Shown here: piece by piece, positions 1-43,465 of the stretch
How positions within the stretch are numbered: the first letter of the stretch is position 1
Layout of the letters: every line of letters starts with the position of its first letter
Source of the DNA: a virus
Virus record (IMG/VR): IMGVR_UViG_3300045988_114701
Span: 1-43,465 of that record
DNA length: 43,465 bases
Reading direction: 5' to 3' (one strand)
Program-made: the position numbers and the translations under genes
The notes under the pieces: model-generated
Databases searched by the model: none
The model's input: only the letters and a program-made list of their open reading frames with translations
What the model was told of the DNA's origin: nothing

Positions 1-55
1 ATCATCACGGCGCTGTCTGCCGCCGGGTATCTGGGTATCGACATTGACAAGGCGG
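1..55. repeat. 55-bp terminal overlap, copy 1 (identical to 43411..43465)
   Basis: ATCATCACGGCGCTGTCTGCCGCCGGGTATCTGGGTATCGACATTGACAAGGCGG is read at both ends, 55/55 identical. Confidence 0.97.
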
Positions 56-108
56 TGCGGGAGAAGATGGAGATTAACCGAGGACGTGAATGGAGGCACG
101 GAAAATGA
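1..108 (+). CDS. MazG-like NTP pyrophosphohydrolase, 3-prime end of the junction-spanning gene that starts at 43150
   Basis: Frame 1 reads IITALSAAGYLGIDIDKAVREKMEINRGREWRHGK-stop (TGA 106-108), in phase with ATG 43150 once the 55-bp overlap is merged. EELADVII..GIDIDKAV..KM..N..R resembles the C-terminal helix of MazG/all-alpha NTP-PPases. Confidence 0.7.
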   Translation: MITALSAAGYLGIDIDKAVREKMEINRGREWRHGK

Positions 109-293
109 CAGCAGAAGAAAGAATACGCATGATTGCGCTGGAAGTACAGGCACTTGAGGAGACAATCGAACACTATAAGCCATTTTATGTCCGCAAAGCC
201 TATGCGAAGGAAGGTATCAAGTGCAGTGTGAAACAGGTTAGAGCGCATCTTCTGGCGTTGGTGGATGATTTGGACGCGATGGAGGATAACTAA
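105..293 (+). CDS. Hypothetical small protein (62 aa)
   Basis: ORF track 90..293. ATG 105 is preferred: GGAGG at 92-96 and an ATGA overlap with the upstream stop at 106-108. Confidence 0.6.
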   Translation: MTAEERIRMIALEVQALEETIEHYKPFYVRKAYAKEGIKCSVKQVRAHLLALVDDLDAMEDN

Positions 294-1820
294 ATGACGC
301 TGGGCAGCCTGTTTGACGGCTCTGGCACTTGCCCGCTGGCGGCAACGATGTGCGGCATTAAGCCTGTCTGGGCAAGCGAGATCGAGTCGTACCCCATCCG
401 CGTAACGCGGAAGAACTTCCCCGAGATGCAGCATCTCGGGGACATCACGCAGATCAACGGCGCGGCGATCGAGCCGGTGGATATCGTTGCATTCGGCTCG
501 CCTTGTCAGGGCTTGAGCGCTGCCGGAGCGCAAAAAGGCATATTCGACGACGACCGAAGCAATCTGTTTTTTGAGGCAATCCGAGTAATCAAAGAAATGA
601 GGGTCGCTACACATGGGAAATACCCACGCTATGTCATCTGGGAAAACGTGCCGGGAGCGTTTTCAAGCAATAAGGGACGAGACTTTCTCGCCGTCCTGCG
701 GGCGTTTGCAGAAGCCGCAGGCGGAAAAACGTCTGATGTACCTGAACCTCCAGCAAAAGCCGGAAAGCTCAAATGGGGGGGTGCAGGAATCATCGTGGGA
801 GACGGTTACTCAATTGCATGGAGAGTCTTGGACGCCAAATACTGGGGAGTCCCCCAGCGTCGTAAGAGAATCTACCTTGTCTGCGATTTTGCAGGACGAC
901 GCGCCGGAGAAATACTCTTTAAGCGCGAGGGCCTGCGAAGGGATTTTGCGCAGAGCAGAAAAGCGCGGAAAGAAACTGCCGCCGATGCTGTGGGAAGCAC
1001 TGGTGGAAGCGGTGGAGCTGGGCGCGTAAATGATGGGATGTCGTATCATTTATTTGAGCCAAGATCGGCACTTGATGAGAACTGGGCTGAAACTGACGTG
1101 AAAAATGCACTTCGCGCAAACGCGAGCAAATCATCGCATATCGTTTGCTACGCGCTTCAAGGCAACGGAATCGACCGCGCAGACACAGCAGGATGCAATG
1201 GCAAAGGCTGGCGCGAAGACGTATGCTACACGTTAAACACGGTTGACCGTCCGGCGATTGCGTACTCGGCTGACTGCCGCAACATGCGGCTGAACGAGGA
1301 AATCAGCGGAACACTGCAAGCCAAGGGAAACGGCGGGTACAGCCTGAACTACCAAAATCCGGTTATATATCAAAACCCAAAGCGCGGCGAGTACGTGAAA
1401 AGCGAAGTCGGGTCAACGCTACTTGCGCACTTAGCCGTCGAGCCAAGGGATATTGTTGTTTACGACGCACGGGGTAACGGCGACGGACAGATTGTGCCGA
1501 CGTTGACCGGAGATCATGAAAGTCGTGTGACGGATTATACGGCACTGGCTATCGGAAATGGTCAGCTCGATCAGATTTATATGTCCGATACGGCAGGAAC
1601 ACTAAATTGTATGCACGACCAACAGGCGGTATTGCTTAAAAGACTATGGCGGTATATCGTCCGCCGGCTTACGCCGCTTGAATGTTGCCGACTGCAAGGC
1701 TTCCCAGATTGGTGGGAGGACGGTGTGTCGGGAAGCGACAGCGCGAGATACAAGATGTGGGGTAACGGCATGGCGTTGCCGTGTGTACTGTATGTGATGG
1801 AGGGAATAACGGATGGCTAA
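294..1820 (+). CDS. dcm: DNA (cytosine-5)-methyltransferase with an unusually long variable region
   Basis: Motif I LFDGSGT, IV GSPCQGLS, VI ENVPG, VIII QRRKRIYLV, IX RRLTPLECCRLQGFP, X GNGMALP. About 257 aa lie between motifs VIII and IX. Confidence 0.93.
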   Translation: MTLGSLFDGSGTCPLAATMCGIKPVWASEIESYPIRVTRKNFPEMQHLGDITQINGAAIEPVDIVAFGSPCQGLSAAGAQKGIFDDDRSNLFFEAIRVIKEMRVATHGKYPRYVIWENVPGAFSSNKGRDFLAVLRAFAEAAGGKTSDVPEPPAKAGKLKWGGAGIIVGDGYSIAWRVLDAKYWGVPQRRKRIYLVCDFAGRRAGEILFKREGLRRDFAQSRKARKETAADAVGSTGGSGGAGRVNDGMSYHLFEPRSALDENWAETDVKNALRANASKSSHIVCYALQGNGIDRADTAGCNGKGWREDVCYTLNTVDRPAIAYSADCRNMRLNEEISGTLQAKGNGGYSLNYQNPVIYQNPKRGEYVKSEVGSTLLAHLAVEPRDIVVYDARGNGDGQIVPTLTGDHESRVTDYTALAIGNGQLDQIYMSDTAGTLNCMHDQQAVLLKRLWRYIVRRLTPLECCRLQGFPDWWEDGVSGSDSARYKMWGNGMALPCVLYVMEGITDG

Positions 1821-2229
1821 ACTTGACACGCTGCCGAAATTCAGCGAGCTTGAGAATAATCGGCTGCTGATTGTTTATACGGGCACATCTCCAGAGGATT
1901 TCTATTGTGACGACGTGGAAATCATCACGAAAGAAGAGCTTTTAGGCGAACTTCGCGCGAACAAACTAAACATACAAGAGATCGAGGTCTATCTGGTAGA
2001 GAAGGAAATCGTCTCGGAATTTTCGGAAGACGATCTCCGGGAAATGATCGAAAACGTGATGGAGCGCGATGAACAGCACAAAAACTGGTGCAGTGACATG
2101 ATGTTTCTGATTCACGATTCGCCAGAGACGAAAGCCTTTTTGCAATATCTCAACGGGTGTGCTGAGAAAGAGACAACCTACCTTGAGGGCGAACAGGTTG
2201 AAATGGATTGGGGAGGAAATGACCGATGA
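1813..2229 (+). CDS. Hypothetical acidic protein (138 aa)
   Basis: ORF track. ATG 1813 overlaps the dcm stop by 8 nt, and the stop forms an ATGA overlap with the next gene at 2226-2229. Confidence 0.6.
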   Translation: MAKLDTLPKFSELENNRLLIVYTGTSPEDFYCDDVEIITKEELLGELRANKLNIQEIEVYLVEKEIVSEFSEDDLREMIENVMERDEQHKNWCSDMMFLIHDSPETKAFLQYLNGCAEKETTYLEGEQVEMDWGGNDR

Positions 2230-2720
2230 AATGCAAATGGTATTTCGAGCGTGATTATGCCTGCGCCAATAGCAAGTGTCCGTATGGCGGTGACACATGC
2301 CCGACGAGCGAACACCCGGAGGTGTGCAAGTACGCGGAAGAAAAGCCGAAGCCGGAGCTGAACGCCGAGGAACTGGTGACCGCGCTGAGGCTTTGCGCGG
2401 GGGCGACGTGCGAGGGTTGCCCTTGCATGTGTAACGAGGAATTAGTCGGCTGCAACAACTATGTAAAGCGGAAAGCCGCCGACATGCTGGAGAAGCTGGC
2501 GGCGGAGAAGAGGAATGAGCACAAAATAAAAACGCCATACGCCAGAATCTACGTGAGCGGCACACCCGAAAAGCCATACTACGGCATTACATATTTTGAC
2601 CTGACAGACGGAGAAATGCACAGTGGGTTTGGCTCGTATTCGCTTGATTTTGTGTTTAAGTGGTTTGCGGAAGAATTCGACGTTGCAAAGCCCGAGCCGC
2701 CGAAGGAGGAAGAACGATGA
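2226..2720 (+). CDS. Cys-rich protein (164 aa) carrying copy 1 of a C..C..CP[CY] module
   Basis: ORF track. The N-terminus is CKWYFERDYACANSKCPYGGDTCP. The central segment AEELVTALRLCAGATCEGCPCMCNEELVGCNNYVKRKAADMLEKLAAE aligns with ORFs 2997 and 3581. Confidence 0.65.
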   Translation: MKCKWYFERDYACANSKCPYGGDTCPTSEHPEVCKYAEEKPKPELNAEELVTALRLCAGATCEGCPCMCNEELVGCNNYVKRKAADMLEKLAAEKRNEHKIKTPYARIYVSGTPEKPYYGITYFDLTDGEMHSGFGSYSLDFVFKWFAEEFDVAKPEPPKEEER

Positions 2721-2911
2721 GCACCACAGAGGAGCGTATGCTTGAATGGTTAAATGAGAACATTGGCTCTCTTACTAGATACCGGGCAAACCCGATGAAC
2801 GCCAAACGAACCGCCGTCTATGACGAGTGGATTGAGCAGCAACGAACGGCGATTTCGGCAATTGAAACTTGCCGTCAACTTAAAAAATCCTTGTTTGGCA
2901 GGAAAATATGA
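2717..2911 (+). CDS. Hypothetical protein (64 aa)
   Basis: ORF track 2660..2911. ATG 2717 is preferred because it forms an ATGA overlap with the upstream stop at 2718-2720; GGAGG at 2705-2709. Confidence 0.6.
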   Translation: MSTTEERMLEWLNENIGSLTRYRANPMNAKRTAVYDEWIEQQRTAISAIETCRQLKKSLFGRKI

Positions 2912-3000
2912 CAAATGACGAGCTTGTGAGAACGGTTTTGCAACTTAAATCTGGGAGATGCGAAGATCGAGGCGGAGCGGAAAAGGAGGATGAACGATGA
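2908..3000 (+). CDS. Possible 30-aa micro-ORF (MTNDELVRTVLQLKSGRCEDRGGAEKEDER)
   Basis: Hand-translated; it is below the ORF-track length cut-off. It fills the gap between two genes exactly, with an ATGA overlap at both ends (2908-2911 and 2997-3000). Confidence 0.3.
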   Translation: MTNDELVRTVLQLKSGRCEDRGGAEKEDER

Positions 3001-3179
3001 AAACGCCTGATGAGATCAAAAAAGCCGTGAGCATGTGCATTTTAAGTGAGTACTGCGAGGCTTGCCCATATCACGAGGACGTGAGTTGTAGCATAATGCT
3101 GATGCTTGACGTTTTCGCCTGCATCGAAGCGTTTGAAGCAAAAACAAGCGATAGAAATCAAGTTGAGCATTTGCCATAA
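2997..3179 (+). CDS. Cys-rich small protein (60 aa), copy 2 of the C..C..CPY module
   Basis: MKTPDEIKKAVSMCILSEYCEACPYHEDVSCSIMLMLDVFACIEAFEAK; AGGAGG at 2985-2990 upstream of ATG 2997. Confidence 0.55.
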   Translation: MKTPDEIKKAVSMCILSEYCEACPYHEDVSCSIMLMLDVFACIEAFEAKTSDRNQVEHLP

Positions 3180-3268
3180 ATAAAGTTTGACTTGGTTCTG
3201 AAAATCACGATTTTTCACAATATTTTTAAGTCAAGAGCAATCGCAAAGAGATAGAAAGGTAATTTTTT

Positions 3269-3754
3269 ATGGAGAACAGAGCAATCAAAATCGTTCGCAA
3301 TTACATCATCGAGCATCTGGATAAGTCTGATCCTCAGCCGGAATTTGACGTGTTCGTGGTTTGGAAGTGCAAAGCACTGCAAAACTGGAAGTTCCTGATT
3401 TCTTCCACGCTGTTTGACGGCATGTATTACGAGCTGACCTACAACGGCGACAAGAGCGAGTGGTATCTTGATGCGTACAAAAAGTTCGAGAACCGCCGTA
3501 TCGTTGATCCCCACGATGGGCGTTTAATAGGTGCTACATACCCGACTGCTGGCGGCAGAAAAAGAAACGGAGGAAAAACGATGAAAGCAACAGCTGACGA
3601 GCTGAAGCGTTTCGCCCAAATTTGCACGAATGGTATTTGTGGCGAGCGATGCCCGTACTACGAGTATGAGAATTGCGTCGAAACCATGATGATTGACGCG
3701 CTTGCTTACATCGAGCAGCTTGAAGCGGAAAGAGAGGGAAAGAGCCATGAGTGA
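3269..3754 (+). CDS. Two-part protein (161 aa): conserved phage N-domain fused in frame to copy 3 of the C..C..CPY module
   Basis: ORF track. The N-part (..VVWKCKALQNWKFLISSTLFDGMYYELTYNGDKSEWYLDAYKKFEN) resembles a phage family I recall as a DUF. An internal GGAGG (3569-3573) plus ATG 3581 precedes MKATADELKRFAQICTNGICGERCPYYEYENC..YIEQLEAE. Confidence 0.7.
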   Translation: MENRAIKIVRNYIIEHLDKSDPQPEFDVFVVWKCKALQNWKFLISSTLFDGMYYELTYNGDKSEWYLDAYKKFENRRIVDPHDGRLIGATYPTAGGRKRNGGKTMKATADELKRFAQICTNGICGERCPYYEYENCVETMMIDALAYIEQLEAEREGKSHE

Positions 3755-4217
3755 AACGCCTAAATGCCCATATTGCGGAGACGGGATGAAAATCCGCGTC
3801 TCTCTGACTGCACCCGATTGGGGGCTTTTATCTGCGCAGTATAAGTGCATGACGTGTGAGAGCACATCGCCGCGCATAGAGTTTTCCGGCGGCACGTCGA
3901 ACGAAAAAATTATAGAACGGCTGCAAGCTGCGGCGTCGCGTCGCGCAGAGCCGAAGAATCGCGTGCTGACGCTGGAAGAGCTGGACGCATATTGCGAAGG
4001 CGGCGCTGATGCTGCGCCGCTATGGGTGGAGTTTGACGGAGGCATAAACGGATGGGTACTGATTACGCCAGTTAGAGAGACCTGTAAAATGGATTTTGTG
4101 AGCAAGTATCTTGCGATGATGGGGATTTTGTACGAAAAAGAATGGCGCTGCTGGCTGCGCAAGCCGACGGACGCGGAAATGAGGGAAACGCCGTGGGCAG
4201 GTGATAGCCGTGAATGA
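3747..4217 (+). CDS. Zinc-ribbon protein, possibly Lar-like restriction alleviation family (156 aa)
   Basis: ATG 3747 overlaps the upstream stop (ATGAGTGA). The N-terminus MSETPKCPYCGDG..(x26)..YKCMTCESTSP has a CPxCG...CxxC ribbon like Lar-type proteins. Confidence 0.45.
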   Translation: MSETPKCPYCGDGMKIRVSLTAPDWGLLSAQYKCMTCESTSPRIEFSGGTSNEKIIERLQAAASRRAEPKNRVLTLEELDAYCEGGADAAPLWVEFDGGINGWVLITPVRETCKMDFVSKYLAMMGILYEKEWRCWLRKPTDAEMRETPWAGDSRE

Positions 4218-4413
4218 CGCGCCATGCCGCGACTGCGTGAGCCGCGAGGTCGGCTGTCACGCGGGATGCGAGAGATACAAGGCATATGCCGAGCGGCGCG
4301 AAAGAGTGCGGCAGAATCGGCAGGACTTTATCATCGAGAGGACGGGCGAAAAACGCCGCCATCAGCGGTGGCTGGATTATGAGAAGCGCAAGAGCAAGGG
4401 AGGGGCGACATGA
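4201..4413 (+). CDS. Small Cys-rich basic protein (about 70 aa; start GTG 4201 or 4210)
   Basis: ORF track; CRDCVSREVGCHAGCERYKAY 4-Cys motif. The stop forms an ATGA overlap with the next gene (4410-4413). Confidence 0.55.
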   Translation: MIAVNDAPCRDCVSREVGCHAGCERYKAYAERRERVRQNRQDFIIERTGEKRRHQRWLDYEKRKSKGGAT

Positions 4414-4982
4414 GGATTTTGGCGATAGACCCCGGAACGACGCAGAGCGCGTATGCGCTGCTCAGCGATGAGTATCAAGTGCTGTCGGCGGACAAAGTCG
4501 AAAACGGCATAATGATGGACATCATCGCGTCAACTCCGGGAATCGACGCGGTCATCATCGAGGACATGGAGCCGCGATATCCGCGAAACGGAAAGGACAG
4601 CAGCGCGGCGGGCGCAATCGTCGGGGCAAGCACATACACCACGCTCAAGTGGATGGGCAAATTTGACCTGACGGCACAGGTGCGGGGCATTGCCGTACGC
4701 TGGATTTACAGGCGGGACGAGCGGGCGGCACTCATCCGCAAAAAGGAGCTTCCGGCGGACGCGCCGAAGCACGCAGACGGTCAGATTCGCGCCGCGCTGA
4801 TTGCGAGGTTTTCGGTTCATGACAAGGTCAATGGCAAGGGAACGAAAGCAAAACCGGACACGTTTTACGGCGTGTCCGGCGATATGTGGCAGGCGATTGC
4901 GGTAGGGGTGACGTGGCTTGACAAGCAGAGGACGGGAGGCGGCGACGGATGCGGATCGAAAAGAAGGACGCGCAGGCGTTGA
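4410..4982 (+). CDS. RuvC-like Holliday junction resolvase
   Basis: MRILAIDPGTTQSAYALL (catalytic Asp in an RNase H-fold first strand) and ..AVIIEDMEP acidic motif; GGGAGGGG RBS at 4398-4405. Confidence 0.75.
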   Translation: MRILAIDPGTTQSAYALLSDEYQVLSADKVENGIMMDIIASTPGIDAVIIEDMEPRYPRNGKDSSAAGAIVGASTYTTLKWMGKFDLTAQVRGIAVRWIYRRDERAALIRKKELPADAPKHADGQIRAALIARFSVHDKVNGKGTKAKPDTFYGVSGDMWQAIAVGVTWLDKQRTGGGDGCGSKRRTRRR

Positions 4983-5383
4983 TTGACTGCGGCTTTGCGG
5001 CGTACGATTACAAAACAGAGCTAGAACTGTACGACAACCGCGACGCCAAGGGGAGCGGATTTGACGGCATGCCCAAGCGGAGAGGGGCGGCGCGAGGACT
5101 TGACGATGAGCTTGTCCGCGAGCAGAACGCGAAAAAAAAGCTGTATGAAAAGCATACGGCTTTTTTGCGTGCCCAGCGGCGGGCGATGAAAGCACTGGAT
5201 GCAATCGTCGCGGGGCAGCCTCAGCAGGGCGAGTATATCATGGGCTTGCGGTCGTTTCTGAAGCTGTTTTATGTAGACGGCATGCCGATGAAGGCGGCGT
5301 GGAGGGAGGCGGGCATTGCGGAGCGGACGGCGCGGAGATACAAGGCGCAGGTCGTCAGGGCGGCGAAGGGCAAGAGGGCGTGA
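4949..5383 (+). CDS. Putative phage transcriptional regulator with a C-terminal sigma-70 region-4-like HTH (late activator candidate)
   Basis: ORF track. The C-terminus is ..GMPMKAAWREAGIAERTARRYKAQVV. At 144 aa it is the last gene of the early operon, resembling ArpU/RinA-type regulators in size and position. Confidence 0.45.
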   Translation: MRIEKKDAQALIDCGFAAYDYKTELELYDNRDAKGSGFDGMPKRRGAARGLDDELVREQNAKKKLYEKHTAFLRAQRRAMKALDAIVAGQPQQGEYIMGLRSFLKLFYVDGMPMKAAWREAGIAERTARRYKAQVVRAAKGKRA

Positions 5384-5397
5384 TTCAGCGCGCAAAA

Positions 5398-5425
5398 AAG
5401 GCTTGTACAAAGATGTACAAGCCTT
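5398..5425. terminator. Bidirectional intrinsic terminator between convergent operons
   Basis: Perfect 12-bp stem AAGGCTTGTACA / TGTACAAGCCTT with an AAGA loop. An A6 run upstream gives a U-run for the minus-strand transcript; TTGAATTT lies downstream. Confidence 0.75.
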
Positions 5426-5467
5426 GAATTTACTCCTTGTTTCCGTCGGGCAACTCTTTGAGACCCA

Positions 5468-5704
5468 TCATTCCGCTCTCACCTCCTCGATCTCAGGCTC
5501 GCAGTCATGGCTGCCCAAAGCGTCGCACAACACGACGTCTTTGTTGCCGCAGCCGCGACCGCAAGGGCAGGTGACAAACTTTGCCACAATCTGCCCCTCG
5601 CGAACAAGGGACACTGGCACAGTCGTGCCGTCGCCACAAAAACCGGAACCCTCGGGTTCGCCCCAAACGAGCGAATACCCCTTTTTCAGTGTCATATTAT
5701 TCAT
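5468..5704 (-). CDS. Hypothetical Cys-rich protein (78 aa), third gene of the accessory cassette
   Basis: ORF track 5468..5758. The internal ATG at 5704 is preferred: GGAGG at 5715-5719 on the minus strand, 10 nt upstream of it. Contains ..FVTCPCGRGCGNKDVVLCD..HDCEPE. Confidence 0.6.
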   Translation of the reverse strand: MNNMTLKKGYSLVWGEPEGSGFCGDGTTVPVSLVREGQIVAKFVTCPCGRGCGNKDVVLCDALGSHDCEPEIEEVRAE

Positions 5705-5729
5705 GATTTTTTTCCTCCTATGCGAATGT

Positions 5730-6248
5730 TTACTTGTTATGTCTGGCATAGTATCCATATTCGTCGCCGATGGGGAAGCGTCCGCCTGTTATCCACCAAG
5801 TTTTGACCGACAGCGAAACGGTTTTGCGCTCGCCGTTGTCGGGATAGGACAGCTTGACGGTATGGAGAGCGGACATCTGGGACACGGCATCAGCTAGGAT
5901 GCCGTCCGTGCTCTGCCCCGGCGTGAAATCCCACACAAGCGTCGGCGTAATGATATAGCAATAATTACCTTTGCCGTCCGTCGTCTGGTGACCTTTGCGG
6001 ATCAGCGCGTTGAGAGCGTCGCGGGAGATGCCGAGATCGTCAGGGATATCGACAGCCACGCAAAACATGATGATGTCATGCTCGTGTTCAACGCGGTTGA
6101 GAGCAGGGGGGCGTTCGGAGCGGTTAAGTCCGCCGAAAAAAGCCGAGATCGCATATTTGTCGGGCAACTGAGGCGGGGCAAAGCTCTTTGCGCAATACGG
6201 GGCGCAGGAGTGAAGAGCCATGTTGAATACATATTCCATCAAAGTCAT
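5730..6248 (-). CDS. Hypothetical protein (172 aa; start 6248 or 6239), second gene of the cassette
   Basis: ORF track; an AAAGGA RBS region lies just upstream. I recognise no family. Confidence 0.65.
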   Translation of the reverse strand: MTLMEYVFNMALHSCAPYCAKSFAPPQLPDKYAISAFFGGLNRSERPPALNRVEHEHDIIMFCVAVDIPDDLGISRDALNALIRKGHQTTDGKGNYCYIITPTLVWDFTPGQSTDGILADAVSQMSALHTVKLSYPDNGERKTVSLSVKTWWITGGRFPIGDEYGYYARHNK

Positions 6249-6290
6249 TCCTTTCTTTCCCCTAACACGGGGGACGCTGATATTATAGTA

Positions 6291-6689
6291 TCACAATGTG
6301 CCAAGCATTGCGACACTTATACGGGTCACGCGGTCACAAGCCTGACAGAGTGCGCGCGCTTGGGTATCAAGCCACTCTTCGCGGCTGTTGGGTCTGCGCT
6401 CGCCGTTGCGGGACTTGCGCAACTCAGACGGGGAGCAGAGACGCTCGGCGATGTCCTTGTTATAGATCAAGGATGAGCCGCCCCAGCTGTACGCCGCCCA
6501 GTCTTTCGCGCCGTTGAGCATCCACGCCCGGCACTCGCTGCCCGTCTGGGGGTCGCGCCCCTCATAAGAGGCGTAAGTCTCCAGCTGCTCCACCAGCTCG
6601 AGCGCGTATTGCGTCACGCCGCGATCCCACGCGCTACGGTCTTTGCGGGCTTCCAGCGCTTCGCGGATGCTGTCATAAGTGGTCTTCAT
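6291..6689 (-). CDS. Hypothetical protein (132 aa), first gene of the cassette
   Basis: ORF track; RBS AAAGGAAC 8 nt before the ATG. The segment NGAKDWAAYSWGGSSLIYNKDIAERLCSPSELRKSRNGERRPNSREEWLDTQARAL looks like a conserved mobile-element domain, but I cannot name it. Confidence 0.7.
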   Translation of the reverse strand: MKTTYDSIREALEARKDRSAWDRGVTQYALELVEQLETYASYEGRDPQTGSECRAWMLNGAKDWAAYSWGGSSLIYNKDIAERLCSPSELRKSRNGERRPNSREEWLDTQARALCQACDRVTRISVAMLGTL

Positions 6690-6760
6690 AATATCGTTCC
6701 TTTCTGCCCCTCTTGGGGGGCGGTCGCGGTTGTCTGGGCTGTTGCCCTTGTGATGGCTAT

Positions 6761-6789
6761 AGTATATCCGTAGACGGATAGAAACGCAA
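6761..6789 (-). promoter_or_regulatory. Sigma-70-type promoter for the minus-strand cassette
   Basis: Minus strand reads TTGCGT (6789-6784), a 17-nt spacer, then TATACT (6766-6761). The spacer contains the palindrome TATCCGT-CT-ACGGATA. Confidence 0.55.
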
Positions 6790-6863
6790 TACCGGAATAT
6801 TTCACAAATATAAATCTACGGATATGCGGAACAGTTGTGCAACTTGTATATATTGACGGATAT
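6765..6863. promoter_or_regulatory. Operator array: three sites built on ACGGATA(T)
   Basis: Perfect inverted repeat TATCCGT-AG-ACGGATA at 6765-6780, ACGGATAT at 6818-6825, and ACGGATAT at 6856-6863 overlapping the -35 of the plus-strand promoter. Confidence 0.5.
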
Positions 6864-6881
6864 TGTCCAATATGATATGAT
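6853..6881 (+). promoter_or_regulatory. Sigma-70-type promoter for the RHH gene
   Basis: TTGACG (6853-6858), a 17-nt spacer, then TATGAT (6876-6881), inside the run TATGATATGATATGAT. Confidence 0.55.
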
Positions 6882-6915
6882 ATGATTATCACAAGACAAG
6901 AGAGGAGCGGGAAAC

Positions 6916-7143
6916 GTGCCGATATCTGACGCGCAAAAGCGTGCTGCGGTCGCTTACAACCGGCGGCGCGACAGTATCACGATCAGACCATCTAAGACTG
7001 ACGGCGGCGCAGTGCGTGCCGCCGCTGCTGCTGCTGGTCAGCCGGTGCAAGTCTACATCATGCAGGCTTGCACCGAGCGCATGCAGCGCGACGGCTTCAC
7101 GCCTCCAGCAGATGACACAGCTGGAGACGATAAGACCCCATGA
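6916..7143 (+). CDS. Ribbon-helix-helix (Arc/CopG-like) DNA-binding protein (75 aa)
   Basis: GTG start with GAGGAG 8 nt upstream. The pattern KRAAVAYNRRRDSITIRPSK..GAVRAAAAAAGQPVQVYIMQACTERMQRDG fits strand, helix A, helix B of small RHH regulators. Confidence 0.6.
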   Translation: MPISDAQKRAAVAYNRRRDSITIRPSKTDGGAVRAAAAAAGQPVQVYIMQACTERMQRDGFTPPADDTAGDDKTP

Positions 7144-7148
7144 CAACA

Positions 7149-7181
7149 CCCCGATGGGCAGACGCTCGCCGGGGCTTTTTT
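7149..7181 (+). terminator. Weak candidate terminator after the RHH gene
   Basis: CCCCG (7149-7153) pairs with CGGGG (7170-7174), followed by CTTTTTT. The stem is only 5 bp with a 16-nt loop. Confidence 0.35.
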
Positions 7182-7190
7182 GTTCGCTTC

Positions 7191-7274
7191 AAGCCGATCC
7201 CCTCGCACGCGCGTCTCCCCTCGCATGAGGGGAGTGGATTGAAATAAGCCGATCCGCTCCCCCCTCGCACGCGC
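7191..7274. repeat. Direct repeats AAGCCGATCC...CCCTCGCACGCGC (two copies) flanking a hairpin
   Basis: Copy A is 7191-7212 and copy B is 7246-7274 (same sequence with a GCTCCCC insertion). CCCCTCGCA occurs three times. The hairpin CTCCCCTC-GCAT-GAGGGGAG lies at 7215-7234. Confidence 0.85.
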
Positions 7275-7311
7275 TGGCAAGGTTGGCAAGGTGGGACACG
7301 TTGCGGCATGC

Positions 7312-7334
7312 TTGACAGTATGATACAGTATAAT
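7312..7334 (+). promoter_or_regulatory. AT-rich promoter-like island TTGACAGTATGATACAGTATAAT (non-canonical spacing)
   Basis: Consensus TTGACA (7312-7317) and consensus TATAAT (7329-7334) are separated by only 11 nt. No good -35 lies 17 nt upstream of the TATAAT. It could be an activator-dependent -10-only promoter. Confidence 0.3.
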
Positions 7335-7529
7335 CGTCCCCGACGGCGGGACGAGGTCGCGGACTTCGTCGCCGCGTCGAGCGGCGATTATACGTTTTCG
7401 CGGCTGTGCGGCTTGCGCTGTGCAGCCGCTTACTTATATCTAGCTGCTTATCGAGCGCACAAGCACGCGCACCAGCTGACGCGGGGCAGAGCTGACGCAC
7501 GCAGGGGCGCAGGCGTGTAGCACGTTGGG

Positions 7530-7563
7530 CAGGCGCAGAGGGAGAGCAGGCGCAGGGGAGAGG
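7530..7563. repeat. Tandem 17-bp repeat CAGGCGCAG(A)GGGAGAG x2
   Basis: 7530-7546 CAGGCGCAGAGGGAGAG and 7547-7563 CAGGCGCAGGGGAGAGG. Related GGGCGCAGGC occurs at 7505 and 7643. Confidence 0.85.
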
Positions 7564-8044
7564 CTTCACCGGGCGACGATGTGCGCGGGGGGCTGGGGGG
7601 GTGCTTATGATATAGGTAGAGACGGCACCAGCTCGGGCGGACGGGCGCAGGCTCACAGCTGCGGACGCACCAGGCGGGCGGATGCGCCGACGGGCGTGCT
7701 CACAATAGGTAGGATTTGCGGCGATTATGCTGCGGATTATGACGCACGGTAGGGCTGATGGGGTAATAATGTAGATATTGCTGAGATTGCCGAGGGCTTG
7801 CGTGTGGGATGTGTACCCGCACAGGGCAAGCCCTTGCCCACACGCTGACGGACAGGCAGACGCAGGCGACGCGCGAAGGGCAAAATTTTGAAAGCAGATT
7901 CGCGGAAGGGCGGCGGGGGATGCGGAATTGACCACCTCAGGCGCGCCTACGGGCGAAGGACATATGCCTCCCCGCCCTGCGGGTGTTCCCCCTGCCGGTC
8001 AAGCAGGAAGCAAAAACGCGAAGAGAGCAGAACACATAAGCACT

Positions 8045-8079
8045 ATTCCAGAACTCACACGAGTTTCTGGAATTTTTTT
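8045..8079 (+). terminator. Strong intrinsic terminator 39 nt upstream of terS
   Basis: ATTCCAGAA (8045-8053) pairs with TTCTGGAAT (8065-8073). The stem is extendable by CTC/GAG and runs straight into T7 (8073-8079). Confidence 0.85.
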
Positions 8080-8117
8080 ATACCCATAGGGGCAGGTCAA
8101 AAAAAGGAGGGATAGGC

Positions 8118-8561
8118 TTGGGAAAGAACAAGGCGCGTACGCCGCCGCCGAACAGAAAACTGACGGACGAGCAGCGCAGAGAGGTTGTACGCAGGTATGT
8201 AGAGGAGTACGAGACGGTCAGCGAGCTGGCACGGGAGTACGGAGTAGACAGGGCGACGATTTACAGAGTGCTGGGCGCGGAGGAGCACGCGGGAAGAATC
8301 AAGGCACTGTCGGATGCGAGGCTGGCGCAGGCAAAGATCAGGATTCTTGAGCAAGTGCCTGCGGCACTCGACCGCAACGAGGAAATTCTAAACACGAATT
8401 ACGACCCTGCATTCCAGTATCTGTGGCAGAACGCCATCCGGGACACACTGGACAGAGCGGGCATCAAGGCGACGAAGGACGAGAAGCAGGACATCAGTAT
8501 TTCTTTTGCGAGTGATGGGTTTGAGCTGGGCATGCCGGAGAGCGGGACAGACGAAGAATGA
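8118..8561 (+). CDS. terS: Terminase small subunit
   Basis: TTG start 7 nt after AGGAGG (8105-8110). The N-terminal HTH is LTDEQRREVVRRYVEEYETVSELAREYGVDRATIYRVL. It lies immediately upstream of terL with an ATGA overlap. Confidence 0.8.
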   Translation: MGKNKARTPPPNRKLTDEQRREVVRRYVEEYETVSELAREYGVDRATIYRVLGAEEHAGRIKALSDARLAQAKIRILEQVPAALDRNEEILNTNYDPAFQYLWQNAIRDTLDRAGIKATKDEKQDISISFASDGFELGMPESGTDEE

Positions 8562-9964
8562 GCAGCATTGTGTTTGACTACAAGCCGACGGCGAAGCAAC
8601 GGCTGTTTCACGCGAGCAAGAGCAACGAGATTCTGTACGGAGGCGCGGCTGGCGGCGGTAAGAGTTACGCCATCTGCTGGGATGCATTCATGCGCTGTTT
8701 GAAATACCCGCGAACAAATGCGTACCTGTTTAGGCGGACATATCCTGAATTGGAGCAGACGCTTATCAAGACGATGCGCGACATCGTTCCGGAAGAGTTG
8801 GGCAGGTATTACAGCGGAAACCACGAGATGAGGTTCTTCAACGGGAGCGTCGCCCGGTTCTGCCATTTGAGCGATGAAGGGACATGGCGCAATTATCAGG
8901 GTGCACAGATACAGTGGCTGTACTTTGACGAGCTGACGCACTTCAGCGAAAGCATGTACAACTTTATCAAGACACGTTTGAGGGCACCGAAAAACCTGAA
9001 TGTAAATCCGTGTACGCGATGCGCAAGCAACCCCGGCGGTCCGGGACATGGCTGGGTAAAGGCGCGATTCGTGGACAGCACGGACGTGGGGAAACGCACC
9101 GTGGTGCAAGATACGGAGTATCTTGCTCAAAACGGGAAAATGAAGAAAATGAAATCCATTTGCGAATATATCCCGGCTACTGTATACGACAACCCATACA
9201 TCGACGATATGTATATCGTCGAGCTGCAAAACAAGCCGTCGAAGCTGAGAGACGCCATGCTGTACGGGAAATGGGAAGCGTTCGAGGGGCAGGCGTTCCC
9301 GGAATTTACGAACGACCCTGAGCATTATAAGGACGGGCTGCATACGCACGTCATCGACCCGTTCGACATTCCGCTGCACTGGACGCGGTACGTCAGCTTT
9401 GACCACGGCTTTTCACGTCCGTTCTCGTTCGGCGCGTGGGCGGTTGACCCTGACGGCAGGGCATACCGATACAAGGAACTGTACGGCTGCAAAAAGGGAG
9501 AGGCGAACGTCGGCTTGATGCTCACGCCGGGCGAAATCGCGGCGAAGCTGGCGGACTGGCTTGAGCCGGAATTCAGAGAAGGCATTCATATCACGGGCAT
9601 TGCAGACCCTGCCATCTGGGACGAGAGCCGGGGAACGAGCGTAGAGGAGCAGATCCGCAAGGTCTTTTCCGGCGTCACGTTCCGCAAGGGCGACAACACG
9701 CGGATGCCGGGCAAGATGCAGGTGCATGAGCGGCTGCGGTTTGACGAGGACGGGCGACCGATGATGTACATATTCAGCAACTGCACGGAATTTATTCGCA
9801 CGATTCCGACGCTGTGCTACGACGAACACAAGGTTGAGGACATCGACACGGCGGGCGAAGACCACATCTACGACGAGACGCGATACTTTTTAATGTCAAG
9901 ACCGCTCGCGCCGAAGATCGTCGCGCCCAAACCGAAGCGGAAAGCGTGGAATCCGCTGGACTAA
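8558..9964 (+). CDS. terL: Terminase large subunit
   Basis: Walker A LYGGAAGGGKSY and Walker B-like WLYFDELTHF. The 468-aa protein has a C-terminal nuclease-type region (..DHGFSRPFSFG.., ..GEDHIYDETRY). Confidence 0.92.
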   Translation: MSSIVFDYKPTAKQRLFHASKSNEILYGGAAGGGKSYAICWDAFMRCLKYPRTNAYLFRRTYPELEQTLIKTMRDIVPEELGRYYSGNHEMRFFNGSVARFCHLSDEGTWRNYQGAQIQWLYFDELTHFSESMYNFIKTRLRAPKNLNVNPCTRCASNPGGPGHGWVKARFVDSTDVGKRTVVQDTEYLAQNGKMKKMKSICEYIPATVYDNPYIDDMYIVELQNKPSKLRDAMLYGKWEAFEGQAFPEFTNDPEHYKDGLHTHVIDPFDIPLHWTRYVSFDHGFSRPFSFGAWAVDPDGRAYRYKELYGCKKGEANVGLMLTPGEIAAKLADWLEPEFREGIHITGIADPAIWDESRGTSVEEQIRKVFSGVTFRKGDNTRMPGKMQVHERLRFDEDGRPMMYIFSNCTEFIRTIPTLCYDEHKVEDIDTAGEDHIYDETRYFLMSRPLAPKIVAPKPKRKAWNPLD

Positions 9965-9973
9965 GGAGGATGT

Positions 9974-11809
9974 ATGAGAAAGAGGGATTCCCCGCCGGGG
10001 GATATCAGACAGAGCAAGCCGGAGGAATTCGGTGAACAGCCGCTCTCGCCGGAGGAAAAGGCGCTCGTAGGCAGGGCATACGCGCTGTTTGATTTTTTCA
10101 ACAACGAGCTGCGCGACGCACACAAGGCCATGCGTGCGGCACGCATGATGCGCCAATTGCAGCAGGAGGAGCGGAGCTTGACCGCACCGGTCACCAGCAC
10201 GCTGAACAGCTGCATTGACAACGTCATCGCCGACCAGATTGACAACATGCCGGAAGCGGTCATGGTGCCTGAACGCGAGGAGACGGCGCAGAGCGCGGAA
10301 GAGATGAGCGACGTTGTCAGCTATGCCCTGTATCAGGCGGGATTCAGGGGGACGTATCAGACGCTGATGGAGGACGCGGCGGTCACGGGAACGGGCATCG
10401 CGCAGGTGTTTTGGGACGACGACCTTGAGGACGGCGACGGCATGATCAACGTGCTGGCGTGGCATCCGGAGGACTTCTACCCCGACCCGACGCAGGAAAA
10501 CATTCAGGACGGACGCGCATGCTTCAAGGTGACGCACACGACGGTTGCGTGGGTCGAAGAGCATTACCCGCACGCACGCGGCTATGTACGCGCCGACCCC
10601 AACAATGACGATACCGATTACAGCCTGCAAAACATCGCGGAGGGCGACGAGGGCGTGATGCTGCTGGAATTCTGGTATCGACGGTATGACGCGGACAAGC
10701 GTCGGCACATGGTGCATATGGCGCAGTTGGCGGGTCACGCGCTGCTGTACAGCACGGAGCTTGGCTTCGGCGGCGCGGGAAAGACGGAATACAAAGACGG
10801 CGTATACGCGCACGGCAGGTATCCGTTTGTCTTGTACAAGTACAGGAGCGTATGGCGCAAGCCGTTCGGCACGGGGCTTGTACACGACTACTACGGCACG
10901 CAGAACATGATCGACAGATGTCTCAAGTACATCGACGACAACGCCCGCGAATCGAGCGTGCAGCGGCACTTTATCCGGCGCGGAAGCGGCGTCAATCCGG
11001 AAGACGTTGCGGACATGCGCCGCACCATCATCGAGTGGGAGGGCAACGATATTCGCGAGGCGATTCAGACGGTGCAGGCGGCACCGCTGAACGGGCAGGT
11101 CTATCAGGCAATGAATTACCTCGTGGATTCGATGAAGCAGGACTGCGGACAGAACCAGTTCAGCCGCGGAGAAGGCGGACTTGGCGTTACGGCTGCGGCT
11201 GCCATTCAAGCCCTTCAGGAGGCGGGCGGCAAAACGACCCGCTGGCACACGGAGCAATTCAAGAACGCTTTCCGCGAGATGGTCGAGCAGATGCTCTGGG
11301 TATTGAGCGACTATCTGGACGCAGAGCGCAAATTCAGAATCGTCGGCGGATGGGATTCGAGTGGGAATATGAAGGATAAGCTCGTGCAGCTCATCGCGCC
11401 GATGCGCGACAACGGCAGACTGCCCAAGCCCGCGTACACGGTGCGCGTGCAGGTGCAGAAGAACAACCCCTTGCAGGTACAGGCAGACAACGAATTCCTC
11501 TTGCAGGTTGCGCAAATCTGCGGACAGGCGGGTCAGGCACTGCCGCCCGAATCGGTCATTCGCCTGATGGAGGGATATCGGACAAAGTCGAGCGTGCTGC
11601 GCATGGTCGAGCAGAACAGCGCACAGCAGGCTCTCATTGCTCAGATGCAGCAGCAGATTGAGCTGCTTACCAACCAGAACACGGGCATGCAGGCGGTCAT
11701 CGGCGAGTACAAAAACATGCTCGCGACGCCCGCCCAGCTTGAAGCCAAGCAGCAGGAGGCGGACTATAACCCGATGCTGCAAGCAACCAAGGACGCCGAG
11801 AACGGCTGA
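9974..11809 (+). CDS. Portal protein
   Basis: 611-aa ORF directly after terL and before scaffold and capsid; AGGAGG RBS. Called on size and position. Confidence 0.8.
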   Translation: MRKRDSPPGDIRQSKPEEFGEQPLSPEEKALVGRAYALFDFFNNELRDAHKAMRAARMMRQLQQEERSLTAPVTSTLNSCIDNVIADQIDNMPEAVMVPEREETAQSAEEMSDVVSYALYQAGFRGTYQTLMEDAAVTGTGIAQVFWDDDLEDGDGMINVLAWHPEDFYPDPTQENIQDGRACFKVTHTTVAWVEEHYPHARGYVRADPNNDDTDYSLQNIAEGDEGVMLLEFWYRRYDADKRRHMVHMAQLAGHALLYSTELGFGGAGKTEYKDGVYAHGRYPFVLYKYRSVWRKPFGTGLVHDYYGTQNMIDRCLKYIDDNARESSVQRHFIRRGSGVNPEDVADMRRTIIEWEGNDIREAIQTVQAAPLNGQVYQAMNYLVDSMKQDCGQNQFSRGEGGLGVTAAAAIQALQEAGGKTTRWHTEQFKNAFREMVEQMLWVLSDYLDAERKFRIVGGWDSSGNMKDKLVQLIAPMRDNGRLPKPAYTVRVQVQKNNPLQVQADNEFLLQVAQICGQAGQALPPESVIRLMEGYRTKSSVLRMVEQNSAQQALIAQMQQQIELLTNQNTGMQAVIGEYKNMLATPAQLEAKQQEADYNPMLQATKDAENG

Positions 11810-11842
11810 CAACGCGAAAAGGCGCGATAAGGAGAAAAACAC

Positions 11843-12613
11843 ATGGAAGAGCTTGAGAATACGGTCGATATGACGCAGGAGCTTGCGGACGACGCGCAGG
11901 CGGGGCAGGAGGTCACCCTCAGCGACCTTATGGACAATCTGACGGGCGGGGCGCAGGCGGCGGAAACGGAAGAAACGGCTGAACAGACGGGTGACGGCGA
12001 CCCGGAAACACAAGCGCAGCCCCAGACGGAAGACAACAAGGACAAATTCGGACGGCGCATCGCGTCGGCACTGGCAAACCAGAAGCGGGGATTCCAGAAG
12101 GACATCGACTTTTCGGCACGGGTGCATGGCGCGGCGGGCGACATGACGGACGATGAGATCACGGAGGCACTCAGGGACTATCAGGCGCGCAGGATAGCCG
12201 AGAGCGACGCCGACATCAGCCCGAAAGCCGCACGCAGGATCGTCGAAGCGCAGGAGAGAGCCAACCAGACCCAAGCGGACAACCCGCAGAGGGGAGAAGC
12301 TGAGGCAGAGGTGCAGAGCCTCTACGCCGACGGCTGGACGGAGGATGAGCTGCTGGCGCTGACGAATGACGCGGAGGTTCAGCGGCAGTTTGCGTCGGGC
12401 ATGAGCCTGCGCAAGGCAGCCAAGATGTATTTGCAGCGGCAGCAGACCAAGCCGCCGCAGACACCCAAGCGGGGCGTTCCGACGGCAAAAACAGCCGGAT
12501 CGGGCGCACCGCCGGACGATAACGCCATTGCCAACATGACAGACGCGGAGTTCGACGCTTTTCAAAAGCGCGTCGAACGCGCCGCCATGGAGGGTAAGCG
12601 CGTGAAATTTTAA
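11843..12613 (+). CDS. Scaffolding protein (putative)
   Basis: 256-aa, strongly acidic, predicted helical, lying between portal and major capsid. Confidence 0.6.
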   Translation: MEELENTVDMTQELADDAQAGQEVTLSDLMDNLTGGAQAAETEETAEQTGDGDPETQAQPQTEDNKDKFGRRIASALANQKRGFQKDIDFSARVHGAAGDMTDDEITEALRDYQARRIAESDADISPKAARRIVEAQERANQTQADNPQRGEAEAEVQSLYADGWTEDELLALTNDAEVQRQFASGMSLRKAAKMYLQRQQTKPPQTPKRGVPTAKTAGSGAPPDDNAIANMTDAEFDAFQKRVERAAMEGKRVKF

Positions 12614-12625
12614 GGAGTAAGAGAT

Positions 12626-13570
12626 ATGGCATATACCAATACCAATACCAACATGACCAACAGCACCGGCTTGACGCCGGGCATGCAGACCTATTACAAC
12701 CGCACCCTGCTCAAGGTGTTTGAGCCGAATCTTGTCCATTTGCAGAACGCGGACGTGTACCCGATGCCGCTGCACAACGGCTTGGTTCAGAACTTCCGCA
12801 AGCTCATCCCGCTTGAGGGCAGCACGACCCCGCTGAGCGAGGGCAACCCGGGCGACAGCGTCATGTACAGCGAGGTTGCCGTCACCGTGCAGCTCAATCA
12901 GTACGGTCAGTACGCCCGCACCACGGACAAGCTGGACATGAGCCACATGGACTTGACGATCGACCGCAAGGTTAAGATGCTGGGCGACGCGGGCGCGAGA
13001 AGCATCGACACGCTGGTGCGCGAGGAGCTGGCGACCTGCACCAACGTCATTTACGCAAACGGCAAGACCAGCCGCGCCACGCTGACGCCTGCGGACAAGA
13101 TCACCAGCAAGGATATTCGCCGGGCGGTCAAGATGCTCAAGAAGAACCTTGCCAAGCCGTTCAACGGCTACTACATCGCCATTATCGGTCCCGATACGAC
13201 GTTTGACCTTCAGGAAGACGACGCCTTCATCAAGGTCAGCCAGTATCAGGACAAGGAGAACATCTACACGGGCGAGGTCGGCAGGCTGTTCGGCGTGCGC
13301 TTCATCGAGACCACGCAGGCTAAGATTTTTGAAAAGGCGGGCGCATCCAGCGCGGACGTGGCAAGCATCATCGTGCTGGGTCAGTACGCCTACGGCATCA
13401 CGAGCTGGACGAGCGCAAAGCCGCGTGTGATCGTCAAGCCGGCAGGCAGCGCGGGCACGAACGACCCGCTCGATCAGATCAGCACGGTCGGCTGGAAGAT
13501 GGACGGATTCGGCGTGAAGCTGCTTCAGCCGGAATTCGCGGTGCGCATCGAGACGGGCTTTACGGCTTAA
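12626..13570 (+). CDS. Major capsid protein
   Basis: 314-aa ORF after the scaffold gene with a strong RBS (AAGGAG), followed by a strong terminator. The N-terminal ..TYYNRTLLKVFEPNLVH.. pattern recalls the N4-gp56-type capsid family, from memory. Confidence 0.8.
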   Translation: MAYTNTNTNMTNSTGLTPGMQTYYNRTLLKVFEPNLVHLQNADVYPMPLHNGLVQNFRKLIPLEGSTTPLSEGNPGDSVMYSEVAVTVQLNQYGQYARTTDKLDMSHMDLTIDRKVKMLGDAGARSIDTLVREELATCTNVIYANGKTSRATLTPADKITSKDIRRAVKMLKKNLAKPFNGYYIAIIGPDTTFDLQEDDAFIKVSQYQDKENIYTGEVGRLFGVRFIETTQAKIFEKAGASSADVASIIVLGQYAYGITSWTSAKPRVIVKPAGSAGTNDPLDQISTVGWKMDGFGVKLLQPEFAVRIETGFTA

Positions 13571-13575
13571 CACTC

Positions 13576-13610
13576 GGGGGCGGGGCATTCGCCCTGTCCC
13601 CTTTTCTTTT
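13576..13610 (+). terminator. Intrinsic terminator after the capsid gene
   Basis: 11-bp stem (13576-13586 with 13591-13601, two G-U pairs), ATTC loop, then TTTTCTTTT. Confidence 0.8.
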
Positions 13611-13629
13611 GATTGAAAGGAGAGATATT

Positions 13630-13902
13630 ATGGCAATCAATACGACTTCGACCATCGCAAAAGCGAGTACGGTGCAGCTCGGCAAGTGCGAGAAAACCAA
13701 AGAAAATATGAAGCAGCTGATGCGCGACGCGGGCTGCGAGACCTACAAGAACGTCAAAACGATGATTCCGCTCATTCCCGGAAGCGGAGATGACGTTGTG
13801 TATGTGGGGATGAACGGCGTGAGCTTTTACTTCCTGCGCGGTAAGACGGTCGATGTCCCCGAGCCGCTGCTTGAAATCATGACCAACTGCGGCGTGATTT
13901 AA
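13630..13902 (+). CDS. Hypothetical virion-module protein (90 aa)
   Basis: ORF track 13609..13902. ATG 13630 is preferred: AGGAG at 13618-13622, 7 nt upstream. Confidence 0.6.
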   Translation: MAINTTSTIAKASTVQLGKCEKTKENMKQLMRDAGCETYKNVKTMIPLIPGSGDDVVYVGMNGVSFYFLRGKTVDVPEPLLEIMTNCGVI

Positions 13903-13916
13903 GGGAGGTGCAGCCC

Positions 13917-14489
13917 ATGACGCTCAGCCAGATTATCGCGCAAGCCCTGCGGCAGCTGGGGGAAGACCCGCAGGACGTGAGCGAGTACGAGGAAGCATTC
14001 AAGGTATACGCGAACATGGGCTATGACATCGCGGTTCGCGAATATCTCAAGCCCAGAAGGAAAATGTGTCTGGACATCGACGAGAACGGACGTGCGCCGG
14101 TTGTCGGGGTCATCGTAAACAGGGTCATCCGAATGACGGACGAGGACGGGCGGGACGTCGCCTTTGATTTGGCAGGGGACGGAAGAAGCCTTACCGTATG
14201 GCGGGACGACCTGAAGGGAAAGACGCTGCGGGCATTATGCGAGGTCAGCTTTCCGCCGATGGAGGACGGGGAGGACGAGCCGCTGCTTCCGGCATACGCG
14301 CACGCGGCACTGTCGGACTACATCTGTTACCGCCATCTATCCAGCGGCAACCTCGCCAAGCAGAGCCGCGCGCAGTTTTACCAGAACAGCTTCTATCAGG
14401 AGATGAACCGCATTCGTCCGCAGGGCATGGGAAGCGTGACGCGGATGCGCAACCTGTATGAAGCGACGGACGTGAGGTATCGCAGATGA
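13917..14489 (+). CDS. Putative head-tail adaptor/connector protein (190 aa)
   Basis: ORF track 13908..14489; ATG 13917 lies 8 nt after GGAGG. Called on its position after the capsid gene; no specific motif. Confidence 0.45.
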   Translation: MTLSQIIAQALRQLGEDPQDVSEYEEAFKVYANMGYDIAVREYLKPRRKMCLDIDENGRAPVVGVIVNRVIRMTDEDGRDVAFDLAGDGRSLTVWRDDLKGKTLRALCEVSFPPMEDGEDEPLLPAYAHAALSDYICYRHLSSGNLAKQSRAQFYQNSFYQEMNRIRPQGMGSVTRMRNLYEATDVRYRR

Positions 14490-15976
14490 GCATCAGCGAC
14501 AGCGATTACGAAGGAAAATTCACCATCCCCACGCCCAAGGGCATCTATCAGGCGGCGGGCGACACGAACATCAACGCGGACTACGCCTACCGGGCGCAGA
14601 ACATCCGGACGGAGCGCGGGCTTCTGGCATCGGCATACGGCACGAGCCGCGCCTTTCCGTCGCTGGGGGCGCAAATCAAGACGCTGACGCGGTTTTACAG
14701 GCGGTCAAGACCGGACGACGCGGACGTATACGTCGCGGCGGCAGAGGGCGCGATTTACACCTACACGCTGGGAACAGAGGGCTGGGTCAAGCGGTCGGAG
14801 GGATACAAGAGCGACGAATGGAGCAGCGTCACCTATGAAGCGGCGGACGGCGGGGAGACGGCGGACATTCTGATTCTTTCTAACGAAAAGGACGGGATGA
14901 TTGCGGTATACGGCAACGACCTGCGGGTAGAGAAAAAGACGCTGACCATCGGAAACGCATACAGCGAAGTGAAGTTTGCCGTACTGGGGCGGCACGCAGA
15001 GCGCATATGGGGCACGGGCGCGGCGGGCTATCCGGACAGCGTATTCTACTCACGACCCTACGACCCGTTCAACTGGACGGACGTGCCGGAAACGCCCGAG
15101 CTGGGCGGCGGCGTCATCAACCAGCCGACATGGGACGGGGACGCATTCATATCGCTTGAGCCGTTCGGCGGGTATCTGCTGGCGGTCAAGGAGCGGACAA
15201 TCTTCGAGATACGCGGGACAGACCCGAGCAGCTTCACAATTACGGAGGCATACGGCACAGACGGTCCGGTAGAGGAGCGCACAATCTGCACGGACAGGAC
15301 GAGCATGCTGTACCTGTCGCAGAGCGGCATCGGCTTATACGACGGAAGCACGCTGCGGCTGCTCAGCCGGGACGCGCTGTATGAAACGATGCGGATGCGG
15401 ATGGACGGGATGGACGGCGCGGCGCGGGCGTGCATATGCGACCACGTCTACTATCTGGCGATGTGCGTCAGGGAAAGCGAAAACGAGACGCTGACGGAGA
15501 ACAACGCGGTCATCGAATACGACACGGAGCGCGGGACGTTCATGCTGAGGAAGGGCATCCGCGTCAAGGACTTTTTCGCAATAAACGGCAGGGTCTACTA
15601 CACGCAGGCGGAAAGCCCGTACGAGGTCTTGCTCTACAACGCGAGGGAGAACGAGGGAAGCTATCTGGATATGCCGATGGAGTGCATATGGGAAACGCCG
15701 TGGCTGGACTTGGGCAAGGCGTACATGAAGCGGGACTACCTGCTGCGCTTTACGGCGGACGCGGACGAAAACGACCTGCCGCTTGAAATCACGATAAAGA
15801 CCGAGAAGCGGGAAAAGACGCGGACGGTGCTTTTGCAAAGGGACAGGCGGGACTATCGGGTCAAGATTCAGATTGCGGGCGTTCGGATGAAGCTGAGGAT
15901 TCGCAGTCACGCGAAACCCGCGGGATGGCGAATCTACGGCGGGGTTCAGGTGGAATACAGTTTGGACGAGGTGTAA
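14486..15976 (+). CDS. Structural protein of unknown role (496 aa)
   Basis: ORF track; ATGA overlap with the upstream gene; within the late operon. I recognise no family. Confidence 0.6.
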   Translation: MSISDSDYEGKFTIPTPKGIYQAAGDTNINADYAYRAQNIRTERGLLASAYGTSRAFPSLGAQIKTLTRFYRRSRPDDADVYVAAAEGAIYTYTLGTEGWVKRSEGYKSDEWSSVTYEAADGGETADILILSNEKDGMIAVYGNDLRVEKKTLTIGNAYSEVKFAVLGRHAERIWGTGAAGYPDSVFYSRPYDPFNWTDVPETPELGGGVINQPTWDGDAFISLEPFGGYLLAVKERTIFEIRGTDPSSFTITEAYGTDGPVEERTICTDRTSMLYLSQSGIGLYDGSTLRLLSRDALYETMRMRMDGMDGAARACICDHVYYLAMCVRESENETLTENNAVIEYDTERGTFMLRKGIRVKDFFAINGRVYYTQAESPYEVLLYNARENEGSYLDMPMECIWETPWLDLGKAYMKRDYLLRFTADADENDLPLEITIKTEKREKTRTVLLQRDRRDYRVKIQIAGVRMKLRIRSHAKPAGWRIYGGVQVEYSLDEV

Positions 15977-15978
15977 GG

Positions 15979-16152
15979 ATGGCATTCAAGCAGCCGAGAG
16001 TGCCGCAGGAGAGCGGCAGACTGGCGGAATACGTCAGGAATCTGGGGATGTTTCTGCGCGATTTCTGCATGGCGAGCTGGAACGCGGACAGGATGAAGGA
16101 CGCGGAAATCGAGAAAATCAAAAAGCGGCTGGACGCGCTCGAAGGGAAGTGA
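15979..16152 (+). CDS. Hypothetical small protein (57 aa)
   Basis: ORF track 15925..16152. ATG 15979 lies just after the upstream TAA, with GAGGTG upstream. Confidence 0.5.
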   Translation: MAFKQPRVPQESGRLAEYVRNLGMFLRDFCMASWNADRMKDAEIEKIKKRLDALEGK

Positions 16153-16156
16153 AGAC

Positions 16157-17128
16157 ATGGCAAGAAGCAGCACGACGGAGACCTACCAAAGCTCGAACAG
16201 CACGAGCAAGGAACACAGCAAAACAGACAGCAGGCAGGACACGACCAGCCAAAGCACATCAAACAGCCGGCAGGACAGCACCAGTCAGAGCAGCTCGACC
16301 TCGCAGAGCACGAGCAAGAACGTTCTTGACAAGGAGCTGATGAACCAGATCCTTTCCGGACTGATGGGCACGATGACGGATGAGCAGATTACGCAGTTCG
16401 CGGAGAACCTGCTCAGACCGCAGCTCAACGCCGGACTGGAGGAAGCACAGCAGAACTACGAAACGACAAAACTGAGCAAGGAGCAGGAAATTGAAAACCT
16501 CGCTGCCAACCTGACGCGGAGCATTGACGAGCAGAACGCGGCATACCGCAGGAGCGCGGCGAACGTGGAGACGGCGGCATTGAACCGAGGCATGGGGCGG
16601 AGCAGCTACACCATGCAGACGCTCGCCAATCAGGGAGACGCGCTGGCAAAAGCCGTACAGCAGCTCACGGAGGACAGCGGGCGAAGAAGCCAGCAGATTC
16701 AAAACCAGATTACGCAGGCGGCACAGCAGAACAGCCGGACGCAGGGACGGCTGAACAGCGACTACGCCAGCCAGCTCGCGGCGAAGGTGCAGGAGCTGAA
16801 AGAGAACCAGCGCAAGGAATGGAACAGCAACTATCTGACGGCGATTTCCTCGGCGATGGGACAGCAGACGACGGGAAGCCAGCAGACGGCGGGCAGCCAG
16901 ACGAGCATCGGAAGCCAGCAGACGACGGGAAGCCAACAGACGCTGGGCACGAGCGAAACGACGGGCGAAAGCAGCACGGAGAGCAGCGGATCGAGCGTAT
17001 CGACGACGACGAGCAAGGGAAGCGGAAGCGCAAGCGCAAACAAAAAGACGAATGCGGCGACGACGACGGTGAACGTGCGCCAGGTGAACGGACGATACAG
17101 CCCGAGCAACACGAGCAAGATCAGGTAA
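16157..17128 (+). CDS. Ser/Thr/Gln-rich protein with a helical core (323 aa)
   Basis: ORF track. The N-terminal 55 aa are STSKEHSKTDSRQDTTSQS... and the C-terminal tail has GSQQT[TA] repeats (nt 16861-16950). The central part looks like a coiled coil. Confidence 0.65.
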   Translation: MARSSTTETYQSSNSTSKEHSKTDSRQDTTSQSTSNSRQDSTSQSSSTSQSTSKNVLDKELMNQILSGLMGTMTDEQITQFAENLLRPQLNAGLEEAQQNYETTKLSKEQEIENLAANLTRSIDEQNAAYRRSAANVETAALNRGMGRSSYTMQTLANQGDALAKAVQQLTEDSGRRSQQIQNQITQAAQQNSRTQGRLNSDYASQLAAKVQELKENQRKEWNSNYLTAISSAMGQQTTGSQQTAGSQTSIGSQQTTGSQQTLGTSETTGESSTESSGSSVSTTTSKGSGSASANKKTNAATTTVNVRQVNGRYSPSNTSKIR

Positions 17129-17140
17129 AGGAGAAAGCAG

Positions 17141-20100
17141 ATGACATGGCTTGACGACAAGCGCAAACGCGACGAGGAAGAGGCACAGCGCCAAAGAGCC
17201 GCGCAGGAAGCGGCAAGGGAGCAAAGGACGCAGGAGCAGCGGCTCAAAGCCGAAGAAAGAGCGCACAGAGCGGCGCAGGAGAGCCTGCGCCCTGCCAGCG
17301 AACAGAAGGTGAATACGGCGCCGCTTGTGGTCAACCTGGACACGCAGACCAACCAGAGCGCGGCGAGGATTGCAAGCCGAATCCCGGATGAGACGGAACG
17401 CGACGGCTTTTTGGCGGAATACATCGCCCATGTGAAAAAACAGAGCAGCCCGAACTATCAGAAATACGCGCCGACAATCGGCACGATGCGCGAACTGACG
17501 GACGCGGTTGTGACGGGCGGCGTATATGCCGACACGCGGAAGAAATACGAAAAGCAGCGGCTCAAGGAGATTGAGACGCAGAAGACCGGGAAGGCGGCGA
17601 TGGCGGAGCTGGCCGAAATGCCCTTGATGGGCTTTGACGGGCAGAACATCAACGCCAATACGGCGGACGCGGCGACGGTGATTCGCGGCATCAACTCCAT
17701 TGCGGACGACACGCTGCGCACGCGGGCGGCAAAGGCGTTTAAGACGCTGGCGCAGACCGAGGGTAGCCGATTCTACGGCGAAAACACGGACGGCGTTGGA
17801 ACATTCCTCGAAAGCGCGAACCTGACCCATGACGAATACAGGAACGCGGCGGAGGACTACGCGAGCCGATTCTACGGCGACGGAAAACACGACGAGGAAG
17901 ACGCTACTGCCTACCTTGAAGCGCGGCAGGAGATAGAGGAAAGCGCATACTCCGACTACGCAAAAAGCCAACTGACGGCGGCACTTGACAAGGCATATAC
18001 GGGAATCACGGGCGGGGAAGCGCCTTCCTCCGGCACGGATGACGCACCCGCCGAGGTGACAGACGAGGAACGCACGACCGAGAAAGAACAGAAGAAAGAG
18101 AAGAAACCGGGATTTTGGAGCGGTCTGACCGGGAAAGTGCCTGAGCAGGACGAACAGACGGAAGAAAAGACCGCAAGTCACGCGCTGGAGAAGGCGCAGA
18201 GCCAGATCGTTTCCCAAACGTTGACGGCATCGACCGCGCCGGGTTTCCCGACGACGGCCAAGGGGAAGGACGATAAGAGCGGCAAAGCACCGGAGGTGCA
18301 AGGCCCCGTTCAGATGACCCCGGAGGAGCGGATCATTGCGCAGGGCGGGATGAGCTTTGCGCAATGGCTGGCGGCAACTCCTTCCGTCAGCTCCGCGAAC
18401 GAAACGGGCGCGGGAATTCCCATGCACGAGGCGCAGACCGTCGGCGAGGCGGCGGGCGCACTGCTCAAGGGACAGTATGACCAGATCGAGGGCACGGGCA
18501 AGGATGAGCTGGATCGTATGCTGGCAGAGAGCGGGTACGCACGGCGGATGATCGGCACGCTGACGGAAGCGGATAGCAAGTTCATTCTCAGCGGAAGCGA
18601 CAGAGCCGACAGGGTGCCATACGGGAACATCGCGTCGCAGGGGCAGACGATCAAGACGCTGTATGACGTGATGAGGAGCGATTCCTTCCCGGACGAGCTG
18701 CGGGGCGACGTGATGGCGCAGATGGTCGTATGGGCTGCGCAGGCCGAAGCGATGGAGCAAACGGGGACACTGGGCGGCGACGCGGATCTGCCGCTGATGG
18801 AACGCCTGCTCACCACGGACGAACACGCGATGGACGAGCTGGAAAGCATCTACGCGGCCAGAGACGAGCTGCTAGCCGACAAAGCCGACATGCGCAGGGC
18901 GCAGGAGGAGGCGAGTGCGCAGGCACTCAGCGACGCACGCACGGCGGCACTCAAAGGAACAGCCAGTGAGGAACAGCTCGCGCTGGTGCGCCAGAACGCG
19001 CAGGTGGGGCAGGCCGAGCTGAACGCGGACATGGGCTACGTCGGGCGGCTGGCGGCGGTGGACGACTATTTCAGACCGGGCGCGGGCAAGGGCGCGGTCA
19101 GTCCGTTTGATTCAAGCAGCGTAAAGCTGAACCTCGACGCGCAGGGCGTAATCGACACGGGCGACTATCAGGCACAGCTCAGGGAACAGATGGACGCGCT
19201 GCTCGAAGAAGACACGCAGACGGCTCTTGCGCTGGGACTGACGCTGGACGAATACTACGCCAAGACGGGCGGCGTGGACATGAACGCGCTTTGCGAGCGT
19301 GCTGCCAGCCGCATCAGCCAGCAGGGCGCGGCGATCACCGATGAGGAAATGGCGGCTCTGGACGCTTCCTTTGGTCAGGGCGTGGGCGCGGGCTACATGA
19401 TCGGCGCGGGCATCCGCACGGGCGGCGAGCAGTGGTATCTGGATTTCAAGGACAGCCTGTACGCGGGCTACTCTCAAGGCATGGTGTCTCTCAACGCGGC
19501 GAGCATCCAGAACCGATACCAGAACGAATACGGTGCTTATGGTCGGACGCAGTACCGAAAGGACATCGAGAACGCGCTTAACAGCGGGACACTCGATGAG
19601 AATTACGCCGAGGCACTGAGAAAGGCACTGGTCAGCGCGGCAGACGTATACCAGCTTGGCATTGACCCGATGGATTTTGACGGGGTTTTCCTCAAAAACA
19701 GCGCGGAAATTCGCCGGGACATCGCGACGATGGAAGGATACATGCGAACGAACGCGACGGAGGATGAATTCAAGTGGTTCGGGCGCGTGAAGAGCATGAC
19801 CTACAACACGGTTTCTGCCGGTGTGGCGGCGGGAACGACGATGTTGACGGGAAGTAGTCTGCTTGGCTTTAACATGGGGTACAGCGTCGTCGGGTTCAAG
19901 AACAACTTTGACGAGTATCTGCAAAAGGGGTACAGCATCGATTCCGCCCGATATCTGGGCGCGGTGAACACGGCGCTTGACTGCGCGGTGAACATCGGCA
20001 CGTTCGAGGGCGTGTTGGGCAGGATGACGGGCATGAGCGCACTGACGGAAGCTGCGAGAAGCCAGATCATCCGTAACCCGGCGGGCGCAAGCCGAGGGCT

Positions 20101-23100
20101 GGCGGCGATTGGGGCGTTTAGCAAGGCGTTCGCCCAAAACGAATTTGACGAAGTGGTTCACGACGAATTCTTTGAAGGATTGGCGGCAAACTGGACGGAC
20201 AACGCGCTGGGCGAAATCTTCCGCAAGGTGGACGCGGGCGAGGACATCACGTTCACGGACGGTCTAAACATGTCGCTGAACCTGCTGAATCCCAAAAATC
20301 TTGATGTGATGGGCGCGGCGGAGGGCGTTGTCAGCGGCGCGGTGGAGAACGCCATCGGCGCAGTGGTGTTCTCCCTGTCCGGCGCGGTGGGAAGCGGCGT
20401 GGGTACGCTGCGCGGCGTGAAGGCGGCGCAAGACCTGATGAACGGCAAGCGGACGGACGTAGAAAACGTCATCCTGGACGTGACAAAGACGCTGGGCGAC
20501 GAGCAGGCCTGCGCACTGCTCAATGACTACGCACGGCAGCAGAAGGAAAGCAAAACCGTTGCCGAGGAAATCATCAGCGGGCGGGACGAGAGCGGAAGCG
20601 CGGCGCACGCGGCAAAAGCCAAGCAGCAAGCAGACGAGGCACGCACGCAGGCGGAAGCGGCGCAGACGGCGGCGGACAACAGCCGGGCGCAGTTCACAGA
20701 AGCGGGCGACGCGGTGATGCGCGGCGACCTGACGCAGCAGAAGGGAATGACCGAAGCACGCGTGCGCATGGGCGAAAGCCAGAAAACCGCGAACGAACAG
20801 GGCGATGTCGCCGCACGCAGAACGGACGAAATGCAGCAGGCGGCGGCTGAGCGGCTGACAGAGGCGAGACAGGCGGGCAGGAAGGCCGTCATCTCGGAGG
20901 ACGCGGCGGCGCGGGAAGCCATGCTTGACGACCGGGAAGCGCGGATGCAGGCTATTGATAACGAGATCGCACAGCTCGACGCGCAGGAGCAGGCAGCGGA
21001 GGAAGAATTCTACGCGGCGGCGCAGAGCTATACGGAAGCGGAATCCATGGGAATGGACGCGGAAACGCTTGACCAGCTCGACGCACGGATGACCGAGATC
21101 GGCGAGCGGATGGCGGCACTTTCCGACCGCCGGGAAGCACTGAAAAACCCGGAGGCCTACGAGGCACGCCGAAAGGCGGAAGCTCAGGAGCAGCAGGCAC
21201 AGGAAGAATATCAAAGGCAGCTCGAGAGGGAGCAGACACAGAGCGAGATGGACGAGATTGCCCCGGTGGTGATGGACATCCGCAACAAGCGCATCTGGCT
21301 GAACGAACAGCAGATTGCCGAGGTGCTGCACACGACGGGACTGCGGACAATCACTCAGGTGAATCGCCAATACGGCACACAGTTCCGCGTCAACCGCAAG
21401 AGCGCGGACGTTGACCTTGACAGCGGCTTTTTCCGCGAGCTGGCGGCGCAAATCCCCGGACGGATGGACGAGGAGAGCACGCACCCGGAGACGGAAATTC
21501 TGAATCTGCTGGACAGGAACGGCGTGCTGAAAGGCGAGCTGGGCGGGATGGAAGCCAGCATGGGCGCAGTTGGCGCGGAAGACTATCTGAAAGCGGACGT
21601 TTCGCGCGGCAACCTTGACCCGGTGACGCAGAAGCTCGCCAGCAACCTGAAACAGAAGACGGGGCTTGAGCTGATCGTCATGCCGCTGGCAGACAATGTT
21701 CGCGGATTCTACGACCGAGAAAACGGGCGGCTGATTCTTTCAAACCGAATCGGCGCGGGCGAGCAGATGCGACAGGTGGTCATGCACGAGCTGACGCACT
21801 ACATCGAGAGTACGAAGAATTATGAAGCCTACGAAAAGGCGGCACTGGAAGCCGCCTATCGCGGCGATACAAAGGCGATGGACAGAGACGCGGCGGAAAT
21901 CCGCAAGACCTATGAGGATGCGGGTCTCCCCTGCGACGTGAACAAGGAACTGACCGCTGCGGCGACGGAAAAGCTGATGACCTCCCTTGGCGCATGGGGC
22001 AGGACGGGCAGCGAGACGCTTGTGTATGACTTGCTTGGCGCGAAGCAGTCCTTCCCAATTCGCGTCTACAACAAGCTGACGCAGTTTTTAGCCCGACGCA
22101 AAGCCCAAAGAGCAGGCGGCGCGGAGGCAGACCACTATGCGGCACTGGTCAGGGCGCGGGATGCGCTCAGGCAGGCCATTCTTGAAGCCGGGACATGGAA
22201 AAAGGGCATGGGCGGAGAGGATGCGACCATCGAGCTATTCGGAAAGACCGCGCCCGTAGAGCGGGAGGTCACGCGAGGACAACAGACGGAGATGGAATAT
22301 GCCGTCGCCCCGCGACAATTCGGCAACCAGACGGCTCAGGACCTCGACACGCTGACAGACCGGACAAAGGATTTCCTGCGCGGAAGCCAGTACGAAACCG
22401 TGACCAACCGGGAGCAGGTGCAGCGGGCAAACGACGATATCAACGCACGCGGCATTGACGCGGTGGTGAACGACCTGCTGTCGCGGGACAGATGGACGGC
22501 AGACGACCACGCGGCGGCGGCTGTGGCGTTCATCCGTGCGGAAAACGAGGGACTGAATACAACGGCGTGGGCGATTGCCTCTGCCTATGACGAGCAGGGC
22601 ACTAATGCCGGTCAGGCATTGCAGGCAAGACAGGTCATTAAAAAGCTGACTGCTGCGGGCGCACTGGTAGAGGCGACGAAGAAAGCCGACCACGCCAACG
22701 CGAAAAAGGGACTGGTGGAAGGCGATATCCCCGTCGGCAACCAAGCACCTGTGAAGGGATGGCGCGACAGACAGCAGAGAAGCAAGGAAGGCACTGAGAC
22801 GAAACAGAACGTCAGCCCGACGGGCGAGTTCGACCCGGACAACCCGTTCAACAAAGGCAGGACTTCCGTTTTGCCGCAGGATGCGGTGTCAGGCGCGGGC
22901 GGCTCGGCGGGCGACGCGGTGCAGGGCAGTTTCGTTGAAAAAACGCTGCCGCCGGTACTCGAAAAGGTCTACACTGCGGCGGAGCTGATTCAGCGTCAGA
23001 TCGACAAGCTGCCTTCCGACGTGAGCTATGACAACCCGTGGAACGTGCCGCTTGAAGGCTGGAAGATGGAACTCATCGACCAATACAGACTAGGCGGAAT

Positions 23101-25276
23101 AAAGCTGGTCGGCGACACATACAGCCACGCGACCGTGAAAGAACGCATGCTGTCGGCTATTCTGGCAACGGACAACAACGTGCGCGGCGACGGGCTTTTG
23201 ACACTCTGCCAGCAGCTCGAAGCGATGAAACAGGGGCTTGCGGTGGTGACGGAAGCCGACCTGAACTACATCGCGGGGCAGATGAGCACATTCCTCTATG
23301 CCGAGGGCGCAGACCTTGAGGGAATGCCGGTGACGACAGAGGGCAAAACGGCGTTGCAGCGCGTCTATAACGCGCAGGCCAACATCGTACAAAACAGCGT
23401 GATGGAAAAGGTCAATGCCTTTGGATATACCAACATGCTATCCGGCACGAAGACGTGGAGCAAGAACATTTTCAGCAACGTTCTTATTCGTCCGCTTGAG
23501 CTGGCGAGCGAGAAGATCGGCGGCGCGATTGAAGGGGCGTTTATCACCAAGCGAACGGGCAACCGAACGACGGACGCGCCGAACCGTGCGGAGCGGGCGG
23601 CAGGACGGGATGCGTTTGTCGGCGAGATCGGACAGACGATGGTGGATTATTTCGTGACGCATGCGGACACCGGACACGGAAGCGGCTTTGACCTGAACCA
23701 CAACAACCGCACCTTCAACAACAAATTTCTGCAAACCTACAAGAACATCGTGGATTTTGCCATGCAGGTAGGCGACCGTCCGTTCTGGGAGCAATGCTAC
23801 GCGGAGGAGCTTGCCGTCATCAAGCGTCTGGGGACGAAGATCCCCGATACGCAGCGCGTAGACGGACGCGAGGTCAAAGTCCTGCGCGACATGACGTTTG
23901 AGGAAATGAAGACGGAAGCGGCGGTTCGTGCGACGGAGCGCGTTTTTCAGGAGGACAACCGCATCGTCAGTGCCATCAACAAGGCGCGGCGAGAAAGCCC
24001 GATGATCGATTTCGCGATTACGAGCATGATGCCCTTCCTCAAAACGCCGACAAACGTCGCAAGCCGCATGATGCAGTACAGCCCCATCGGACTGGCGCGG
24101 GCAATCATCCAATACGGTCTATGGGACGGCAAGCGCAACGGCGGCACGAACTTTGACCAGCGCAAGTTCGTCATGAACCTCGGACGCGGACTGACGGGTA
24201 CTGGCGCGGCAATCGCCGGCGCACTGCTCGCCAGCCTCGGCGCGATTCAGCCCGGACGCGAGGACGAGGAAGACAAAAAGCTGGGCGTAATCCGCAAGGC
24301 GCAGGGCAGGAGTTACAGCACATATTTCAAGCTGGGCGACTGGGAAATCCCGCTTGACTTTGCGCAGCCGGCGAGTGGTCCTCTGTACATCGGCGCGAAA
24401 ACCGCATGGGCGCTTGAAGAGATGGGCGACGACGTGAACGTTCCGGCACTGATCGGAACGTTGCTCTACGGTTCGACGCTCGAAACGGGCAACCAGTTGT
24501 TTGACAACTCGTTCCTTTCCGGGTTCAGCGCGTTGTTCAGCGGCTACAACGACGTGGAAGGCATTATGAGCAACATCGCGGAGAACATTGCGGAGAATCA
24601 GGCGAGCCGCCTGACCCCTTCGGCGGTGCGTGCGCTCGCCAAAGCGACAGACCCCTATGTGCGGGACGTGTACAGCCAAAATGCGGTGAAGCAATTCCTT
24701 AACCGTCAAATTGTTCAGAACTGGCCGCTTCTGCGACAGACGCTGCCGGTCAAGACGGACATCACGGGCGACGCAACGCTGCAAAACGGATATTACAACT
24801 GGGGACAGGAAAACCAAAACGCGGCGCTGCATTTCCTTAACGCTTTTGTGACCCCGTGGACGACGCTGGGCGAAAAGAATGACGCGGCACTTGACGCGCT
24901 GATCGACCTGAGCTATCGGACAGGGGAAACGAGCTTCCTGCCGGGCGAGATGGTCAGCGGAAGCAAGTACGAGGTGAGCATCACCAAGACACTGGCCAAG
25001 GAACTCAGGGTTAACAAGGTTGGGTTTGGTCAGTACGAGGGATTCAAGATTCGCCTGACGGACGAAGAAAAGCGCTGGGCGAACAGCACCTACGCGGACA
25101 CGCTGTTCAACGGAAACGGCCGAGACGTGATCGGTCTGCGCACGATGATGAACGGGAGCAGATGGGAACGAATGAGCGACGAAGAGAGGATAGAAGCGGT
25201 TCGGAGCATGCAGAAAACGGCTAAAAATCAGGTATTGACCGAGCTGGTCAGGCGAAAGAAGGAGGAACGCGGATGA
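17141..25276 (+). CDS. Giant virion-module protein (2,711 aa) with an HExxH metallopeptidase-like motif, long coiled coil and hydrophobic Gly/Ala segments
   Basis: A single uninterrupted ORF covering 18.7% of the genome, with an AAAGGAG RBS. VVMHELTHYIE places HELTH at nt 21785-21799. An E/Q/A/R coiled coil spans about nt 20600-21250. Hydrophobic segments lie near nt 19811-19897, 20312-20410 and 24173-24255. Confidence 0.8.
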   Translation: MTWLDDKRKRDEEEAQRQRAAQEAAREQRTQEQRLKAEERAHRAAQESLRPASEQKVNTAPLVVNLDTQTNQSAARIASRIPDETERDGFLAEYIAHVKKQSSPNYQKYAPTIGTMRELTDAVVTGGVYADTRKKYEKQRLKEIETQKTGKAAMAELAEMPLMGFDGQNINANTADAATVIRGINSIADDTLRTRAAKAFKTLAQTEGSRFYGENTDGVGTFLESANLTHDEYRNAAEDYASRFYGDGKHDEEDATAYLEARQEIEESAYSDYAKSQLTAALDKAYTGITGGEAPSSGTDDAPAEVTDEERTTEKEQKKEKKPGFWSGLTGKVPEQDEQTEEKTASHALEKAQSQIVSQTLTASTAPGFPTTAKGKDDKSGKAPEVQGPVQMTPEERIIAQGGMSFAQWLAATPSVSSANETGAGIPMHEAQTVGEAAGALLKGQYDQIEGTGKDELDRMLAESGYARRMIGTLTEADSKFILSGSDRADRVPYGNIASQGQTIKTLYDVMRSDSFPDELRGDVMAQMVVWAAQAEAMEQTGTLGGDADLPLMERLLTTDEHAMDELESIYAARDELLADKADMRRAQEEASAQALSDARTAALKGTASEEQLALVRQNAQVGQAELNADMGYVGRLAAVDDYFRPGAGKGAVSPFDSSSVKLNLDAQGVIDTGDYQAQLREQMDALLEEDTQTALALGLTLDEYYAKTGGVDMNALCERAASRISQQGAAITDEEMAALDASFGQGVGAGYMIGAGIRTGGEQWYLDFKDSLYAGYSQGMVSLNAASIQNRYQNEYGAYGRTQYRKDIENALNSGTLDENYAEALRKALVSAADVYQLGIDPMDFDGVFLKNSAEIRRDIATMEGYMRTNATEDEFKWFGRVKSMTYNTVSAGVAAGTTMLTGSSLLGFNMGYSVVGFKNNFDEYLQKGYSIDSARYLGAVNTALDCAVNIGTFEGVLGRMTGMSALTEAARSQIIRNPAGASRGLAAIGAFSKAFAQNEFDEVVHDEFFEGLAANWTDNALGEIFRKVDAGEDITFTDGLNMSLNLLNPKNLDVMGAAEGVVSGAVENAIGAVVFSLSGAVGSGVGTLRGVKAAQDLMNGKRTDVENVILDVTKTLGDEQACALLNDYARQQKESKTVAEEIISGRDESGSAAHAAKAKQQADEARTQAEAAQTAADNSRAQFTEAGDAVMRGDLTQQKGMTEARVRMGESQKTANEQGDVAARRTDEMQQAAAERLTEARQAGRKAVISEDAAAREAMLDDREARMQAIDNEIAQLDAQEQAAEEEFYAAAQSYTEAESMGMDAETLDQLDARMTEIGERMAALSDRREALKNPEAYEARRKAEAQEQQAQEEYQRQLEREQTQSEMDEIAPVVMDIRNKRIWLNEQQIAEVLHTTGLRTITQVNRQYGTQFRVNRKSADVDLDSGFFRELAAQIPGRMDEESTHPETEILNLLDRNGVLKGELGGMEASMGAVGAEDYLKADVSRGNLDPVTQKLASNLKQKTGLELIVMPLADNVRGFYDRENGRLILSNRIGAGEQMRQVVMHELTHYIESTKNYEAYEKAALEAAYRGDTKAMDRDAAEIRKTYEDAGLPCDVNKELTAAATEKLMTSLGAWGRTGSETLVYDLLGAKQSFPIRVYNKLTQFLARRKAQRAGGAEADHYAALVRARDALRQAILEAGTWKKGMGGEDATIELFGKTAPVEREVTRGQQTEMEYAVAPRQFGNQTAQDLDTLTDRTKDFLRGSQYETVTNREQVQRANDDINARGIDAVVNDLLSRDRWTADDHAAAAVAFIRAENEGLNTTAWAIASAYDEQGTNAGQALQARQVIKKLTAAGALVEATKKADHANAKKGLVEGDIPVGNQAPVKGWRDRQQRSKEGTETKQNVSPTGEFDPDNPFNKGRTSVLPQDAVSGAGGSAGDAVQGSFVEKTLPPVLEKVYTAAELIQRQIDKLPSDVSYDNPWNVPLEGWKMELIDQYRLGGIKLVGDTYSHATVKERMLSAILATDNNVRGDGLLTLCQQLEAMKQGLAVVTEADLNYIAGQMSTFLYAEGADLEGMPVTTEGKTALQRVYNAQANIVQNSVMEKVNAFGYTNMLSGTKTWSKNIFSNVLIRPLELASEKIGGAIEGAFITKRTGNRTTDAPNRAERAAGRDAFVGEIGQTMVDYFVTHADTGHGSGFDLNHNNRTFNNKFLQTYKNIVDFAMQVGDRPFWEQCYAEELAVIKRLGTKIPDTQRVDGREVKVLRDMTFEEMKTEAAVRATERVFQEDNRIVSAINKARRESPMIDFAITSMMPFLKTPTNVASRMMQYSPIGLARAIIQYGLWDGKRNGGTNFDQRKFVMNLGRGLTGTGAAIAGALLASLGAIQPGREDEEDKKLGVIRKAQGRSYSTYFKLGDWEIPLDFAQPASGPLYIGAKTAWALEEMGDDVNVPALIGTLLYGSTLETGNQLFDNSFLSGFSALFSGYNDVEGIMSNIAENIAENQASRLTPSAVRALAKATDPYVRDVYSQNAVKQFLNRQIVQNWPLLRQTLPVKTDITGDATLQNGYYNWGQENQNAALHFLNAFVTPWTTLGEKNDAALDALIDLSYRTGETSFLPGEMVSGSKYEVSITKTLAKELRVNKVGFGQYEGFKIRLTDEEKRWANSTYADTLFNGNGRDVIGLRTMMNGSRWERMSDEERIEAVRSMQKTAKNQVLTELVRRKKEERG

Positions 25277-26169
25277 TTCACGCGAGTTTTGACGACAGAA
25301 GCCACAAGAGCGCGGCGATTGCGGGCATTTACCAATACGACACGGGACAGCGGCTAAAGATGCACGGGCTGCCGTCGCCGCGGGAGCTGGCGGAGAGGGA
25401 CGACTTTCTATCCGGCGACGCGGTGACGGTGCAGGCGCAGTACGGGTTTGTCGGGGACAGCCAGACGGAAACGCGGATGGCGAGCTACGACGAGGGAAGC
25501 GGATGCTGGACGGCGGACATTCCGGACATATACCTGACCCGAAGCAGCACGGTGAAGGTGTTCGTATACGTCGGCTACGGCGCGGCGGAGGGCGCGGGAC
25601 GGTCAAAGACCTGCTACGAGGGGAGCTTCACGCCCGTCAGCCGCCCCGCGCCGGGGACGCAGGTCACGCCGGAGCAGACGAACGCATGGGACGCGCTGGT
25701 TGCGGAAGTGAACCTGACGCTGGCGAAGATGAACACGGCGGTATCGGGCGCGAACGCGGCGGCGGAAACCGCAGGCACGGCGGCGAAAGCAGCGGACAAG
25801 GCGGCGGGCAGCGCGGAGAGCGCGGCGAAAACCGCAGGCGACGCGGCGGGGAGCGCAAACAGCGCGGCGGAAGCGGCAAATCAGGCGGCAAAAGCGGCGA
25901 ACACAGCGGCGGCAGGTGCGAACACACAGGCGGAACACCTGCAAAGCATGGTCGTACAGGCGGCGACGCGGGAATACGGCAGCGGAAGCACGGCGAGCCT
26001 GACGGACGACGGAGAGAAGAAAGTCCTTTCGCTGGGGCTTGAGCGGGGCATGCCGGGCAGGGACGGCGCAAAGGGCGAGAGAGGCGAAAAGGGCGACAAG
26101 GGCGACACGGGGACGGCGGGCGTGACCTTTCAGCTTGTCGGCACGGTGCTGACCATCACGACGGTATGA
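25273..26169 (+). CDS. Tail fibre/baseplate-like protein with an Ala-rich coiled stalk and collagen-like G-X-Y run
   Basis: ATGA overlap with the giant ORF. Contains AETAGTAAKAADKAAGSAESAAKTAGDAAGSANSAAEAANQAAKAAN. GMPGRDGAKGERGEKGDKGDTGTAG is encoded at nt 26047-26121. Confidence 0.65.
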   Translation: MIHASFDDRSHKSAAIAGIYQYDTGQRLKMHGLPSPRELAERDDFLSGDAVTVQAQYGFVGDSQTETRMASYDEGSGCWTADIPDIYLTRSSTVKVFVYVGYGAAEGAGRSKTCYEGSFTPVSRPAPGTQVTPEQTNAWDALVAEVNLTLAKMNTAVSGANAAAETAGTAAKAADKAAGSAESAAKTAGDAAGSANSAAEAANQAAKAANTAAAGANTQAEHLQSMVVQAATREYGSGSTASLTDDGEKKVLSLGLERGMPGRDGAKGERGEKGDKGDTGTAGVTFQLVGTVLTITTV

Positions 26170-26179
26170 GGGTAAAGGC

Positions 26180-27085
26180 ATGGCAAAGAAAATTCCTGCA
26201 TTCAGCTACACGGGCGCATACCGGACGCAGAGCGACGGGAGATACTGGTACATTCTGCTGCTGACAAGCGGCACGCTGACCTTTCAGTACGCCAAGAGCG
26301 GCGTGGACGTGGGCTGCGTGGGCGGCGGCGGGTCGAGCGCGTGCCACCTGCAAACGGCGAACACGGCGGGCGGAAGCGGCGGAGGCGGCGGGTACATCGC
26401 AACCGGCACGGCGGCAATCGCGGCGGGGCAGGGCTACGCGGTGAGCATCGGAAATGGCGGGGCTGTTCCGGCGGTATGGCTGGCGGGCAGCAACGGAGGG
26501 GCGACGTCTGCCTTCGGCATTACCGCACAGGGCGGCAAGGGCGCGGGCGCGCTGGGCTGGAAGGACAGCGGCACGCCGGGCACGGGCACTGGCGCAGGCG
26601 GAACAGGCGGCAGAGACACGCACATCGCGGGCACGCAGGGCGAAAACGGGCAAGACCTCTTCGGGCTGGGGCGATACGGCGCGGGAGGCGGCGGCGGAGG
26701 CGGCGGCTGGGCTACGGCAGGCGGAAGCGGCGGCGCAGACGGAGGCGGCGCGGGCGGCAAAGGCGGCGCGCCGGGCACGAACGGCGCAGACGGCACGGCG
26801 GGAGCGGCGAACACGGGCGGCGGCGCAGGCGGTCCGGGCGGCGGATATGTGGACGAGGACAGCCGCTACAACAGCAAGGGCGGTCAGGCGGCGGCAGGCG
26901 GAAGCGGCGTCGTCATTCTGCGGGGAACGCAGGACGATTTGATTCCGGTGGTTTTTAACGGAACACAGCTGAGTGAGCTGTACTTTAACGGCGTAAAGGT
27001 GACGAGCCTCATTTACAACGGGGCAAGGCTGTTTATACGGGAGGTGAAACGATGTTTTGCGCATCAAGCGGTCAAATTGTGCTGA
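26180..27085 (+). CDS. Glycine-rich domain protein (phage fibre-associated type)
   Basis: VGCVGGGGSS..GGSGGGGGY..VSIGNGG..SAFG..AQGGKGAG..GGGGGGGGW..GGSGVVILR matches the common phage glycine-rich domain pattern. Confidence 0.7.
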   Translation: MAKKIPAFSYTGAYRTQSDGRYWYILLLTSGTLTFQYAKSGVDVGCVGGGGSSACHLQTANTAGGSGGGGGYIATGTAAIAAGQGYAVSIGNGGAVPAVWLAGSNGGATSAFGITAQGGKGAGALGWKDSGTPGTGTGAGGTGGRDTHIAGTQGENGQDLFGLGRYGAGGGGGGGGWATAGGSGGADGGGAGGKGGAPGTNGADGTAGAANTGGGAGGPGGGYVDEDSRYNSKGGQAAAGGSGVVILRGTQDDLIPVVFNGTQLSELYFNGVKVTSLIYNGARLFIREVKRCFAHQAVKLC

Positions 27086-27420
27086 CGGCGGGGGACACGG
27101 GCGTGATCGGGTTCGAGGCGGCGGAGGGCGGCTACATCCCGACGGAGAACGACCGCGCAATCTTTACCGTTCGGGACAAGGTCGGCGGGCGCAGGCTGAT
27201 TGAAAAGACGGTTCAGCCGGACGCGCAGGGCGTGACGCGCGTTCCCTTCATGGTGGAGGACACGGCAAAGCTCAAGCCGCGCGGCTATGTTTGGGACATC
27301 CGCTTCGCGCTGGAGGCGAAAGAGGACGGGAGCGGGAACGTGACGGAGTACAGGGAAATGATTACGCCGATGGAGCCGGGCGTTCTATGGGTGCTTCCGG
27401 CGATAGGAGAGAGCAGATGA
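27052..27420 (+). CDS. Hypothetical tail-module protein (122 aa)
   Basis: ORF track; GGGAGGTG RBS 5 nt before ATG 27052. It overlaps the 3-prime end of the upstream gene by 34 nt. Confidence 0.6.
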   Translation: MFCASSGQIVLTAGDTGVIGFEAAEGGYIPTENDRAIFTVRDKVGGRRLIEKTVQPDAQGVTRVPFMVEDTAKLKPRGYVWDIRFALEAKEDGSGNVTEYREMITPMEPGVLWVLPAIGESR

Positions 27421-28985
27421 GCGAAAAAATCAAATTGCAGATTCGGAATTTTCGCGGCGAGAAGGGCGAAAAGGGGGACAAGGGCGACGCATTCACCTAT
27501 GCGGACTTTACGCCTGAACAGCTGGAGGGACTGACGCGCGGCATTGCGCAGGAAGCGGCTGGAAAAGCCGAGCAGGCTGCCATGGAAAGCGTCAGGCAGG
27601 CGACGGACGCGGCGGCACAGGCGGCGGTGAGCGCATCCGGCGCGGAGAGCGCAAAGACGGCTGCGGAAAAAGCCCAGACCGCGGCAGAGAGCAGCGCGGG
27701 CGGCGCGGCGGGAGAAGCGCAGAAGGCGCAGACGAGTGCGGCACAGGCGGCAAGCAGCGCGGCATATGCGGGAGAAGCAGGCACAGCGGCGGGAGAAGCG
27801 CAGAAGGCGGCAGAAAGCGCGAAAAGCGCGGCGGCGGTTTCTGCATCGCTGGCGCAGGAGAGCGCGGCACAGGCGGCAGGGAGCGCGGAGAGCGCAGACA
27901 GCGCAAAGACGGCGGCGTCGCAGAGCGAGCAGAGAACGGCGGCGTCGGAAGCGAACGTCGCGCAGGCAGAGGAGCGCATCAGCAAGATGGTTTCCGGCGC
28001 GGTGGAAGCAGTCACGGCGCAAGAAACGAAATCTGTTCAGGCGGTCGCAACGCAGGGGGAAGCGTCTGTTGCGGCGGTGACGGCAGAGGGCGAACGGGTG
28101 CTGGGGACGATTCCGCAGGATTATACGGCGGCGGTCGGAGAAATCGACGTGCTCAAAAAAAGCAAAGCGGAGATTGACGACACCGCCATAGACGGCGATA
28201 CATGGAGCAGCAAGCATATTGTGGACATGCTCTGCCCCAAGGTCGAGAAAAGCGGAACACTTGTACAGATGGACGGGATGCTCGGGGGATATCCGCTGGG
28301 CGTCAAAGTCAGTTGGACGCCGGCGCAGGAGGGGAGCGGCGAGCCGTCGCCGGAGAATATCCGCCCGATAAAGGGCAGGAATAGCGTAAGGGTCGAGCGG
28401 CGGGAAAACGATTTAGCTTACACGCTCACCCTCCCCTCTACCGTCTATGGCGGCGAAGTGGACGCGGTGAGGGGAGAGGGACAGAGAGAGTGGCGGTGTA
28501 TAACATTAACAGGGCAAGAACCATGTCATGTTTACACAACGTTATTCTACATTGACCTCAATAAACTGGATTCTTTTGCCGCAGAGCCTGCGATCGATTC
28601 TACAAGCGGAAAAAGCAGTCATTACCCATATCAATTATACGGTGCAAATGGATATATAGGAATAACACTTGATGGCGGTGCTGTGGTTTATAGTCCAGGG
28701 GGAAAATATCCAAGTACGAATGACGGACTGAGGGAATGGATGGATTATCTCGCCGCCCAGTACGCCGCAGGAACGCCTGTGCAAATCTGTTACAAACAGG
28801 CTAACCCGGTTCCCTTCACCGCCACTGGCGGCGCATCCATCAAGGCACTCTCCGGCACAAACACCGTCCTGACCGACGCGGACAGCGTAACGGTGACGGG
28901 CAGAGCTGATCCCATTCAGACAGTATCCAAGTTGAGTGAACGCATCGCTGCATTGGAAGCAGCGGCGACGAACATCACCGAATAA
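27417..28985 (+). CDS. Tail fibre protein (522 aa): short collagen-like run, long Ala-rich coiled stalk, distinct C-terminal domain
   Basis: ORF track 27291..28985; ATG 27417 is preferred (ATGA overlap). Contains GEKGEKGDKGD (nt 27456-27488) and about 170 aa of SAxxA-type repeats. The C-terminal part is low-GC. Confidence 0.75.
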   Translation: MSEKIKLQIRNFRGEKGEKGDKGDAFTYADFTPEQLEGLTRGIAQEAAGKAEQAAMESVRQATDAAAQAAVSASGAESAKTAAEKAQTAAESSAGGAAGEAQKAQTSAAQAASSAAYAGEAGTAAGEAQKAAESAKSAAAVSASLAQESAAQAAGSAESADSAKTAASQSEQRTAASEANVAQAEERISKMVSGAVEAVTAQETKSVQAVATQGEASVAAVTAEGERVLGTIPQDYTAAVGEIDVLKKSKAEIDDTAIDGDTWSSKHIVDMLCPKVEKSGTLVQMDGMLGGYPLGVKVSWTPAQEGSGEPSPENIRPIKGRNSVRVERRENDLAYTLTLPSTVYGGEVDAVRGEGQREWRCITLTGQEPCHVYTTLFYIDLNKLDSFAAEPAIDSTSGKSSHYPYQLYGANGYIGITLDGGAVVYSPGGKYPSTNDGLREWMDYLAAQYAAGTPVQICYKQANPVPFTATGGASIKALSGTNTVLTDADSVTVTGRADPIQTVSKLSERIAALEAAATNITE

Positions 28986-29000
28986 CAGGAGGAAAGACAC

Positions 29001-29291
29001 ATGATTGAAAACGAAAAGACGTACAGTGCCAAGTATCAGGTACTCTACAACCGCCTAACCAACGGAACGCCGTTTACAACTGACACGGCGCAGGCACGAA
29101 TCACCGCGCTGGCGGATGCGCTGGAAATCACGCAGGAGGAAGCGGACGAGCTGTTCGCGCTCGCCAAGGAGCATGGCACGAGCGGCGCGACGCTGGAGGA
29201 GCGCGTGGCGGCGTTGGAAGAACGCGCGCTTGAGCATGAGGAAGCACTGGTCGAGCTGGCGGGCATGATGACGGGAAGCGGGGTGGAGTAA
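29001..29291 (+). CDS. Hypothetical protein after the tail fibre (96 aa; possible fibre assembly factor)
   Basis: ORF track; AGGAGG RBS at 28988-28993. Role inferred from position only. Confidence 0.55.
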   Translation: MIENEKTYSAKYQVLYNRLTNGTPFTTDTAQARITALADALEITQEEADELFALAKEHGTSGATLEERVAALEERALEHEEALVELAGMMTGSGVE

Positions 29292-29399
29292 ATGGCAAAG
29301 GTTTATGCGCGGATGATCAAAAACGGAAAGATGACGCTTGAAAACGTGCCGGAGAAGTGGCGCGGACAGGTCGGGAAGCTGCTTGGAGAGGATGAATGA
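29292..29399 (+). CDS. XkdX-like micro-protein (35 aa), tentative
   Basis: Hand-translated: MAKVYARMIKNGKMTLENVPEKWRGQVGKLLGEDE. Its size and its position between the fibre genes and the lysis genes are typical of XkdX-type ORFs. Confidence 0.4.
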   Translation: MAKVYARMIKNGKMTLENVPEKWRGQVGKLLGEDE

Positions 29400-29485
29400 T
29401 GGGCATTGTAATCGCGGCGTTCTGCCTGCTGGCGTGCATCGGCATCGCGAGATTCATTCACGCGGGAGGGGCTTGGGATGATTAA
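29396..29485 (+). CDS. Possible 29-aa single-pass membrane peptide
   Basis: Hand-translated: MMGIVIAAFCLLACIGIARFIHAGGAWDD; ATGA overlap with the upstream stop. Confidence 0.35.
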   Translation: MMGIVIAAFCLLACIGIARFIHAGGAWDD

Positions 29486-29487
29486 AA

Positions 29488-29667
29488 ATGAGAAGCAAAT
29501 CTGAGTACGCGATGCAGAAGGTGCTAGCCAGAGAATGGGCAATTCAATATATTAAATCTATGCAAAGCGTTGATTTTTTAACGGAAGAGAACATCAAAAA
29601 ATACGCGCGTGCCAGAAGAAGGGCATTGAAGCAATTCCACCGCCTGAGAGGGCATATGAGGGGGTGA
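29488..29667 (+). CDS. Possible 59-aa basic protein
   Basis: Hand-translated: MRSKSEYAMQKVLAREWAIQYIKSMQSVDFLTEENIKKYARARRRALKQFHRLRGHMRG. It fills the gap before the endolysin gene. The RBS is weak. Confidence 0.35.
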   Translation: MRSKSEYAMQKVLAREWAIQYIKSMQSVDFLTEENIKKYARARRRALKQFHRLRGHMRG

Positions 29668-29671
29668 GAAA

Positions 29672-30412
29672 ATGATTAAGACGGCGGAAGCACTCCACAC
29701 GGCGCGGGGACTGCTTGGCACAAGCTATGATGAGCTGGACTGCATCAACCTCATTAAGAAGGTCATCCGCGTCAGCGCGGGCGGGGAGAAAAGCTACACG
29801 ACGGCAGGCACGAACGCGCTCTGGGAGAGCGACAAAAACAGCGCGAAATACCGCGATTTGACATGGAAGCAGGAAGGCATTTCCGGCGCGAAGGCGGGGA
29901 TGCTGGCGTTCATGGGCGTGGGAACGGGCGATGTGAATCACGTCGGGCTGGTGACGGAGAAGGGGACGGTCGTCCACTCAAGCAAGAGCAGGGGCGGGAC
30001 GGTCGAAACCGAGCTGACGGAAAAGAACGGCTGGAACGGGTTGGGAAAGCACAGGATGATTGAGGTGAATGGAATGGAAAAGGAATTCGGCAACGCGACG
30101 GTATCGGTCACGAGCGGCTGCCTGAACATCCGCGAGGGCGCGGGCACGGCGGCGAAAATCATCGCCAAAGCCGAGAACGGGACGCGGGTGAACGTGATCC
30201 GCGAGGCGGGCGGCACGGGCTGGGTGTTCGGAAAGTTGGAAAACGGCGTGGCGGGGTACATGTCAGGGGCGTATCTGGTGGAGGACGAGAACACACCGGA
30301 TGCCGATGCGGGGAACGCTGCGGACGCGGGCGGCGCGGAAACGACGACGCTCAGAAGGAGCGACGGCGTGTATGTTACGCTGGCGGGGAAATGGGAAATC
30401 GCGGAAGATTGA
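29672..30412 (+). CDS. Endolysin: NlpC/P60-type peptidase plus SH3b-like wall-binding domain
   Basis: Cys motif YDELDCINLI and His motif DVNHVGLV. The C-terminal SH3-like segment is LNIREGAGTAAKIIAKAENGTRVNVIRE..GWVFGKLENGVAGYMSGAYL. Confidence 0.8.
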   Translation: MIKTAEALHTARGLLGTSYDELDCINLIKKVIRVSAGGEKSYTTAGTNALWESDKNSAKYRDLTWKQEGISGAKAGMLAFMGVGTGDVNHVGLVTEKGTVVHSSKSRGGTVETELTEKNGWNGLGKHRMIEVNGMEKEFGNATVSVTSGCLNIREGAGTAAKIIAKAENGTRVNVIREAGGTGWVFGKLENGVAGYMSGAYLVEDENTPDADAGNAADAGGAETTTLRRSDGVYVTLAGKWEIAED

Positions 30413-30427
30413 AAGGAGCGAACTATA

Positions 30428-30748
30428 ATGAAAGCTATGTTGTCTCAGCCTATGAAAGGTAAAACAAACGAAGAAATTATCGCCACCCGTGAACGCTCTA
30501 TTGCCGTACTCAAAGAGCGCGGATATGAAATCATCAATACCCTGTTCACCGACGAATGGTATTCGCAGGAAGCCATGAAGAAACGCGGTGTTGAAAACAT
30601 TCCCTTGTGTTTCCTCGCGAAGTCGCTTGAAAACATGTCTTTGTGTCATGCTGCTTACTTCTGCAAAGGCTGGGAGAATGCACGCGGATGCAAAATTGAA
30701 CACGAGGTTGCCAAGGCTTACGGAATGACGATTATTTACGAAGATTGA
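30428..30748 (+). CDS. DUF4406-like (nucleoside 2-deoxyribosyltransferase-like fold) protein, low-GC moron
   Basis: MLSQPMKGKT..(helix)..and the C-terminal FCKGWENARGCKIEHEVAKAYGMTIIYE match the G-W-E-x-S/A-x-G-x-x-x-E signature recalled for DUF4406. It is visibly more AT-rich than its neighbours. Confidence 0.55.
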   Translation: MKAMLSQPMKGKTNEEIIATRERSIAVLKERGYEIINTLFTDEWYSQEAMKKRGVENIPLCFLAKSLENMSLCHAAYFCKGWENARGCKIEHEVAKAYGMTIIYED

Positions 30749-30761
30749 AAGGAGGATGACC

Positions 30762-31211
30762 ATGAACAACTGGTCGGGAATCTGGAACAAAATACTCAAG
30801 ATGGCGGCACTTGCGGGCGGAGCAATCGCGGGTGCAATGGGAGGCTGGGACACGTTGCTGATCGTACTGTGCTACATGATGGGCATTGACTACGTGACAG
30901 GGTGCATTTGCGGGATGATCGGCAAAAGCCCGAAGACGGACGGCGGGAAGCTGGACAGCAAGACGGGCTGGCACGGCTTGCTCAAGAAGGCGGTCATGCT
31001 GGTGGTGGTCTTTATGGCGGCACAGCTTGACCGCGTGATGCCGGAAGGGACGCGGGTTTTCCGCGACGCGATGGCGATGTTCTACATCGCGAACGAGGGA
31101 CTGAGCATCACCGAGAATCTGGCAATCATCGGCGTGCCGTTCCCTGCGTTTGTCAAAAAGGCACTTGAACAAATTAAGCAGCAGAACGACGAGGGCACGG
31201 AGGGAGACTGA
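30762..31211 (+). CDS. Holin (phage_holin_4-type, toxin secretion/lysis holin family)
   Basis: ORF track 30756..31211. ATG 30762 is preferred: 6 nt after AAGGAGG, whereas ATG 30756 abuts the RBS. Contains ..MMGIDYVTGCICGMIGKSPKTDGGKLDSKTGWHGLLKKAVMLVVV..FYIANEGLSITENLA. Confidence 0.85.
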   Translation: MNNWSGIWNKILKMAALAGGAIAGAMGGWDTLLIVLCYMMGIDYVTGCICGMIGKSPKTDGGKLDSKTGWHGLLKKAVMLVVVFMAAQLDRVMPEGTRVFRDAMAMFYIANEGLSITENLAIIGVPFPAFVKKALEQIKQQNDEGTEGD

Positions 31212-31477
31212 TGTGCGGCAAAATCACGTTTGCAAAATATACTAAAGATGAACGTGATGAGCTGATACAGGCGTGCGGGCTGACGGACAGGCAGAGAGAG
31301 GTGTTTGTCACCCGAGCGCAGACGGACAACCTGATTGCAACGGCGCAACGGCTGCACATTTCGCCGGAAACCGTCAAGCGCGAATCGCGAAAGGTACAGG
31401 ACAAAATCAACCGCGTCAGAACCAGGCAGAGGCGGCAGACGGACGGGCAATCGCTTGGAAGAAAAACGAGCGATTGA
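31211..31477 (+). CDS. Small sigma-70 region-4/LuxR-like HTH protein (88 aa)
   Basis: LTDRQREVFVTRAQTDNLIATAQRLHISPETVKRESRKVQDKI; the ATG overlaps the holin stop by 1 nt. Confidence 0.6.
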   Translation: MCGKITFAKYTKDERDELIQACGLTDRQREVFVTRAQTDNLIATAQRLHISPETVKRESRKVQDKINRVRTRQRRQTDGQSLGRKTSD

Positions 31478-31483
31478 GCAAGA

Positions 31484-31513
31484 CCCGGAGGGGAAACCTT
31501 CCGGGCTTTTTTT
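31484..31513 (+). terminator. Intrinsic terminator ending the late/lysis operon
   Basis: CCCGGAGG (31484-31491) pairs with CCTTCCGGG (31497-31505, one bulge), then CTTTTTTT. Confidence 0.8.
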
Positions 31514-31524
31514 ATACCCTGAAT

Positions 31525-31552
31525 TGACCCGGATGTGACCCGCGATGACGCG
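31525..31552. repeat. Three helically phased heptamers TGACCCG / TGACCCG / TGACGCG
   Basis: Starts at 31525, 31536 and 31546 (spacing 11 and 10 nt), in the gap between the terminator and the next gene. Confidence 0.7.
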
Positions 31553-31588
31553 CTCAAAATGGCAGAATGGAAGCAAGAGGTGACGACG

Positions 31589-31963
31589 ATGTACAAGCCT
31601 TACAACCCTAATCCCGAACTGACCCGCGTCGGGGACTGCGCGATACGCGCAGTATGCCGGGCAACGGGGCAGAGTTGGAAAATGGCGTTCGTCGGGATCG
31701 CGGCGCAGGGTTTTGTATGGCACGACATGCCGTCATCGAATCGGGTCTGGGGCGCGTACCTCAGAGAGAACGGCTTTACCCGCCACAGTCTGCCGGACGA
31801 TTGTCCGGACTGCTATACGCTTGCCGACTTCTGCCGAGATCATCCGACTGGATGCTATGTTGTGGCGATGAACGGGCATGTGGTCTGCGTGCAGGACGGA
31901 GATTGGTTTGACACGTGGGACAGCGGCGGAGAGATGCCCATTTACTACTGGAAAAAGGAGTGA
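31589..31963 (+). CDS. Conserved phage protein with papain-like Cys...His arrangement (124 aa), function unknown
   Basis: ORF track 31535..31963. ATG 31589 is preferred: GAGGTG 6 nt upstream. Contains MYKPYNPNPELTRVGDCAIRAV...VVAMNGHVVCVQDGDWFDTWDSG. Confidence 0.55.
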   Translation: MYKPYNPNPELTRVGDCAIRAVCRATGQSWKMAFVGIAAQGFVWHDMPSSNRVWGAYLRENGFTRHSLPDDCPDCYTLADFCRDHPTGCYVVAMNGHVVCVQDGDWFDTWDSGGEMPIYYWKKE

Positions 31964-31968
31964 ATGCC

Positions 31969-32427
31969 ATGCCTTTTTACAATGGCTACCCGGGCGGATA
32001 CTACACGCCGCCGATGAACCCGCCGATGCCGGACCAGCTGGCACAGCTCAGGCAGGGCTATCCAATGCAACCAACAGTTGCATCCATGCAACAGCCGGTT
32101 GCATCACAGCCGCCGCAGACCGCGCCCATCATCTGGGTTCAGGGCGAAGAGGGCGCTAAAGCGTACATGGTCGCGGCAGGGAACAGCGTCCTGCTGATGG
32201 ACAGCGAAAACAGCACGTTCTACCTCAAGAGCAGCGACCAGAGCGGAATGCCGCTGCCGCTGCGGATATTCGACTATTCAGAACGGACACAGATGGCAAA
32301 AGCGCCCGTACAGGCGGCTCAGACGCCGAACGTGGAATACGTCACCCGCGCGGAATTTGACGCGCTGGCGGCAAAGTTGAACGCGCTCACGCAGGGAGGA
32401 AAAGAAGATGGGCAATCCGCTGTTTAA
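31969..32427 (+). CDS. Pro/Gln-rich N-terminus plus conserved core protein (152 aa)
   Basis: ORF track 31915..32427. ATG 31969 lies 8 nt after AAAAAGGAG. Contains ..PIIWVQGEEGAKAYMVAAGNSVLLMDSENSTFYLKSSDQSGMP.. Confidence 0.6.
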   Translation: MPFYNGYPGGYYTPPMNPPMPDQLAQLRQGYPMQPTVASMQQPVASQPPQTAPIIWVQGEEGAKAYMVAAGNSVLLMDSENSTFYLKSSDQSGMPLPLRIFDYSERTQMAKAPVQAAQTPNVEYVTRAEFDALAAKLNALTQGGKEDGQSAV

Positions 32428-32629
32428 CATGTTGGGCGGCAATATGCAGAATATGCACAATGCCCCGGAATTTGGTCAGATGATGCAGCAATTCAATCAG
32501 TTCAAAGCCAGCTTTCAGGGCGACCCGAAACAGGAAGTCCAAAAGCTCCTGCAATCCGGCAGGATGAGCCAGCAGCAGCTTGACCAGCTGCAAAGCATGG
32601 CAAGGCAGTTTCAGCAACTCATGGGTTAA
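32408..32629 (+). CDS. Gln/Met-rich small protein (73 aa)
   Basis: ORF track; GGAGG 8 nt upstream; overlaps the upstream gene by 20 nt. Confidence 0.55.
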   Translation: MGNPLFNMLGGNMQNMHNAPEFGQMMQQFNQFKASFQGDPKQEVQKLLQSGRMSQQQLDQLQSMARQFQQLMG

Positions 32630-32668
32630 AATCGTGCGCACGATTTAACAAAAAGAAAGGAGATCACT

Positions 32669-33427
32669 ATGATGGAAAACGGTATCCCGATGACCATGCC
32701 GGTTGAACCTTCCGGCAATAATCGCAATTCGTCCGGCTGGGGCGGAGACGGCGCGTGGTGGATCATCATCCTGTTCCTGTTCGTATTCTGCGGCTGGGGC
32801 GGCGCTGGCTGGGGCGGCAACCGCGGCGGAAGCACCGGCGCGGGCGTCATGGACGGCTATGTGCTGACGAGCGACTTTGCCAACATCGAGCGCAAGCTTG
32901 ACAGCGTAAACAGCGGACTTTGCGACGGCTTCTACGCGCAGGCGCAGCTCATCAACGGCGTACAGCAGAGCATGAGCAACGGCTTCATGAGCGCAGAAAT
33001 CAGCAGGGCGAACCAGCAGATGGCGTTCATGCAGCAGCTTAACGCGATGCAGGCACAGCAGGCGAATTGCTGCTGCGAGACGCGCGAAGCGATCCAGGGC
33101 GTCAACTACAATCTTGCACAGCAGGGCTGCGAGACGCGCAACACCATCCAGACCACGACGCGCGACATCATCGACAACCAGAACGCGAATGCGCGCGCGG
33201 TTCTCGATGCGCTGACGGCACAGAGGATCGAAGCGAAGGACGCGAAGATCGCCGAGCAGAACCAGCAGCTCTTCGCAGCTCAGCTGGCGGCGTCTCAGGC
33301 TGCGCAGAACAATGTTCTCAAGGCGTATGTGGGTGAGCAGTTCGCCTACTACAACCCTCGTCCGGTTCCGTCCTTCCCGGTTCCGGCTCCGTACCAGTTC
33401 GGCAACTGCGGCGGATGCAACGGCTAA
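32669..33427 (+). CDS. Membrane-anchored coiled-coil protein with Gly/Trp-rich N-terminus and CCC/CGGC Cys clusters (252 aa)
   Basis: ORF track; AAGGAG RBS. Contains SGWGGDGAWWIIILFLFVFCGWGGAGWGGNRGG (TM segment), QQANCCCETREAIQ..QQGCETRNTIQ, and the C-terminal FGNCGGCNG. Confidence 0.65.
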   Translation: MMENGIPMTMPVEPSGNNRNSSGWGGDGAWWIIILFLFVFCGWGGAGWGGNRGGSTGAGVMDGYVLTSDFANIERKLDSVNSGLCDGFYAQAQLINGVQQSMSNGFMSAEISRANQQMAFMQQLNAMQAQQANCCCETREAIQGVNYNLAQQGCETRNTIQTTTRDIIDNQNANARAVLDALTAQRIEAKDAKIAEQNQQLFAAQLAASQAAQNNVLKAYVGEQFAYYNPRPVPSFPVPAPYQFGNCGGCNG

Positions 33428-33487
33428 GCAAATAAAAGCAACTGTTCGGCATGACCGAACTGGTCGGGCGACCGATGATGCGACAAA

Positions 33488-33519
33488 GCGGCGGGGCTTT
33501 GCGCCCTGCCGCGTTTTTT
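33488..33519 (+). terminator. Intrinsic terminator inside the cargo cluster
   Basis: 10-bp stem GCGGCGGGGC / GCGCCCTGCCGC region (33488-33497 with 33503-33512, one G-U pair), TTTGC loop, then GTTTTTT. Confidence 0.8.
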
Positions 33520-33533
33520 AAGGAGATGAAATC

Positions 33534-33956
33534 ATGGCTGAATATGGCAACAGCAACATCGTAACTGTGGCGGCGGGGCAGGTCGTGCCGCTTACGGGCA
33601 GGATCGAGAGCGGAAAAACCTGTATCCAGCATCGGGACGGGGCGGGAACGATCACGCTGCGGGGACTGACGAACCAGTGCAAGGCACGGTATCTGGTGAT
33701 GTACAATGCGAACATCGCCATACCGGCTGGCGGAACGGTCGGCGCAATCTCCATGGCGCTGACCATCGCGGGAGAACCGTTGAACAGCGCGACCGCCATT
33801 GTAACCCCGGCGGCGACGGATAACTACTTTAACGTTAGCGGCGCGGCTTACATTGACGTGCCGCGCGGATGCTGCGTCAACGTTGCGCTGGAGAACACCA
33901 GCACGCAGGCGGTCAGCGTGGCGAACACCAACGTCATCGTGACGCGCGAGGCGTGA
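33534..33956 (+). CDS. Hypothetical protein (140 aa), possibly a BclA-C-terminal/C1q-like jelly roll
   Basis: ORF track; AAGGAG RBS. The beta-rich pattern ..GTITLRG..ARYLVMYNANIAIPAGGTVGAISMALTIAGEPL..AAYIDVPRGCCVNVALENTSTQAVSVANTNVIVTR resembles exosporium BclA-type C-terminal domains. Tentative. Confidence 0.55.
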   Translation: MAEYGNSNIVTVAAGQVVPLTGRIESGKTCIQHRDGAGTITLRGLTNQCKARYLVMYNANIAIPAGGTVGAISMALTIAGEPLNSATAIVTPAATDNYFNVSGAAYIDVPRGCCVNVALENTSTQAVSVANTNVIVTREA

Positions 33957-33970
33957 GAAAGGGGCATAAT

Positions 33971-34369
33971 ATGGAAATGAGAACGCTGAATCAGCTTTGC
34001 GAAATGTGCTGCGACGAGATCAGCGAGATTGTCGAAAAGGGAAATCTGACCTCGACGACGCTTGATCAGGCGTACAAGCTTGTCGATATCGTCAAGGACG
34101 TCAAGAAAATCAAGATGCTTGAGCAGGGCGAACGTTACAGCCGCGCCTACGACGGCAACGATTACGGCGGCTACGACCGCGGATACAGCTACGGTGCTTA
34201 CGACGGGACGGAGAGCAGCCGGGAAATCAGCCGACGCGGAGAACCCTATTACAGCAGGGGCGGCGGCAAAGAGCAGATGATGGAGCAGATCGACAACATG
34301 ATGCGCGGCGCGAACGAAAGACAGAAAGACGTTCTGCGCCGGATGCGCGAAGAGCTGAAGAATACGTGA
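33971..34369 (+). CDS. Hypothetical protein (132 aa) with a Tyr/Gly/Arg-rich centre
   Basis: ORF track 33869..34369. ATG 33971 is preferred because it lies just after the upstream stop. Confidence 0.55.
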   Translation: MEMRTLNQLCEMCCDEISEIVEKGNLTSTTLDQAYKLVDIVKDVKKIKMLEQGERYSRAYDGNDYGGYDRGYSYGAYDGTESSREISRRGEPYYSRGGGKEQMMEQIDNMMRGANERQKDVLRRMREELKNT

Positions 34370-34376
34370 TGCGCTC

Positions 34377-34397
34377 GTCATAATCCGCGGCATAATC
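34377..34397. repeat. attP arm repeat, copy 1: GTCATAATCCGCGGCATAATC
   Basis: 19/21 identical to 34598-34618 in direct orientation. Each copy is CATAAT-N6-CATAAT. Confidence 0.8.
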
Positions 34398-34421
34398 GGT
34401 GTAAAAACCTGCTTACACAGT

Positions 34422-34464
34422 GTTAAATCCCGCTTACATCGCGTAAGCGGGATTTAACATTTTT
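34422..34464 (+). terminator. Strong intrinsic terminator closing the cargo cluster
   Basis: Perfect 16-bp stem GTTAAATCCCGCTTAC / GTAAGCGGGATTTAAC with an ATCGC loop, then ATTTTT. Confidence 0.85.
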
Positions 34465-34488
34465 CCCTTGTGAAATAAGGAAAAAATA

Positions 34489-34516
34489 AAGGAATCTAGC
34501 TATTGCTAGATTCCTT
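34489..34516 (-). terminator. Minus-strand terminator placed just downstream of the tRNA 3-prime fragment
   Basis: Perfect 12-bp stem AAGGAATCTAGC / GCTAGATTCCTT with a TATT loop. On the minus strand it is followed by TATTTTTT. Confidence 0.7.
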
Positions 34517-34519
34517 GTT

Positions 34520-34551
34520 TGGTGCCGGTGGCGGGGGTCGAACCCGCACGG
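34520..34551 (-). other. attP core: 3-prime fragment of a tRNA gene (T-arm, acceptor strand, CCA)
   Basis: Minus strand reads CCGT-GCGGG-TTCGACC-CCCGC-CACCGGC-A-CCA (T stem, T loop GTTCGA, T stem, 7-nt acceptor strand, discriminator, CCA). No matching 5-prime acceptor GCCGGTG or D-arm lies upstream. Confidence 0.75.
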
Positions 34552-34597
34552 AAACGCCCTAAAAGCTCTTATTTTACTAGACTTTTTATTTCGCCGT

Positions 34598-34618
34598 GTC
34601 ATAATTCGCGGCATAATT
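34598..34618. repeat. attP arm repeat, copy 2: GTCATAATTCGCGGCATAATT
   Basis: See copy 1. This copy overlaps the int stop codon at 34617-34619. Confidence 0.8.
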
Positions 34619-35696
34619 ATTTGTACTGGCATATTTTGCCGCCGAGCAGCGCGGCGTTGTGAGACGCAATCGCGTCGGCTACGGCATCGCGCTTTTTGTT
34701 CATCGTGTGCTGATAGACACGATTGAGCATATCGAGCGTCGCGTGTCCCATGCGCTCCTGAGCGTACTTTGGCGGGACGTTCAGGGCAGCCATGACGGAT
34801 GCGGCATAGTGGCGCAGATCGTGAAAGCGACCGGGGAGATTGAGCTTTTCACAGAGACGCATGTAAGAATCTGTGATGCTGGCGGGCGTCATGCCAGTGA
34901 TGGTCTGCGGCGGCTGGTGACCGAAATTGCGGACAGCGGAGACGACGAGCGCATCCAGACCACGCAGGACGCGGTTACCGCTGCGGGATTTGGGGGGCTT
35001 GAGCTGGTAGTCGCCGCATTCATCCATGGCGAGGGATTTGTTGATGGTGACCGTTCCTGCCTCGAAATCGAAGTCATCCATCGTCAGGGCGGCGATCTCG
35101 CCGCGGCGCAGACCCAGCGTTGCGGCAAGGACGACCGCGACGTAAAGGTTGGTGTTGTGTGCGCGGAGATAAAACAGCGCACGCTGCACGTCTTCATCCT
35201 GCGGGATGGTCATCTCTTTGCGGTCGGGTTCGGGCAGGATCAACCCTTGCGTCGGCGGCTCGATTCCGGCGTGCTTCACGGACGCGGCGAGAAAGCCGAG
35301 CTTATTGCGGACGGTTTTCGGGGTTGCGCCGGATCGCGTCCAGTCATTGACCACAGATTGCAGTTCAGCGCGTGAGATTTTGGCGATGGGCTTTGATTCG
35401 AGAGCTTCAAAGCCGTTGCGCCGCATGGCAGCATAGCCGCGGATGGTGGACGGAGAGCGACCGGCGGAGCGGCAGGTATCGAGGTATTTATCCATCGCCT
35501 GAGCCAGCGTCACACGCCCCGCCAGATTCGCGGAGAGGGCGTTCTCGCGGTTTTCGTCGAAGTCGGCAATCATTCGCCTGACCTCGGCCTTCGTCGCGGC
35601 AGAAAGGGAGATATAACGATATCCGCCGGACGGGAGACGCTCGCCGGTGGAGACGCGGGCGCGGTATCCGGTCACGGTTTTTTCAATTTTCGGCAT
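34617..35696 (-). CDS. int: Tyrosine integrase
   Basis: LGLRRGEIAAL (Arg I), FHDLRHYAAS (H-x-x-R), GHATLDMLNRVYQH (catalytic Tyr), and an N-terminal SAM-like arm/core-binding region. It lies adjacent to the tRNA fragment. Confidence 0.93.
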   Translation of the reverse strand: MPKIEKTVTGYRARVSTGERLPSGGYRYISLSAATKAEVRRMIADFDENRENALSANLAGRVTLAQAMDKYLDTCRSAGRSPSTIRGYAAMRRNGFEALESKPIAKISRAELQSVVNDWTRSGATPKTVRNKLGFLAASVKHAGIEPPTQGLILPEPDRKEMTIPQDEDVQRALFYLRAHNTNLYVAVVLAATLGLRRGEIAALTMDDFDFEAGTVTINKSLAMDECGDYQLKPPKSRSGNRVLRGLDALVVSAVRNFGHQPPQTITGMTPASITDSYMRLCEKLNLPGRFHDLRHYAASVMAALNVPPKYAQERMGHATLDMLNRVYQHTMNKKRDAVADAIASHNAALLGGKICQYK

Positions 35697-35719
35697 AAAA
35701 AGACCTCCTTTTTGACGAT

Positions 35720-35748
35720 TTGCAAAAAGAAGGAGGATGTGCTATAAT
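35720..35748 (+). promoter_or_regulatory. Near-consensus extended -10 promoter pointing away from int
   Basis: TTGCAA (35720-35725), a 17-nt spacer ending in TGc, then TATAAT (35743-35748). Confidence 0.55.
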
Positions 35749-35754
35749 AAAAAC

Positions 35755-35840
35755 GTTCCTTCCATTTGCAGCTTTTTGTCCTTTCTGGCTGTGGTTGGTG
35801 CTTTGCCCTGTCCGCTATCCCGCGCGGACGGGGCTTTTTT
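35755..35840 (+). ncRNA. Candidate small RNA of about 85 nt (promoter-to-terminator unit)
   Basis: Bounded by the promoter at 35720-35748 and the hairpin plus T6 at 35806-35840. The only internal ORF has its ATG abutting the AGGAGG. The unit is antisense to the gap between the membrane-protein gene and int. Confidence 0.35.
35806..35840 (+). terminator. Intrinsic terminator (U-run on the plus strand) abutting the stop of the minus-strand membrane-protein gene
   Basis: CCCTGTCCGC (35806-35815) pairs with GCGGACGGGG (35824-35833, one G-U pair), then CTTTTTT. Confidence 0.65.
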
Positions 35841-36192
35841 ATGAGTTCTTTTCGGAGCGGTCAACATAGAAACGCAAAAGCGTTATCAGGCAATACGCGC
35901 ACACATAAGCCAGTACAGAAAAATCGACAACAGAGAATGTAGGCGAAACTTTGCCCAAAACAGCTGCCAATGAATAAATCAGAAGGAAACCGGCGGGCAG
36001 GAGCATAGGCATAAGGCGCTGCAAGGGAGTGATTCGTTGACCATAGAACGCCCAGCGAACGATAAAGAACGCCACGGCCAGAAAGATAAAGGCAGCGTAT
36101 TGTTCAGGCATTATATTTTTCAGAATAACAGGAATGAGACACGAGAAAATAAGAATAAAGTCCAACATCATCATAGCCTCTTTCTTTTTCAT
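35839..36192 (-). CDS. Small polytopic membrane protein (117 aa, about 4 TM), lysogeny-module moron
   Basis: ORF track; hydrophobic segments LDFILIFSCLIPVIL, AAFIFLAVAFFIV, MLLPAGFLLIYSLAAVL, VLAYVCAYCLITLL. The gene is markedly AT-rich. Confidence 0.7.
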   Translation of the reverse strand: MKKKEAMMMLDFILIFSCLIPVILKNIMPEQYAAFIFLAVAFFIVRWAFYGQRITPLQRLMPMLLPAGFLLIYSLAAVLGKVSPTFSVVDFSVLAYVCAYCLITLLRFYVDRSEKNS

Positions 36193-36197
36193 TTGTT

Positions 36198-36260
36198 TTT
36201 GTCGAAAGACATATTTCGTATACAGATATCAAAACAAAAGTGTGAACCTTTGTCGAAAGA
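36198..36260. repeat. Exact 12-bp direct repeat TTTGTCGAAAGA x2 in a divergent intergenic region
   Basis: Copies at 36198-36209 and 36249-36260, start to start 51 bp. Confidence 0.85.
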
Positions 36261-36310
36261 AGCATAGCCGCCCGAAAGGGGGATATACTAGGACAAAGGA
36301 GGGGATGGAC

Positions 36311-36517
36311 ATGAAAGAGAGCCGCCCGAAGAACGTCACCTTACACAGAGCGCGGAGAGCCGCGCCGACCACCACCCCAATAGAGTTTGAGCGGGAGAGA
36401 AAGGAAATCATCGCGATTGCAGAGATGCTGACCGACGGTGAAGACCTTTACTACCTACTCGGAACGGCGAGGGCACTGCTTAAATTAGAAATGAAGCGTA
36501 CCCCACCTGTCACTTGA
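36311..36517 (+). CDS. Hypothetical protein (68 aa) convergent with the repressor gene
   Basis: ORF track 36134..36517. ATG 36311 is preferred: AGGAGG at 36298-36303, 7 nt upstream. Confidence 0.5.
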   Translation: MKESRPKNVTLHRARRAAPTTTPIEFERERKEIIAIAEMLTDGEDLYYLLGTARALLKLEMKRTPPVT

Positions 36518-36860
36518 TTTCCTTCTTTAAAAAGGAAATCATTTCGTCCAGCAGTTCATCAGGCATCGCAGAAAGGATGCGGATGAGCTGCTTTTTGTTT
36601 TCGCTCGCGCCACGCATGATATTCGCCAAGCGTTCTGCGTCATCTTCGGATTGCTTGCGCTTCATGGCACCTTCGCCGGTGCGAAGCCAGTGTTCATCAA
36701 TTTGAAACTCAAGGCAAATATCCGAAATAGTTCTGTCGCTTGGCATTTTTGCGCCGGAACACAACTCGGAAACAAATGGTTGAGATAGTTTCAGCCTTTT
36801 AGCAAAATCGACTTTTTTCAGATGGTACTCATTGAGTATCATCATAATTCGCTCGTTCAT
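36510..36860 (-). CDS. XRE-family HTH repressor (CI-like)
   Basis: LKKVDFAKRLKLSQPFVSELCSGAKMPSDRTISDICLEFQIDEHWLRTGEG; it has its own consensus promoter. Confidence 0.85.
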   Translation of the reverse strand: MNERIMMILNEYHLKKVDFAKRLKLSQPFVSELCSGAKMPSDRTISDICLEFQIDEHWLRTGEGAMKRKQSEDDAERLANIMRGASENKKQLIRILSAMPDELLDEMISFLKKEIK

Positions 36861-36882
36861 TCAATACCTCCCTTCCGATTTG

Positions 36883-36911
36883 ATTATACGACCAGACATC
36901 ATAAAAGTCAA
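36883..36911 (-). promoter_or_regulatory. Consensus promoter for the repressor gene
   Basis: Minus strand reads TTGACT (36911-36906), a 17-nt spacer, then TATAAT (36888-36883), followed by the GGGAGG RBS and ATG 36860. Confidence 0.7.
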
Positions 36912-36942
36912 TAAAAAAGTTCGCTGGGCGAATAAAAAGGTA

Positions 36943-36971
36943 TTGCATTTATAGCGTGGCTATGGTATTAT
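36943..36971 (+). promoter_or_regulatory. Rightward (lytic-direction) promoter back-to-back with the repressor promoter
   Basis: TTGCAT (36943-36948), a 17-nt spacer, then TATTAT (36966-36971). The spacer and flank carry ATAGC-GTG-GCTAT and TAGCT-A-AGCTA palindromes. Confidence 0.5.
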
Positions 36972-37006
36972 ATAGCTAAGCTAAGGTTGACACCAGAAAG
37001 GAGGCT

Positions 37007-37465
37007 CTACGGATGAGACAAAAGAGACGTCCACCATTCAACAGTACGCGCTACTACATCGAAGAAGTGGTTCGCTATCGCTCCGGCTATGAAGCTGGTG
37101 AGAGAAGTGTAGATAGCTATTTTCCACTCATGAGCGAAATGCAGCTTGCGATCCTTATCAGCGTTCGCACAATCCGCTTTACGCTCTGCCTGCTGCTTGG
37201 CTTCTTCCTCTATTTCACGCTGGCGGCGATCTTGTTCTAAATGCAGGGCTTGCCGACCGGGAGAATCCAAAGCGAAGAACAGATCTGAAGCATTGTAATC
37301 CGGCAGATATGAAAAATTTGGGTCAGGCGGCACAATCTTCACAAAGCCCGCCTTTTTCAAAAATAGTAGTTCAGCATAAGCACTGACATCGAGAGAGGCA
37401 CTAATCCGGATACGCTGGGTTTCCAGATCTGACAAGAGGTTCAACTGGTACTGAGTTAAATTCAT
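37007..37465 (-). CDS. Membrane-anchored protein (152 aa) of the lysogeny module
   Basis: ORF track 37007..37588. ATG 37465 is preferred: GGGGGTG RBS. It has a coiled-coil centre (EQDRRQREIEEEAKQQAERK) and a C-terminal TM segment (IAIYTSLTSFIAGAIANHFF). Codon-position G1/purine bias favours this strand over the antisense ORF. Confidence 0.6.
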   Translation of the reverse strand: MNLTQYQLNLLSDLETQRIRISASLDVSAYAELLFLKKAGFVKIVPPDPNFSYLPDYNASDLFFALDSPGRQALHLEQDRRQREIEEEAKQQAERKADCANADKDRKLHFAHEWKIAIYTSLTSFIAGAIANHFFDVVARTVEWWTSLLSHP

Positions 37466-37487
37466 AATATCACCCCCTTTCCTGTCC

Positions 37488-37496
37488 AGTATAGCA
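37488..37496 (-). promoter_or_regulatory. Extended -10 element (TGcTATACT) upstream of the 152-aa gene
   Basis: Minus strand reads TGCTATACT. There is no clear -35. Confidence 0.4.
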
Positions 37497-37535
37497 CAGA
37501 TTCGGACGGAGCGGGGAGAAAGGAAGGAAACGCAC

Positions 37536-37685
37536 ATGAAAAAGAAGGACAAGGCGACCAAGCTGGAGCTTGCGGCGAATCTGGTCAAGGCGTTGCCGGA
37601 GAGCAGCGAGCAGACCGCGCTGGCAGTTGCGGCGGCAATGCTGGCGGGCTACAACATGGGCAAGATGGCGGCGCAGGGGGCGTAA
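37536..37685 (+). CDS. Possible 49-aa protein, first ORF of the early operon
   Basis: Hand-translated: MKKKDKATKLELAANLVKALPESSEQTALAVAAAMLAGYNMGKMAAQGA. Third-position G/C is very high. A purine-rich GGAAGGAAA lies upstream. Confidence 0.5.
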   Translation: MKKKDKATKLELAANLVKALPESSEQTALAVAAAMLAGYNMGKMAAQGA

Positions 37686-37712
37686 AAAAACCGCCGCCCG
37701 GTCGGGCGACGG
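37684..37712 (-). terminator. Hairpin with its U-run on the minus strand only
   Basis: CCGCCGCCC (37691-37699) pairs with GGGCGACGG (37704-37712, one mismatch). It is preceded by A7 (37684-37690), which is U7 on the minus strand. Confidence 0.45.
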
Positions 37713-37765
37713 AAGCGAAAAGGAATGTACACCCTGATTATAAGGGAACAAGGAGGGAATTGTCA

Positions 37766-38011
37766 ATGCCGAAAGTCAGAGCGTTGACGGAGGCGGAGCG
37801 GCGCAGGCAAGCCAACAAGGCGCGGGACGACGCGCTGATGAGCCTCATCACCGAAGAGCGGGCACGCAAGCAAATCACGCTGACGGAAATTGCGGCGAGG
37901 CTCGGCATGAGCCGAGTCTGCCTGTACAGCAGATTCAAATCGCCGAGCGATTTTACGCTGAAGGAGTATCGCGACATCTGCGCGATGCTGGGAATGGAGG
38001 TGAGGGTATGA
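37766..38011 (+). CDS. HTH DNA-binding protein (81 aa; Cro-like position)
   Basis: ORF track 37760..38011. ATG 37766 lies 9 nt after AGGAGG. Contains ITLTEIAARLGMSRVCLYSRFKSP. Confidence 0.6.
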   Translation: MPKVRALTEAERRRQANKARDDALMSLITEERARKQITLTEIAARLGMSRVCLYSRFKSPSDFTLKEYRDICAMLGMEVRV

Positions 38012-38127
38012 TTTGGGAGGCACTGGCGGTCTTAGACCTCGTCGTGTTGGCGGCGACGCTGGTCTATCTGGTCGTTCGCATCGAGCAGGAGGTGCAACGT
38101 GAGCGGCAGAACGACAAAGCCCAATAA
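38008..38127 (+). CDS. Possible 39-aa membrane peptide
   Basis: Hand-translated: MIWEALAVLDLVVLAATLVYLVVRIEQEVQRERQNDKAQ; ATGA overlap with the upstream stop. Confidence 0.35.
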   Translation: MIWEALAVLDLVVLAATLVYLVVRIEQEVQRERQNDKAQ

Positions 38128-38287
38128 GCGACCGGGGTATCCGGTCTGCATCTGCAAGAGCAACGGACAGATTGAGCTGTACGACCCGAGCGCGTGGCGC
38201 AGGGCGGAGTGGCAAAGGATTCGGAGAATCGAGAAGGAGGAAAAATCGCGTGTCGCAGAAAGTCGGAACGAAAAGATTTGTGATTGA
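38099..38287 (+). CDS. Hypothetical basic protein (62 aa)
   Basis: ORF track; GTG start 6 nt after AGGAGG (38087-38092). Confidence 0.45.
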   Translation: MSGRTTKPNKRPGYPVCICKSNGQIELYDPSAWRRAEWQRIRRIEKEEKSRVAESRNEKICD

Positions 38288-38582
38288 CGGGAATGCAATG
38301 ACGCTGACGGGTGCAATCCATGATGACGGAGTGGCGCGGTATCAGCTGGATTTATGTTTAAGGATCGGCGTGCCGATGACTTACAAGGAGCTTGTCAAAA
38401 CGCTGGAGGATATTAATGCGGATATCTCCGACGTGTTTCTGCTGCGAACGAACTACAAGCGGGACGCCAAGGGCGAGCTGGTTTGCGGCGAGAATGGGCG
38501 GATGATCGAAAACGGACACCGCATCGACAATAATTTTGTGGCGTGCTTTGAGAGGGAGTGGAGCAATGCTCAATCGGAGTGA
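38250..38582 (+). CDS. Hypothetical protein (110 aa)
   Basis: ORF track 38172..38582. GTG 38250 is preferred: AGGAGG at 38235-38240. Confidence 0.55.
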   Translation: MSQKVGTKRFVIDGNAMTLTGAIHDDGVARYQLDLCLRIGVPMTYKELVKTLEDINADISDVFLLRTNYKRDAKGELVCGENGRMIENGHRIDNNFVACFEREWSNAQSE

Positions 38583-38781
38583 CTTCATTCGGGCGGGAAA
38601 CATCGTCAACGCGTTTGTGGACGAAGGCAACGTGGCTGCGCCGGACGTGCTGGAGGCGATACAGACGCTCAAGGACGGATGCGTCGAGCTGATCCACATC
38701 CCGGCGTGGATCAGGAAGCACTACGCGGAATATGGAGGTGACGAGAATGGCGTATCCGTGCAAGATTTGGCTCAAGAGTGA
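38566..38781 (+). CDS. Hypothetical protein (71 aa)
   Basis: ORF track 38536..38781. ATG 38566 is preferred: GGAGTGGAG upstream. Confidence 0.55.
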   Translation: MLNRSDFIRAGNIVNAFVDEGNVAAPDVLEAIQTLKDGCVELIHIPAWIRKHYAEYGGDENGVSVQDLAQE

Positions 38782-38908
38782 ATGTGACGGCTGCGGGCGA
38801 TGCGAAGACGAGGACGAGCGCCCGATGGCGTACGGCAGACCGTACAACCACTACTGGGAGGACGACCCGGTGAATGACCCGATGGACAAGTGTAAGGAGG
38901 ATTGGTGA
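38747..38908 (+). CDS. Possible 53-aa Cys-rich protein
   Basis: Hand-translated: MAYPCKIWLKSECDGCGRCEDEDERPMAYGRPYNHYWEDDPVNDPMDKCKEDW. GGAGGTG lies 6 nt upstream, and the stop overlaps the next ATG. Confidence 0.45.
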   Translation: MAYPCKIWLKSECDGCGRCEDEDERPMAYGRPYNHYWEDDPVNDPMDKCKEDW

Positions 38909-39537
38909 TGGCAGAGGTTGTCATGATCCTGGGCGAGAGCGGCAGCGGCAAGAGCGCGAGCCTGAGAAATTTTAAGGCTGGCGAGGTCTGCGTGCTGAAC
39001 GTCGCAGGGAAGCGGCTGCCGTTCCGGAACGACTGGGGGCAGAATGTGCTGGATGCGTCCGGCTTTAGGGACAGGTACAGCACGATCGCAAAAGCCGTGC
39101 AGAAGCCCGCATACAAGCGGTACGTCATCGACGACAGTCAATACCTGATGGCGTTTGACGCATTCGACAGGGCGAAAGAAACGGGCTACGGGAAGTTTGT
39201 GGACATGGCGCAGAGCTTTTACAGGCTCATCATGGCGTGCAAGGCTGCTCCGGCAGACACGATCATCTATTTTCTGCACCACATCGAAAAAGCCGAGGAC
39301 GGTCTCATCAAGCCCAAGACGCAGGGGCGGATGCTTGACGAAAAGCTGAACGTCGCGGGGCTGTTTACGACGGTACTGCTGTGTCAGCCCGACCAAGAGG
39401 GGTACTGGTTTCACACGAAAACGGACGGCATGAGCGTCGTCAAAAGCCCGATGGGCATGTTCGATGACGAGAAAATCCCGAACGACCTGAAGCTGGTCGA
39501 TACGACCATACGCGCCTATTACGGAATGGAGGAATAA
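38908..39537 (+). CDS. P-loop ATPase, Sak4-like recombination/annealing-associated (AAA_24-type)
   Basis: Walker A ILGESGSGKSAS and Walker B YVIDDSQY. It is followed by a DUF669-like gene, the usual phage pairing. Confidence 0.7.
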   Translation: MAEVVMILGESGSGKSASLRNFKAGEVCVLNVAGKRLPFRNDWGQNVLDASGFRDRYSTIAKAVQKPAYKRYVIDDSQYLMAFDAFDRAKETGYGKFVDMAQSFYRLIMACKAAPADTIIYFLHHIEKAEDGLIKPKTQGRMLDEKLNVAGLFTTVLLCQPDQEGYWFHTKTDGMSVVKSPMGMFDDEKIPNDLKLVDTTIRAYYGMEE

Positions 39538-39540
39538 GAC

Positions 39541-40116
39541 ATGATTGCAAAGCCCAAGGACTGGGAGACAGCGCAGGCATACACCGGAGACAGAGGACCG
39601 CAGATGACCCCGGGCGGTCACATCTGCAAGATTGTCGCGCTGCGTCAAGAAACGAGCAAAAACGGCAACCCGATGATTGTTGTCGCGTTCGACATCGACG
39701 AGGGGAGCGAGCTGGACGGGTTTTACAAGGCGAAGCTCAAAGACCAGCAAAAGCAAAACAAGGATTCCAAGTGGCAGGGCGTGATTCGCTTTCTGCTGTA
39801 CGGCAAGGATAGCGGCACAAACCCGTATTTCAAGGGCTTTGTCAAGTCGCTGGAGGAGAGCAACGCCGGATATCACTGGGACTGGGACGAGCGCAGCCCC
39901 GCCGGCAAGAAGATCGGCATCGTATTCCGGGAAGAGGAGTACATGCAGGAGACGCAAATCAGGAGCAGCGTCAAGGCGTGGCAGGTGCGGAGCGTGCAGG
40001 CAATCCTTGACGGCGTGCCCGTGCCGCCGAAAAAGCTGCTTGAGACCCACGCCGCACAGCCGTTCGACCCCAAGGCGGGCTTCGTCGCCGTCGATGACGA
40101 CGAGCTGCCGTTTTAA
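39541..40116 (+). CDS. DUF669-like protein (SSB-like partner of Sak4 ATPases)
   Basis: ..TPGGHICKIVALRQETSKNGNPMIVVAFDIDEGSELDGFY.. pattern, plus its position after the ATPase gene. Confidence 0.6.
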   Translation: MIAKPKDWETAQAYTGDRGPQMTPGGHICKIVALRQETSKNGNPMIVVAFDIDEGSELDGFYKAKLKDQQKQNKDSKWQGVIRFLLYGKDSGTNPYFKGFVKSLEESNAGYHWDWDERSPAGKKIGIVFREEEYMQETQIRSSVKAWQVRSVQAILDGVPVPPKKLLETHAAQPFDPKAGFVAVDDDELPF

Positions 40117-40122
40117 ACGCCT

Positions 40123-40530
40123 ATGAATAGAGAGATAGTGGCGCAACGCCTTCGCGAATCGCGCAAAGAAATCGGCTTAACAATAGGTCAAATGAGCGAA
40201 AAGTTGGGGATATCTCCTGCAGCTCTGACTGCCTATGAACTGGGAAAGAAACTCCCATCGCTTGAAACCTTTGTAATAATGGCAGAGATTTATGATGAAT
40301 CATACGAATATCTGCTCGGTAAAAAAAGTGTAAGGCTCGGCGAGCAGACAAATCTCGGAAAGAACATAGCAGAGCTGTTGTTGTCGGGAAAGGTGCAATG
40401 CATCGAGACGGACGACGAGAATCTGAGCAAGAAGGTCAAAAACATCTCGGCAATCTGCAATTCCGCGCAACTTTCACGCGAAAGTAAAATCGAAATCATA
40501 GAGGCATATATTCAAAATTCGCGGGAGTAA
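40123..40530 (+). CDS. XRE-family HTH protein with a C-terminal extension (135 aa), lower-GC insert
   Basis: VAQRLRESRKEIGLTIGQMSEKLGISPAALTAYELGKKLPSLETFVIMAEIY. Confidence 0.75.
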   Translation: MNREIVAQRLRESRKEIGLTIGQMSEKLGISPAALTAYELGKKLPSLETFVIMAEIYDESYEYLLGKKSVRLGEQTNLGKNIAELLLSGKVQCIETDDENLSKKVKNISAICNSAQLSRESKIEIIEAYIQNSRE

Positions 40531-40985
40531 TCCCGCATCTATGGCGGTCAGCTCAGGGAGCAACCTGACCCGCGAATAGCAGCGTGGGCAGGCAGGGGTG
40601 GCTCGACACCACCGACCGCAAAGCAGAAGTGTTAAAGCATGTCACATTTTACCCAACGACCGCGCCGGAGAGAGAGGCGGCGCACGCCACACAAAACCGA
40701 ATAAAAGCAAATTCATACTGGCGGCTCGGAAAGACGAGCAACACCATTTTTCTGGCGGCGGGAAAGACCGCAAAAAAAATCATCGTTTCCAAATGGCATT
40801 GCTGGCGGGTCAAACCGTCAGCAACATGGCAAGCATAGCAGGTATCAGCGGGGCGTTCCTCCTCAAAAGTCGTTCATCTTTTTCCTTGTTTTTTCTCGGA
40901 TTTGACGCGAAGCACCTTGCCCGGCTGCCCTGTTCGATTCAGGGGCTTGCCACAATTTTTCAAAAAAGCGAAAGGGGATAATAGA

Positions 40986-41636
40986 TTGAGACGAGAGCAA
41001 TTCACGTTCTATCGGAGTTATTACGATGCGCTCAAGAATCTGCCCGAGAAGGAACGGGCGAAAGTTTTGTTCGCGATACTGGAATACGCTTTGGACGAAC
41101 AAGATCAAAACAACCTTGAAGGAGTTTGCGCCGCGTGCTTCCTTTTGATTCGTCCGACGCTGGACAGTGGGAGAATCAAAGCGGCGAATCGCAAGAACAA
41201 AACGAAAACAAACGAAGAACAAAACGAGAACAAAGCGGAAACGAGAGCGGAACAAAACCGCAAGGAGAAAGAGAAAGAGAGCGAGAGAGAGGCAGAGAAA
41301 GAGAAAGAGAGAGAGATAGAGGTAGAGAGGGAGAACGATAGTTCTCCCCCAAAAGCCCCCGTCGCTGCGCGACGCTTCACACCGCCCACGGTCGAGGACG
41401 TCGCGGCGTACTGCCGGGAGCGCGGGAGCAACGTAGACGCACAGCGGTTTGTGGACTTTTACACCTCGAAGGGCTGGAAGGTCGGCAACGTAGGGATGAA
41501 GGATTGGCATGCAGCTGTTCGCACTTGGGAGGGCAGGGACAACCGGATGCCCGCGGCGGGAGCTGGAGGGGCGCACAGGACGACAAATCCATTTTTGCAA
41601 TTGGCTCAAGAGCTGGAGGAGCGTGAAGGACGATGA
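40986..41636 (+). CDS. Replication organiser/initiator-like protein (DUF6291-like N-domain, charged linker, conserved phage C-terminal domain)
   Basis: ORF track 40902..41636. TTG 40986 is preferred: AAAGGGG upstream. Contains FTFYRSYYDALKNLPEKERAKVLFAILEYAL and the C-terminal FTPPTVEDVAAYCRERGSNVDAQRFVDFYTSKGWKVGNVGMKDWHAAVRTWE. Confidence 0.65.
   Translation: MRREQFTFYRSYYDALKNLPEKERAKVLFAILEYALDEQDQNNLEGVCAACFLLIRPTLDSGRIKAANRKNKTKTNEEQNENKAETRAEQNRKEKEKESEREAEKEKEREIEVERENDSSPPKAPVAARRFTPPTVEDVAAYCRERGSNVDAQRFVDFYTSKGWKVGNVGMKDWHAAVRTWEGRDNRMPAAGAGGAHRTTNPFLQLAQELEEREGR
41195..41335. repeat. Iteron-like GAACAAAAC x3 followed by a 74-nt polypurine tract (candidate ori)
   Basis: GAACAAAAC starts at 41195, 41217 and 41250 (spacing 22 and 33 nt). 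The stretch 41262-41335 has only 4 pyrimidines on the plus strand. Confidence 0.8.
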
Positions 41637-42310
41637 CAAAAGCGCAAACCATGAAAATACTGGCAATCATTCGAGCGGCATATCCGCGCTTTTACGTCGG
41701 CACGACCTTGGACGACGCGGACGCAGCGGGCAATCTCTGGCACAGCTTTTTCGCAGACGACGACGCAAGCCTTGTCAGCGACGCGGTCAGGACGTTTATC
41801 GCCAACGACACCAAGGGCTTCCCGCCCGTGGTCGGGCAAATCAGGGAAAAGATCGACGTCATCAACCAAGCTATTCACGGCTTTGAGCTGACTCCGCAGA
41901 ACGCTTGGGGGCTGGTCAAGCGTGCGCTGAAGGACAGCGCGTATCACAGCGCGGAGCGGTTTTCCGAGCTGCCGGAGGTGGTGCAGGAGGTCGTCGGATC
42001 GCCGAGCCAGCTGTACGAGTGGGCAGTCAGCAATGACGGCGTGAGCGAGAGCGTCATTGCAAGCAATTTTCAGCGCAGTTTCGCGGCGCGTGCCGCCGTA
42101 CACAAGGAGATTCGCATGATGCCGGGCGACGTGCGGGCGAGAATCGACGCGGACAGACAGATGATTGCCGGAGGGCGAGACGCGCCGAAGCTGCAAGCCG
42201 CAAGCGACGACATGGACGAGTACGCAAAGCAACTACGGGAGATGACGCCGGAGGAGCGGCACAGATATTTTGAGAGCATCGTGGTCAATCTGGATGAGGT
42301 GGAGGGATAG
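41633..42310 (+). CDS. Helicase loader (SPP1 G39P-like)
   Basis: MTKAQTMKILAIIRAAYPRFYVGTTLDDADAAGNLWHSFFADDDASLVSDAVRTFIANDTKGFPPVVGQI matches the N-terminal pattern of G39P-type loaders; ATGA overlap upstream. Confidence 0.75.
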   Translation: MTKAQTMKILAIIRAAYPRFYVGTTLDDADAAGNLWHSFFADDDASLVSDAVRTFIANDTKGFPPVVGQIREKIDVINQAIHGFELTPQNAWGLVKRALKDSAYHSAERFSELPEVVQEVVGSPSQLYEWAVSNDGVSESVIASNFQRSFAARAAVHKEIRMMPGDVRARIDADRQMIAGGRDAPKLQAASDDMDEYAKQLREMTPEERHRYFESIVVNLDEVEG

Positions 42311-42312
42311 CA

Positions 42313-42732
42313 TTGATTTCGGGCAAAAACGCGCTGACCTGCTATTCAGCCGGCTTAGACGCGACGGAGAGAACGTGCGAGGTTTGCGGCAAGACGTTCC
42401 GGGCGGGCGAGCAGTACGCATACAAGCTATGGAGCAGCGCGGCACACAAAAAGCACGACTGGTATTGCAGCTATACCTGCTATCGGACAGTGACCAAGCC
42501 GCTGGAGGAACGGCAAAAAGCGCGATTTGAAAGCATTCAGCGCGACGCAGTTGAATCCGAGGATCGGCGCAGGGAGTATGCGCGGGTGCTATACCAGCGG
42601 CAAAAGAAGCGCAAGCAGCGGCAGACCAAAGCCGCGAAGGAGCGCGAGCAGAAGCAGAACGAGACCATAGCGCAGATGATTGCGCGGATGAAGCGGGAAT
42701 CTGAGCGGAGAAAGGGGCGATTACGTGAATAG
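42313..42732 (+). CDS. Zinc-ribbon plus basic coiled-coil protein (139 aa)
   Basis: ORF track; TTG start 6 nt after GGAGGG. Contains CEVCGKTF...CSYTCY and a K/R/E/Q-rich tail. Confidence 0.55.
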   Translation: MISGKNALTCYSAGLDATERTCEVCGKTFRAGEQYAYKLWSSAAHKKHDWYCSYTCYRTVTKPLEERQKARFESIQRDAVESEDRRREYARVLYQRQKKRKQRQTKAAKEREQKQNETIAQMIARMKRESERRKGRLRE

Positions 42733-43153
42733 CTGTCTATTTTCAAGCGCATCCGTTGAGTGGGCGACGCCGCAGGCTCTTTTTGACGAGCTGGACGCGG
42801 AATTCCACTTTGACCTCGATCCATGCAGCACGCACGAGAACGCGAAATGCGCGGATCACTTTACCAAGGTGGAGGATGGTCTTTCCCAAAATTGGGGGGG
42901 TAAAAGGGTGTTTTGCAATCCGCCCTACGGAAGGGAGCTTCCAAAGTGGATCAGAAAAGCACACGATGAAGCACAGAAAGGCGCGCTGGTGGTGATGCTC
43001 ATTCCTGCGCGGACGGACACGCGAGCCTTTCACGACTACATTTATCATCAGGCAGAAATCAGGTTTTTGAAGGGGCGGATCAAGTTTGGCGATGCGAAAA
43101 CCTCTGCGCCCTTTCCATCAATGATTGTTGTTTTTAGAGGAGGCACGAAATGA
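42725..43153 (+). CDS. Phage-type N6-adenine DNA methyltransferase (Dam family)
   Basis: WATPQALFDELDAEFHFDLDPC and catalytic FCNPPYG. The compact 142-aa architecture is typical of phage Dam-like enzymes. Confidence 0.88.
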   Translation: MNSCLFSSASVEWATPQALFDELDAEFHFDLDPCSTHENAKCADHFTKVEDGLSQNWGGKRVFCNPPYGRELPKWIRKAHDEAQKGALVVMLIPARTDTRAFHDYIYHQAEIRFLKGRIKFGDAKTSAPFPSMIVVFRGGTK

Positions 43154-43465
43154 ACGATTTGAACGAATTGCGCGATGAGATTTACAGTGACGCGGTGGCA
43201 CATGGGCTGTGGGATGAAACGCATATTTGGAAGATGATAGCGACGAATGAGGATTTCCGAAAAAGCGGCATAGCTGACATAATTACTTACGCAAACAGCG
43301 ACGAGACCAGAAAGAGAGCGATTGCTACTTTGTTCGTTTCGATGGAAATTCGCGAACTTATCTTTGCGACGGAAGACCAAGATCACTTCCGCGAAGAGCT
43401 GGCGGACGTCATCATCACGGCGCTGTCTGCCGCCGGGTATCTGGGTATCGACATTGACAAGGCGG
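43150..43465 (+). CDS. MazG-like NTP pyrophosphohydrolase, 5-prime part (continues at 56..108 after merging the overlap; 122 aa in total)
   Basis: ATGA overlap with the dam-like stop. MNDLNELRDEIYSDAVAHGLWDE...REELADVIITALSAAGYLGIDIDKA runs off the contig end in frame. Confidence 0.7.
   Translation, partial: MNDLNELRDEIYSDAVAHGLWDETHIWKMIATNEDFRKSGIADIITYANSDETRKRAIATLFVSMEIRELIFATEDQDHFREELADVIITALSAAGYLGIDIDKA
43411..43465. repeat. 55-bp terminal overlap, copy 2
   Basis: Identical to 1..55. Confidence 0.97.

Follow-up and report, generated by a model that had tools for sequence, protein, structure and literature searches.

Three minus-strand genes beside the terminase genes of a temperate gut phage, here called gpA, gpB and gpC, are independent modules and not the parts of a three-part system. 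They occupy one cassette in a 43,465-nucleotide stretch of viral DNA, positions 1 to 43,465 of IMG/VR record IMGVR_UViG_3300045988_114701 (hereafter the window). A divergent gene for a ribbon-helix-helix (RHH) protein faces the cassette across an array of repeated sites. Sister phages retain this gene and its control elements but exchange individual cargo genes, and in equivalent cassettes of other phages homologues of gpA and gpC share operons with the anti-CRISPR family AcrIC5. We judge it somewhat better than an even chance that the cassette is an anti-defence island under an Aca-like RHH repressor, encoding separate counter-defence proteins.

Results

A reversed cassette where the early and late operons meet

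The cassette lies just upstream of the DNA-packaging genes, in a slot formed by the junction of the early and late operons (Table 1). The first-pass annotation of this DNA had described three minus-strand genes of 132, 172 and 78 aa within a plus-strand stretch. ORFs and homologues confirmed all three, and they are the sole credible minus-strand genes from about 300 to 34,400. We regard them as real genes because they are conserved at the protein level, with 3,588, 9 and 18 homologues for gpA, gpB and gpC, respectively. A crude composition-based gene caller preferred an antisense ORF (5988-6476, plus strand), which was rejected since conservation supports the gpA and gpB frames. An in-frame ATG upstream of gpC at 5758 would give a protein of 96 aa; a length of 78 aa or less agrees better with the RBS and the homologues.

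Table 1. Features of the cassette and its surroundings, numbered along the window.
Feature	Position	Strand	Basis
Cassette intrinsic terminator, 12-bp stem and U6	5398-5425	-	Hairpin computation
gpC, 78 aa, third cargo gene	5468-5704	-	ORF and protein-level conservation
gpB, 172 aa, second cargo gene	5730-6248	-	ORF and protein-level conservation
gpA, 132 aa, first cargo gene	6291-6689	-	ORF and protein-level conservation
5' leader of the cargo operon	6690-6754	-	Sister-phage comparison
Predicted cargo promoter	6761-6789	-	Read from sequence and eight-sister comparison
Operator O1, perfect palindrome TATCCGTAGACGGATA	6765-6780	.	Repeat analysis
Operator O2 (TATAAATCTACGGATAT), half-site copy	6809-6825	.	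Between the two promoters
Operator O3 (TATATATTGACGGATAT)	6847-6863	.	Overlaps the -35 of the RHH promoter
RHH repressor gene, 75 aa, GTG start	6916-7143	+	ORF, profile homology
Terminator-like hairpin and T6 after the RHH gene	7148-7181	+	Kept in all sister phages
Integrase gene, opens the next minus-strand block	34617-35696	-	

No family had been recognised for the three proteins at first reading, and none emerged here: their sequences gave no family match in Pfam, PHROGs, NCBIfam, PADLOC or the PDB. The defence screen that had been proposed, in which gpA, gpB, gpC and the RHH protein were compared with the component HMMs of PADLOC-DB 2.0, returned 0 families at E <= 1. All three cargo proteins are small and soluble; the scans revealed neither enzymatic, toxin nor defence domains, and neither transmembrane segments nor lipoboxes were found. 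At the nucleotide level, an Rfam scan of the entire window gave no match at gathering thresholds, and a search of the phage collection with the window gave two weak gut-virome matches and nothing else. In overall shape, being reversed and having a private promoter and terminator, the locus also matches a classical lysogen-expressed moron, a counterpoint to the anti-defence reading.

A strong hairpin (-29.8 kcal/mol, z = -3.6) ends the cassette. Its 12-bp stem is free of mismatches and capped by a 4-nt loop, and U6 follows on the minus strand. The hairpin bears out the terminator proposed in the first-pass annotation; it probably also ends the convergent plus-strand gene at 4949-5383. A hairpin with a T-run closes every sister cassette, and the hairpin sequences differ between sisters.

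Predicted promoters, operators and a divergent RHH regulator

Both promoters described here are consensus predictions, that of the cargo operon made through comparison of the sister phages. The predicted cargo promoter consists of a -35 element TTGCGT (6789-6784), a 17-nt spacer and a -10 element TATACT (6766-6761), within a scaffold, TTCCGGTATTGC-N17-TATACT, that is kept in most sister phages. The -10 element and the leader are retained whatever gene comes first, and the -35 block is retained in six of the eight phages (it diverges in L001 and L081). A generic promoter scan did not detect the cargo promoter; its conservation among the sisters supports the earlier proposal that the cassette has a promoter of its own. 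The predicted RHH promoter has a -35 element TTGACG at 6853-6858 and a -10 element TATGAT at 6876-6881.

Between the divergent genes the word ACGGATAT occurs three times (6764-6863), which confirmed the predicted operator array, its three sites lying on or next to both promoters. The whole window holds four copies against 0.62 expected, a count reached in 0 of 100 shuffles. One copy forms part of the palindrome TATCCGTAGACGGATA, which as O1 takes up the cargo promoter's spacer and borders directly on the -10 element. The region of the two promoters has repeated and inverted putative cognate sites, as is characteristic of the RHH superfamily, and an adjacent small candidate autoregulator with promoter-overlapping sites is also the arrangement of acr-aca loci. 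Together with the position at the early/late junction, these elements agree with the view of the first-pass annotation that the unit is accessory and autonomously regulated.

Within the leader of the cargo operon, which would begin at a transcription start predicted near 6754, hairpins at about 6747-6736 and about 6721-6706 precede an RBS at about 6704-6696. A leader of ~70 nt, identical in kind, precedes unrelated first genes among the sister phages. In the RBS-adjacent hairpin, a comparison by eye shows a single compensatory change (C-G to G-C) and a few G-U variants, a weak signal; RNAalifold on the MAFFT alignment of the leaders, a poor alignment, recovered 3 invariant pairs.

The assignment of the divergent gene to the RHH superfamily, also made at first reading, held up by profile homology. 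A profile of 15 homologues matched TacA/DUF1778 (E = 0.0026), CopG, NikA and, weakly, Arc in the PDB. The Pfam family NikA-like was matched by 11 of the 15 homologues (best E = 7e-8), others matching TacA1, ParD, RHH_1 and HicB. The window protein alone scores weakly (NikA-like, E = 0.065; phrog_13890, E = 8e-5), and it had no match among PDB sequences, where the profile succeeded. From the placement of the sites, the RHH protein would repress its own promoter and the cargo promoter in an Aca-like manner. Its gene lies divergently on the opposite strand and not inside the operon at the canonical aca position, the place of the Aca14 regulator. The regulator of classical acr-aca loci is the last gene of the operon, and the divergent arrangement seen here is a counterpoint to the anti-defence reading.

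Cargo genes are exchanged one by one among sister phages

We compared eight phages, the window included, with a backbone in common (TerS, TerL, portal, and the 144-aa and 190-aa upstream genes). The RHH gene, the promoter scaffold, the leader and the position of the terminator persist in the sisters, and the cargo is reshuffled gene by gene (Table 2). Four sister cassettes that keep the RHH platform have no gpA, and gpB is the last gene of the gpA-less cassettes of L080 and L081.

Table 2. Cassettes of the eight sister phages, each with an RHH gene.
Phage	Cargo
Window	gpA, gpB, gpC
L001	gpA, 80 aa, gpB, gpC
L002	70 aa, gpA, c479, c482
L003	gpA, c152, c479, c482
L080	135, 78, 33, 149, gpB
L081	238, 106, 149, gpB
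L155	?, 78 aa, gpB, gpC
L168	?, 78 aa, .., gpC

The first-pass annotation had taken the trio for one self-contained system. The comparison speaks against this: the sisters swap cargo, gpB occurs alone elsewhere and gpC occurs with other partners. The gpA-gpB-gpC trio recurs solely in near-identical phages and so is essentially not syntenic elsewhere. Independent exchange of gpA, gpB and gpC rules out a three-gene system; the three are independent modules.

The regulator changes as well. L001 and the window encode gpA, gpB and gpC that are 96-100% identical and RHH proteins that are just 48% identical. In every phage a 7-8-mer of its own recurs three or more times, at equivalent positions. These words co-vary with the N-terminal region of the RHH protein, and a word is common only to phages with the same N-terminus (the window and L168; L081 and L155). 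To judge from these words, operator specificity is itself swapped between phages.

Three cargo families

gpA belongs to a very large family of 3,588 homologues by protein search (1,292 representatives at 50% identity), carried by prophages of gut Firmicutes, Bacteroidota and Actinomycetota. No gpA homologue turned up among the proteins of 72,556 plasmids, and with this set searched gpA is found in phages and prophages only. Identity is about 70% across unrelated phages and 42-48% across phyla. The core that had looked conserved at first reading is real, with 42 invariant columns among 66 sequences. The invariant residues include R, S, W, G, Y, N, E and Q, a pattern that looks like that of an enzyme or a ligand-binding protein. 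Conservation of this degree is unusual for an Acr and would be just as compatible with a core early function of the phage, a counterpoint to the anti-defence reading. The pI of gpA is neutral. An AF2 model is all-helical (pLDDT 78, pTM 0.76), with moderate confidence for residues 61-100. Structure searches, suggested earlier as a way to find known folds, matched none: Foldseek gave nothing at E < 0.1 for the gpA model against the PDB and BFVD (TM-scores <=0.39), nor for the gpB model against the PDB (TM-scores <=0.39). The fold of gpA may be novel, the centre of the model being only moderately confident. A PDB sequence search paired gpA with AcrIC9 at chance level (E = 0.6), and this candidate vanished with the family profile.

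The usual place of gpA is first or nearly first in an operon that faces a small repressor gene or a recombinase gene. In settings that are not reversed it is found near the start of an apparent early operon. In the Eggerthella phage EL753P1, for example, gpA comes third behind a divergent gene of 188 aa, which from its position alone we take to be a putative repressor. An FtsK/SpoIIIE-like ATPase and the 74-aa protein c9 accompany gpA in many phages, and the gpA-c9-FtsK_SpoIIIE module recurs beside a GP3_package-like gene; the window has gpA without an FtsK or c9 partner. This company hints at a DNA-handling role for gpA and is a further counterpoint to the anti-defence reading. gpA also occurs fused to the cassette protein c223 and to DUF3849, a domain of which we found no mention in the literature searched.

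gpB is a rare family, predicted to be mostly beta-strand (AF2 model, pLDDT 76), with no match among PDB sequences. One homologue is the lone opposite-strand gene beside the holin module of an unrelated Christensenellales prophage. gpC is acidic (pI 4.7). The CPCGRGCG cysteine cluster pointed out in the first-pass annotation is real: TCPCGRGCG and H66 are invariant in the gpC alignment and C23 is nearly so, and from this pattern the cysteine motif and the histidine probably form a zinc site. In other phages gpC sits in RHH-controlled cassettes with AcrIC5 and with LPD25, a polyvalent-protein domain.

AcrIC5 in equivalent cassettes

Matches to Pfam AcrIC5 (PF22147; E = 5e-25 and 2e-20) were found in operon-mates of a gpC homologue (L085-88, L092) and of gpA homologues (L037, L112), and the equivalent cassettes with AcrIC5 comprise these loci and L172. 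AcrIC5 is present at 8 of 133 gpA loci, about half of those eight having been fetched with AcrIC5 as bait. In a natural fusion protein, P0152, gpA (residues 2-127) precedes AcrIC5 (residues 134-196); the protein occupies the equivalent slot and is present on seven contigs, the three shown being from different samples. A validated anti-defence gene is thus present in equivalent cassettes only, not in that of the window. gpA, gpB and gpC gave no match to PF22147 or other Pfam Acr families at E <= 1, and positive controls from related loci scored 73-88 bits against a cut-off of 27. Among 150 cargo families scanned against Pfam there was no further family known to act in anti-defence or defence, and ~90% of them had no Pfam match at all.

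Discussion

The region may be viewed as a portable expression platform in which a divergent RHH gene and its three cognate operators are combined with a promoter, a structured leader and a terminator. The platform would lie at a recombination hotspot, where the end of the early operon meets the packaging genes, and would be loaded with exchangeable single-gene cargo. gpA, gpB and gpC would then be separate anti-CRISPR or other anti-defence proteins and not subunits of one machine. On entry of the DNA, with the RHH protein absent, the cargo promoter would fire and the small proteins would neutralise host immunity. RHH protein made from the facing promoter would accumulate and bind all three operators: O1 within the spacer of the cargo promoter, O2, and O3 at its own -35 element. 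The bound protein would turn the cargo off and limit its own synthesis, so that expression in the lysogen would be held low. We infer repression, the timing of expression and the anti-defence activity of gpA, gpB and gpC, and the anti-defence case is one of guilt by association and one fusion. We tentatively suggest that gpA could be an unrecognised anti-defence effector, possibly a type I-C anti-CRISPR acting alongside AcrIC5, and that gpB and gpC could represent further new anti-defence families; this specific assignment has perhaps a modest chance of being right.

Among the options raised in the first-pass annotation, an anti-defence operon under Aca-like repression fits best. A toxin-antitoxin system or a known defence system does not fit, given the divergent orientation and the want of PADLOC matches, toxin domains and transmembrane segments. 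Matches of the RHH homologues to the Pfam antitoxin families TacA1, ParD and HicB and to TacA-like antitoxins in the PDB could recall a toxin-antitoxin pair. A type II pair is co-transcribed and includes a toxin domain; here the regulator gene is divergent, Pfam and NCBIfam revealed no GNAT, PIN, RelE or HicA-type toxin, one RHH platform serves unrelated cargo, and nothing at the C-terminus of the RHH protein stands out as a toxin-binding domain conserved with the cargo. The divergence, the missing toxin domain and the unrelated cargo on the same platform led us to reject this reading, and we give it hardly any weight. A secondary immunity system like P22 immI, in which gpA would be an antirepressor silenced by the RHH protein and the downstream genes would be passengers, also strikes us as very unlikely. 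It would account for the presence, in a temperate phage, of an operon that lies apart from the main immunity region and faces a divergent RHH repressor and operators, much like mnt / arc-ant of P22, for the weak Arc match of the RHH profile, and for a highly conserved gpA that usually stands at or near an operon head facing a small repressor or recombinase gene. But four sister phages keep the RHH platform without gpA, Pfam detects no Bro-N, ANT or KilA-type domain in gpA, and its fusion partners are AcrIC5, c223 and DUF3849, not repressor-binding modules; on these grounds the reading was rejected. Further, gpA is found at 42-70% identity in phages of three phyla with unrelated repressors, and the window has one RHH protein, where immI has two, and variable, dispensable cargo.

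More weight is due, if still little, to the idea that gpA performs a core early function, for instance in handling DNA or taking over the host together with the FtsK-like ATPase and c9, and that the cassette is a themeless accessory mix. Extreme conservation, an enzyme-like residue pattern, a family that spans three or more phyla and the recurrent module near the GP3_package-like gene all suit such a role, yet sister phages can do without gpA, the window has it unaccompanied by FtsK or c9, and gpA is fused to AcrIC5 and other cassette proteins; we consider the idea unlikely. Somewhat less improbable, though still doubtful, is that the genes are lysogenic-conversion or defence morons, prophage-expressed cargo that protects the lysogen by exclusion or in an abortive-infection-like manner at a level set by the RHH protein. 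The locus shares with phage moron and accessory hotspots its opposite orientation, private promoter and terminator, and turnover between near-identical phages, gene-by-gene turnover being typical of defence hotspots as well; the lone opposite-strand gpB homologue by the holin module would also fit. Unlike such hotspots, the cassette has a dedicated repressor, operators and a leader retained across phages. No defence or toxin domain was found with PADLOC, Pfam or NCBIfam, and many exclusion proteins carry transmembrane segments or lipoboxes, which these very small proteins lack. The operons held in common with an anti-CRISPR family, the one fusion to it, and the place of gpA elsewhere in an apparent early lytic operon likewise argue against morons.

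Anti-defence loci that are already characterised resemble the window in several respects. The RHH-type regulator Aca14 represses its own and neighbouring anti-defence operons via inverted repeats at -10, and acr-aca operons carry structured 5' UTR motifs (PMC13551039). In common with these loci, the window and its relatives have a small DNA-binding autoregulator, repeats placed in promoters, a structured 5' leader, a single regulator predicted for two promoters, variable tiny unannotated cargo exchanged among related phages, and AcrIC5 in equivalent cassettes. They differ in that the regulator is divergent and NikA-/TacA-/CopG-like, that the window's own cargo includes no known Acr, and that the locus lies at the early/late junction by the terminase genes of gut Clostridia-type phages. 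AcrIC5 itself has orthologues in Firmicutes and Actinobacteria and blocks the type I-C system of gut Eggerthella (PMC7913775; Leon et al., 2021). It is an operon-mate of gpA and gpC homologues and part of the same polypeptide as gpA in P0152. Like gpC it is small and acidic; gpA, unlike it, is twice as long, neutral in pI and has a model without structural match. Polyvalent-protein domains (Iyer et al., 2017; PMC5512222) offer a further parallel: gpA occurs solo or fused C-terminally to DUF3849, AcrIC5 or c223, and gpC cassettes include an LPD25 protein, which fits the pattern of a 'solo or fused conflict domain'. gpA, in contrast, matches no Pfam LPD family and is confined to phages and prophages.

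To our knowledge, gut Clostridia-type phages have almost no characterised counter-defence genes. The combination of RHH gene, operators, leader and terminase-side position can serve as a guide when thousands of gut phage genomes are searched for anti-defence cargo, and gpA, as a very large uncharacterised family in three phyla with a fusion tie to an anti-CRISPR, is a high-value functional target. Should the cargo not be anti-defence, value would remain in the three genes being independent modules. The swaps of RHH and operator specificity provide a natural series for how phages avoid cross-repression of counter-defence genes. If gpA is indeed an anti-defence effector of the kind suggested above, the RHH gene, operators and leader would constitute a heteroimmune 'plug-in' platform, in which specificity swaps would stop resident prophages from silencing the counter-defence genes of an incoming phage.

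Results

A reversed cassette faced by a ribbon-helix-helix gene

The window is the genome of a temperate, siphovirus-like phage. Between its last early-operon gene and its packaging genes lie three minus-strand ORFs, gpA, gpB and gpC, faced by a divergent ribbon-helix-helix (RHH) gene. The first-pass annotation had described three minus-strand genes with their own terminator, a divergent RHH gene and an operator array; the ORFs, the hairpin, the RHH profile and the repeats confirmed this description, the promoters being predicted. Conservation at the protein level indicates that all three ORFs are real genes. Placement of the RHH protein in its superfamily came from a profile of its homologues, which matches TacA/DUF1778, CopG, NikA and Arc. 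Three copies of ACGGATAT fall within the 226-bp intergenic region; the window holds four against 0.62 expected, a count reached in no shuffle.

Features of the cassette and the surrounding phage genome
Feature	Position	Strand	Details
C5 methylase	294-1820		
DUF6275 gene			present in the window
Last early-operon gene	4949-5383	+	144-aa basic protein, pI 9.9
Cassette terminator	5398-5425	-	perfect 12-bp hairpin, then U6; -29.8 kcal/mol, z = -3.6
gpC	5468-5704	-	78 aa; 18 homologues
gpB	5730-6248	-	172 aa; 9 homologues
gpA	6291-6689	-	132 aa; 3,588 homologues
Cargo promoter (predicted)	-35 at 6789-6784; -10 at 6766-6761	-	-10 TATACT
Operator O1 (predicted)	6765-6780		perfect palindrome TATCCGTAGACGGATA; occupies spacer of predicted cargo promoter
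Operator O2 (predicted)	6809-6825		between O1 and O3
Operator O3 (predicted)	6847-6863		overlaps -35 of RHH promoter
RHH promoter (predicted)			TTGACG-17-TATGAT
RHH gene	6916-7143	+	faces cassette; 75 aa, GTG start
TerS with HTH domain	8118-8561		
TerL	8558-9964		
Tyrosine integrase	34617-35696	-	

The 144-aa protein encoded directly upstream of the cassette had no Pfam match; other phages have a GP3_package-like DNA-binding protein in this slot, and the 144-aa protein may regulate late genes. Two antisense ORFs of coding-like composition, one of 162 aa across the gpA/gpB junction (5988-6476, +) and one of 1,230 aa opposite the portal region (9896-13588, -), misled a simple composition-based gene caller; both overlap conserved genes on the opposite strand and are most likely artefacts of GC-rich sequence. 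The structural region also contains an unusually long ORF of 2,711 aa (17141-25276, +), perhaps a tape-measure or tail-fibre-like giant.

Some 970 nt of 64% GC separate the RHH stop from the TerS start (7144-8117), a region in which no credible ORF was found. It holds blocks conserved in 7/7 sister phages (those with the same backbone as the window): the RHH terminator; the perfectly conserved GCTTGACAgTATGATAcaGTATAATCGTCC (~7307-7336), in which -35 and -10 hexamers of consensus sequence are separated by only 11 nt; a 13-bp hairpin followed by a T-rich tail (7400-7429); and repeated GATTAT(G/A)C motifs (~7385 and 7718-7745). Candidate roles for the region are a late-operon promoter plus antitermination leader, a pac region, or the two combined. 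In L070-73 a comparable gap of 1.35 kb, also gene-free, is found upstream of the gpA cassette.

Cargo genes are exchanged individually

The three genes had been proposed to form one self-contained system. Searches with tblastn and phmmer over 222 fetched loci recovered the trio only in essentially the same phage (L001/L167, IMGVR_UViG_3300045988_097304), which does not bear this out. That phage is nearly identical to the window in gpA (96%), gpB (95%), gpC (100%) and TerS (98%), its RHH protein shares only 48% identity with that of the window, its operator word is completely unlike the window's, and a further gene, of 80 aa, is inserted between its gpA and gpB. Exchange of the regulator/operator unit, and of individual cargo genes, is therefore very rapid in evolutionary terms. 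Seven further sister phages have in common the TerS, TerL, portal and upstream 144-aa and 190-aa genes, and their cassettes are reshuffled. Elsewhere, a Christensenellales prophage carries a gpB homologue alone, on the opposite strand and adjoining the holin module, and gpC is found in cassettes of unrelated phages and as the first gene of a long array of co-directional genes. The three genes are thus modules independent of one another. The array headed by a gpC homologue in L089-L091 includes Amidoligase_2 and GGACT/AIG2-like genes, enzyme families typical of conflict-associated peptide-tagging systems.

Cassette gene order and operator word in the window and sister phages (c-numbers, cargo protein families)
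Phage	Cassette	Operator word
Window	RHH, then gpA, gpB, gpC	ACGGATAT
L001		GACTGTTAAC
L002	RHH, then 70 aa, gpA, c479, c482	
L003	RHH, then gpA, c152, c479, c482	TTCCAGTC / ACTTGTA
L080	RHH, then 135, 78, 33, 149, gpB	TACATGT
L081	RHH, then 238, 106, 149, gpB	ATTAACGT
L155	RHH, then ?, 78 aa, gpB, gpC	ATTAACGT
L168	RHH, then ?, 78 aa, .., gpC	ACGGATAT

The regulatory platform is retained

By sequence comparison, the conserved part of the locus is the platform (RHH gene, operators, promoter, leader and terminator), not the cargo. The cargo-side scaffold TTCCGGTATTGC - 17 nt - TATACT is kept across sister phages, its -35 block in 6/8 (diverged in L001 and L081) and its -10 in all those compared, as TAAACT in L155. 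Downstream follows a ~70-nt leader containing two hairpins and an RBS, which does not change with the identity of the first gene. In the hairpin adjoining the RBS, one compensatory exchange of C-G for G-C and several G-U variants were seen, a covariation that hints weakly at a functional RNA structure; on a poor automatic alignment of the leader, RNAalifold recovered no more than 3 invariant pairs. Every sister cassette is closed by a hairpin and T-run of differing sequence.

A repeated 7-8-mer particular to each phage sits in the promoter spacer and at two upstream positions. Where phages use the same word, their RHH proteins agree in the N-terminal arm and beta-strand, even if the C-terminal halves differ (L081 versus L155), and different N-terminal regions accompany different words, as expected if RHH reads its sites through the N-terminal strand. 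This co-variation, the strongest evidence short of experiment, argues that RHH is the repressor and autoregulator of the cassette.

Cargo proteins and their association with AcrIC5

None of gpA, gpB and gpC matched Pfam, PHROGs, PADLOC or NCBIfam, or gave a meaningful match to PDB sequences. AF2 models of moderate confidence were all-helical for gpA (pLDDT 78, pTM 0.76) and mostly beta-strand for gpB (pLDDT 76); no fold neighbour was found for gpA in PDB and BFVD or for gpB in PDB. The three proteins are all soluble and lack hydrophobic segments. In gpC, an acidic protein (pI 4.7), an invariant TCPCGRGCG motif and an invariant His suggest a zinc site.

Genomic context was more informative than these searches. 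Equivalent reversed cassettes, likewise headed by a divergent RHH gene and adjoining the packaging region, occur in other gut phages. Some contain bona fide genes of the AcrIC5 anti-CRISPR family (Pfam PF22147; 88 and 73 bits against a cut-off of 27), co-operonic with a gpC homologue (L085-88, L092) or a gpA homologue (L037, L112). In the equivalent slot of L172-L174, gpA and AcrIC5 are naturally fused in a 196-aa protein (P0152) that recurs in 7 contigs, the three shown being from different samples. Orthologues of AcrIC5 have been described from Firmicutes and Actinobacteria, and they act as inhibitors of the gut Eggerthella type I-C system (PMC7913775).

The gpA family is very large, with 1,292 representatives at 50% identity in an exhaustive HMMER search. 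Its domain is also fused to the cassette protein c223 (P0232 and P0200 are among the natural gpA-domain fusions), and 11/150 representatives carry an N-terminal DUF3849 domain; one homologue, P0026, carries a DnaJ domain. LPD25, a domain defined in polyvalent conflict proteins, is present in a protein of gpC cassettes. Homologues of gpA occur in isolated Parabacteroides and Eggerthella phages and in prophages of Oscillospiraceae, Lachnospiraceae, Bacteroidota and Coriobacteriia, and in none of 72,556 plasmids. Homologues of 51% identity are also encoded on two contigs binned as Candidatus Saccharibacteria MAGs (L217, L218), which reflects a genuine extension of host range or else misbinning. 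Outside reversed cassettes, gpA lies near the start of an apparent early operon. Many loci (L004-L069, L175-L190) share a module of gpA, a 74-aa protein (c9) and a ~250-aa FtsK/SpoIIIE-like ATPase, converging on a GP3_package-like gene that appears to be the last early-operon gene and not a true small terminase.

Discussion

We lean, with somewhat better than even confidence, towards reading the locus as an anti-defence island anchored by its regulator. The cargo promoter would fire upon entry; RHH produced from the facing promoter would then accumulate and bind O1-O3, repressing both the cargo and itself, and the cargo genes would act on host immunity independently of each other. Our confidence is held at this level because the window's own cargo is without a validated relative, AcrIC5 occurs in a minority of gpA loci (8/133, a count biased by locus fetching), the regulator is divergent rather than co-operonic, and gpA is extremely conserved for an Acr.

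Defence or exclusion morons expressed in the lysogen would fit the reversed, self-terminated layout and the lone gpB homologue, and we regard them as possible but unlikely; a scan against Pfam of 150 cargo families from these operons turned up neither defence nor toxin families, ~90% being without any match, and a toxin-antitoxin pair seems very improbable. The frequent company of gpA with the ATPase and the 74-aa protein might indicate a core early role of gpA in the phage, its cassette neighbours then being unrelated passengers, a reading that we consider improbable, as we do, with greater doubt, an antirepressor module resembling P22 immI.

The general kind of an anti-defence island is already known: an Aca-type repressor over mosaic counter-defence cargo. 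Aca14, an RHH-type Aca, was recently shown to repress its own and neighbouring anti-defence operons by way of inverted repeats located at the promoter; acr-aca operons also carry structured motifs in their 5' UTRs (PMC13551039). The present locus differs from known Aca-type loci in its divergent, NikA/TacA-like RHH with three operators over two promoters, in a conserved leader that serves as a plug-in site, in its fixed position where the early and late operons of gut Clostridia-type phages meet, and in its three uncharacterised cargo families, of which gpA ranks among the larger phage protein families lacking annotation and is joined to an anti-CRISPR in a natural fusion. The locus is a good experimental lead and no surprise for the field.

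Follow-up and report, generated by a model that had tools for sequence, protein, structure and literature searches.

The region at positions 7144-8117 of the IMG/VR virus record IMGVR_UViG_3300045988_114701, analysed here over its full 43,465 nucleotides (the window), lies directly upstream of the terminase gene terS and raises the question of what a phage maintains at this place if not a protein-coding gene. An initial annotation found no credible gene here and proposed a large structured RNA, a late-operon leader controlled by antitermination, or a packaging recognition region. The absence of a credible gene holds, and nearly all the features that it described were found where it had placed them. 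On balance, we favour the reading that a temperate Clostridia phage, whose terminase is of the headful type, keeps in this gap a non-coding region controlling its late operon for packaging and morphogenesis. The region would be composed of three layers: an inserted CRISPR repeat, a putative leader RNA, and a module within the leader that resembles the attachment site of the phage. Sequence identities, conservation, covariation and spacing are direct observations, on which the proposed transcription, antitermination, protein binding and recombination route are based.

Conservation of the region upstream of terS

An element of 0.7-0.9 kb is found upstream of terS in 23 of the 23 relatives examined, and it is of full length in every relative with enough flanking DNA, down to 60% identity of terS. 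The small gene ORF75 directly precedes it in most relatives (tblastn matches adjoining the element at 22 loci). What is conserved within the element are short nucleotide islands and not codons. No ORF in 7144-8117 is conserved among 22 homologous regions, in which ORF positions and frames vary, and no frame stays open throughout the relatives in the best-conserved 3' part. Comparison with the closest relative (L013, terL 99% identical) revealed 15 indels, 14 of which are not multiples of three. The Pfam search with the ORFs of this region (e.g. 7189-7935 on the minus strand, 248 aa, and 7888-8115 on the plus strand, 75 aa) gave no match, and the sole PHROG match, to 7888-8115, is weak (E 0.005). 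The earlier view that these ORFs are artefacts is borne out. The candidate coding readings, namely the 248-aa minus-strand ORF, the 75-aa ORF at 7888-8115 and a product MPPRP... from the invariant CATATGCC, were rejected on the grounds that their starts or frames are not conserved.

The islands are separated by two hypervariable, purine-rich tracts (Table 1), and several metagenome contigs end inside them. Between 7300 and 7900 the GC content is 0.60-0.68 and the GC skew is +0.19 to +0.26; the previously noted tandem 17-mer (7529-7541/7546-7558) and G6/G7 runs (7587-7601) are present. The blastn search of GenBank phages with 6900-8120 gave no match, and the gapped pattern GACCACC-N15-45-GCCTCCCCG used on IMG/VR is a loose one, with a single true member (L162) among 117 stored loci.

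Table 1. Sequence features between ORF75 and terS, and the canonical attachment site of the phage
Feature	Position	Strand	Evidence or remark
ORF75 (75 aa), small upstream gene with its own sigma-70-like promoter (6853-6881)	6916..7143	+	phrog_13890, unknown function
Intrinsic terminator of ORF75, hairpin then T-run	7149..7182	+	-16.5 kcal/mol; conserved in relatives
TTC directly 5' of duplicate copy 1, matching the host CRISPR PAM	7188..7190	+	Sequence; PAM inferred from array spacers
Duplicate copy 1 (protospacer remnant)	7191..7212	+	Lacks 7 internal nt of copy 2; 5 nt short of 34-nt spacer length
Solitary CRISPR repeat GTCTCCCCTCGCATGAGGGGAGTGGATTGAAAT	7213..7245	+	33/33 identical to array repeats
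Duplicate copy 2	7246..7279	+	Begins exactly at repeat 3' end, spacer-like; runs into ancestral phage sequence
Tandem 9-10 bp direct repeats TGGCAAG / GTTGGCAAG / GTGGGACAC	7275..7299	+	Candidate late-activator sites
Promoter-like island: TTGCGG (7301-7306), 17 nt with invariant TG (7321-7322), TAcaGT (7324-7329)	7301..7334	+	22-sequence alignment
Long imperfect hairpin of ~28 bp, base GUAUAAUCG/CGAUUAUAC	7328..7393	+	Paired in 95% of cells; 4 pairs with double changes; invariant G.U
Second hairpin followed by U-rich tract (terminator-like)	7400..7429	+	Covariation helices; z -5.2
Hypervariable purine-rich tract 1, including tandem 17-mer	7440..7560	+	0 to ~200 nt in relatives
Conserved box AGGCTTCACC, small hairpin, G-runs GGGGGGCTGGGGGGG	7561..7601	+	Alignment, covariation helices
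Hypervariable tract 2	7602..7715	+	Alignment
Tandem arm-type-like sites CGATTATGCTGCGGATTATGACG	7722..7744	+	22/23 identical to 34399..34377 (minus) beside attP
Core-type dyad GTGGG-ATGTGTA-CCCGC (5-7-5)	7804..7820	+	Exactly 60 nt after the arm pair
3' boxes TTTTGAAAGCAGATT (7886-7900), GAATTGACCACC (7925-7936), ATGCCTCCCCGCCC (7964-7977)	7886..7977	+	Rigid spacing
Strong intrinsic terminator, 38 nt before terS RBS	8045..8079	+	z -5.9; 4 compensatory pairs; invariant T7 tract
terS RBS (AAAGGAGGG) and TTG start codon; terS 8118-8561, terL 8558-9964	8104..8120	+	
Canonical attP next to int (34617-35696)	34377..34617	-	Arm pairs 34617..34598 and 34396..34377; core dyad 34547..34531

A candidate late promoter and its activator

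The 5' part of the conserved unit contains a promoter-like island, in which TG-n-TAnnGT and TATAAT are invariant in the 22-sequence alignment. The TAcaGT element overlaps TATAAT (7329-7334), and TTGACA is located at 7312-7317. The AT-rich TTGACA...TATAAT island noted initially therefore exists as motifs, but the two are 11 nt apart, a distance that rules out a sigma-70 promoter of the form TTGACA-N11-TATAAT, and the promoter scan was negative there. From the alignment we infer an extended -10-type promoter instead.

The order of the parts, in which the terminator at 7149-7182, the direct repeats at 7275-7299 and the promoter-like island at 7301-7334 lie upstream of terS, is that of the Ltr-controlled terS promoters, where a terminator is followed by two to four direct repeats, the promoter, and terS with the late operon (PMC3753634, PMC3152322). 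The likeness to systems of the Ltr superfamily (RinA, ArpU, LtrC; PMC3753634, PMC3152322) extends to the repeats varying by clade with the candidate activator, as the sequence of the tandem repeats changes between clades in step with the clade of ORF144 (4949-5383). The latter is the candidate late activator that would act on these repeats. It has a weak match to PHROG 36 'transcriptional regulator' (E 2.6e-4) and no sequence match in Pfam, NCBIfam or PDB, and the C-terminal HTH of its AF2 model weakly resembles sigma region 4 (Foldseek E ~1). In contrast to the Ltr systems, a conserved structured leader of ~0.75 kb with a strong terminator separates the promoter from terS, and ORF144 is neither adjacent nor significantly matched by the RinA, ArpU or LtrC models. 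The proposed late unit would be read in the order of upstream-gene terminator, tandem activator repeats, extended -10-type promoter and a ~0.75 kb transcribed leader.

Covarying hairpins and a terminator define a putative leader RNA

Stable local stems had been pointed out in the region, and their folding is better than chance: 7326-7395 folds at -42.8 kcal/mol (z -5.8 against shuffled sequences), 7398-7432 at z -5.2 and 8036-8082 at z -5.9. The stems first described at 7334-7352 and 7350-7370 are present, but as parts of one long hairpin at 7328-7393. The strong terminator recognized at 8045-8079 was confirmed and found to covary. Across the hairpins and the terminator 88.7% of alignment cells are paired, versus 41-48% with the partner strand slid, and the covariation score of 0.166 compares with 0.109 in shuffles (none of 500 reached the observed value). 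The invariant G.U pairs favour the plus strand, and the whole interval 7328-8079 has z -4.4 on this strand versus -2.9 on the minus strand. Long-range pairs in the global alifold model were unsupported, and only local helices were retained. Pairing of an anti-Shine-Dalgarno CCUCC (7967-7971) with the terS Shine-Dalgarno sequence was rejected as well; both are invariant and hence provide no covariation support.

Between 7334 and 9000 the promoter scan revealed no plus-strand promoter-like site. Judged by its layout, 7275-8117 looks like a late-operon leader requiring read-through, which would open with two stable covarying hairpins and end at an intrinsic terminator just before terS. Since no other plus-strand promoter was seen, the late genes would be expressed only when polymerase reads through, by means of either processive antitermination or a leaky terminator. 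Among the explanations offered initially, the late-operon leader with antitermination gives the best fit, with a unit that extends from the island to the covarying terminator and has no promoter in between. In processive antitermination leaders of the Q/qut or put type, a promoter-proximal element is followed by one or more terminators that stop late expression until polymerase has been modified. The hairpins at 7328-7429 would be compatible with such an element and the terminator at 8045-8079 with such a stop, as would the lack of a promoter further downstream; a candidate antiterminator protein did not emerge. TATAAT forms part of the base of the long hairpin, where a single compensatory change (T/A to A/T in L083, L084 and L089) suggests that the RNA starts further upstream, for instance by read-through from the ORF75 promoter.

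The late leader of lambdoid phages consists of PR', the 194-nt 6S RNA and tR', and is subject to antitermination by Q; phage HK022 uses put RNA. The region described here resembles the lambdoid leader in that a putative promoter and a predicted non-coding transcript precede the late genes, with an intrinsic terminator at the end of the transcript, and in the gene order of RusA-like resolvase, regulator and late leader. It differs in being about four times longer than the 6S RNA, in the lack of a detected Q homologue, and in the presence of integrase-type DNA sites. The putative transcript resembles put in starting with stable hairpins, but has no sequence or structure similarity to it.

An attP-like module within the putative leader

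The central conserved block contains integrase-type sites, which escaped the initial annotation. Tandem arm-type-like sites are retained in 23 of 23 leaders, and in all of these a dyad of 5-7-5 geometry follows them at a spacing of 60/61 nt; the 7-nt centre of the dyad varies. The core dyad of the canonical attP (34547..34531), GCGGG-TTCGACC-CCCGC, has the same 5-7-5 form, is located 50 nt from its own arm pair and lies in tRNA 3'-half-like sequence. The leader profile aligns to the P arm and core of attP with E values of 9e-9 to 1e-6 at the five closest attP loci, the remaining five giving values of up to 8e-4. In addition, leader and attP agree at the second arm site, where both have GAC in six contigs and both have GCC in a seventh.

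These identities suggest that the leader module copies the P-arm and core architecture of the phage's own attP, and its probable ligand would be the integrase or the directionality factor of the latter. In lambda-type attP, arm-type sites flank a core dyad on both sides, and the dyad encloses an overlap of 6-8 bp identical to that of a bacterial attB. As in such sites, the distance between the tandem arm sites and the 5-7-5 dyad is fixed and helically phased; the spacings in the leader and in the phage's own attP (60 vs 50 bp) are one helical turn apart, and the dyad arms match. Unlike in lambda-type attP, only the P-arm-like side has a fixed spacing, the module is not next to int, and the 7 nt at the centre are not those of the canonical attP and change even among close relatives. 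A P'-like ATATGCCTC is present at ~85-165 nt from the dyad, as estimated from box spacings, and because of this variable distance it was rejected as a constant component of an att site; no P' arm at a fixed distance from the leader dyad was found. The location next to packaging genes is reminiscent of loxP near pac in phage P1.

Conserved 3' boxes and the packaging alternative

Downstream of the dyad, the three boxes of the 3' part are spaced by 41 and 36/37 nt in all relatives. The only covarying structure around them is a small hairpin at GAAUUGACCACCU, and the 3' 215 nt as a whole combine rigid spacing with almost no RNA covariation. The constraint on this part may act on DNA, for example as a pac site.

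A broader alternative, in our opinion improbable but the first to be considered, is that the conserved boxes are mainly DNA packaging signals, i.e. pac and small-terminase binding sites placed directly upstream of terS as in SPP1. The adjacency to terS, the headful-type terL (Terminase_6N/_3) with a P22-type portal, and the invariant, rigidly spaced boxes with variable filler in the 3' 215 nt agree with it. On the other hand, the resemblance to the attP arm sites, and not terS binding, accounts for the repeated GATTAT motif, the hairpins and terminator are under RNA-type constraint including G.U pairs, and pac lies inside terS in P22-like phages. We retain the late-operon leader as the preferred reading.

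A solitary CRISPR repeat inserted upstream of the putative leader

The direct repeats at 7191-7274 described initially are real (7191-7204/7246-7259 and 7199-7212/7261-7274), and so is the stem at 7215-7234, but their nature was missed: the stem is the hairpin of a host CRISPR repeat, and the direct repeats are a protospacer duplication that flanks it. The sequence at 7213-7245 is identical over 33 of 33 nt to the repeats of arrays in L069, L070, L071, L072 (13 repeats) and L081 (8-10 repeats), which belong to uncultured Clostridiales and [Clostridium] aminophilum (L070). It is thus the same sequence as the repeats of bona fide arrays with regularly spaced unique spacers, here 33-36 nt in length. 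The array of [Clostridium] aminophilum is directly preceded by Cas2 (PF09827, E 8e-25), and the mini-array of L071 has no cas neighbours. Spacers of the L081 array target the window itself, at 30543-30576 (33/34, TTC PAM), ~31083-31115 (TTC) and ~10720-10752 (CTC). Type I-C systems, which have cas8c and cas5c as signature genes, typically use a 5'-TTC PAM, and their repeats end in ATTGAAAT/C and contain an internal hairpin; here, the hairpin CCCCTC/GAGGGG and the 3' ATTGAAAT, together with the TTC, TTC and CTC PAMs, indicate an I-C-like subtype.

The repeat occurs as a single copy in the window. It is absent, along with the duplication, from seven close and ~16 further relatives, including one with terL 99% identical, and two further samples yielded contigs (L225, L226) with an identical insertion. 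Most likely, the solitary repeat was captured by recombination with a host array. An array with a spacer against this phage site would have recombined with the phage; spacer-by-protospacer integration followed by repeat-by-repeat excision would leave the order PAM-protospacer-repeat-protospacer, and the PAM-flanked left copy would later have been crippled by deletions. As the left duplicate is 22 nt and not 34 nt long, the capture model needs two such later deletions. The predicted array spacer is AAGCCGATCCGCTCCCC(CC)TCGCACGCGCTGGCA; a metagenome scan for the repeat-spacer junction GGATTGAAATAAGCCGATCC found no array with this spacer and gave one chance match on an unrelated contig. Off-target integration by Cas1-Cas2 is a less likely origin, as it predicts a duplication of ~33 bp and leaves the start of the duplicate at a PAM unexplained.

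The solitary repeat may serve as a decoy, in the manner of an RNA anti-CRISPR, or provide homology to host arrays, and may equally be neutral or an escape scar. That it is more than a scar, either an RNA anti-CRISPR (Racr) that functions as such or a pseudo-array with one spacer under selection for its activity, appears doubtful to us. It does share with the viral solitary repeats of Camara-Wilpert et al. 2023 (PMC10651486) the presence of a single repeat in a phage genome without cas genes, the sequence and hairpin of the repeat being identical to those of a host system directed against this phage family, and the I-C-like subtype, for which a working Racr, co-transcribed with its upstream gene, is known (PMC10651486). 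The repeat-bearing lineage also occurs in several samples. At the same time, the repeat is confined to this one lineage. A promoter within ~250 bp upstream served as the selection criterion for Racrs (PMC10651486); here none lies within 250 bp, the nearest plus-strand sigma-70-like site (6853-6881) is 332 nt upstream, and the intrinsic terminator at 7149-7182 stands between. No acr gene was recognized nearby, and PADLOC gave no match for ORF75 and the neighbouring ORFs as defence or anti-defence genes. Also unlike the known Racrs (PMC10651486), the repeat is flanked by a duplicated protospacer with a PAM, a sign that it was recently captured from an array.

Structured RNA and protein-coding alternatives

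Less probable still is a large, stand-alone structured ncRNA of ~750 nt with a function in trans, of the kind proposed for ROOL, GOLLD and OLE-type RNAs, with the terminator ending the RNA gene. The conserved unit is indeed bounded by a promoter-like island and a strong terminator, its plus-strand fold exceeds both shuffles and the minus strand, and several hairpins covary. Nevertheless, a search of the whole window with Rfam 15 gave no match at gathering score (including ROOL, GOLLD, HEARO, raiA and OLE). At E<=10 the best match within 6700-8300 was Collinsella-1 on the minus strand with 19.4 bits (gathering score 35), and the others reached 11.7-16.9 bits, far below gathering, so that the covariance-model check suggested in the initial annotation yielded only chance-level matches. 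Covariation is limited to local hairpins and reveals no long-range architecture, the two internal tracts range from 0 to ~200 nt, the DNA sites of attP recur in the central conserved block with a fixed linear spacing, and no separate terS promoter follows the terminator. The proposal of a large ornate RNA similar to ROOL or GOLLD is accordingly not upheld. A decayed gene, or an unusual real gene such as the 248-aa minus-strand ORF, can be practically dismissed: the ORF stays open within the window and was called by an automatic gene caller on an identical contig, but the family searches, the drifting ORF positions and frames, the frame-breaking indels and the conservation of nucleotide islands in place of codons all contradict it.

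Conclusions

No current database describes the conserved promoter-to-terminator non-coding unit that precedes terS in this family of human-gut Clostridia phages. A practical consequence is that gene callers annotate a spurious 248-aa ORF over the leader region. The leader is a candidate for a new mechanism of antitermination or late control in phages of Gram-positive bacteria.

The presence of attP-type sites inside a late-operon leader is unusual and would tie the integration machinery to packaging or late expression. We put forward only tentatively, and as a rather unlikely combination, that the leader carries a second functional integrase site, an arm pair and a core dyad with a freely drifting overlap, which recombines only with its own copies, and that the CRISPR repeat records the origin of a solitary repeat. 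If so, such a site beside the headful packaging start could allow the integrase to circularise terminally redundant DNA after injection or to resolve multimers, comparable to Cre/loxP in P1. Alternatively, a complex of the integrase or of its directionality factor on this DNA could gate late transcription or packaging on excision.

Solitary CRISPR repeats are known in phages and some of them are RNA anti-CRISPRs, while their origin has so far been guesswork. The repeat described here has kept the marks of its origin, namely the PAM and duplicated protospacer, its absence from a relative with terL 99% identical, and a host system that targets the phage, and these marks make the capture route testable. 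If this route is correct, the arrangement PAM-protospacer-repeat-protospacer would document directly the way in which solitary repeats of phages, as precursors of Racrs, come about.

Conservation and coding capacity of the region upstream of terS

The window represents the whole or nearly the whole genome of a temperate phage, which encodes DNA methylases in addition to the genes listed in the table. The region under study (7144-8117) is bounded by the small gene ORF75 and by terS; a P22-type portal is found downstream of terL in relatives. Homologous regions were gathered through terL relatives in IMG/VR and, by a second route, through terS relatives (60-98% identity) on contigs from ENA and Logan assemblies. 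In every locus with sufficient flanking DNA, a profile search recovers the region at full length directly 5' of terS, and the alignment of 22 sequences (A3) reveals patchy conservation, with short invariant islands between two tracts of 0 to about 200 nt. No ORF within 7144-8117 has a Pfam match, and the sole PHROG match there is a weak one for a 75-aa ORF at 7888-8115. ORF positions and frames vary among relatives, 14 of the 15 indels against a relative with a 99% identical terL are not multiples of three, and no reading frame is open throughout the relatives in the best-conserved 3' part. The absence of a conserved ORF, the frame-breaking indels and the patchy invariant islands show that the region is non-coding and under selection. 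The ORF-poor gap reported in the initial annotation is thus real; the composition, repeats, G-runs, stems and terminator described there are all found in the sequence, and the stems are far more stable than shuffled controls.

A 248-aa Ala/Arg/Pro/Ser-rich ORF (7189-7935, minus strand) lies across the proposed late-operon leader, and automatic annotation of an identical contig predicts it as a gene (L226, 2774-3520). We reject it as a compositional artefact that is absent as a conserved ORF in relatives. Several short metagenome contigs (L085, L086, L087, L088, L090, L094) break off within the leader, for the most part in the hypervariable tracts or close to them; the probable cause is strain-level variation that disrupts assembly, and not physical ends of genomes. 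Between the early genes and ORF75 (5730-6689), two ORFs of 172 and 132 aa on the minus strand, possibly moron-like cargo, have no match in Pfam, PHROG, NCBIfam or PADLOC. One relative (L002, 3319-3843) has an additional 174-aa AT-rich ORF between terS and terL, without counterpart in the window or other relatives, which may be a moron or a homing-type insertion.

Features of the phage genome and of the region upstream of terS
Feature	Position	Strand	Remarks
RusA-like resolvase	4410-4982		
ORF144 (144 aa)	4949-5383	+	after RusA-like gene
ORF75	6916-7143		
Copy 1 of duplicate	7191-7212		directly after TTC at 7188-7190
CRISPR repeat GTCTCCCCTCGCATGAGGGGAGTGGATTGAAAT	7213-7245		
Copy 2 of duplicate	from 7246		first nt exactly at 3' end of repeat
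First hairpin	7328-7393	+	66 nt; base includes TATAAT, with one compensatory change
Second hairpin	7400-7429	+	
Leader tandem arm pair CGATTATGCTGCGGATTATGACG	7722-7744	+	recurs beside int
Leader core dyad	7804-7820		
Strong terminator	8045-8079	+	four covarying pairs, invariant T7 tract; 38 nt before terS ribosome-binding site
terS (HTH type), then terL (Terminase_6N/Terminase_3)	from 8118 onward		
L081 protospacer 3	about 10720-10752	-	roughly 31/35 match; 5' flank CTC
L081 protospacer 1	30543-30576	-	33/34 match; 5' flank TTC
L081 protospacer 2	about 31083-31115	+	28/33 match; 5' flank TTC
Canonical attP	34377-34617	-	adjoins int; tandem ATTATGMC arm-type pairs around tRNA 3'-half-like core (...GTGCGGGTTCGACCCCCGCCACCGGCACCA)
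Tyrosine integrase (int)	34617-35696	-	
CI-like repressor	36510-36860	-	

Proposed late control unit

In nearly all relatives the conserved element is preceded by an intrinsic terminator and, after it, two or three tandem repeats of 9-10 bp; the same layout of terminator, direct repeats and terS promoter is described for the RinA, ArpU and LtrC activators (PMC3753634). The repeats are clade-dependent (GGTTGGCA-type versus GTCTGTCA-type), and their type (7275-7299) runs parallel to the clade of ORF144. The product of this gene, conserved across the phage family, has no Pfam or NCBIfam match; its AF2 model (pLDDT 83.6) contains a C-terminal helix-turn-helix weakly similar to sigma-70 region 4 (ECF -35 binding domains), and ORF144 is a candidate late activator.

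The AT-rich island noted initially is present and invariant in A3, but its TTGACA and TATAAT are only 11 nt apart and were rejected as a promoter pair. The invariant positions (TG at 7321-7322, TAnnGT at 7324-7329 and TTGnGn 17 nt upstream), which overlap TATAAT, fit instead a predicted extended -10 promoter. Since the base of the first hairpin takes in TATAAT and shows a compensatory change, transcription may start further upstream, and the leader RNA could alternatively stem from polymerase reading through from the ORF75 promoter. A promoter scan found no plus-strand promoter-like site at 7334-9000.

Both 5' hairpins are well supported (95-96% pairing, with compensatory changes at several pairs) and contain invariant G.U pairs, which are meaningful on the plus strand only. 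Elsewhere covariation is weak, with the exception of the terminator and a small hairpin around GAAUUGACCACCU. An Rfam search gave no family match, ROOL and GOLLD included. The simplest reading of a structured unit ending at a terminator is a late-operon leader whose terminator would have to be read through, by the same logic as in the lambdoid PR'-6S-tR' unit; no antiterminator was identified. A pair of G-runs (GGGGGCTGGGGGG, 7587-7601, A3 columns about 395-412) shortly after the invariant AGGCTTCACC box is kept on the transcribed-sense strand in nearly all relatives and could form a G-quadruplex or an R-loop.

The attP site and its counterpart in the leader

The window contains nine SGATTATRM motifs, where 1.8 are expected. 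The leader arm pair recurs on the minus strand at 34399..34377 (22/23), with a close variant at 34617..34598; the two lie on either side of a tRNA 3'-half-like sequence adjoining int, the attP of the phage. Two terminator-like hairpins follow its core. ARAGORN detected no complete tRNA in the window, and the phage therefore probably integrates into a tRNA gene, restoring its 3' end. Nine relatives share the attP geometry (arm pair, 50 nt, GGG-N7-CCC dyad, 134-135 nt, arm pair), with differing core sequences.

All leaders (23/23) contain the arm pair, then exactly 60 or 61 nt, then a 5-7-5 dyad G[C/T]GGG-N7-CCC[G/A]N, the centre of which drifts even among close relatives; the arm pair-dyad distances of 60 nt in the leader and 50 nt in attP are one helical turn apart. 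Aligned to the attP P arm and core, the leader profile gives E-values between 9e-9 and 1e-6 at the five closest attP loci, rising to at most 8e-4 at all the remaining ones. In six contigs the second arm site has GAC in leader and attP alike, and in a seventh GCC in the two; a P'-like ATATGCCTC occurs in the leader at no fixed distance. From the arm pair, rigid spacing and dyad shared with attP we conclude that the leader DNA is probably a binding site for the integrase or for a directionality factor. In the 3' 215 nt of the leader, boxes lie at rigid distances (41, 36/37, about 107 and about 29 nt) with neither coding nor RNA covariation, so that a packaging signal acting at the level of DNA would be possible there.

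Probable capture of a host CRISPR repeat

The stem noted at 7215-7234 falls inside GTCTCCCCTCGCATGAGGGGAGTGGATTGAAAT, present once in the window, which matches the repeat of genuine CRISPR arrays over all 33 nt. Arrays of this type, with spacers of 33-36 nt, were found in two uncultured Clostridiales genomes, a Clostridia MAG, [Clostridium] aminophilum, where the array directly follows cas2 in shared orientation, and one IMG/VR contig (L081), three spacers of which match the window. The array identity, the cas2 neighbour and the flanks of the spacer matches indicate a system that is I-C-like and targets this phage family. In the Clostridia MAG (L071, 1822-1921) the repeat forms a two-repeat, one-spacer mini-array, next to which lie genes for a PLP enzyme and an HTH protein; the 8 kb analysed contain no cas genes, and we regard it as an orphan.

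All relatives carry a single copy of ...GCCGATCCGCTCCCCTCGCACGCGC... and no CRISPR repeat; in the window, the repeat separates two copies of the GCCGATCCGCTCCCCTCGCACGCGC-containing sequence. By position, copy 1 displays PAM-protospacer geometry and copy 2 repeat-spacer geometry. An assembly artefact is ruled out by identical insertions in contigs from two other samples; six further contigs have an identical neighbouring gene. We infer capture by integration and excision. The phage would have entered a host array through recombination between its protospacer and the matching spacer, and left through recombination between the two flanking repeats, yielding a PAM-protospacer-repeat-protospacer circle. 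Copy 1 lacks seven internal nt and the last five nt of a 34-nt spacer, requiring later deletions, which would be favoured because this copy retains the PAM. A metagenome scan for the repeat-spacer junction found no host array with the predicted spacer. Judged by the criteria published for RNA anti-CRISPRs (PMC10651486), the solitary repeat shows repeat mimicry but has no promoter within 250 bp, and it lies behind a terminator; an anti-CRISPR function is therefore possible but unproven.

Conclusions

The gap upstream of terS is real and unusual and belongs to no known large RNA family; the best description is that of a conserved control region of the late operon, with a structured leader. Two of its features were beyond the sight of the initial annotation: a host CRISPR repeat, probably captured recently, and a module that copies the P-arm/core architecture of attP. 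The protospacer matches tie the phage to hosts with the same repeat as its solitary copy.

Follow-up and report, generated by a model that had tools for sequence, protein, structure and literature searches.

A probable capsid-internal ejection polyprotein encoded by a giant gene of a temperate podovirus-type phage

Ejection proteins of podoviruses are known mainly from T7 and P22, phages of Gram-negative hosts. T7 gp16 (internal virion protein D), a component of the gp14/15/16 ejectosome, is a large, helical, soluble protein whose hydrophobic segments are folded away before ejection and whose basic C-terminus is required for infectivity (PMC8954989). Because a review of ejection proteins found none in the phi29-like podoviruses of Gram-positive hosts (PMC8954989), these proteins have no precedent in monoderm hosts. 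Iyer et al. 2017 (PMC5512222) described large polyvalent proteins, with the metallopeptidase MPTase as their hub domain, without using the terms "gp16" or "internal virion". The virion RNA polymerase of phage N4, a protein of about 3,500 aa that is packaged and injected, contains an MPTase (PMC5512222).

Two described giant proteins resemble the one analyzed here in size. Protein gp47 of the Stx phage phi24B, with 2,811 aa according to the preprint and 2,807 aa as deposited (ORF vb_24B_48), was found in virions by mass spectrometry, was invisible in cryo-EM, and was proposed to be an ejection protein. Prophages phi1 and phi4 of Clostridium clostridioforme LM41 are temperate, are ~41 kb long, and have one 8-kb ORF making up almost 20% of the genome; this ORF resembled an LPD3-containing protein of Podoviridae, and TEM showed podovirus-like particles (PMC11318856).

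The giant ORF and its genomic context

We analyzed a stretch of 43,465 nt (the window), which is the IMG/VR virus record IMGVR_UViG_3300045988_114701 at positions 1 to 43,465. Coordinates refer to the window, and all features described below lie on the + strand. One uninterrupted frame, from ATG to TGA (17141..25276), encodes a protein of 2,711 aa with a mass of about 298 kDa and occupies 8,136 of the 43,465 nt, or 18.7%, as an earlier sequence-only reading had reported. The terminase, portal, capsid, and adaptor genes precede the ORF, and fibre genes of collagen-like and Gly-rich types follow it directly, which bears out the position between head and fibre genes given in that reading.

The giant ORF is a real, conserved, and selected gene. 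An identical 2,711-aa protein was found on 7 contigs of 20–50 kb each. Full-length relatives number more than 100, and a survey of homologue lengths gave full-length proteins for all of the best 120 database matches (2,690–2,918 aa, 87–100% identity). The dN/dS value against an ~80%-identical copy was 0.285 overall and 0.17–0.44 across all six regions, which is of the purifying type in each of them. An assembly artefact or a decaying pseudo-ORF could have been suspected from a relative locus in a Clostridia MAG (L003), which is visibly decayed, with frameshifts, a deletion, and an in-frame TAG. For the ORF of the window, this reading is refuted by the identical product on 7 contigs, the full-length relatives, and the dN/dS values, all below 0.45; the assembly chimera considered in the sequence-only reading is thereby also dismissed. 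Locus L003 was additionally considered as a natural split gene (688 aa + 935 aa) and was rejected as such, being a decayed copy. No match to the whole ORF was found in the GenBank phage collection by megablast or tblastn, and a search of the PDB by sequence gave no match for the whole protein, the C-module profile, or the two upstream neighbour proteins.

The genome is that of a temperate podovirus-type phage. An integrase gene was present. The portal (9974..11809) was of the P22 type (PF16510 at 86 bits; phrog_156), indicating a podovirus-type head–tail module. The capsid protein (phrog_1357) had 37% identity to that of the Bacillus podophage Page, and its closest cultured relatives were podophages; the match to the SU10 adaptor was weak. 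Protein gp20 of phage Page (1,679 aa) was considered as a homologue of the giant protein and rejected after negative results in BLASTP, HMM, and hhalign comparisons. A 496-aa virion protein, putatively a nozzle or internal virion protein (14486..15976; phrog_511, phrog_3287), had no match in the PDB or, by tblastn, in GenBank phages. The gene immediately upstream of the giant ORF encoded a 323-aa DUF7934 protein (16157..17128), which is also found 5′ of the decayed gene copy at L003. Downstream, two fibre genes (25273..27085) were found, one collagen-like and one with a Gly_rich_2 domain. Families of tube, sheath, chaperone, baseplate-hub, and tape-measure proteins were not found among the ~30 larger ORFs of the window that were scanned. 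The MAG locus of a close relative (L002) and a prophage locus (L014) had podovirus-type gene sets, and neither tube nor chaperone genes were seen there.

Modules of the giant protein

At least six modules were distinguished in the protein, in the order N1, N2, charged helix/coiled coil, zincin peptidase, cargo slot, D domain, and C module; the peptidase was the sole recognized enzymatic domain. Both AF2 models, N-terminal and C-terminal, were almost wholly alpha-helical.

The protein begins with a charged helix rich in K/R/E/Q (aa 1–60, 17141..17320), evident from composition and modelled by AF2 as a helix at aa 2–48; the highly charged N-terminus noted earlier was thus confirmed (KR 0.19 and DE 0.19 in aa 1–100). 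The all-alpha domain N1 (aa 65–295, 17333..18025) was modelled confidently, with pLDDT of about 85–94, and was found in 43 of the 154 family sequences tested. It is followed by an acidic/Pro-rich disordered linker (aa 298–396, 18032..18328; pLDDT <50), within which a close relative (P0028) has an insertion of ~150 aa. The large all-alpha region N2 (aa 430–1100, 18428..20440) had no relative outside the giant-protein family, either by fold or by sequence. In a Foldseek search against BFVD, the N-terminal model matched only the family's own member, with E > 0.01 for all others; no relative of the N-terminal 1,100 aa outside the family was found by Foldseek, and any assignment of a role to them is a guess. 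A gp14/gp15/gp16 gene fusion, with a gp14- or gp15-like N-terminal half, was considered and found no support from homology, as HMMs of N1, N2, and the coiled coil missed T7 gp14/gp15, S-TIP28 gp47, and P-SSP7 gp15.

Three Gly/Ala-rich hydrophobic segments had been pointed out from the sequence; all three are present, but only two are transmembrane-like. Segment 1 (aa 890–918, 19808..19894) is weakly hydrophobic, with a Kyte–Doolittle value <1.3. Segment 2 (aa 1058–1088, 20312..20404) reached 1.59 at aa 1072, and model confidence was low at aa 1051–1067. The other transmembrane-like segment, with a value of 1.64 (aa 2351), is a conserved Gly-rich hydrophobic helix of the C module (aa 2350–2369, 24188..24247; pLDDT 81–93). 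It contains near-invariant glycines, is buried in the modelled globular fold, and is aligned also in gp48 of phage S-TIP28. A charged helical stretch rich in Ala/Glu/Gln/Arg covers aa 1140–1375 (20558..21265). The coiled coil of about 220 aa noted earlier corresponds to this stretch, of which only the portion at aa 1260–1375 showed significant heptad periodicity (z = 4.5); for aa 1150–1260, z was −0.4.

The zincin-like metallopeptidase domain (aa 1470–1690, 21548..22210) was recognized from conserved residues and profile matches, including phrog_87. The HExxH module noted earlier proved to be the sole one in the protein: HELTH at aa 1549–1553 (21785..21799), the predicted zinc-binding and catalytic motif, lies inside this conserved domain. 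Residues H1549 (near-invariant), E1550, H1553, E1556, and E1603 were conserved across 19 diverse members, and Y1561 was invariant along with HExxH, E1556, and E1603. HExxH together with a Glu further downstream, on the following helix, is a feature of the polyvalent-protein MPTase and was present. DUF6782 was matched by 11 of the 19 members (best E = 1.8e-6), with M78, M76, and SprT weaker; it was also the best match of the window's own peptidase, below the family threshold. The match of the peptidase region to IrrE had E = 0.13, and no match to the Pfam family MPTase-PolyVal was found.

Directly after the peptidase, relatives carry inserts of 190 to ~1,370 aa at the point where the window protein has an empty cargo slot (aa 1700–1722, 22238..22306). 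The variable cargo of these relatives included ART-PolyVal (ADP-ribosyltransferase), the RNase-like MuF_C, LPD3, and a 200-aa domain without a known family; over the same-architecture relatives, the polyvalent domains above Pfam thresholds were ART-PolyVal, MuF_C, LPD3, PBECR3, and PBECR5. With no effector domain recognized in it, the window copy is not a multi-effector protein but the chassis of a polyvalent family. The peptidase is bracketed by the two ME[AY][SA][MV] matches of the protein, MEASM upstream (aa 1470–1474, 21548..21562) and MEYAV at the end of the slot (aa 1718–1722); such a motif flanks the cargo in relatives. Because of this placement, MEASM and MEYAV are considered candidate self-cleavage sites. 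In 72 relatives, motifs of this type clustered 0–100 aa upstream of HExxH; clusters relative to HExxH were at −100..0 and +100..+200 aa. Junction windows held 65 of the 130 occurrences against 4.7 expected, a figure for a motif that was defined on the same sequences as those tested. The junction motif also overlaps conserved domain termini ("RQF" at the start of D).

The D domain (aa 1725–1855, 22313..22705), a small helical bundle of AF2 helices, was found in 121 of the 154 family sequences and nearly always accompanies the C module. A Gly/Pro/Ser/Lys-rich linker of low confidence (aa 1856–1935, 22706..22945; pLDDT <50 at model residues 173–217) leads to the conserved C module (aa 1936–2711, 22946..25273), which ends in the basic tail RRKKEERG; a basic C-terminus was enriched across the giant-protein family. 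The C-module family matched 4,038 clusters at 50% identity, and among the best 150 representatives listed the module was at or near the C-terminus. The D domain and C module (~990 aa) also exist as stand-alone genes at other loci. No match of the C module to Pfam was found in any of the 49 family members scanned, and a single-sequence scan of viral contigs with the module recovered close relatives only. The AF2 model of the C-terminal region had a pLDDT of 80.4. Its Foldseek search against the PDB gave nothing at E ≤ 0.001 (best E = 0.67), and in BFVD it matched C-terminal halves of polyvalent proteins (E from 1e-26 to 1e-17, with TM of about 0.5 for relatives with <20% identity).

About 900 aa at the C-terminus had been noted earlier as a region in which no motif was recognized; profile comparisons show the C module of this region to be homologous to the internal virion proteins that marine T7-like podoviruses have at the position of gp16. 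Its HMM matched S-TIP28 gp48 at E = 6e-24 (hhalign 98.5%) and P-SSP7 gp16 at E = 3e-13 (hhalign 94.5%), and tblastn with a family member (P0240) found annotated internal virion proteins of S-TIP28, P60, S-CBP42, HTVC011P, and CRP roseophages. The PHROG family phrog_6651, "internal virion protein", was matched by 17 of the 34 other alignment members (best E = 2.8e-20). The window segment itself (aa 1715–2711) matched 0 PHROG families at E ≤ 0.001, phrog_6651 included; its link to this family is therefore transitive, via family profiles, in addition to a BLASTP match with E = 1.5e-4 over 62 aa. The AF2 model of the C-terminal region also matched cyanophage and pelagiphage internal virion proteins in BFVD with E from 1e-13 to 1e-6; for those of pelagiphage Eyrgjafa, S-CBP2, S-CBP3, S-RIP1, and NATL2A-133, E was 6e-13 to 4e-6 and TM 0.28–0.44. 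The role of P-SSP7 gp16 in marine phages is itself annotated as "assigned by synteny and size".

Proposed role and alternative readings

The product of the giant ORF is probably an ejection (pilot) polyprotein that is carried inside the capsid of a temperate podovirus infecting gut Clostridia. The polyvalent or ejection protein favoured in the sequence-only reading is supported by the polyvalent domains of relatives, the conserved zincin-like peptidase, and the homology of the C module to internal virion proteins. We infer that the protein is packaged and injected: it would be carried in the head and leave it ahead of the DNA, via the portal and the short tail. The C module would then refold, expose the Gly-rich helix at aa 2350–2369, and help to form a conduit across the wall and membrane. 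In the helical N-terminal half, the hydrophobic segment and the long helix may provide the length and membrane contact for which T7 has separate gp14/gp15-type proteins. Cleavage by the peptidase at MEASM (aa 1470) and MEYAV (aa 1718) would yield products of about 160, 28, and 110 kDa; in relatives, such cuts would free the cargo into the host.

A bolder version of this proposal, which we regard as tentative and doubtful as a whole, is an "ejectosome polyprotein" that processes itself and has a bay for plug-in cargo; one gene would then provide the entire DNA conduit across the envelope for a podovirus of monoderm (Gram-positive-type) gut Clostridia. The zincin would cut short junctions of the form [Q/E]-[F/Y/A]-[S/A]-[L/I/V/M], freeing the gp16-like module and the protease and, in relatives, also releasing interchangeable toxins (ADP-ribosyltransferase, RNase) into the host. 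If so, the family (>4,000 clusters) would be a widespread natural protein-injection chassis, and a conduit would exist in a host class from which no podovirus ejection protein has been described.

Other readings were weighed against the ejection polyprotein. Injection for anti-defence or host takeover in the manner of DarB/Alt, with no conduit role and with the C module as a packaging or portal-targeting anchor, is unlikely. It accords with the effector-type ART-PolyVal, MuF_C/PBECR, and LPD3 domains of relatives, with MPTase being the hub domain of polyvalent proteins (PMC5512222), and with the C-terminal location of the module in the best 150 representatives, as might be expected of an anchor. 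However, the window copy and many relatives are effector-free, yet the chassis of ~2,700 aa is under purifying selection; the homologues of the C module are gp16-position proteins of T7-like phages without effector fusions, and the Gly-rich hydrophobic helix together with the basic C-terminus fits a membrane-active ejection protein. Far less probable is an external tail component, i.e., a central needle, a giant fibre, or a wall-degrading enzyme with HExxH acting as a peptidoglycan endopeptidase. The gene does adjoin fibre genes, and the phi24B authors suggested that their own metallopeptidase may degrade peptidoglycan; nevertheless, the almost entirely alpha-helical models had no beta-helix, beta-prism, or coiled trimer-fibre features, lysozyme, NlpC/P60, M23, and amidase domains were not found, and the weak affinities of the peptidase were to the protein-cleaving zincins IrrE, SprT, and DUF6782.

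An extreme tape measure setting the length of a long tail, which had been doubted earlier on account of the absent tube genes, is effectively refuted. The likeness in size, helical content, and Gly/Ala-rich hydrophobic segments is superficial, and the few Foldseek rows naming tape measures were not significant (E 0.04–3, TM ≤ 0.12). The scanned ORFs had no tube, sheath, chaperone, or tape-measure signature, and this reading was therefore rejected; the giant protein matched no tape-measure family of Pfam or PHROG. The P22-type portal, the podophage affinity of the capsid, the podovirus-type loci of relatives, and the homology of the C module to podovirus internal virion proteins also argue against a long tail.

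Comparison with known systems

Homology between the C module and the marine gp16-position proteins (P-SSP7 gp16, S-TIP28 gp48, P60, S-CBP2/3, HTVC011P) extends over about 470 aa and, on these alignments, includes the motifs LLNPxTxxRNxxGN, GDRPF, and PFxKTPxN as well as the Gly-rich hydrophobic helix. Both are all-alpha, and both genes lie just 5′ of tail fibre genes. The marine proteins are stand-alone, 900–1,250 aa long, and encoded after separate gp14-/gp15-like genes in lytic phages of Gram-negative hosts, whereas in the window the phage is temperate and linked to Clostridia, and the module makes up the final third of a 2,711-aa protein in which it is fused to a peptidase and to an N-terminal half specific to the family.

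T7 gp16 is likely a functional analogue of the window protein. The two have in common a helical structure, hydrophobic segments, a basic C-terminus, and a gene just 5′ of a fibre gene, all of which are generic features. No sequence or profile similarity of T7 gp16, gp15, or gp14 to the window family was detected (hmmsearch; hhalign 0.2% for gp16), and BLASTP of S-TIP28 gp48 against T7 gp16 gave E > 4. The homologue search for T7 gp16 recovered only sequences with ≥94% identity and hence no useful profile; Foldseek with the model of the C-terminal region found nothing in the PDB at E ≤ 0.001, the solved gp16 structures included, but as these are partial and fixed in particular conformations, this negative carries little weight. 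Homologues of T7 gp16 have an N-terminal lytic transglycosylase (SLT, PF01464), which is absent from the window protein, and, unlike in T7, separate gp14-/gp15-like genes were not recognized upstream of the window ORF.

In being a giant, multi-module protein with virion-gene context and a central zincin MPTase, the window protein resembles the large polyvalent proteins of Iyer et al. 2017 (PMC5512222); its relatives carry ART-PolyVal, MuF_C, PBECR3/5, and LPD3, and nr lists a close homologue under the name "PolyVal Metallopeptidase". It differs from them in that the window copy has no recognized effector and the C module has no Pfam family. The N4 virion RNA polymerase is likewise a giant podovirus protein with an MPTase region, virion-internal and ejected in N4; no RNA polymerase domain or fold was found in the window protein by Pfam, PDB sequence, or Foldseek searches.

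Protein gp47 of phi24B likewise belongs to a podovirus, is of near-identical size, and has a metallopeptidase near residue 1,560; the peptidase regions of the two giant proteins were marginally similar (E = 1e-3). It differs by its LPD5, LPD1, and LPD38 domains and by the Gram-negative host. A shared C module was considered for the phi24B protein and rejected: modules N1, N2, D, and C had no detectable homology there. The 8-kb ORFs of LM41 phi1 and phi4, likened to the window ORF by description only, belong to podovirus-like phages of gut Clostridia; they were described at the 3′ end of the prophage, with no domain dissection given (PMC11318856).

Giant polyvalent virion proteins have already been described, and 8-kb ORFs like this one are on record from Clostridium prophages; therefore, the advance made here is one of annotation and mechanism and not a new category. 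If the inferred steps are true, they would account for the passage of short-tailed gut Clostridia phages through a thick wall, would offer testable cleavage sites, and would reveal a modular phage protein-injection route bearing on host takeover, anti-defence, and the engineering of protein delivery. Through the giant gene, a very large unannotated family that is abundant in gut viromes is linked to the marine T7-like proteins at the gp16 position, and the scaffold of this family brings together exchangeable effector cargo and a built-in protease.

The giant gene and its genomic setting

The giant ORF (17141–25276, plus strand) extends from an ATG at 17141 to a TGA at 25274–25276. The sequence-only reading had described it as one uninterrupted frame of 2,711 aa occupying 18.7% of the 43,465-bp window, and this was confirmed. 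An assembly chimera was dismissed: an identical product was called on seven contigs of 20–50 kb, full-length relatives were found, and dN/dS was 0.17–0.44 in each of six regions of the gene (versus a ~80%-identical copy from a Clostridia MAG). The best 120 database matches were full-length (2,690–2,918 aa, 87–100% identity). Many of them came from 42–44.5 kb contigs, a size recurrent among the close relatives listed. Close copies of the gene were found in human-gut uncultured Clostridiales and Clostridia MAGs. The AT skew of the window peaked at 16001–19000 (0.44–0.51, far exceeding the rest), where the DUF7934 gene and the first part of the giant ORF lie; the peak stems from the purine-/A-rich codons of the charged N-terminal regions.

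The copy in Clostridia MAG contig CAKURR010000013.1 (L003:9940–14865) was decayed. Its true start (MTWLEDKKKRDEEEA) was in a different frame, and frameshifts, a deletion fusing the early part of module N1 to the peptidase, and an in-frame TAG at 12052–12054 were found; MuF_C and ART-PolyVal cargo was still encoded. Given these lesions, a natural split gene was rejected, and the locus has the appearance of either a prophage in decay or a flawed assembly.

Nearly all large ORFs scanned were on the plus strand. The gene order started with an HTH-type small terminase, the large terminase, a P22-type portal (PF16510, 86 bits), a probable scaffold, and the major capsid protein (phrog_1357), and continued with a weakly SU10-adaptor-like protein, a 496-aa virion protein, a DUF7934 protein, and the giant ORF, followed by two fibre genes (collagen-like and Gly-rich) and then by more fibre and amidase genes. 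A 57-aa gene (15979–16152, plus strand), called in an identical contig (L017:1839–2012), was located between the genes of the 496-aa and DUF7934 proteins. The collagen-like and Gly_rich_2 fibre genes coincided with a GC-rich island at 25001–28000 (0.66–0.67 versus 0.55–0.62 in the flanks), where GC skew was also the highest. A scan of roughly 30 larger ORFs gave no matches to tube, sheath, tape-measure, chaperone, or baseplate-hub families, in line with the absence of tube genes noted earlier. The only clear minus-strand gene encoded a tyrosine integrase (34617–35696; phrog_1, E = 1e-52), indicating that the phage is temperate; it stood in a lower-GC stretch (0.49–0.55). DNA methyltransferase genes were present on the plus strand at both window ends (294–1820, phrog_116; 42725–43153, phrog_111), and the window probably starts within an early region rich in methylases, in a genome of ~43.5 kb that is circularly permuted or derives from a prophage.

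The capsid protein was matched by 76 records, the largest group being Streptomyces phages; its nearest cultured relatives were Bacillus megaterium podophages Page and Pony (37% identity), followed by Paenibacillus phages. In Page, the structural module is closed, just upstream of the holin, by a giant hypothetical protein of 1,679 aa (gp20, L005:19786–24825). No similarity between gp20 and the giant ORF was detected by BLASTP, HMM, or hhalign; gp20 may be an analogous yet unrelated giant virion protein.

Module architecture, peptidase, and cargo slot

The architecture was derived from comparison with 150 proteins, each representing a cluster at 50% identity, using BLASTP and purpose-built iterated HMMs. 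The protein consisted of a charged N-terminal helix (aa 1–60), N1 (aa ~65–295), a disordered linker (aa 298–396), N2 (aa ~430–1100), a charged helix/coiled coil (aa ~1140–1375), the HExxH domain (aa ~1470–1690), a variable slot (aa ~1700–1722), a small helical D domain (aa ~1725–1855) with a subsequent linker, and the C module (aa ~1936–2711); this order was conserved in the family. Among 154 family sequences tested, the C module was found in 153, D in 121, the HExxH domain in 79, N2 in 50, and N1 in 43. Thus, D + C is the family core, and the other modules are, judging from these comparisons, an elaboration common to a large subfamily of 2,500–4,250-aa proteins. Stand-alone D+C genes were also found: P0163 (960 aa), complete in two independent assemblies, and P0240 (1,128 aa), residing in a prophage that encodes a T7-like terminase, a P22 portal, fibre, and lysozyme and lacks long-tail genes.

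The charged N-terminus reported from the sequence alone was present. All three Gly/Ala-rich hydrophobic segments were present as well, but transmembrane-like hydrophobicity was found only around aa 1072 and aa 2351 (Kyte–Doolittle values of 1.59 and 1.64, respectively), while aa 890–918 fell short. The proposed 220-aa coiled coil corresponded to a charged Ala/Glu/Gln/Arg-rich stretch, in which heptad periodicity was significant only at aa 1260–1375 (z = 4.5, versus −0.4 at aa 1150–1260).

The AlphaFold2 model of aa 1–1150 (pLDDT 71.5) contained a confident helical N1, the disordered linker, and a large helical N2. In BFVD, Foldseek matched it only to the family's own member (E = 1.5e-67); all other matches, tape measures included, had E ≥ 0.016 and TM ≤ 0.12. 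N-terminal HMMs matched neither gp14-/gp15-type proteins of T7, S-TIP28, and P-SSP7 nor Page gp20. The N-terminal half evolved faster (52–54% versus 78–81% amino-acid identity to the MAG copy). As it had no match outside the family, we infer its function only from context.

One HExxH motif was encoded, HELTH at aa 1549, in agreement with the sequence-only reading. In an alignment of 19 diverse family members, its Glu and second His were invariant and the first His nearly so. E1556, three residues past the motif, Y1561, and E1603, ~50 residues downstream, were also invariant; E1603 would be the expected third ligand of a gluzincin. Pfam DUF6782 (putative metallopeptidase) was matched by 11 of the 19 members (best E = 1.8e-6), with weaker matches to M78/IrrE, M76, and SprT. 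The best PDB match of the peptidase profile was IrrE (E = 0.13, spanning the strand and the HExxH helix), and the whole giant protein weakly matched phrog_87 (metallo-protease); Pfam MPTase-PolyVal was not matched by the peptidase. These similarities to known families are weak but mutually consistent. The domain fits the zincin MPTase described by Iyer et al. as the hub of polyvalent proteins and proposed as their autoprocessing enzyme (PMC5512222).

Relatives bear insertions directly after the peptidase; in the window protein, this cargo slot is empty. The inserts were ~190 aa with LPD3 in the P0063 group and P0122, a ~200-aa domain of no known family in P0026 and the MAG copy L002, MuF_C with ART-PolyVal in P0125, ~830 aa in P0131, and ~1,370 aa in P0137. 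PBECR3 and PBECR5 nuclease domains were found elsewhere in the family. P0131 (aa ~2055–2890) and P0137 (aa ~1925–3300) had a strongly conserved Cys-containing slot domain of ~800 aa with the motifs VPCPVCYVFSRWMGVP, RTTRGAGMGKAI, and GGQRFQSTSDFRPEWGLDYM; in the Pfam scan of the family alignment, both proteins included, the sole match shown for P0137 was a weak LPD3.

A short repeated motif was found on both sides of the inserts (in P0026, TEMEYAI before the insert and DVEYAVAPRQFG after it; the window counterpart is TEMEYAVAPRQFG). The pattern [QER][YF][SA][LIVM] had a single match in the window protein (aa 1719); among 68 representatives, 65 of its 130 occurrences fell in peptidase-end or D-start windows versus 4.7 expected, the motif having been defined after inspection of the same sequences and overlapping conserved domain termini. 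A related motif, [QE]AS[LIVM]G (here MEASM, aa 1470), marked the upstream peptidase edge. Occurrences clustered at −100 to 0 and +100 to +200 residues from HExxH, and ME[AY][SA][MV] had exactly two matches in the 2,711 aa, both at the two junction sites (aa 1470 and ~1718). The junction motifs are candidate self-cleavage sites, giving predicted products of ~160, 28, and 110 kDa; the last would be similar in size to the stand-alone D+C proteins and the marine gp16-position proteins.

The C module and internal virion proteins

The C-terminal region, in which no motif had been recognised from the sequence alone, has no Pfam family (the C module was covered in 0 of 35 and 0 of 14 family members scanned), yet it is homologous to the large gp16-position internal virion protein of marine T7-like podoviruses. 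No PDB sequence relative was found. The search with aa 1512–2711 yielded 4,038 clusters at E ≤ 1e-3; in the best 150 of them, the part matching aa ~1940–2710 was C-terminal or nearly so, in proteins 900–4,245 aa long. With P0240 as the query, tblastn retrieved annotated internal virion proteins of S-TIP28, P60, S-CBP42, NATL2A-133, pelagiphage HTVC011P, and several roseophages. In S-TIP28, the matched gene has tail tubular A/B and an 859-aa gp15-position gene upstream of it and the fibre downstream. The 153-sequence C-module HMM matched S-TIP28 gp48 (E = 6e-24 over 470 positions, with motifs in common; hhalign 98.5%) and P-SSP7 gp16 (E = 3e-13; hhalign 94.5%), whose annotation itself reads 'assigned by synteny and size'. 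The phrog_6651 'internal virion protein' was matched by 17 of 35 family members (best E = 2.8e-20), with no match at E ≤ 0.001 from the window's own C segment.

The AlphaFold2 model of aa 1715–2711 (pLDDT 80.4, pTM 0.72) was nearly all alpha. In BFVD, it matched the C-terminal halves of gut-virome 'large polyvalent' proteins (E 1e-26 to 1e-17, a range excluding one 50%-identical relative; TM ~0.5) and internal virion proteins of pelagiphage Eyrgjafa, S-CBP2, S-CBP3, S-RIP1, and NATL2A-133 (E 6e-13 to 4e-6). Foldseek found nothing in the PDB (best E = 0.67), and no link of the C module to gp16, gp15, or gp14 of E. coli T7 was found. A Gly-rich helix (aa 2350–2369) was buried in the model, and its glycines were nearly invariant.

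Proposed role and comparison with known systems

The giant ORF is a modular gene under selection, set amid podovirus virion genes. Its core and the gp16-position internal virion proteins are homologous. It also includes a conserved zincin, next to which exchangeable effector-type domains are found in relatives. We propose that the protein is packaged into the head and ejected before the DNA. The D+C part would refold, expose the conserved Gly-rich helix, and contribute to a conduit, the N-terminal half would supply length and membrane contact, and the peptidase would cut at the junction motifs.

A tape measure, already doubted in the sequence-only reading, was rejected, since no tape-measure family was matched, tube and chaperone genes were not found among the larger ORFs scanned, and the tape-measure rows in Foldseek had TM ≤ 0.12. 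A purely injected effector is less likely: this reading explains poorly why a 2,711-aa chassis devoid of cargo is conserved and why T7-like phages without effectors share the core. An external tail role is also unlikely, as the protein is all-helical, without fibre, needle, or muralytic features.

Regarding known systems, giant polyvalent virion proteins are an already described class (PMC5512222), and the nr entry of one close homologue already bears the name 'PolyVal Metallopeptidase'. For C. clostridioforme, 8-kb ORFs filling ~20% of podovirus-like prophages have been reported without dissection (PMC11318856). Within the literature searched, 'ejection protein' and 'polyvalent protein' were linked only in the phi24B preprint. 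In that preprint, gp47 (2,811 aa, with LPD domains and a metallopeptidase) was detected in virions by mass spectrometry, unseen in cryo-EM, and proposed as an ejection protein; it is the closest experimentally supported analogue. Similarity to the window protein is marginal and confined to the peptidase region. In phi24B vb_24B_48 (L015:29149–37572, 2,807 aa), HEIIH lies at aa 1564, a relative position nearly equal to that of HExxH in the window protein (aa 1549 of 2,711), and no homology was detected between the flanking modules. The basic C-terminus of the family echoes that of T7 gp16, whose basic C-terminal residues are needed for infectivity (PMC8954989). According to the same review, no ejection proteins had been found in the phi29-like podoviruses that infect Gram-positive bacteria. 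Against this background, the following appear to be new: the homologous relationship between the unannotated core of the family and marine gp16-position internal virion proteins, a defined cargo slot, the junction motifs, and the presence of the whole arrangement in a phage of monoderm gut Clostridia.
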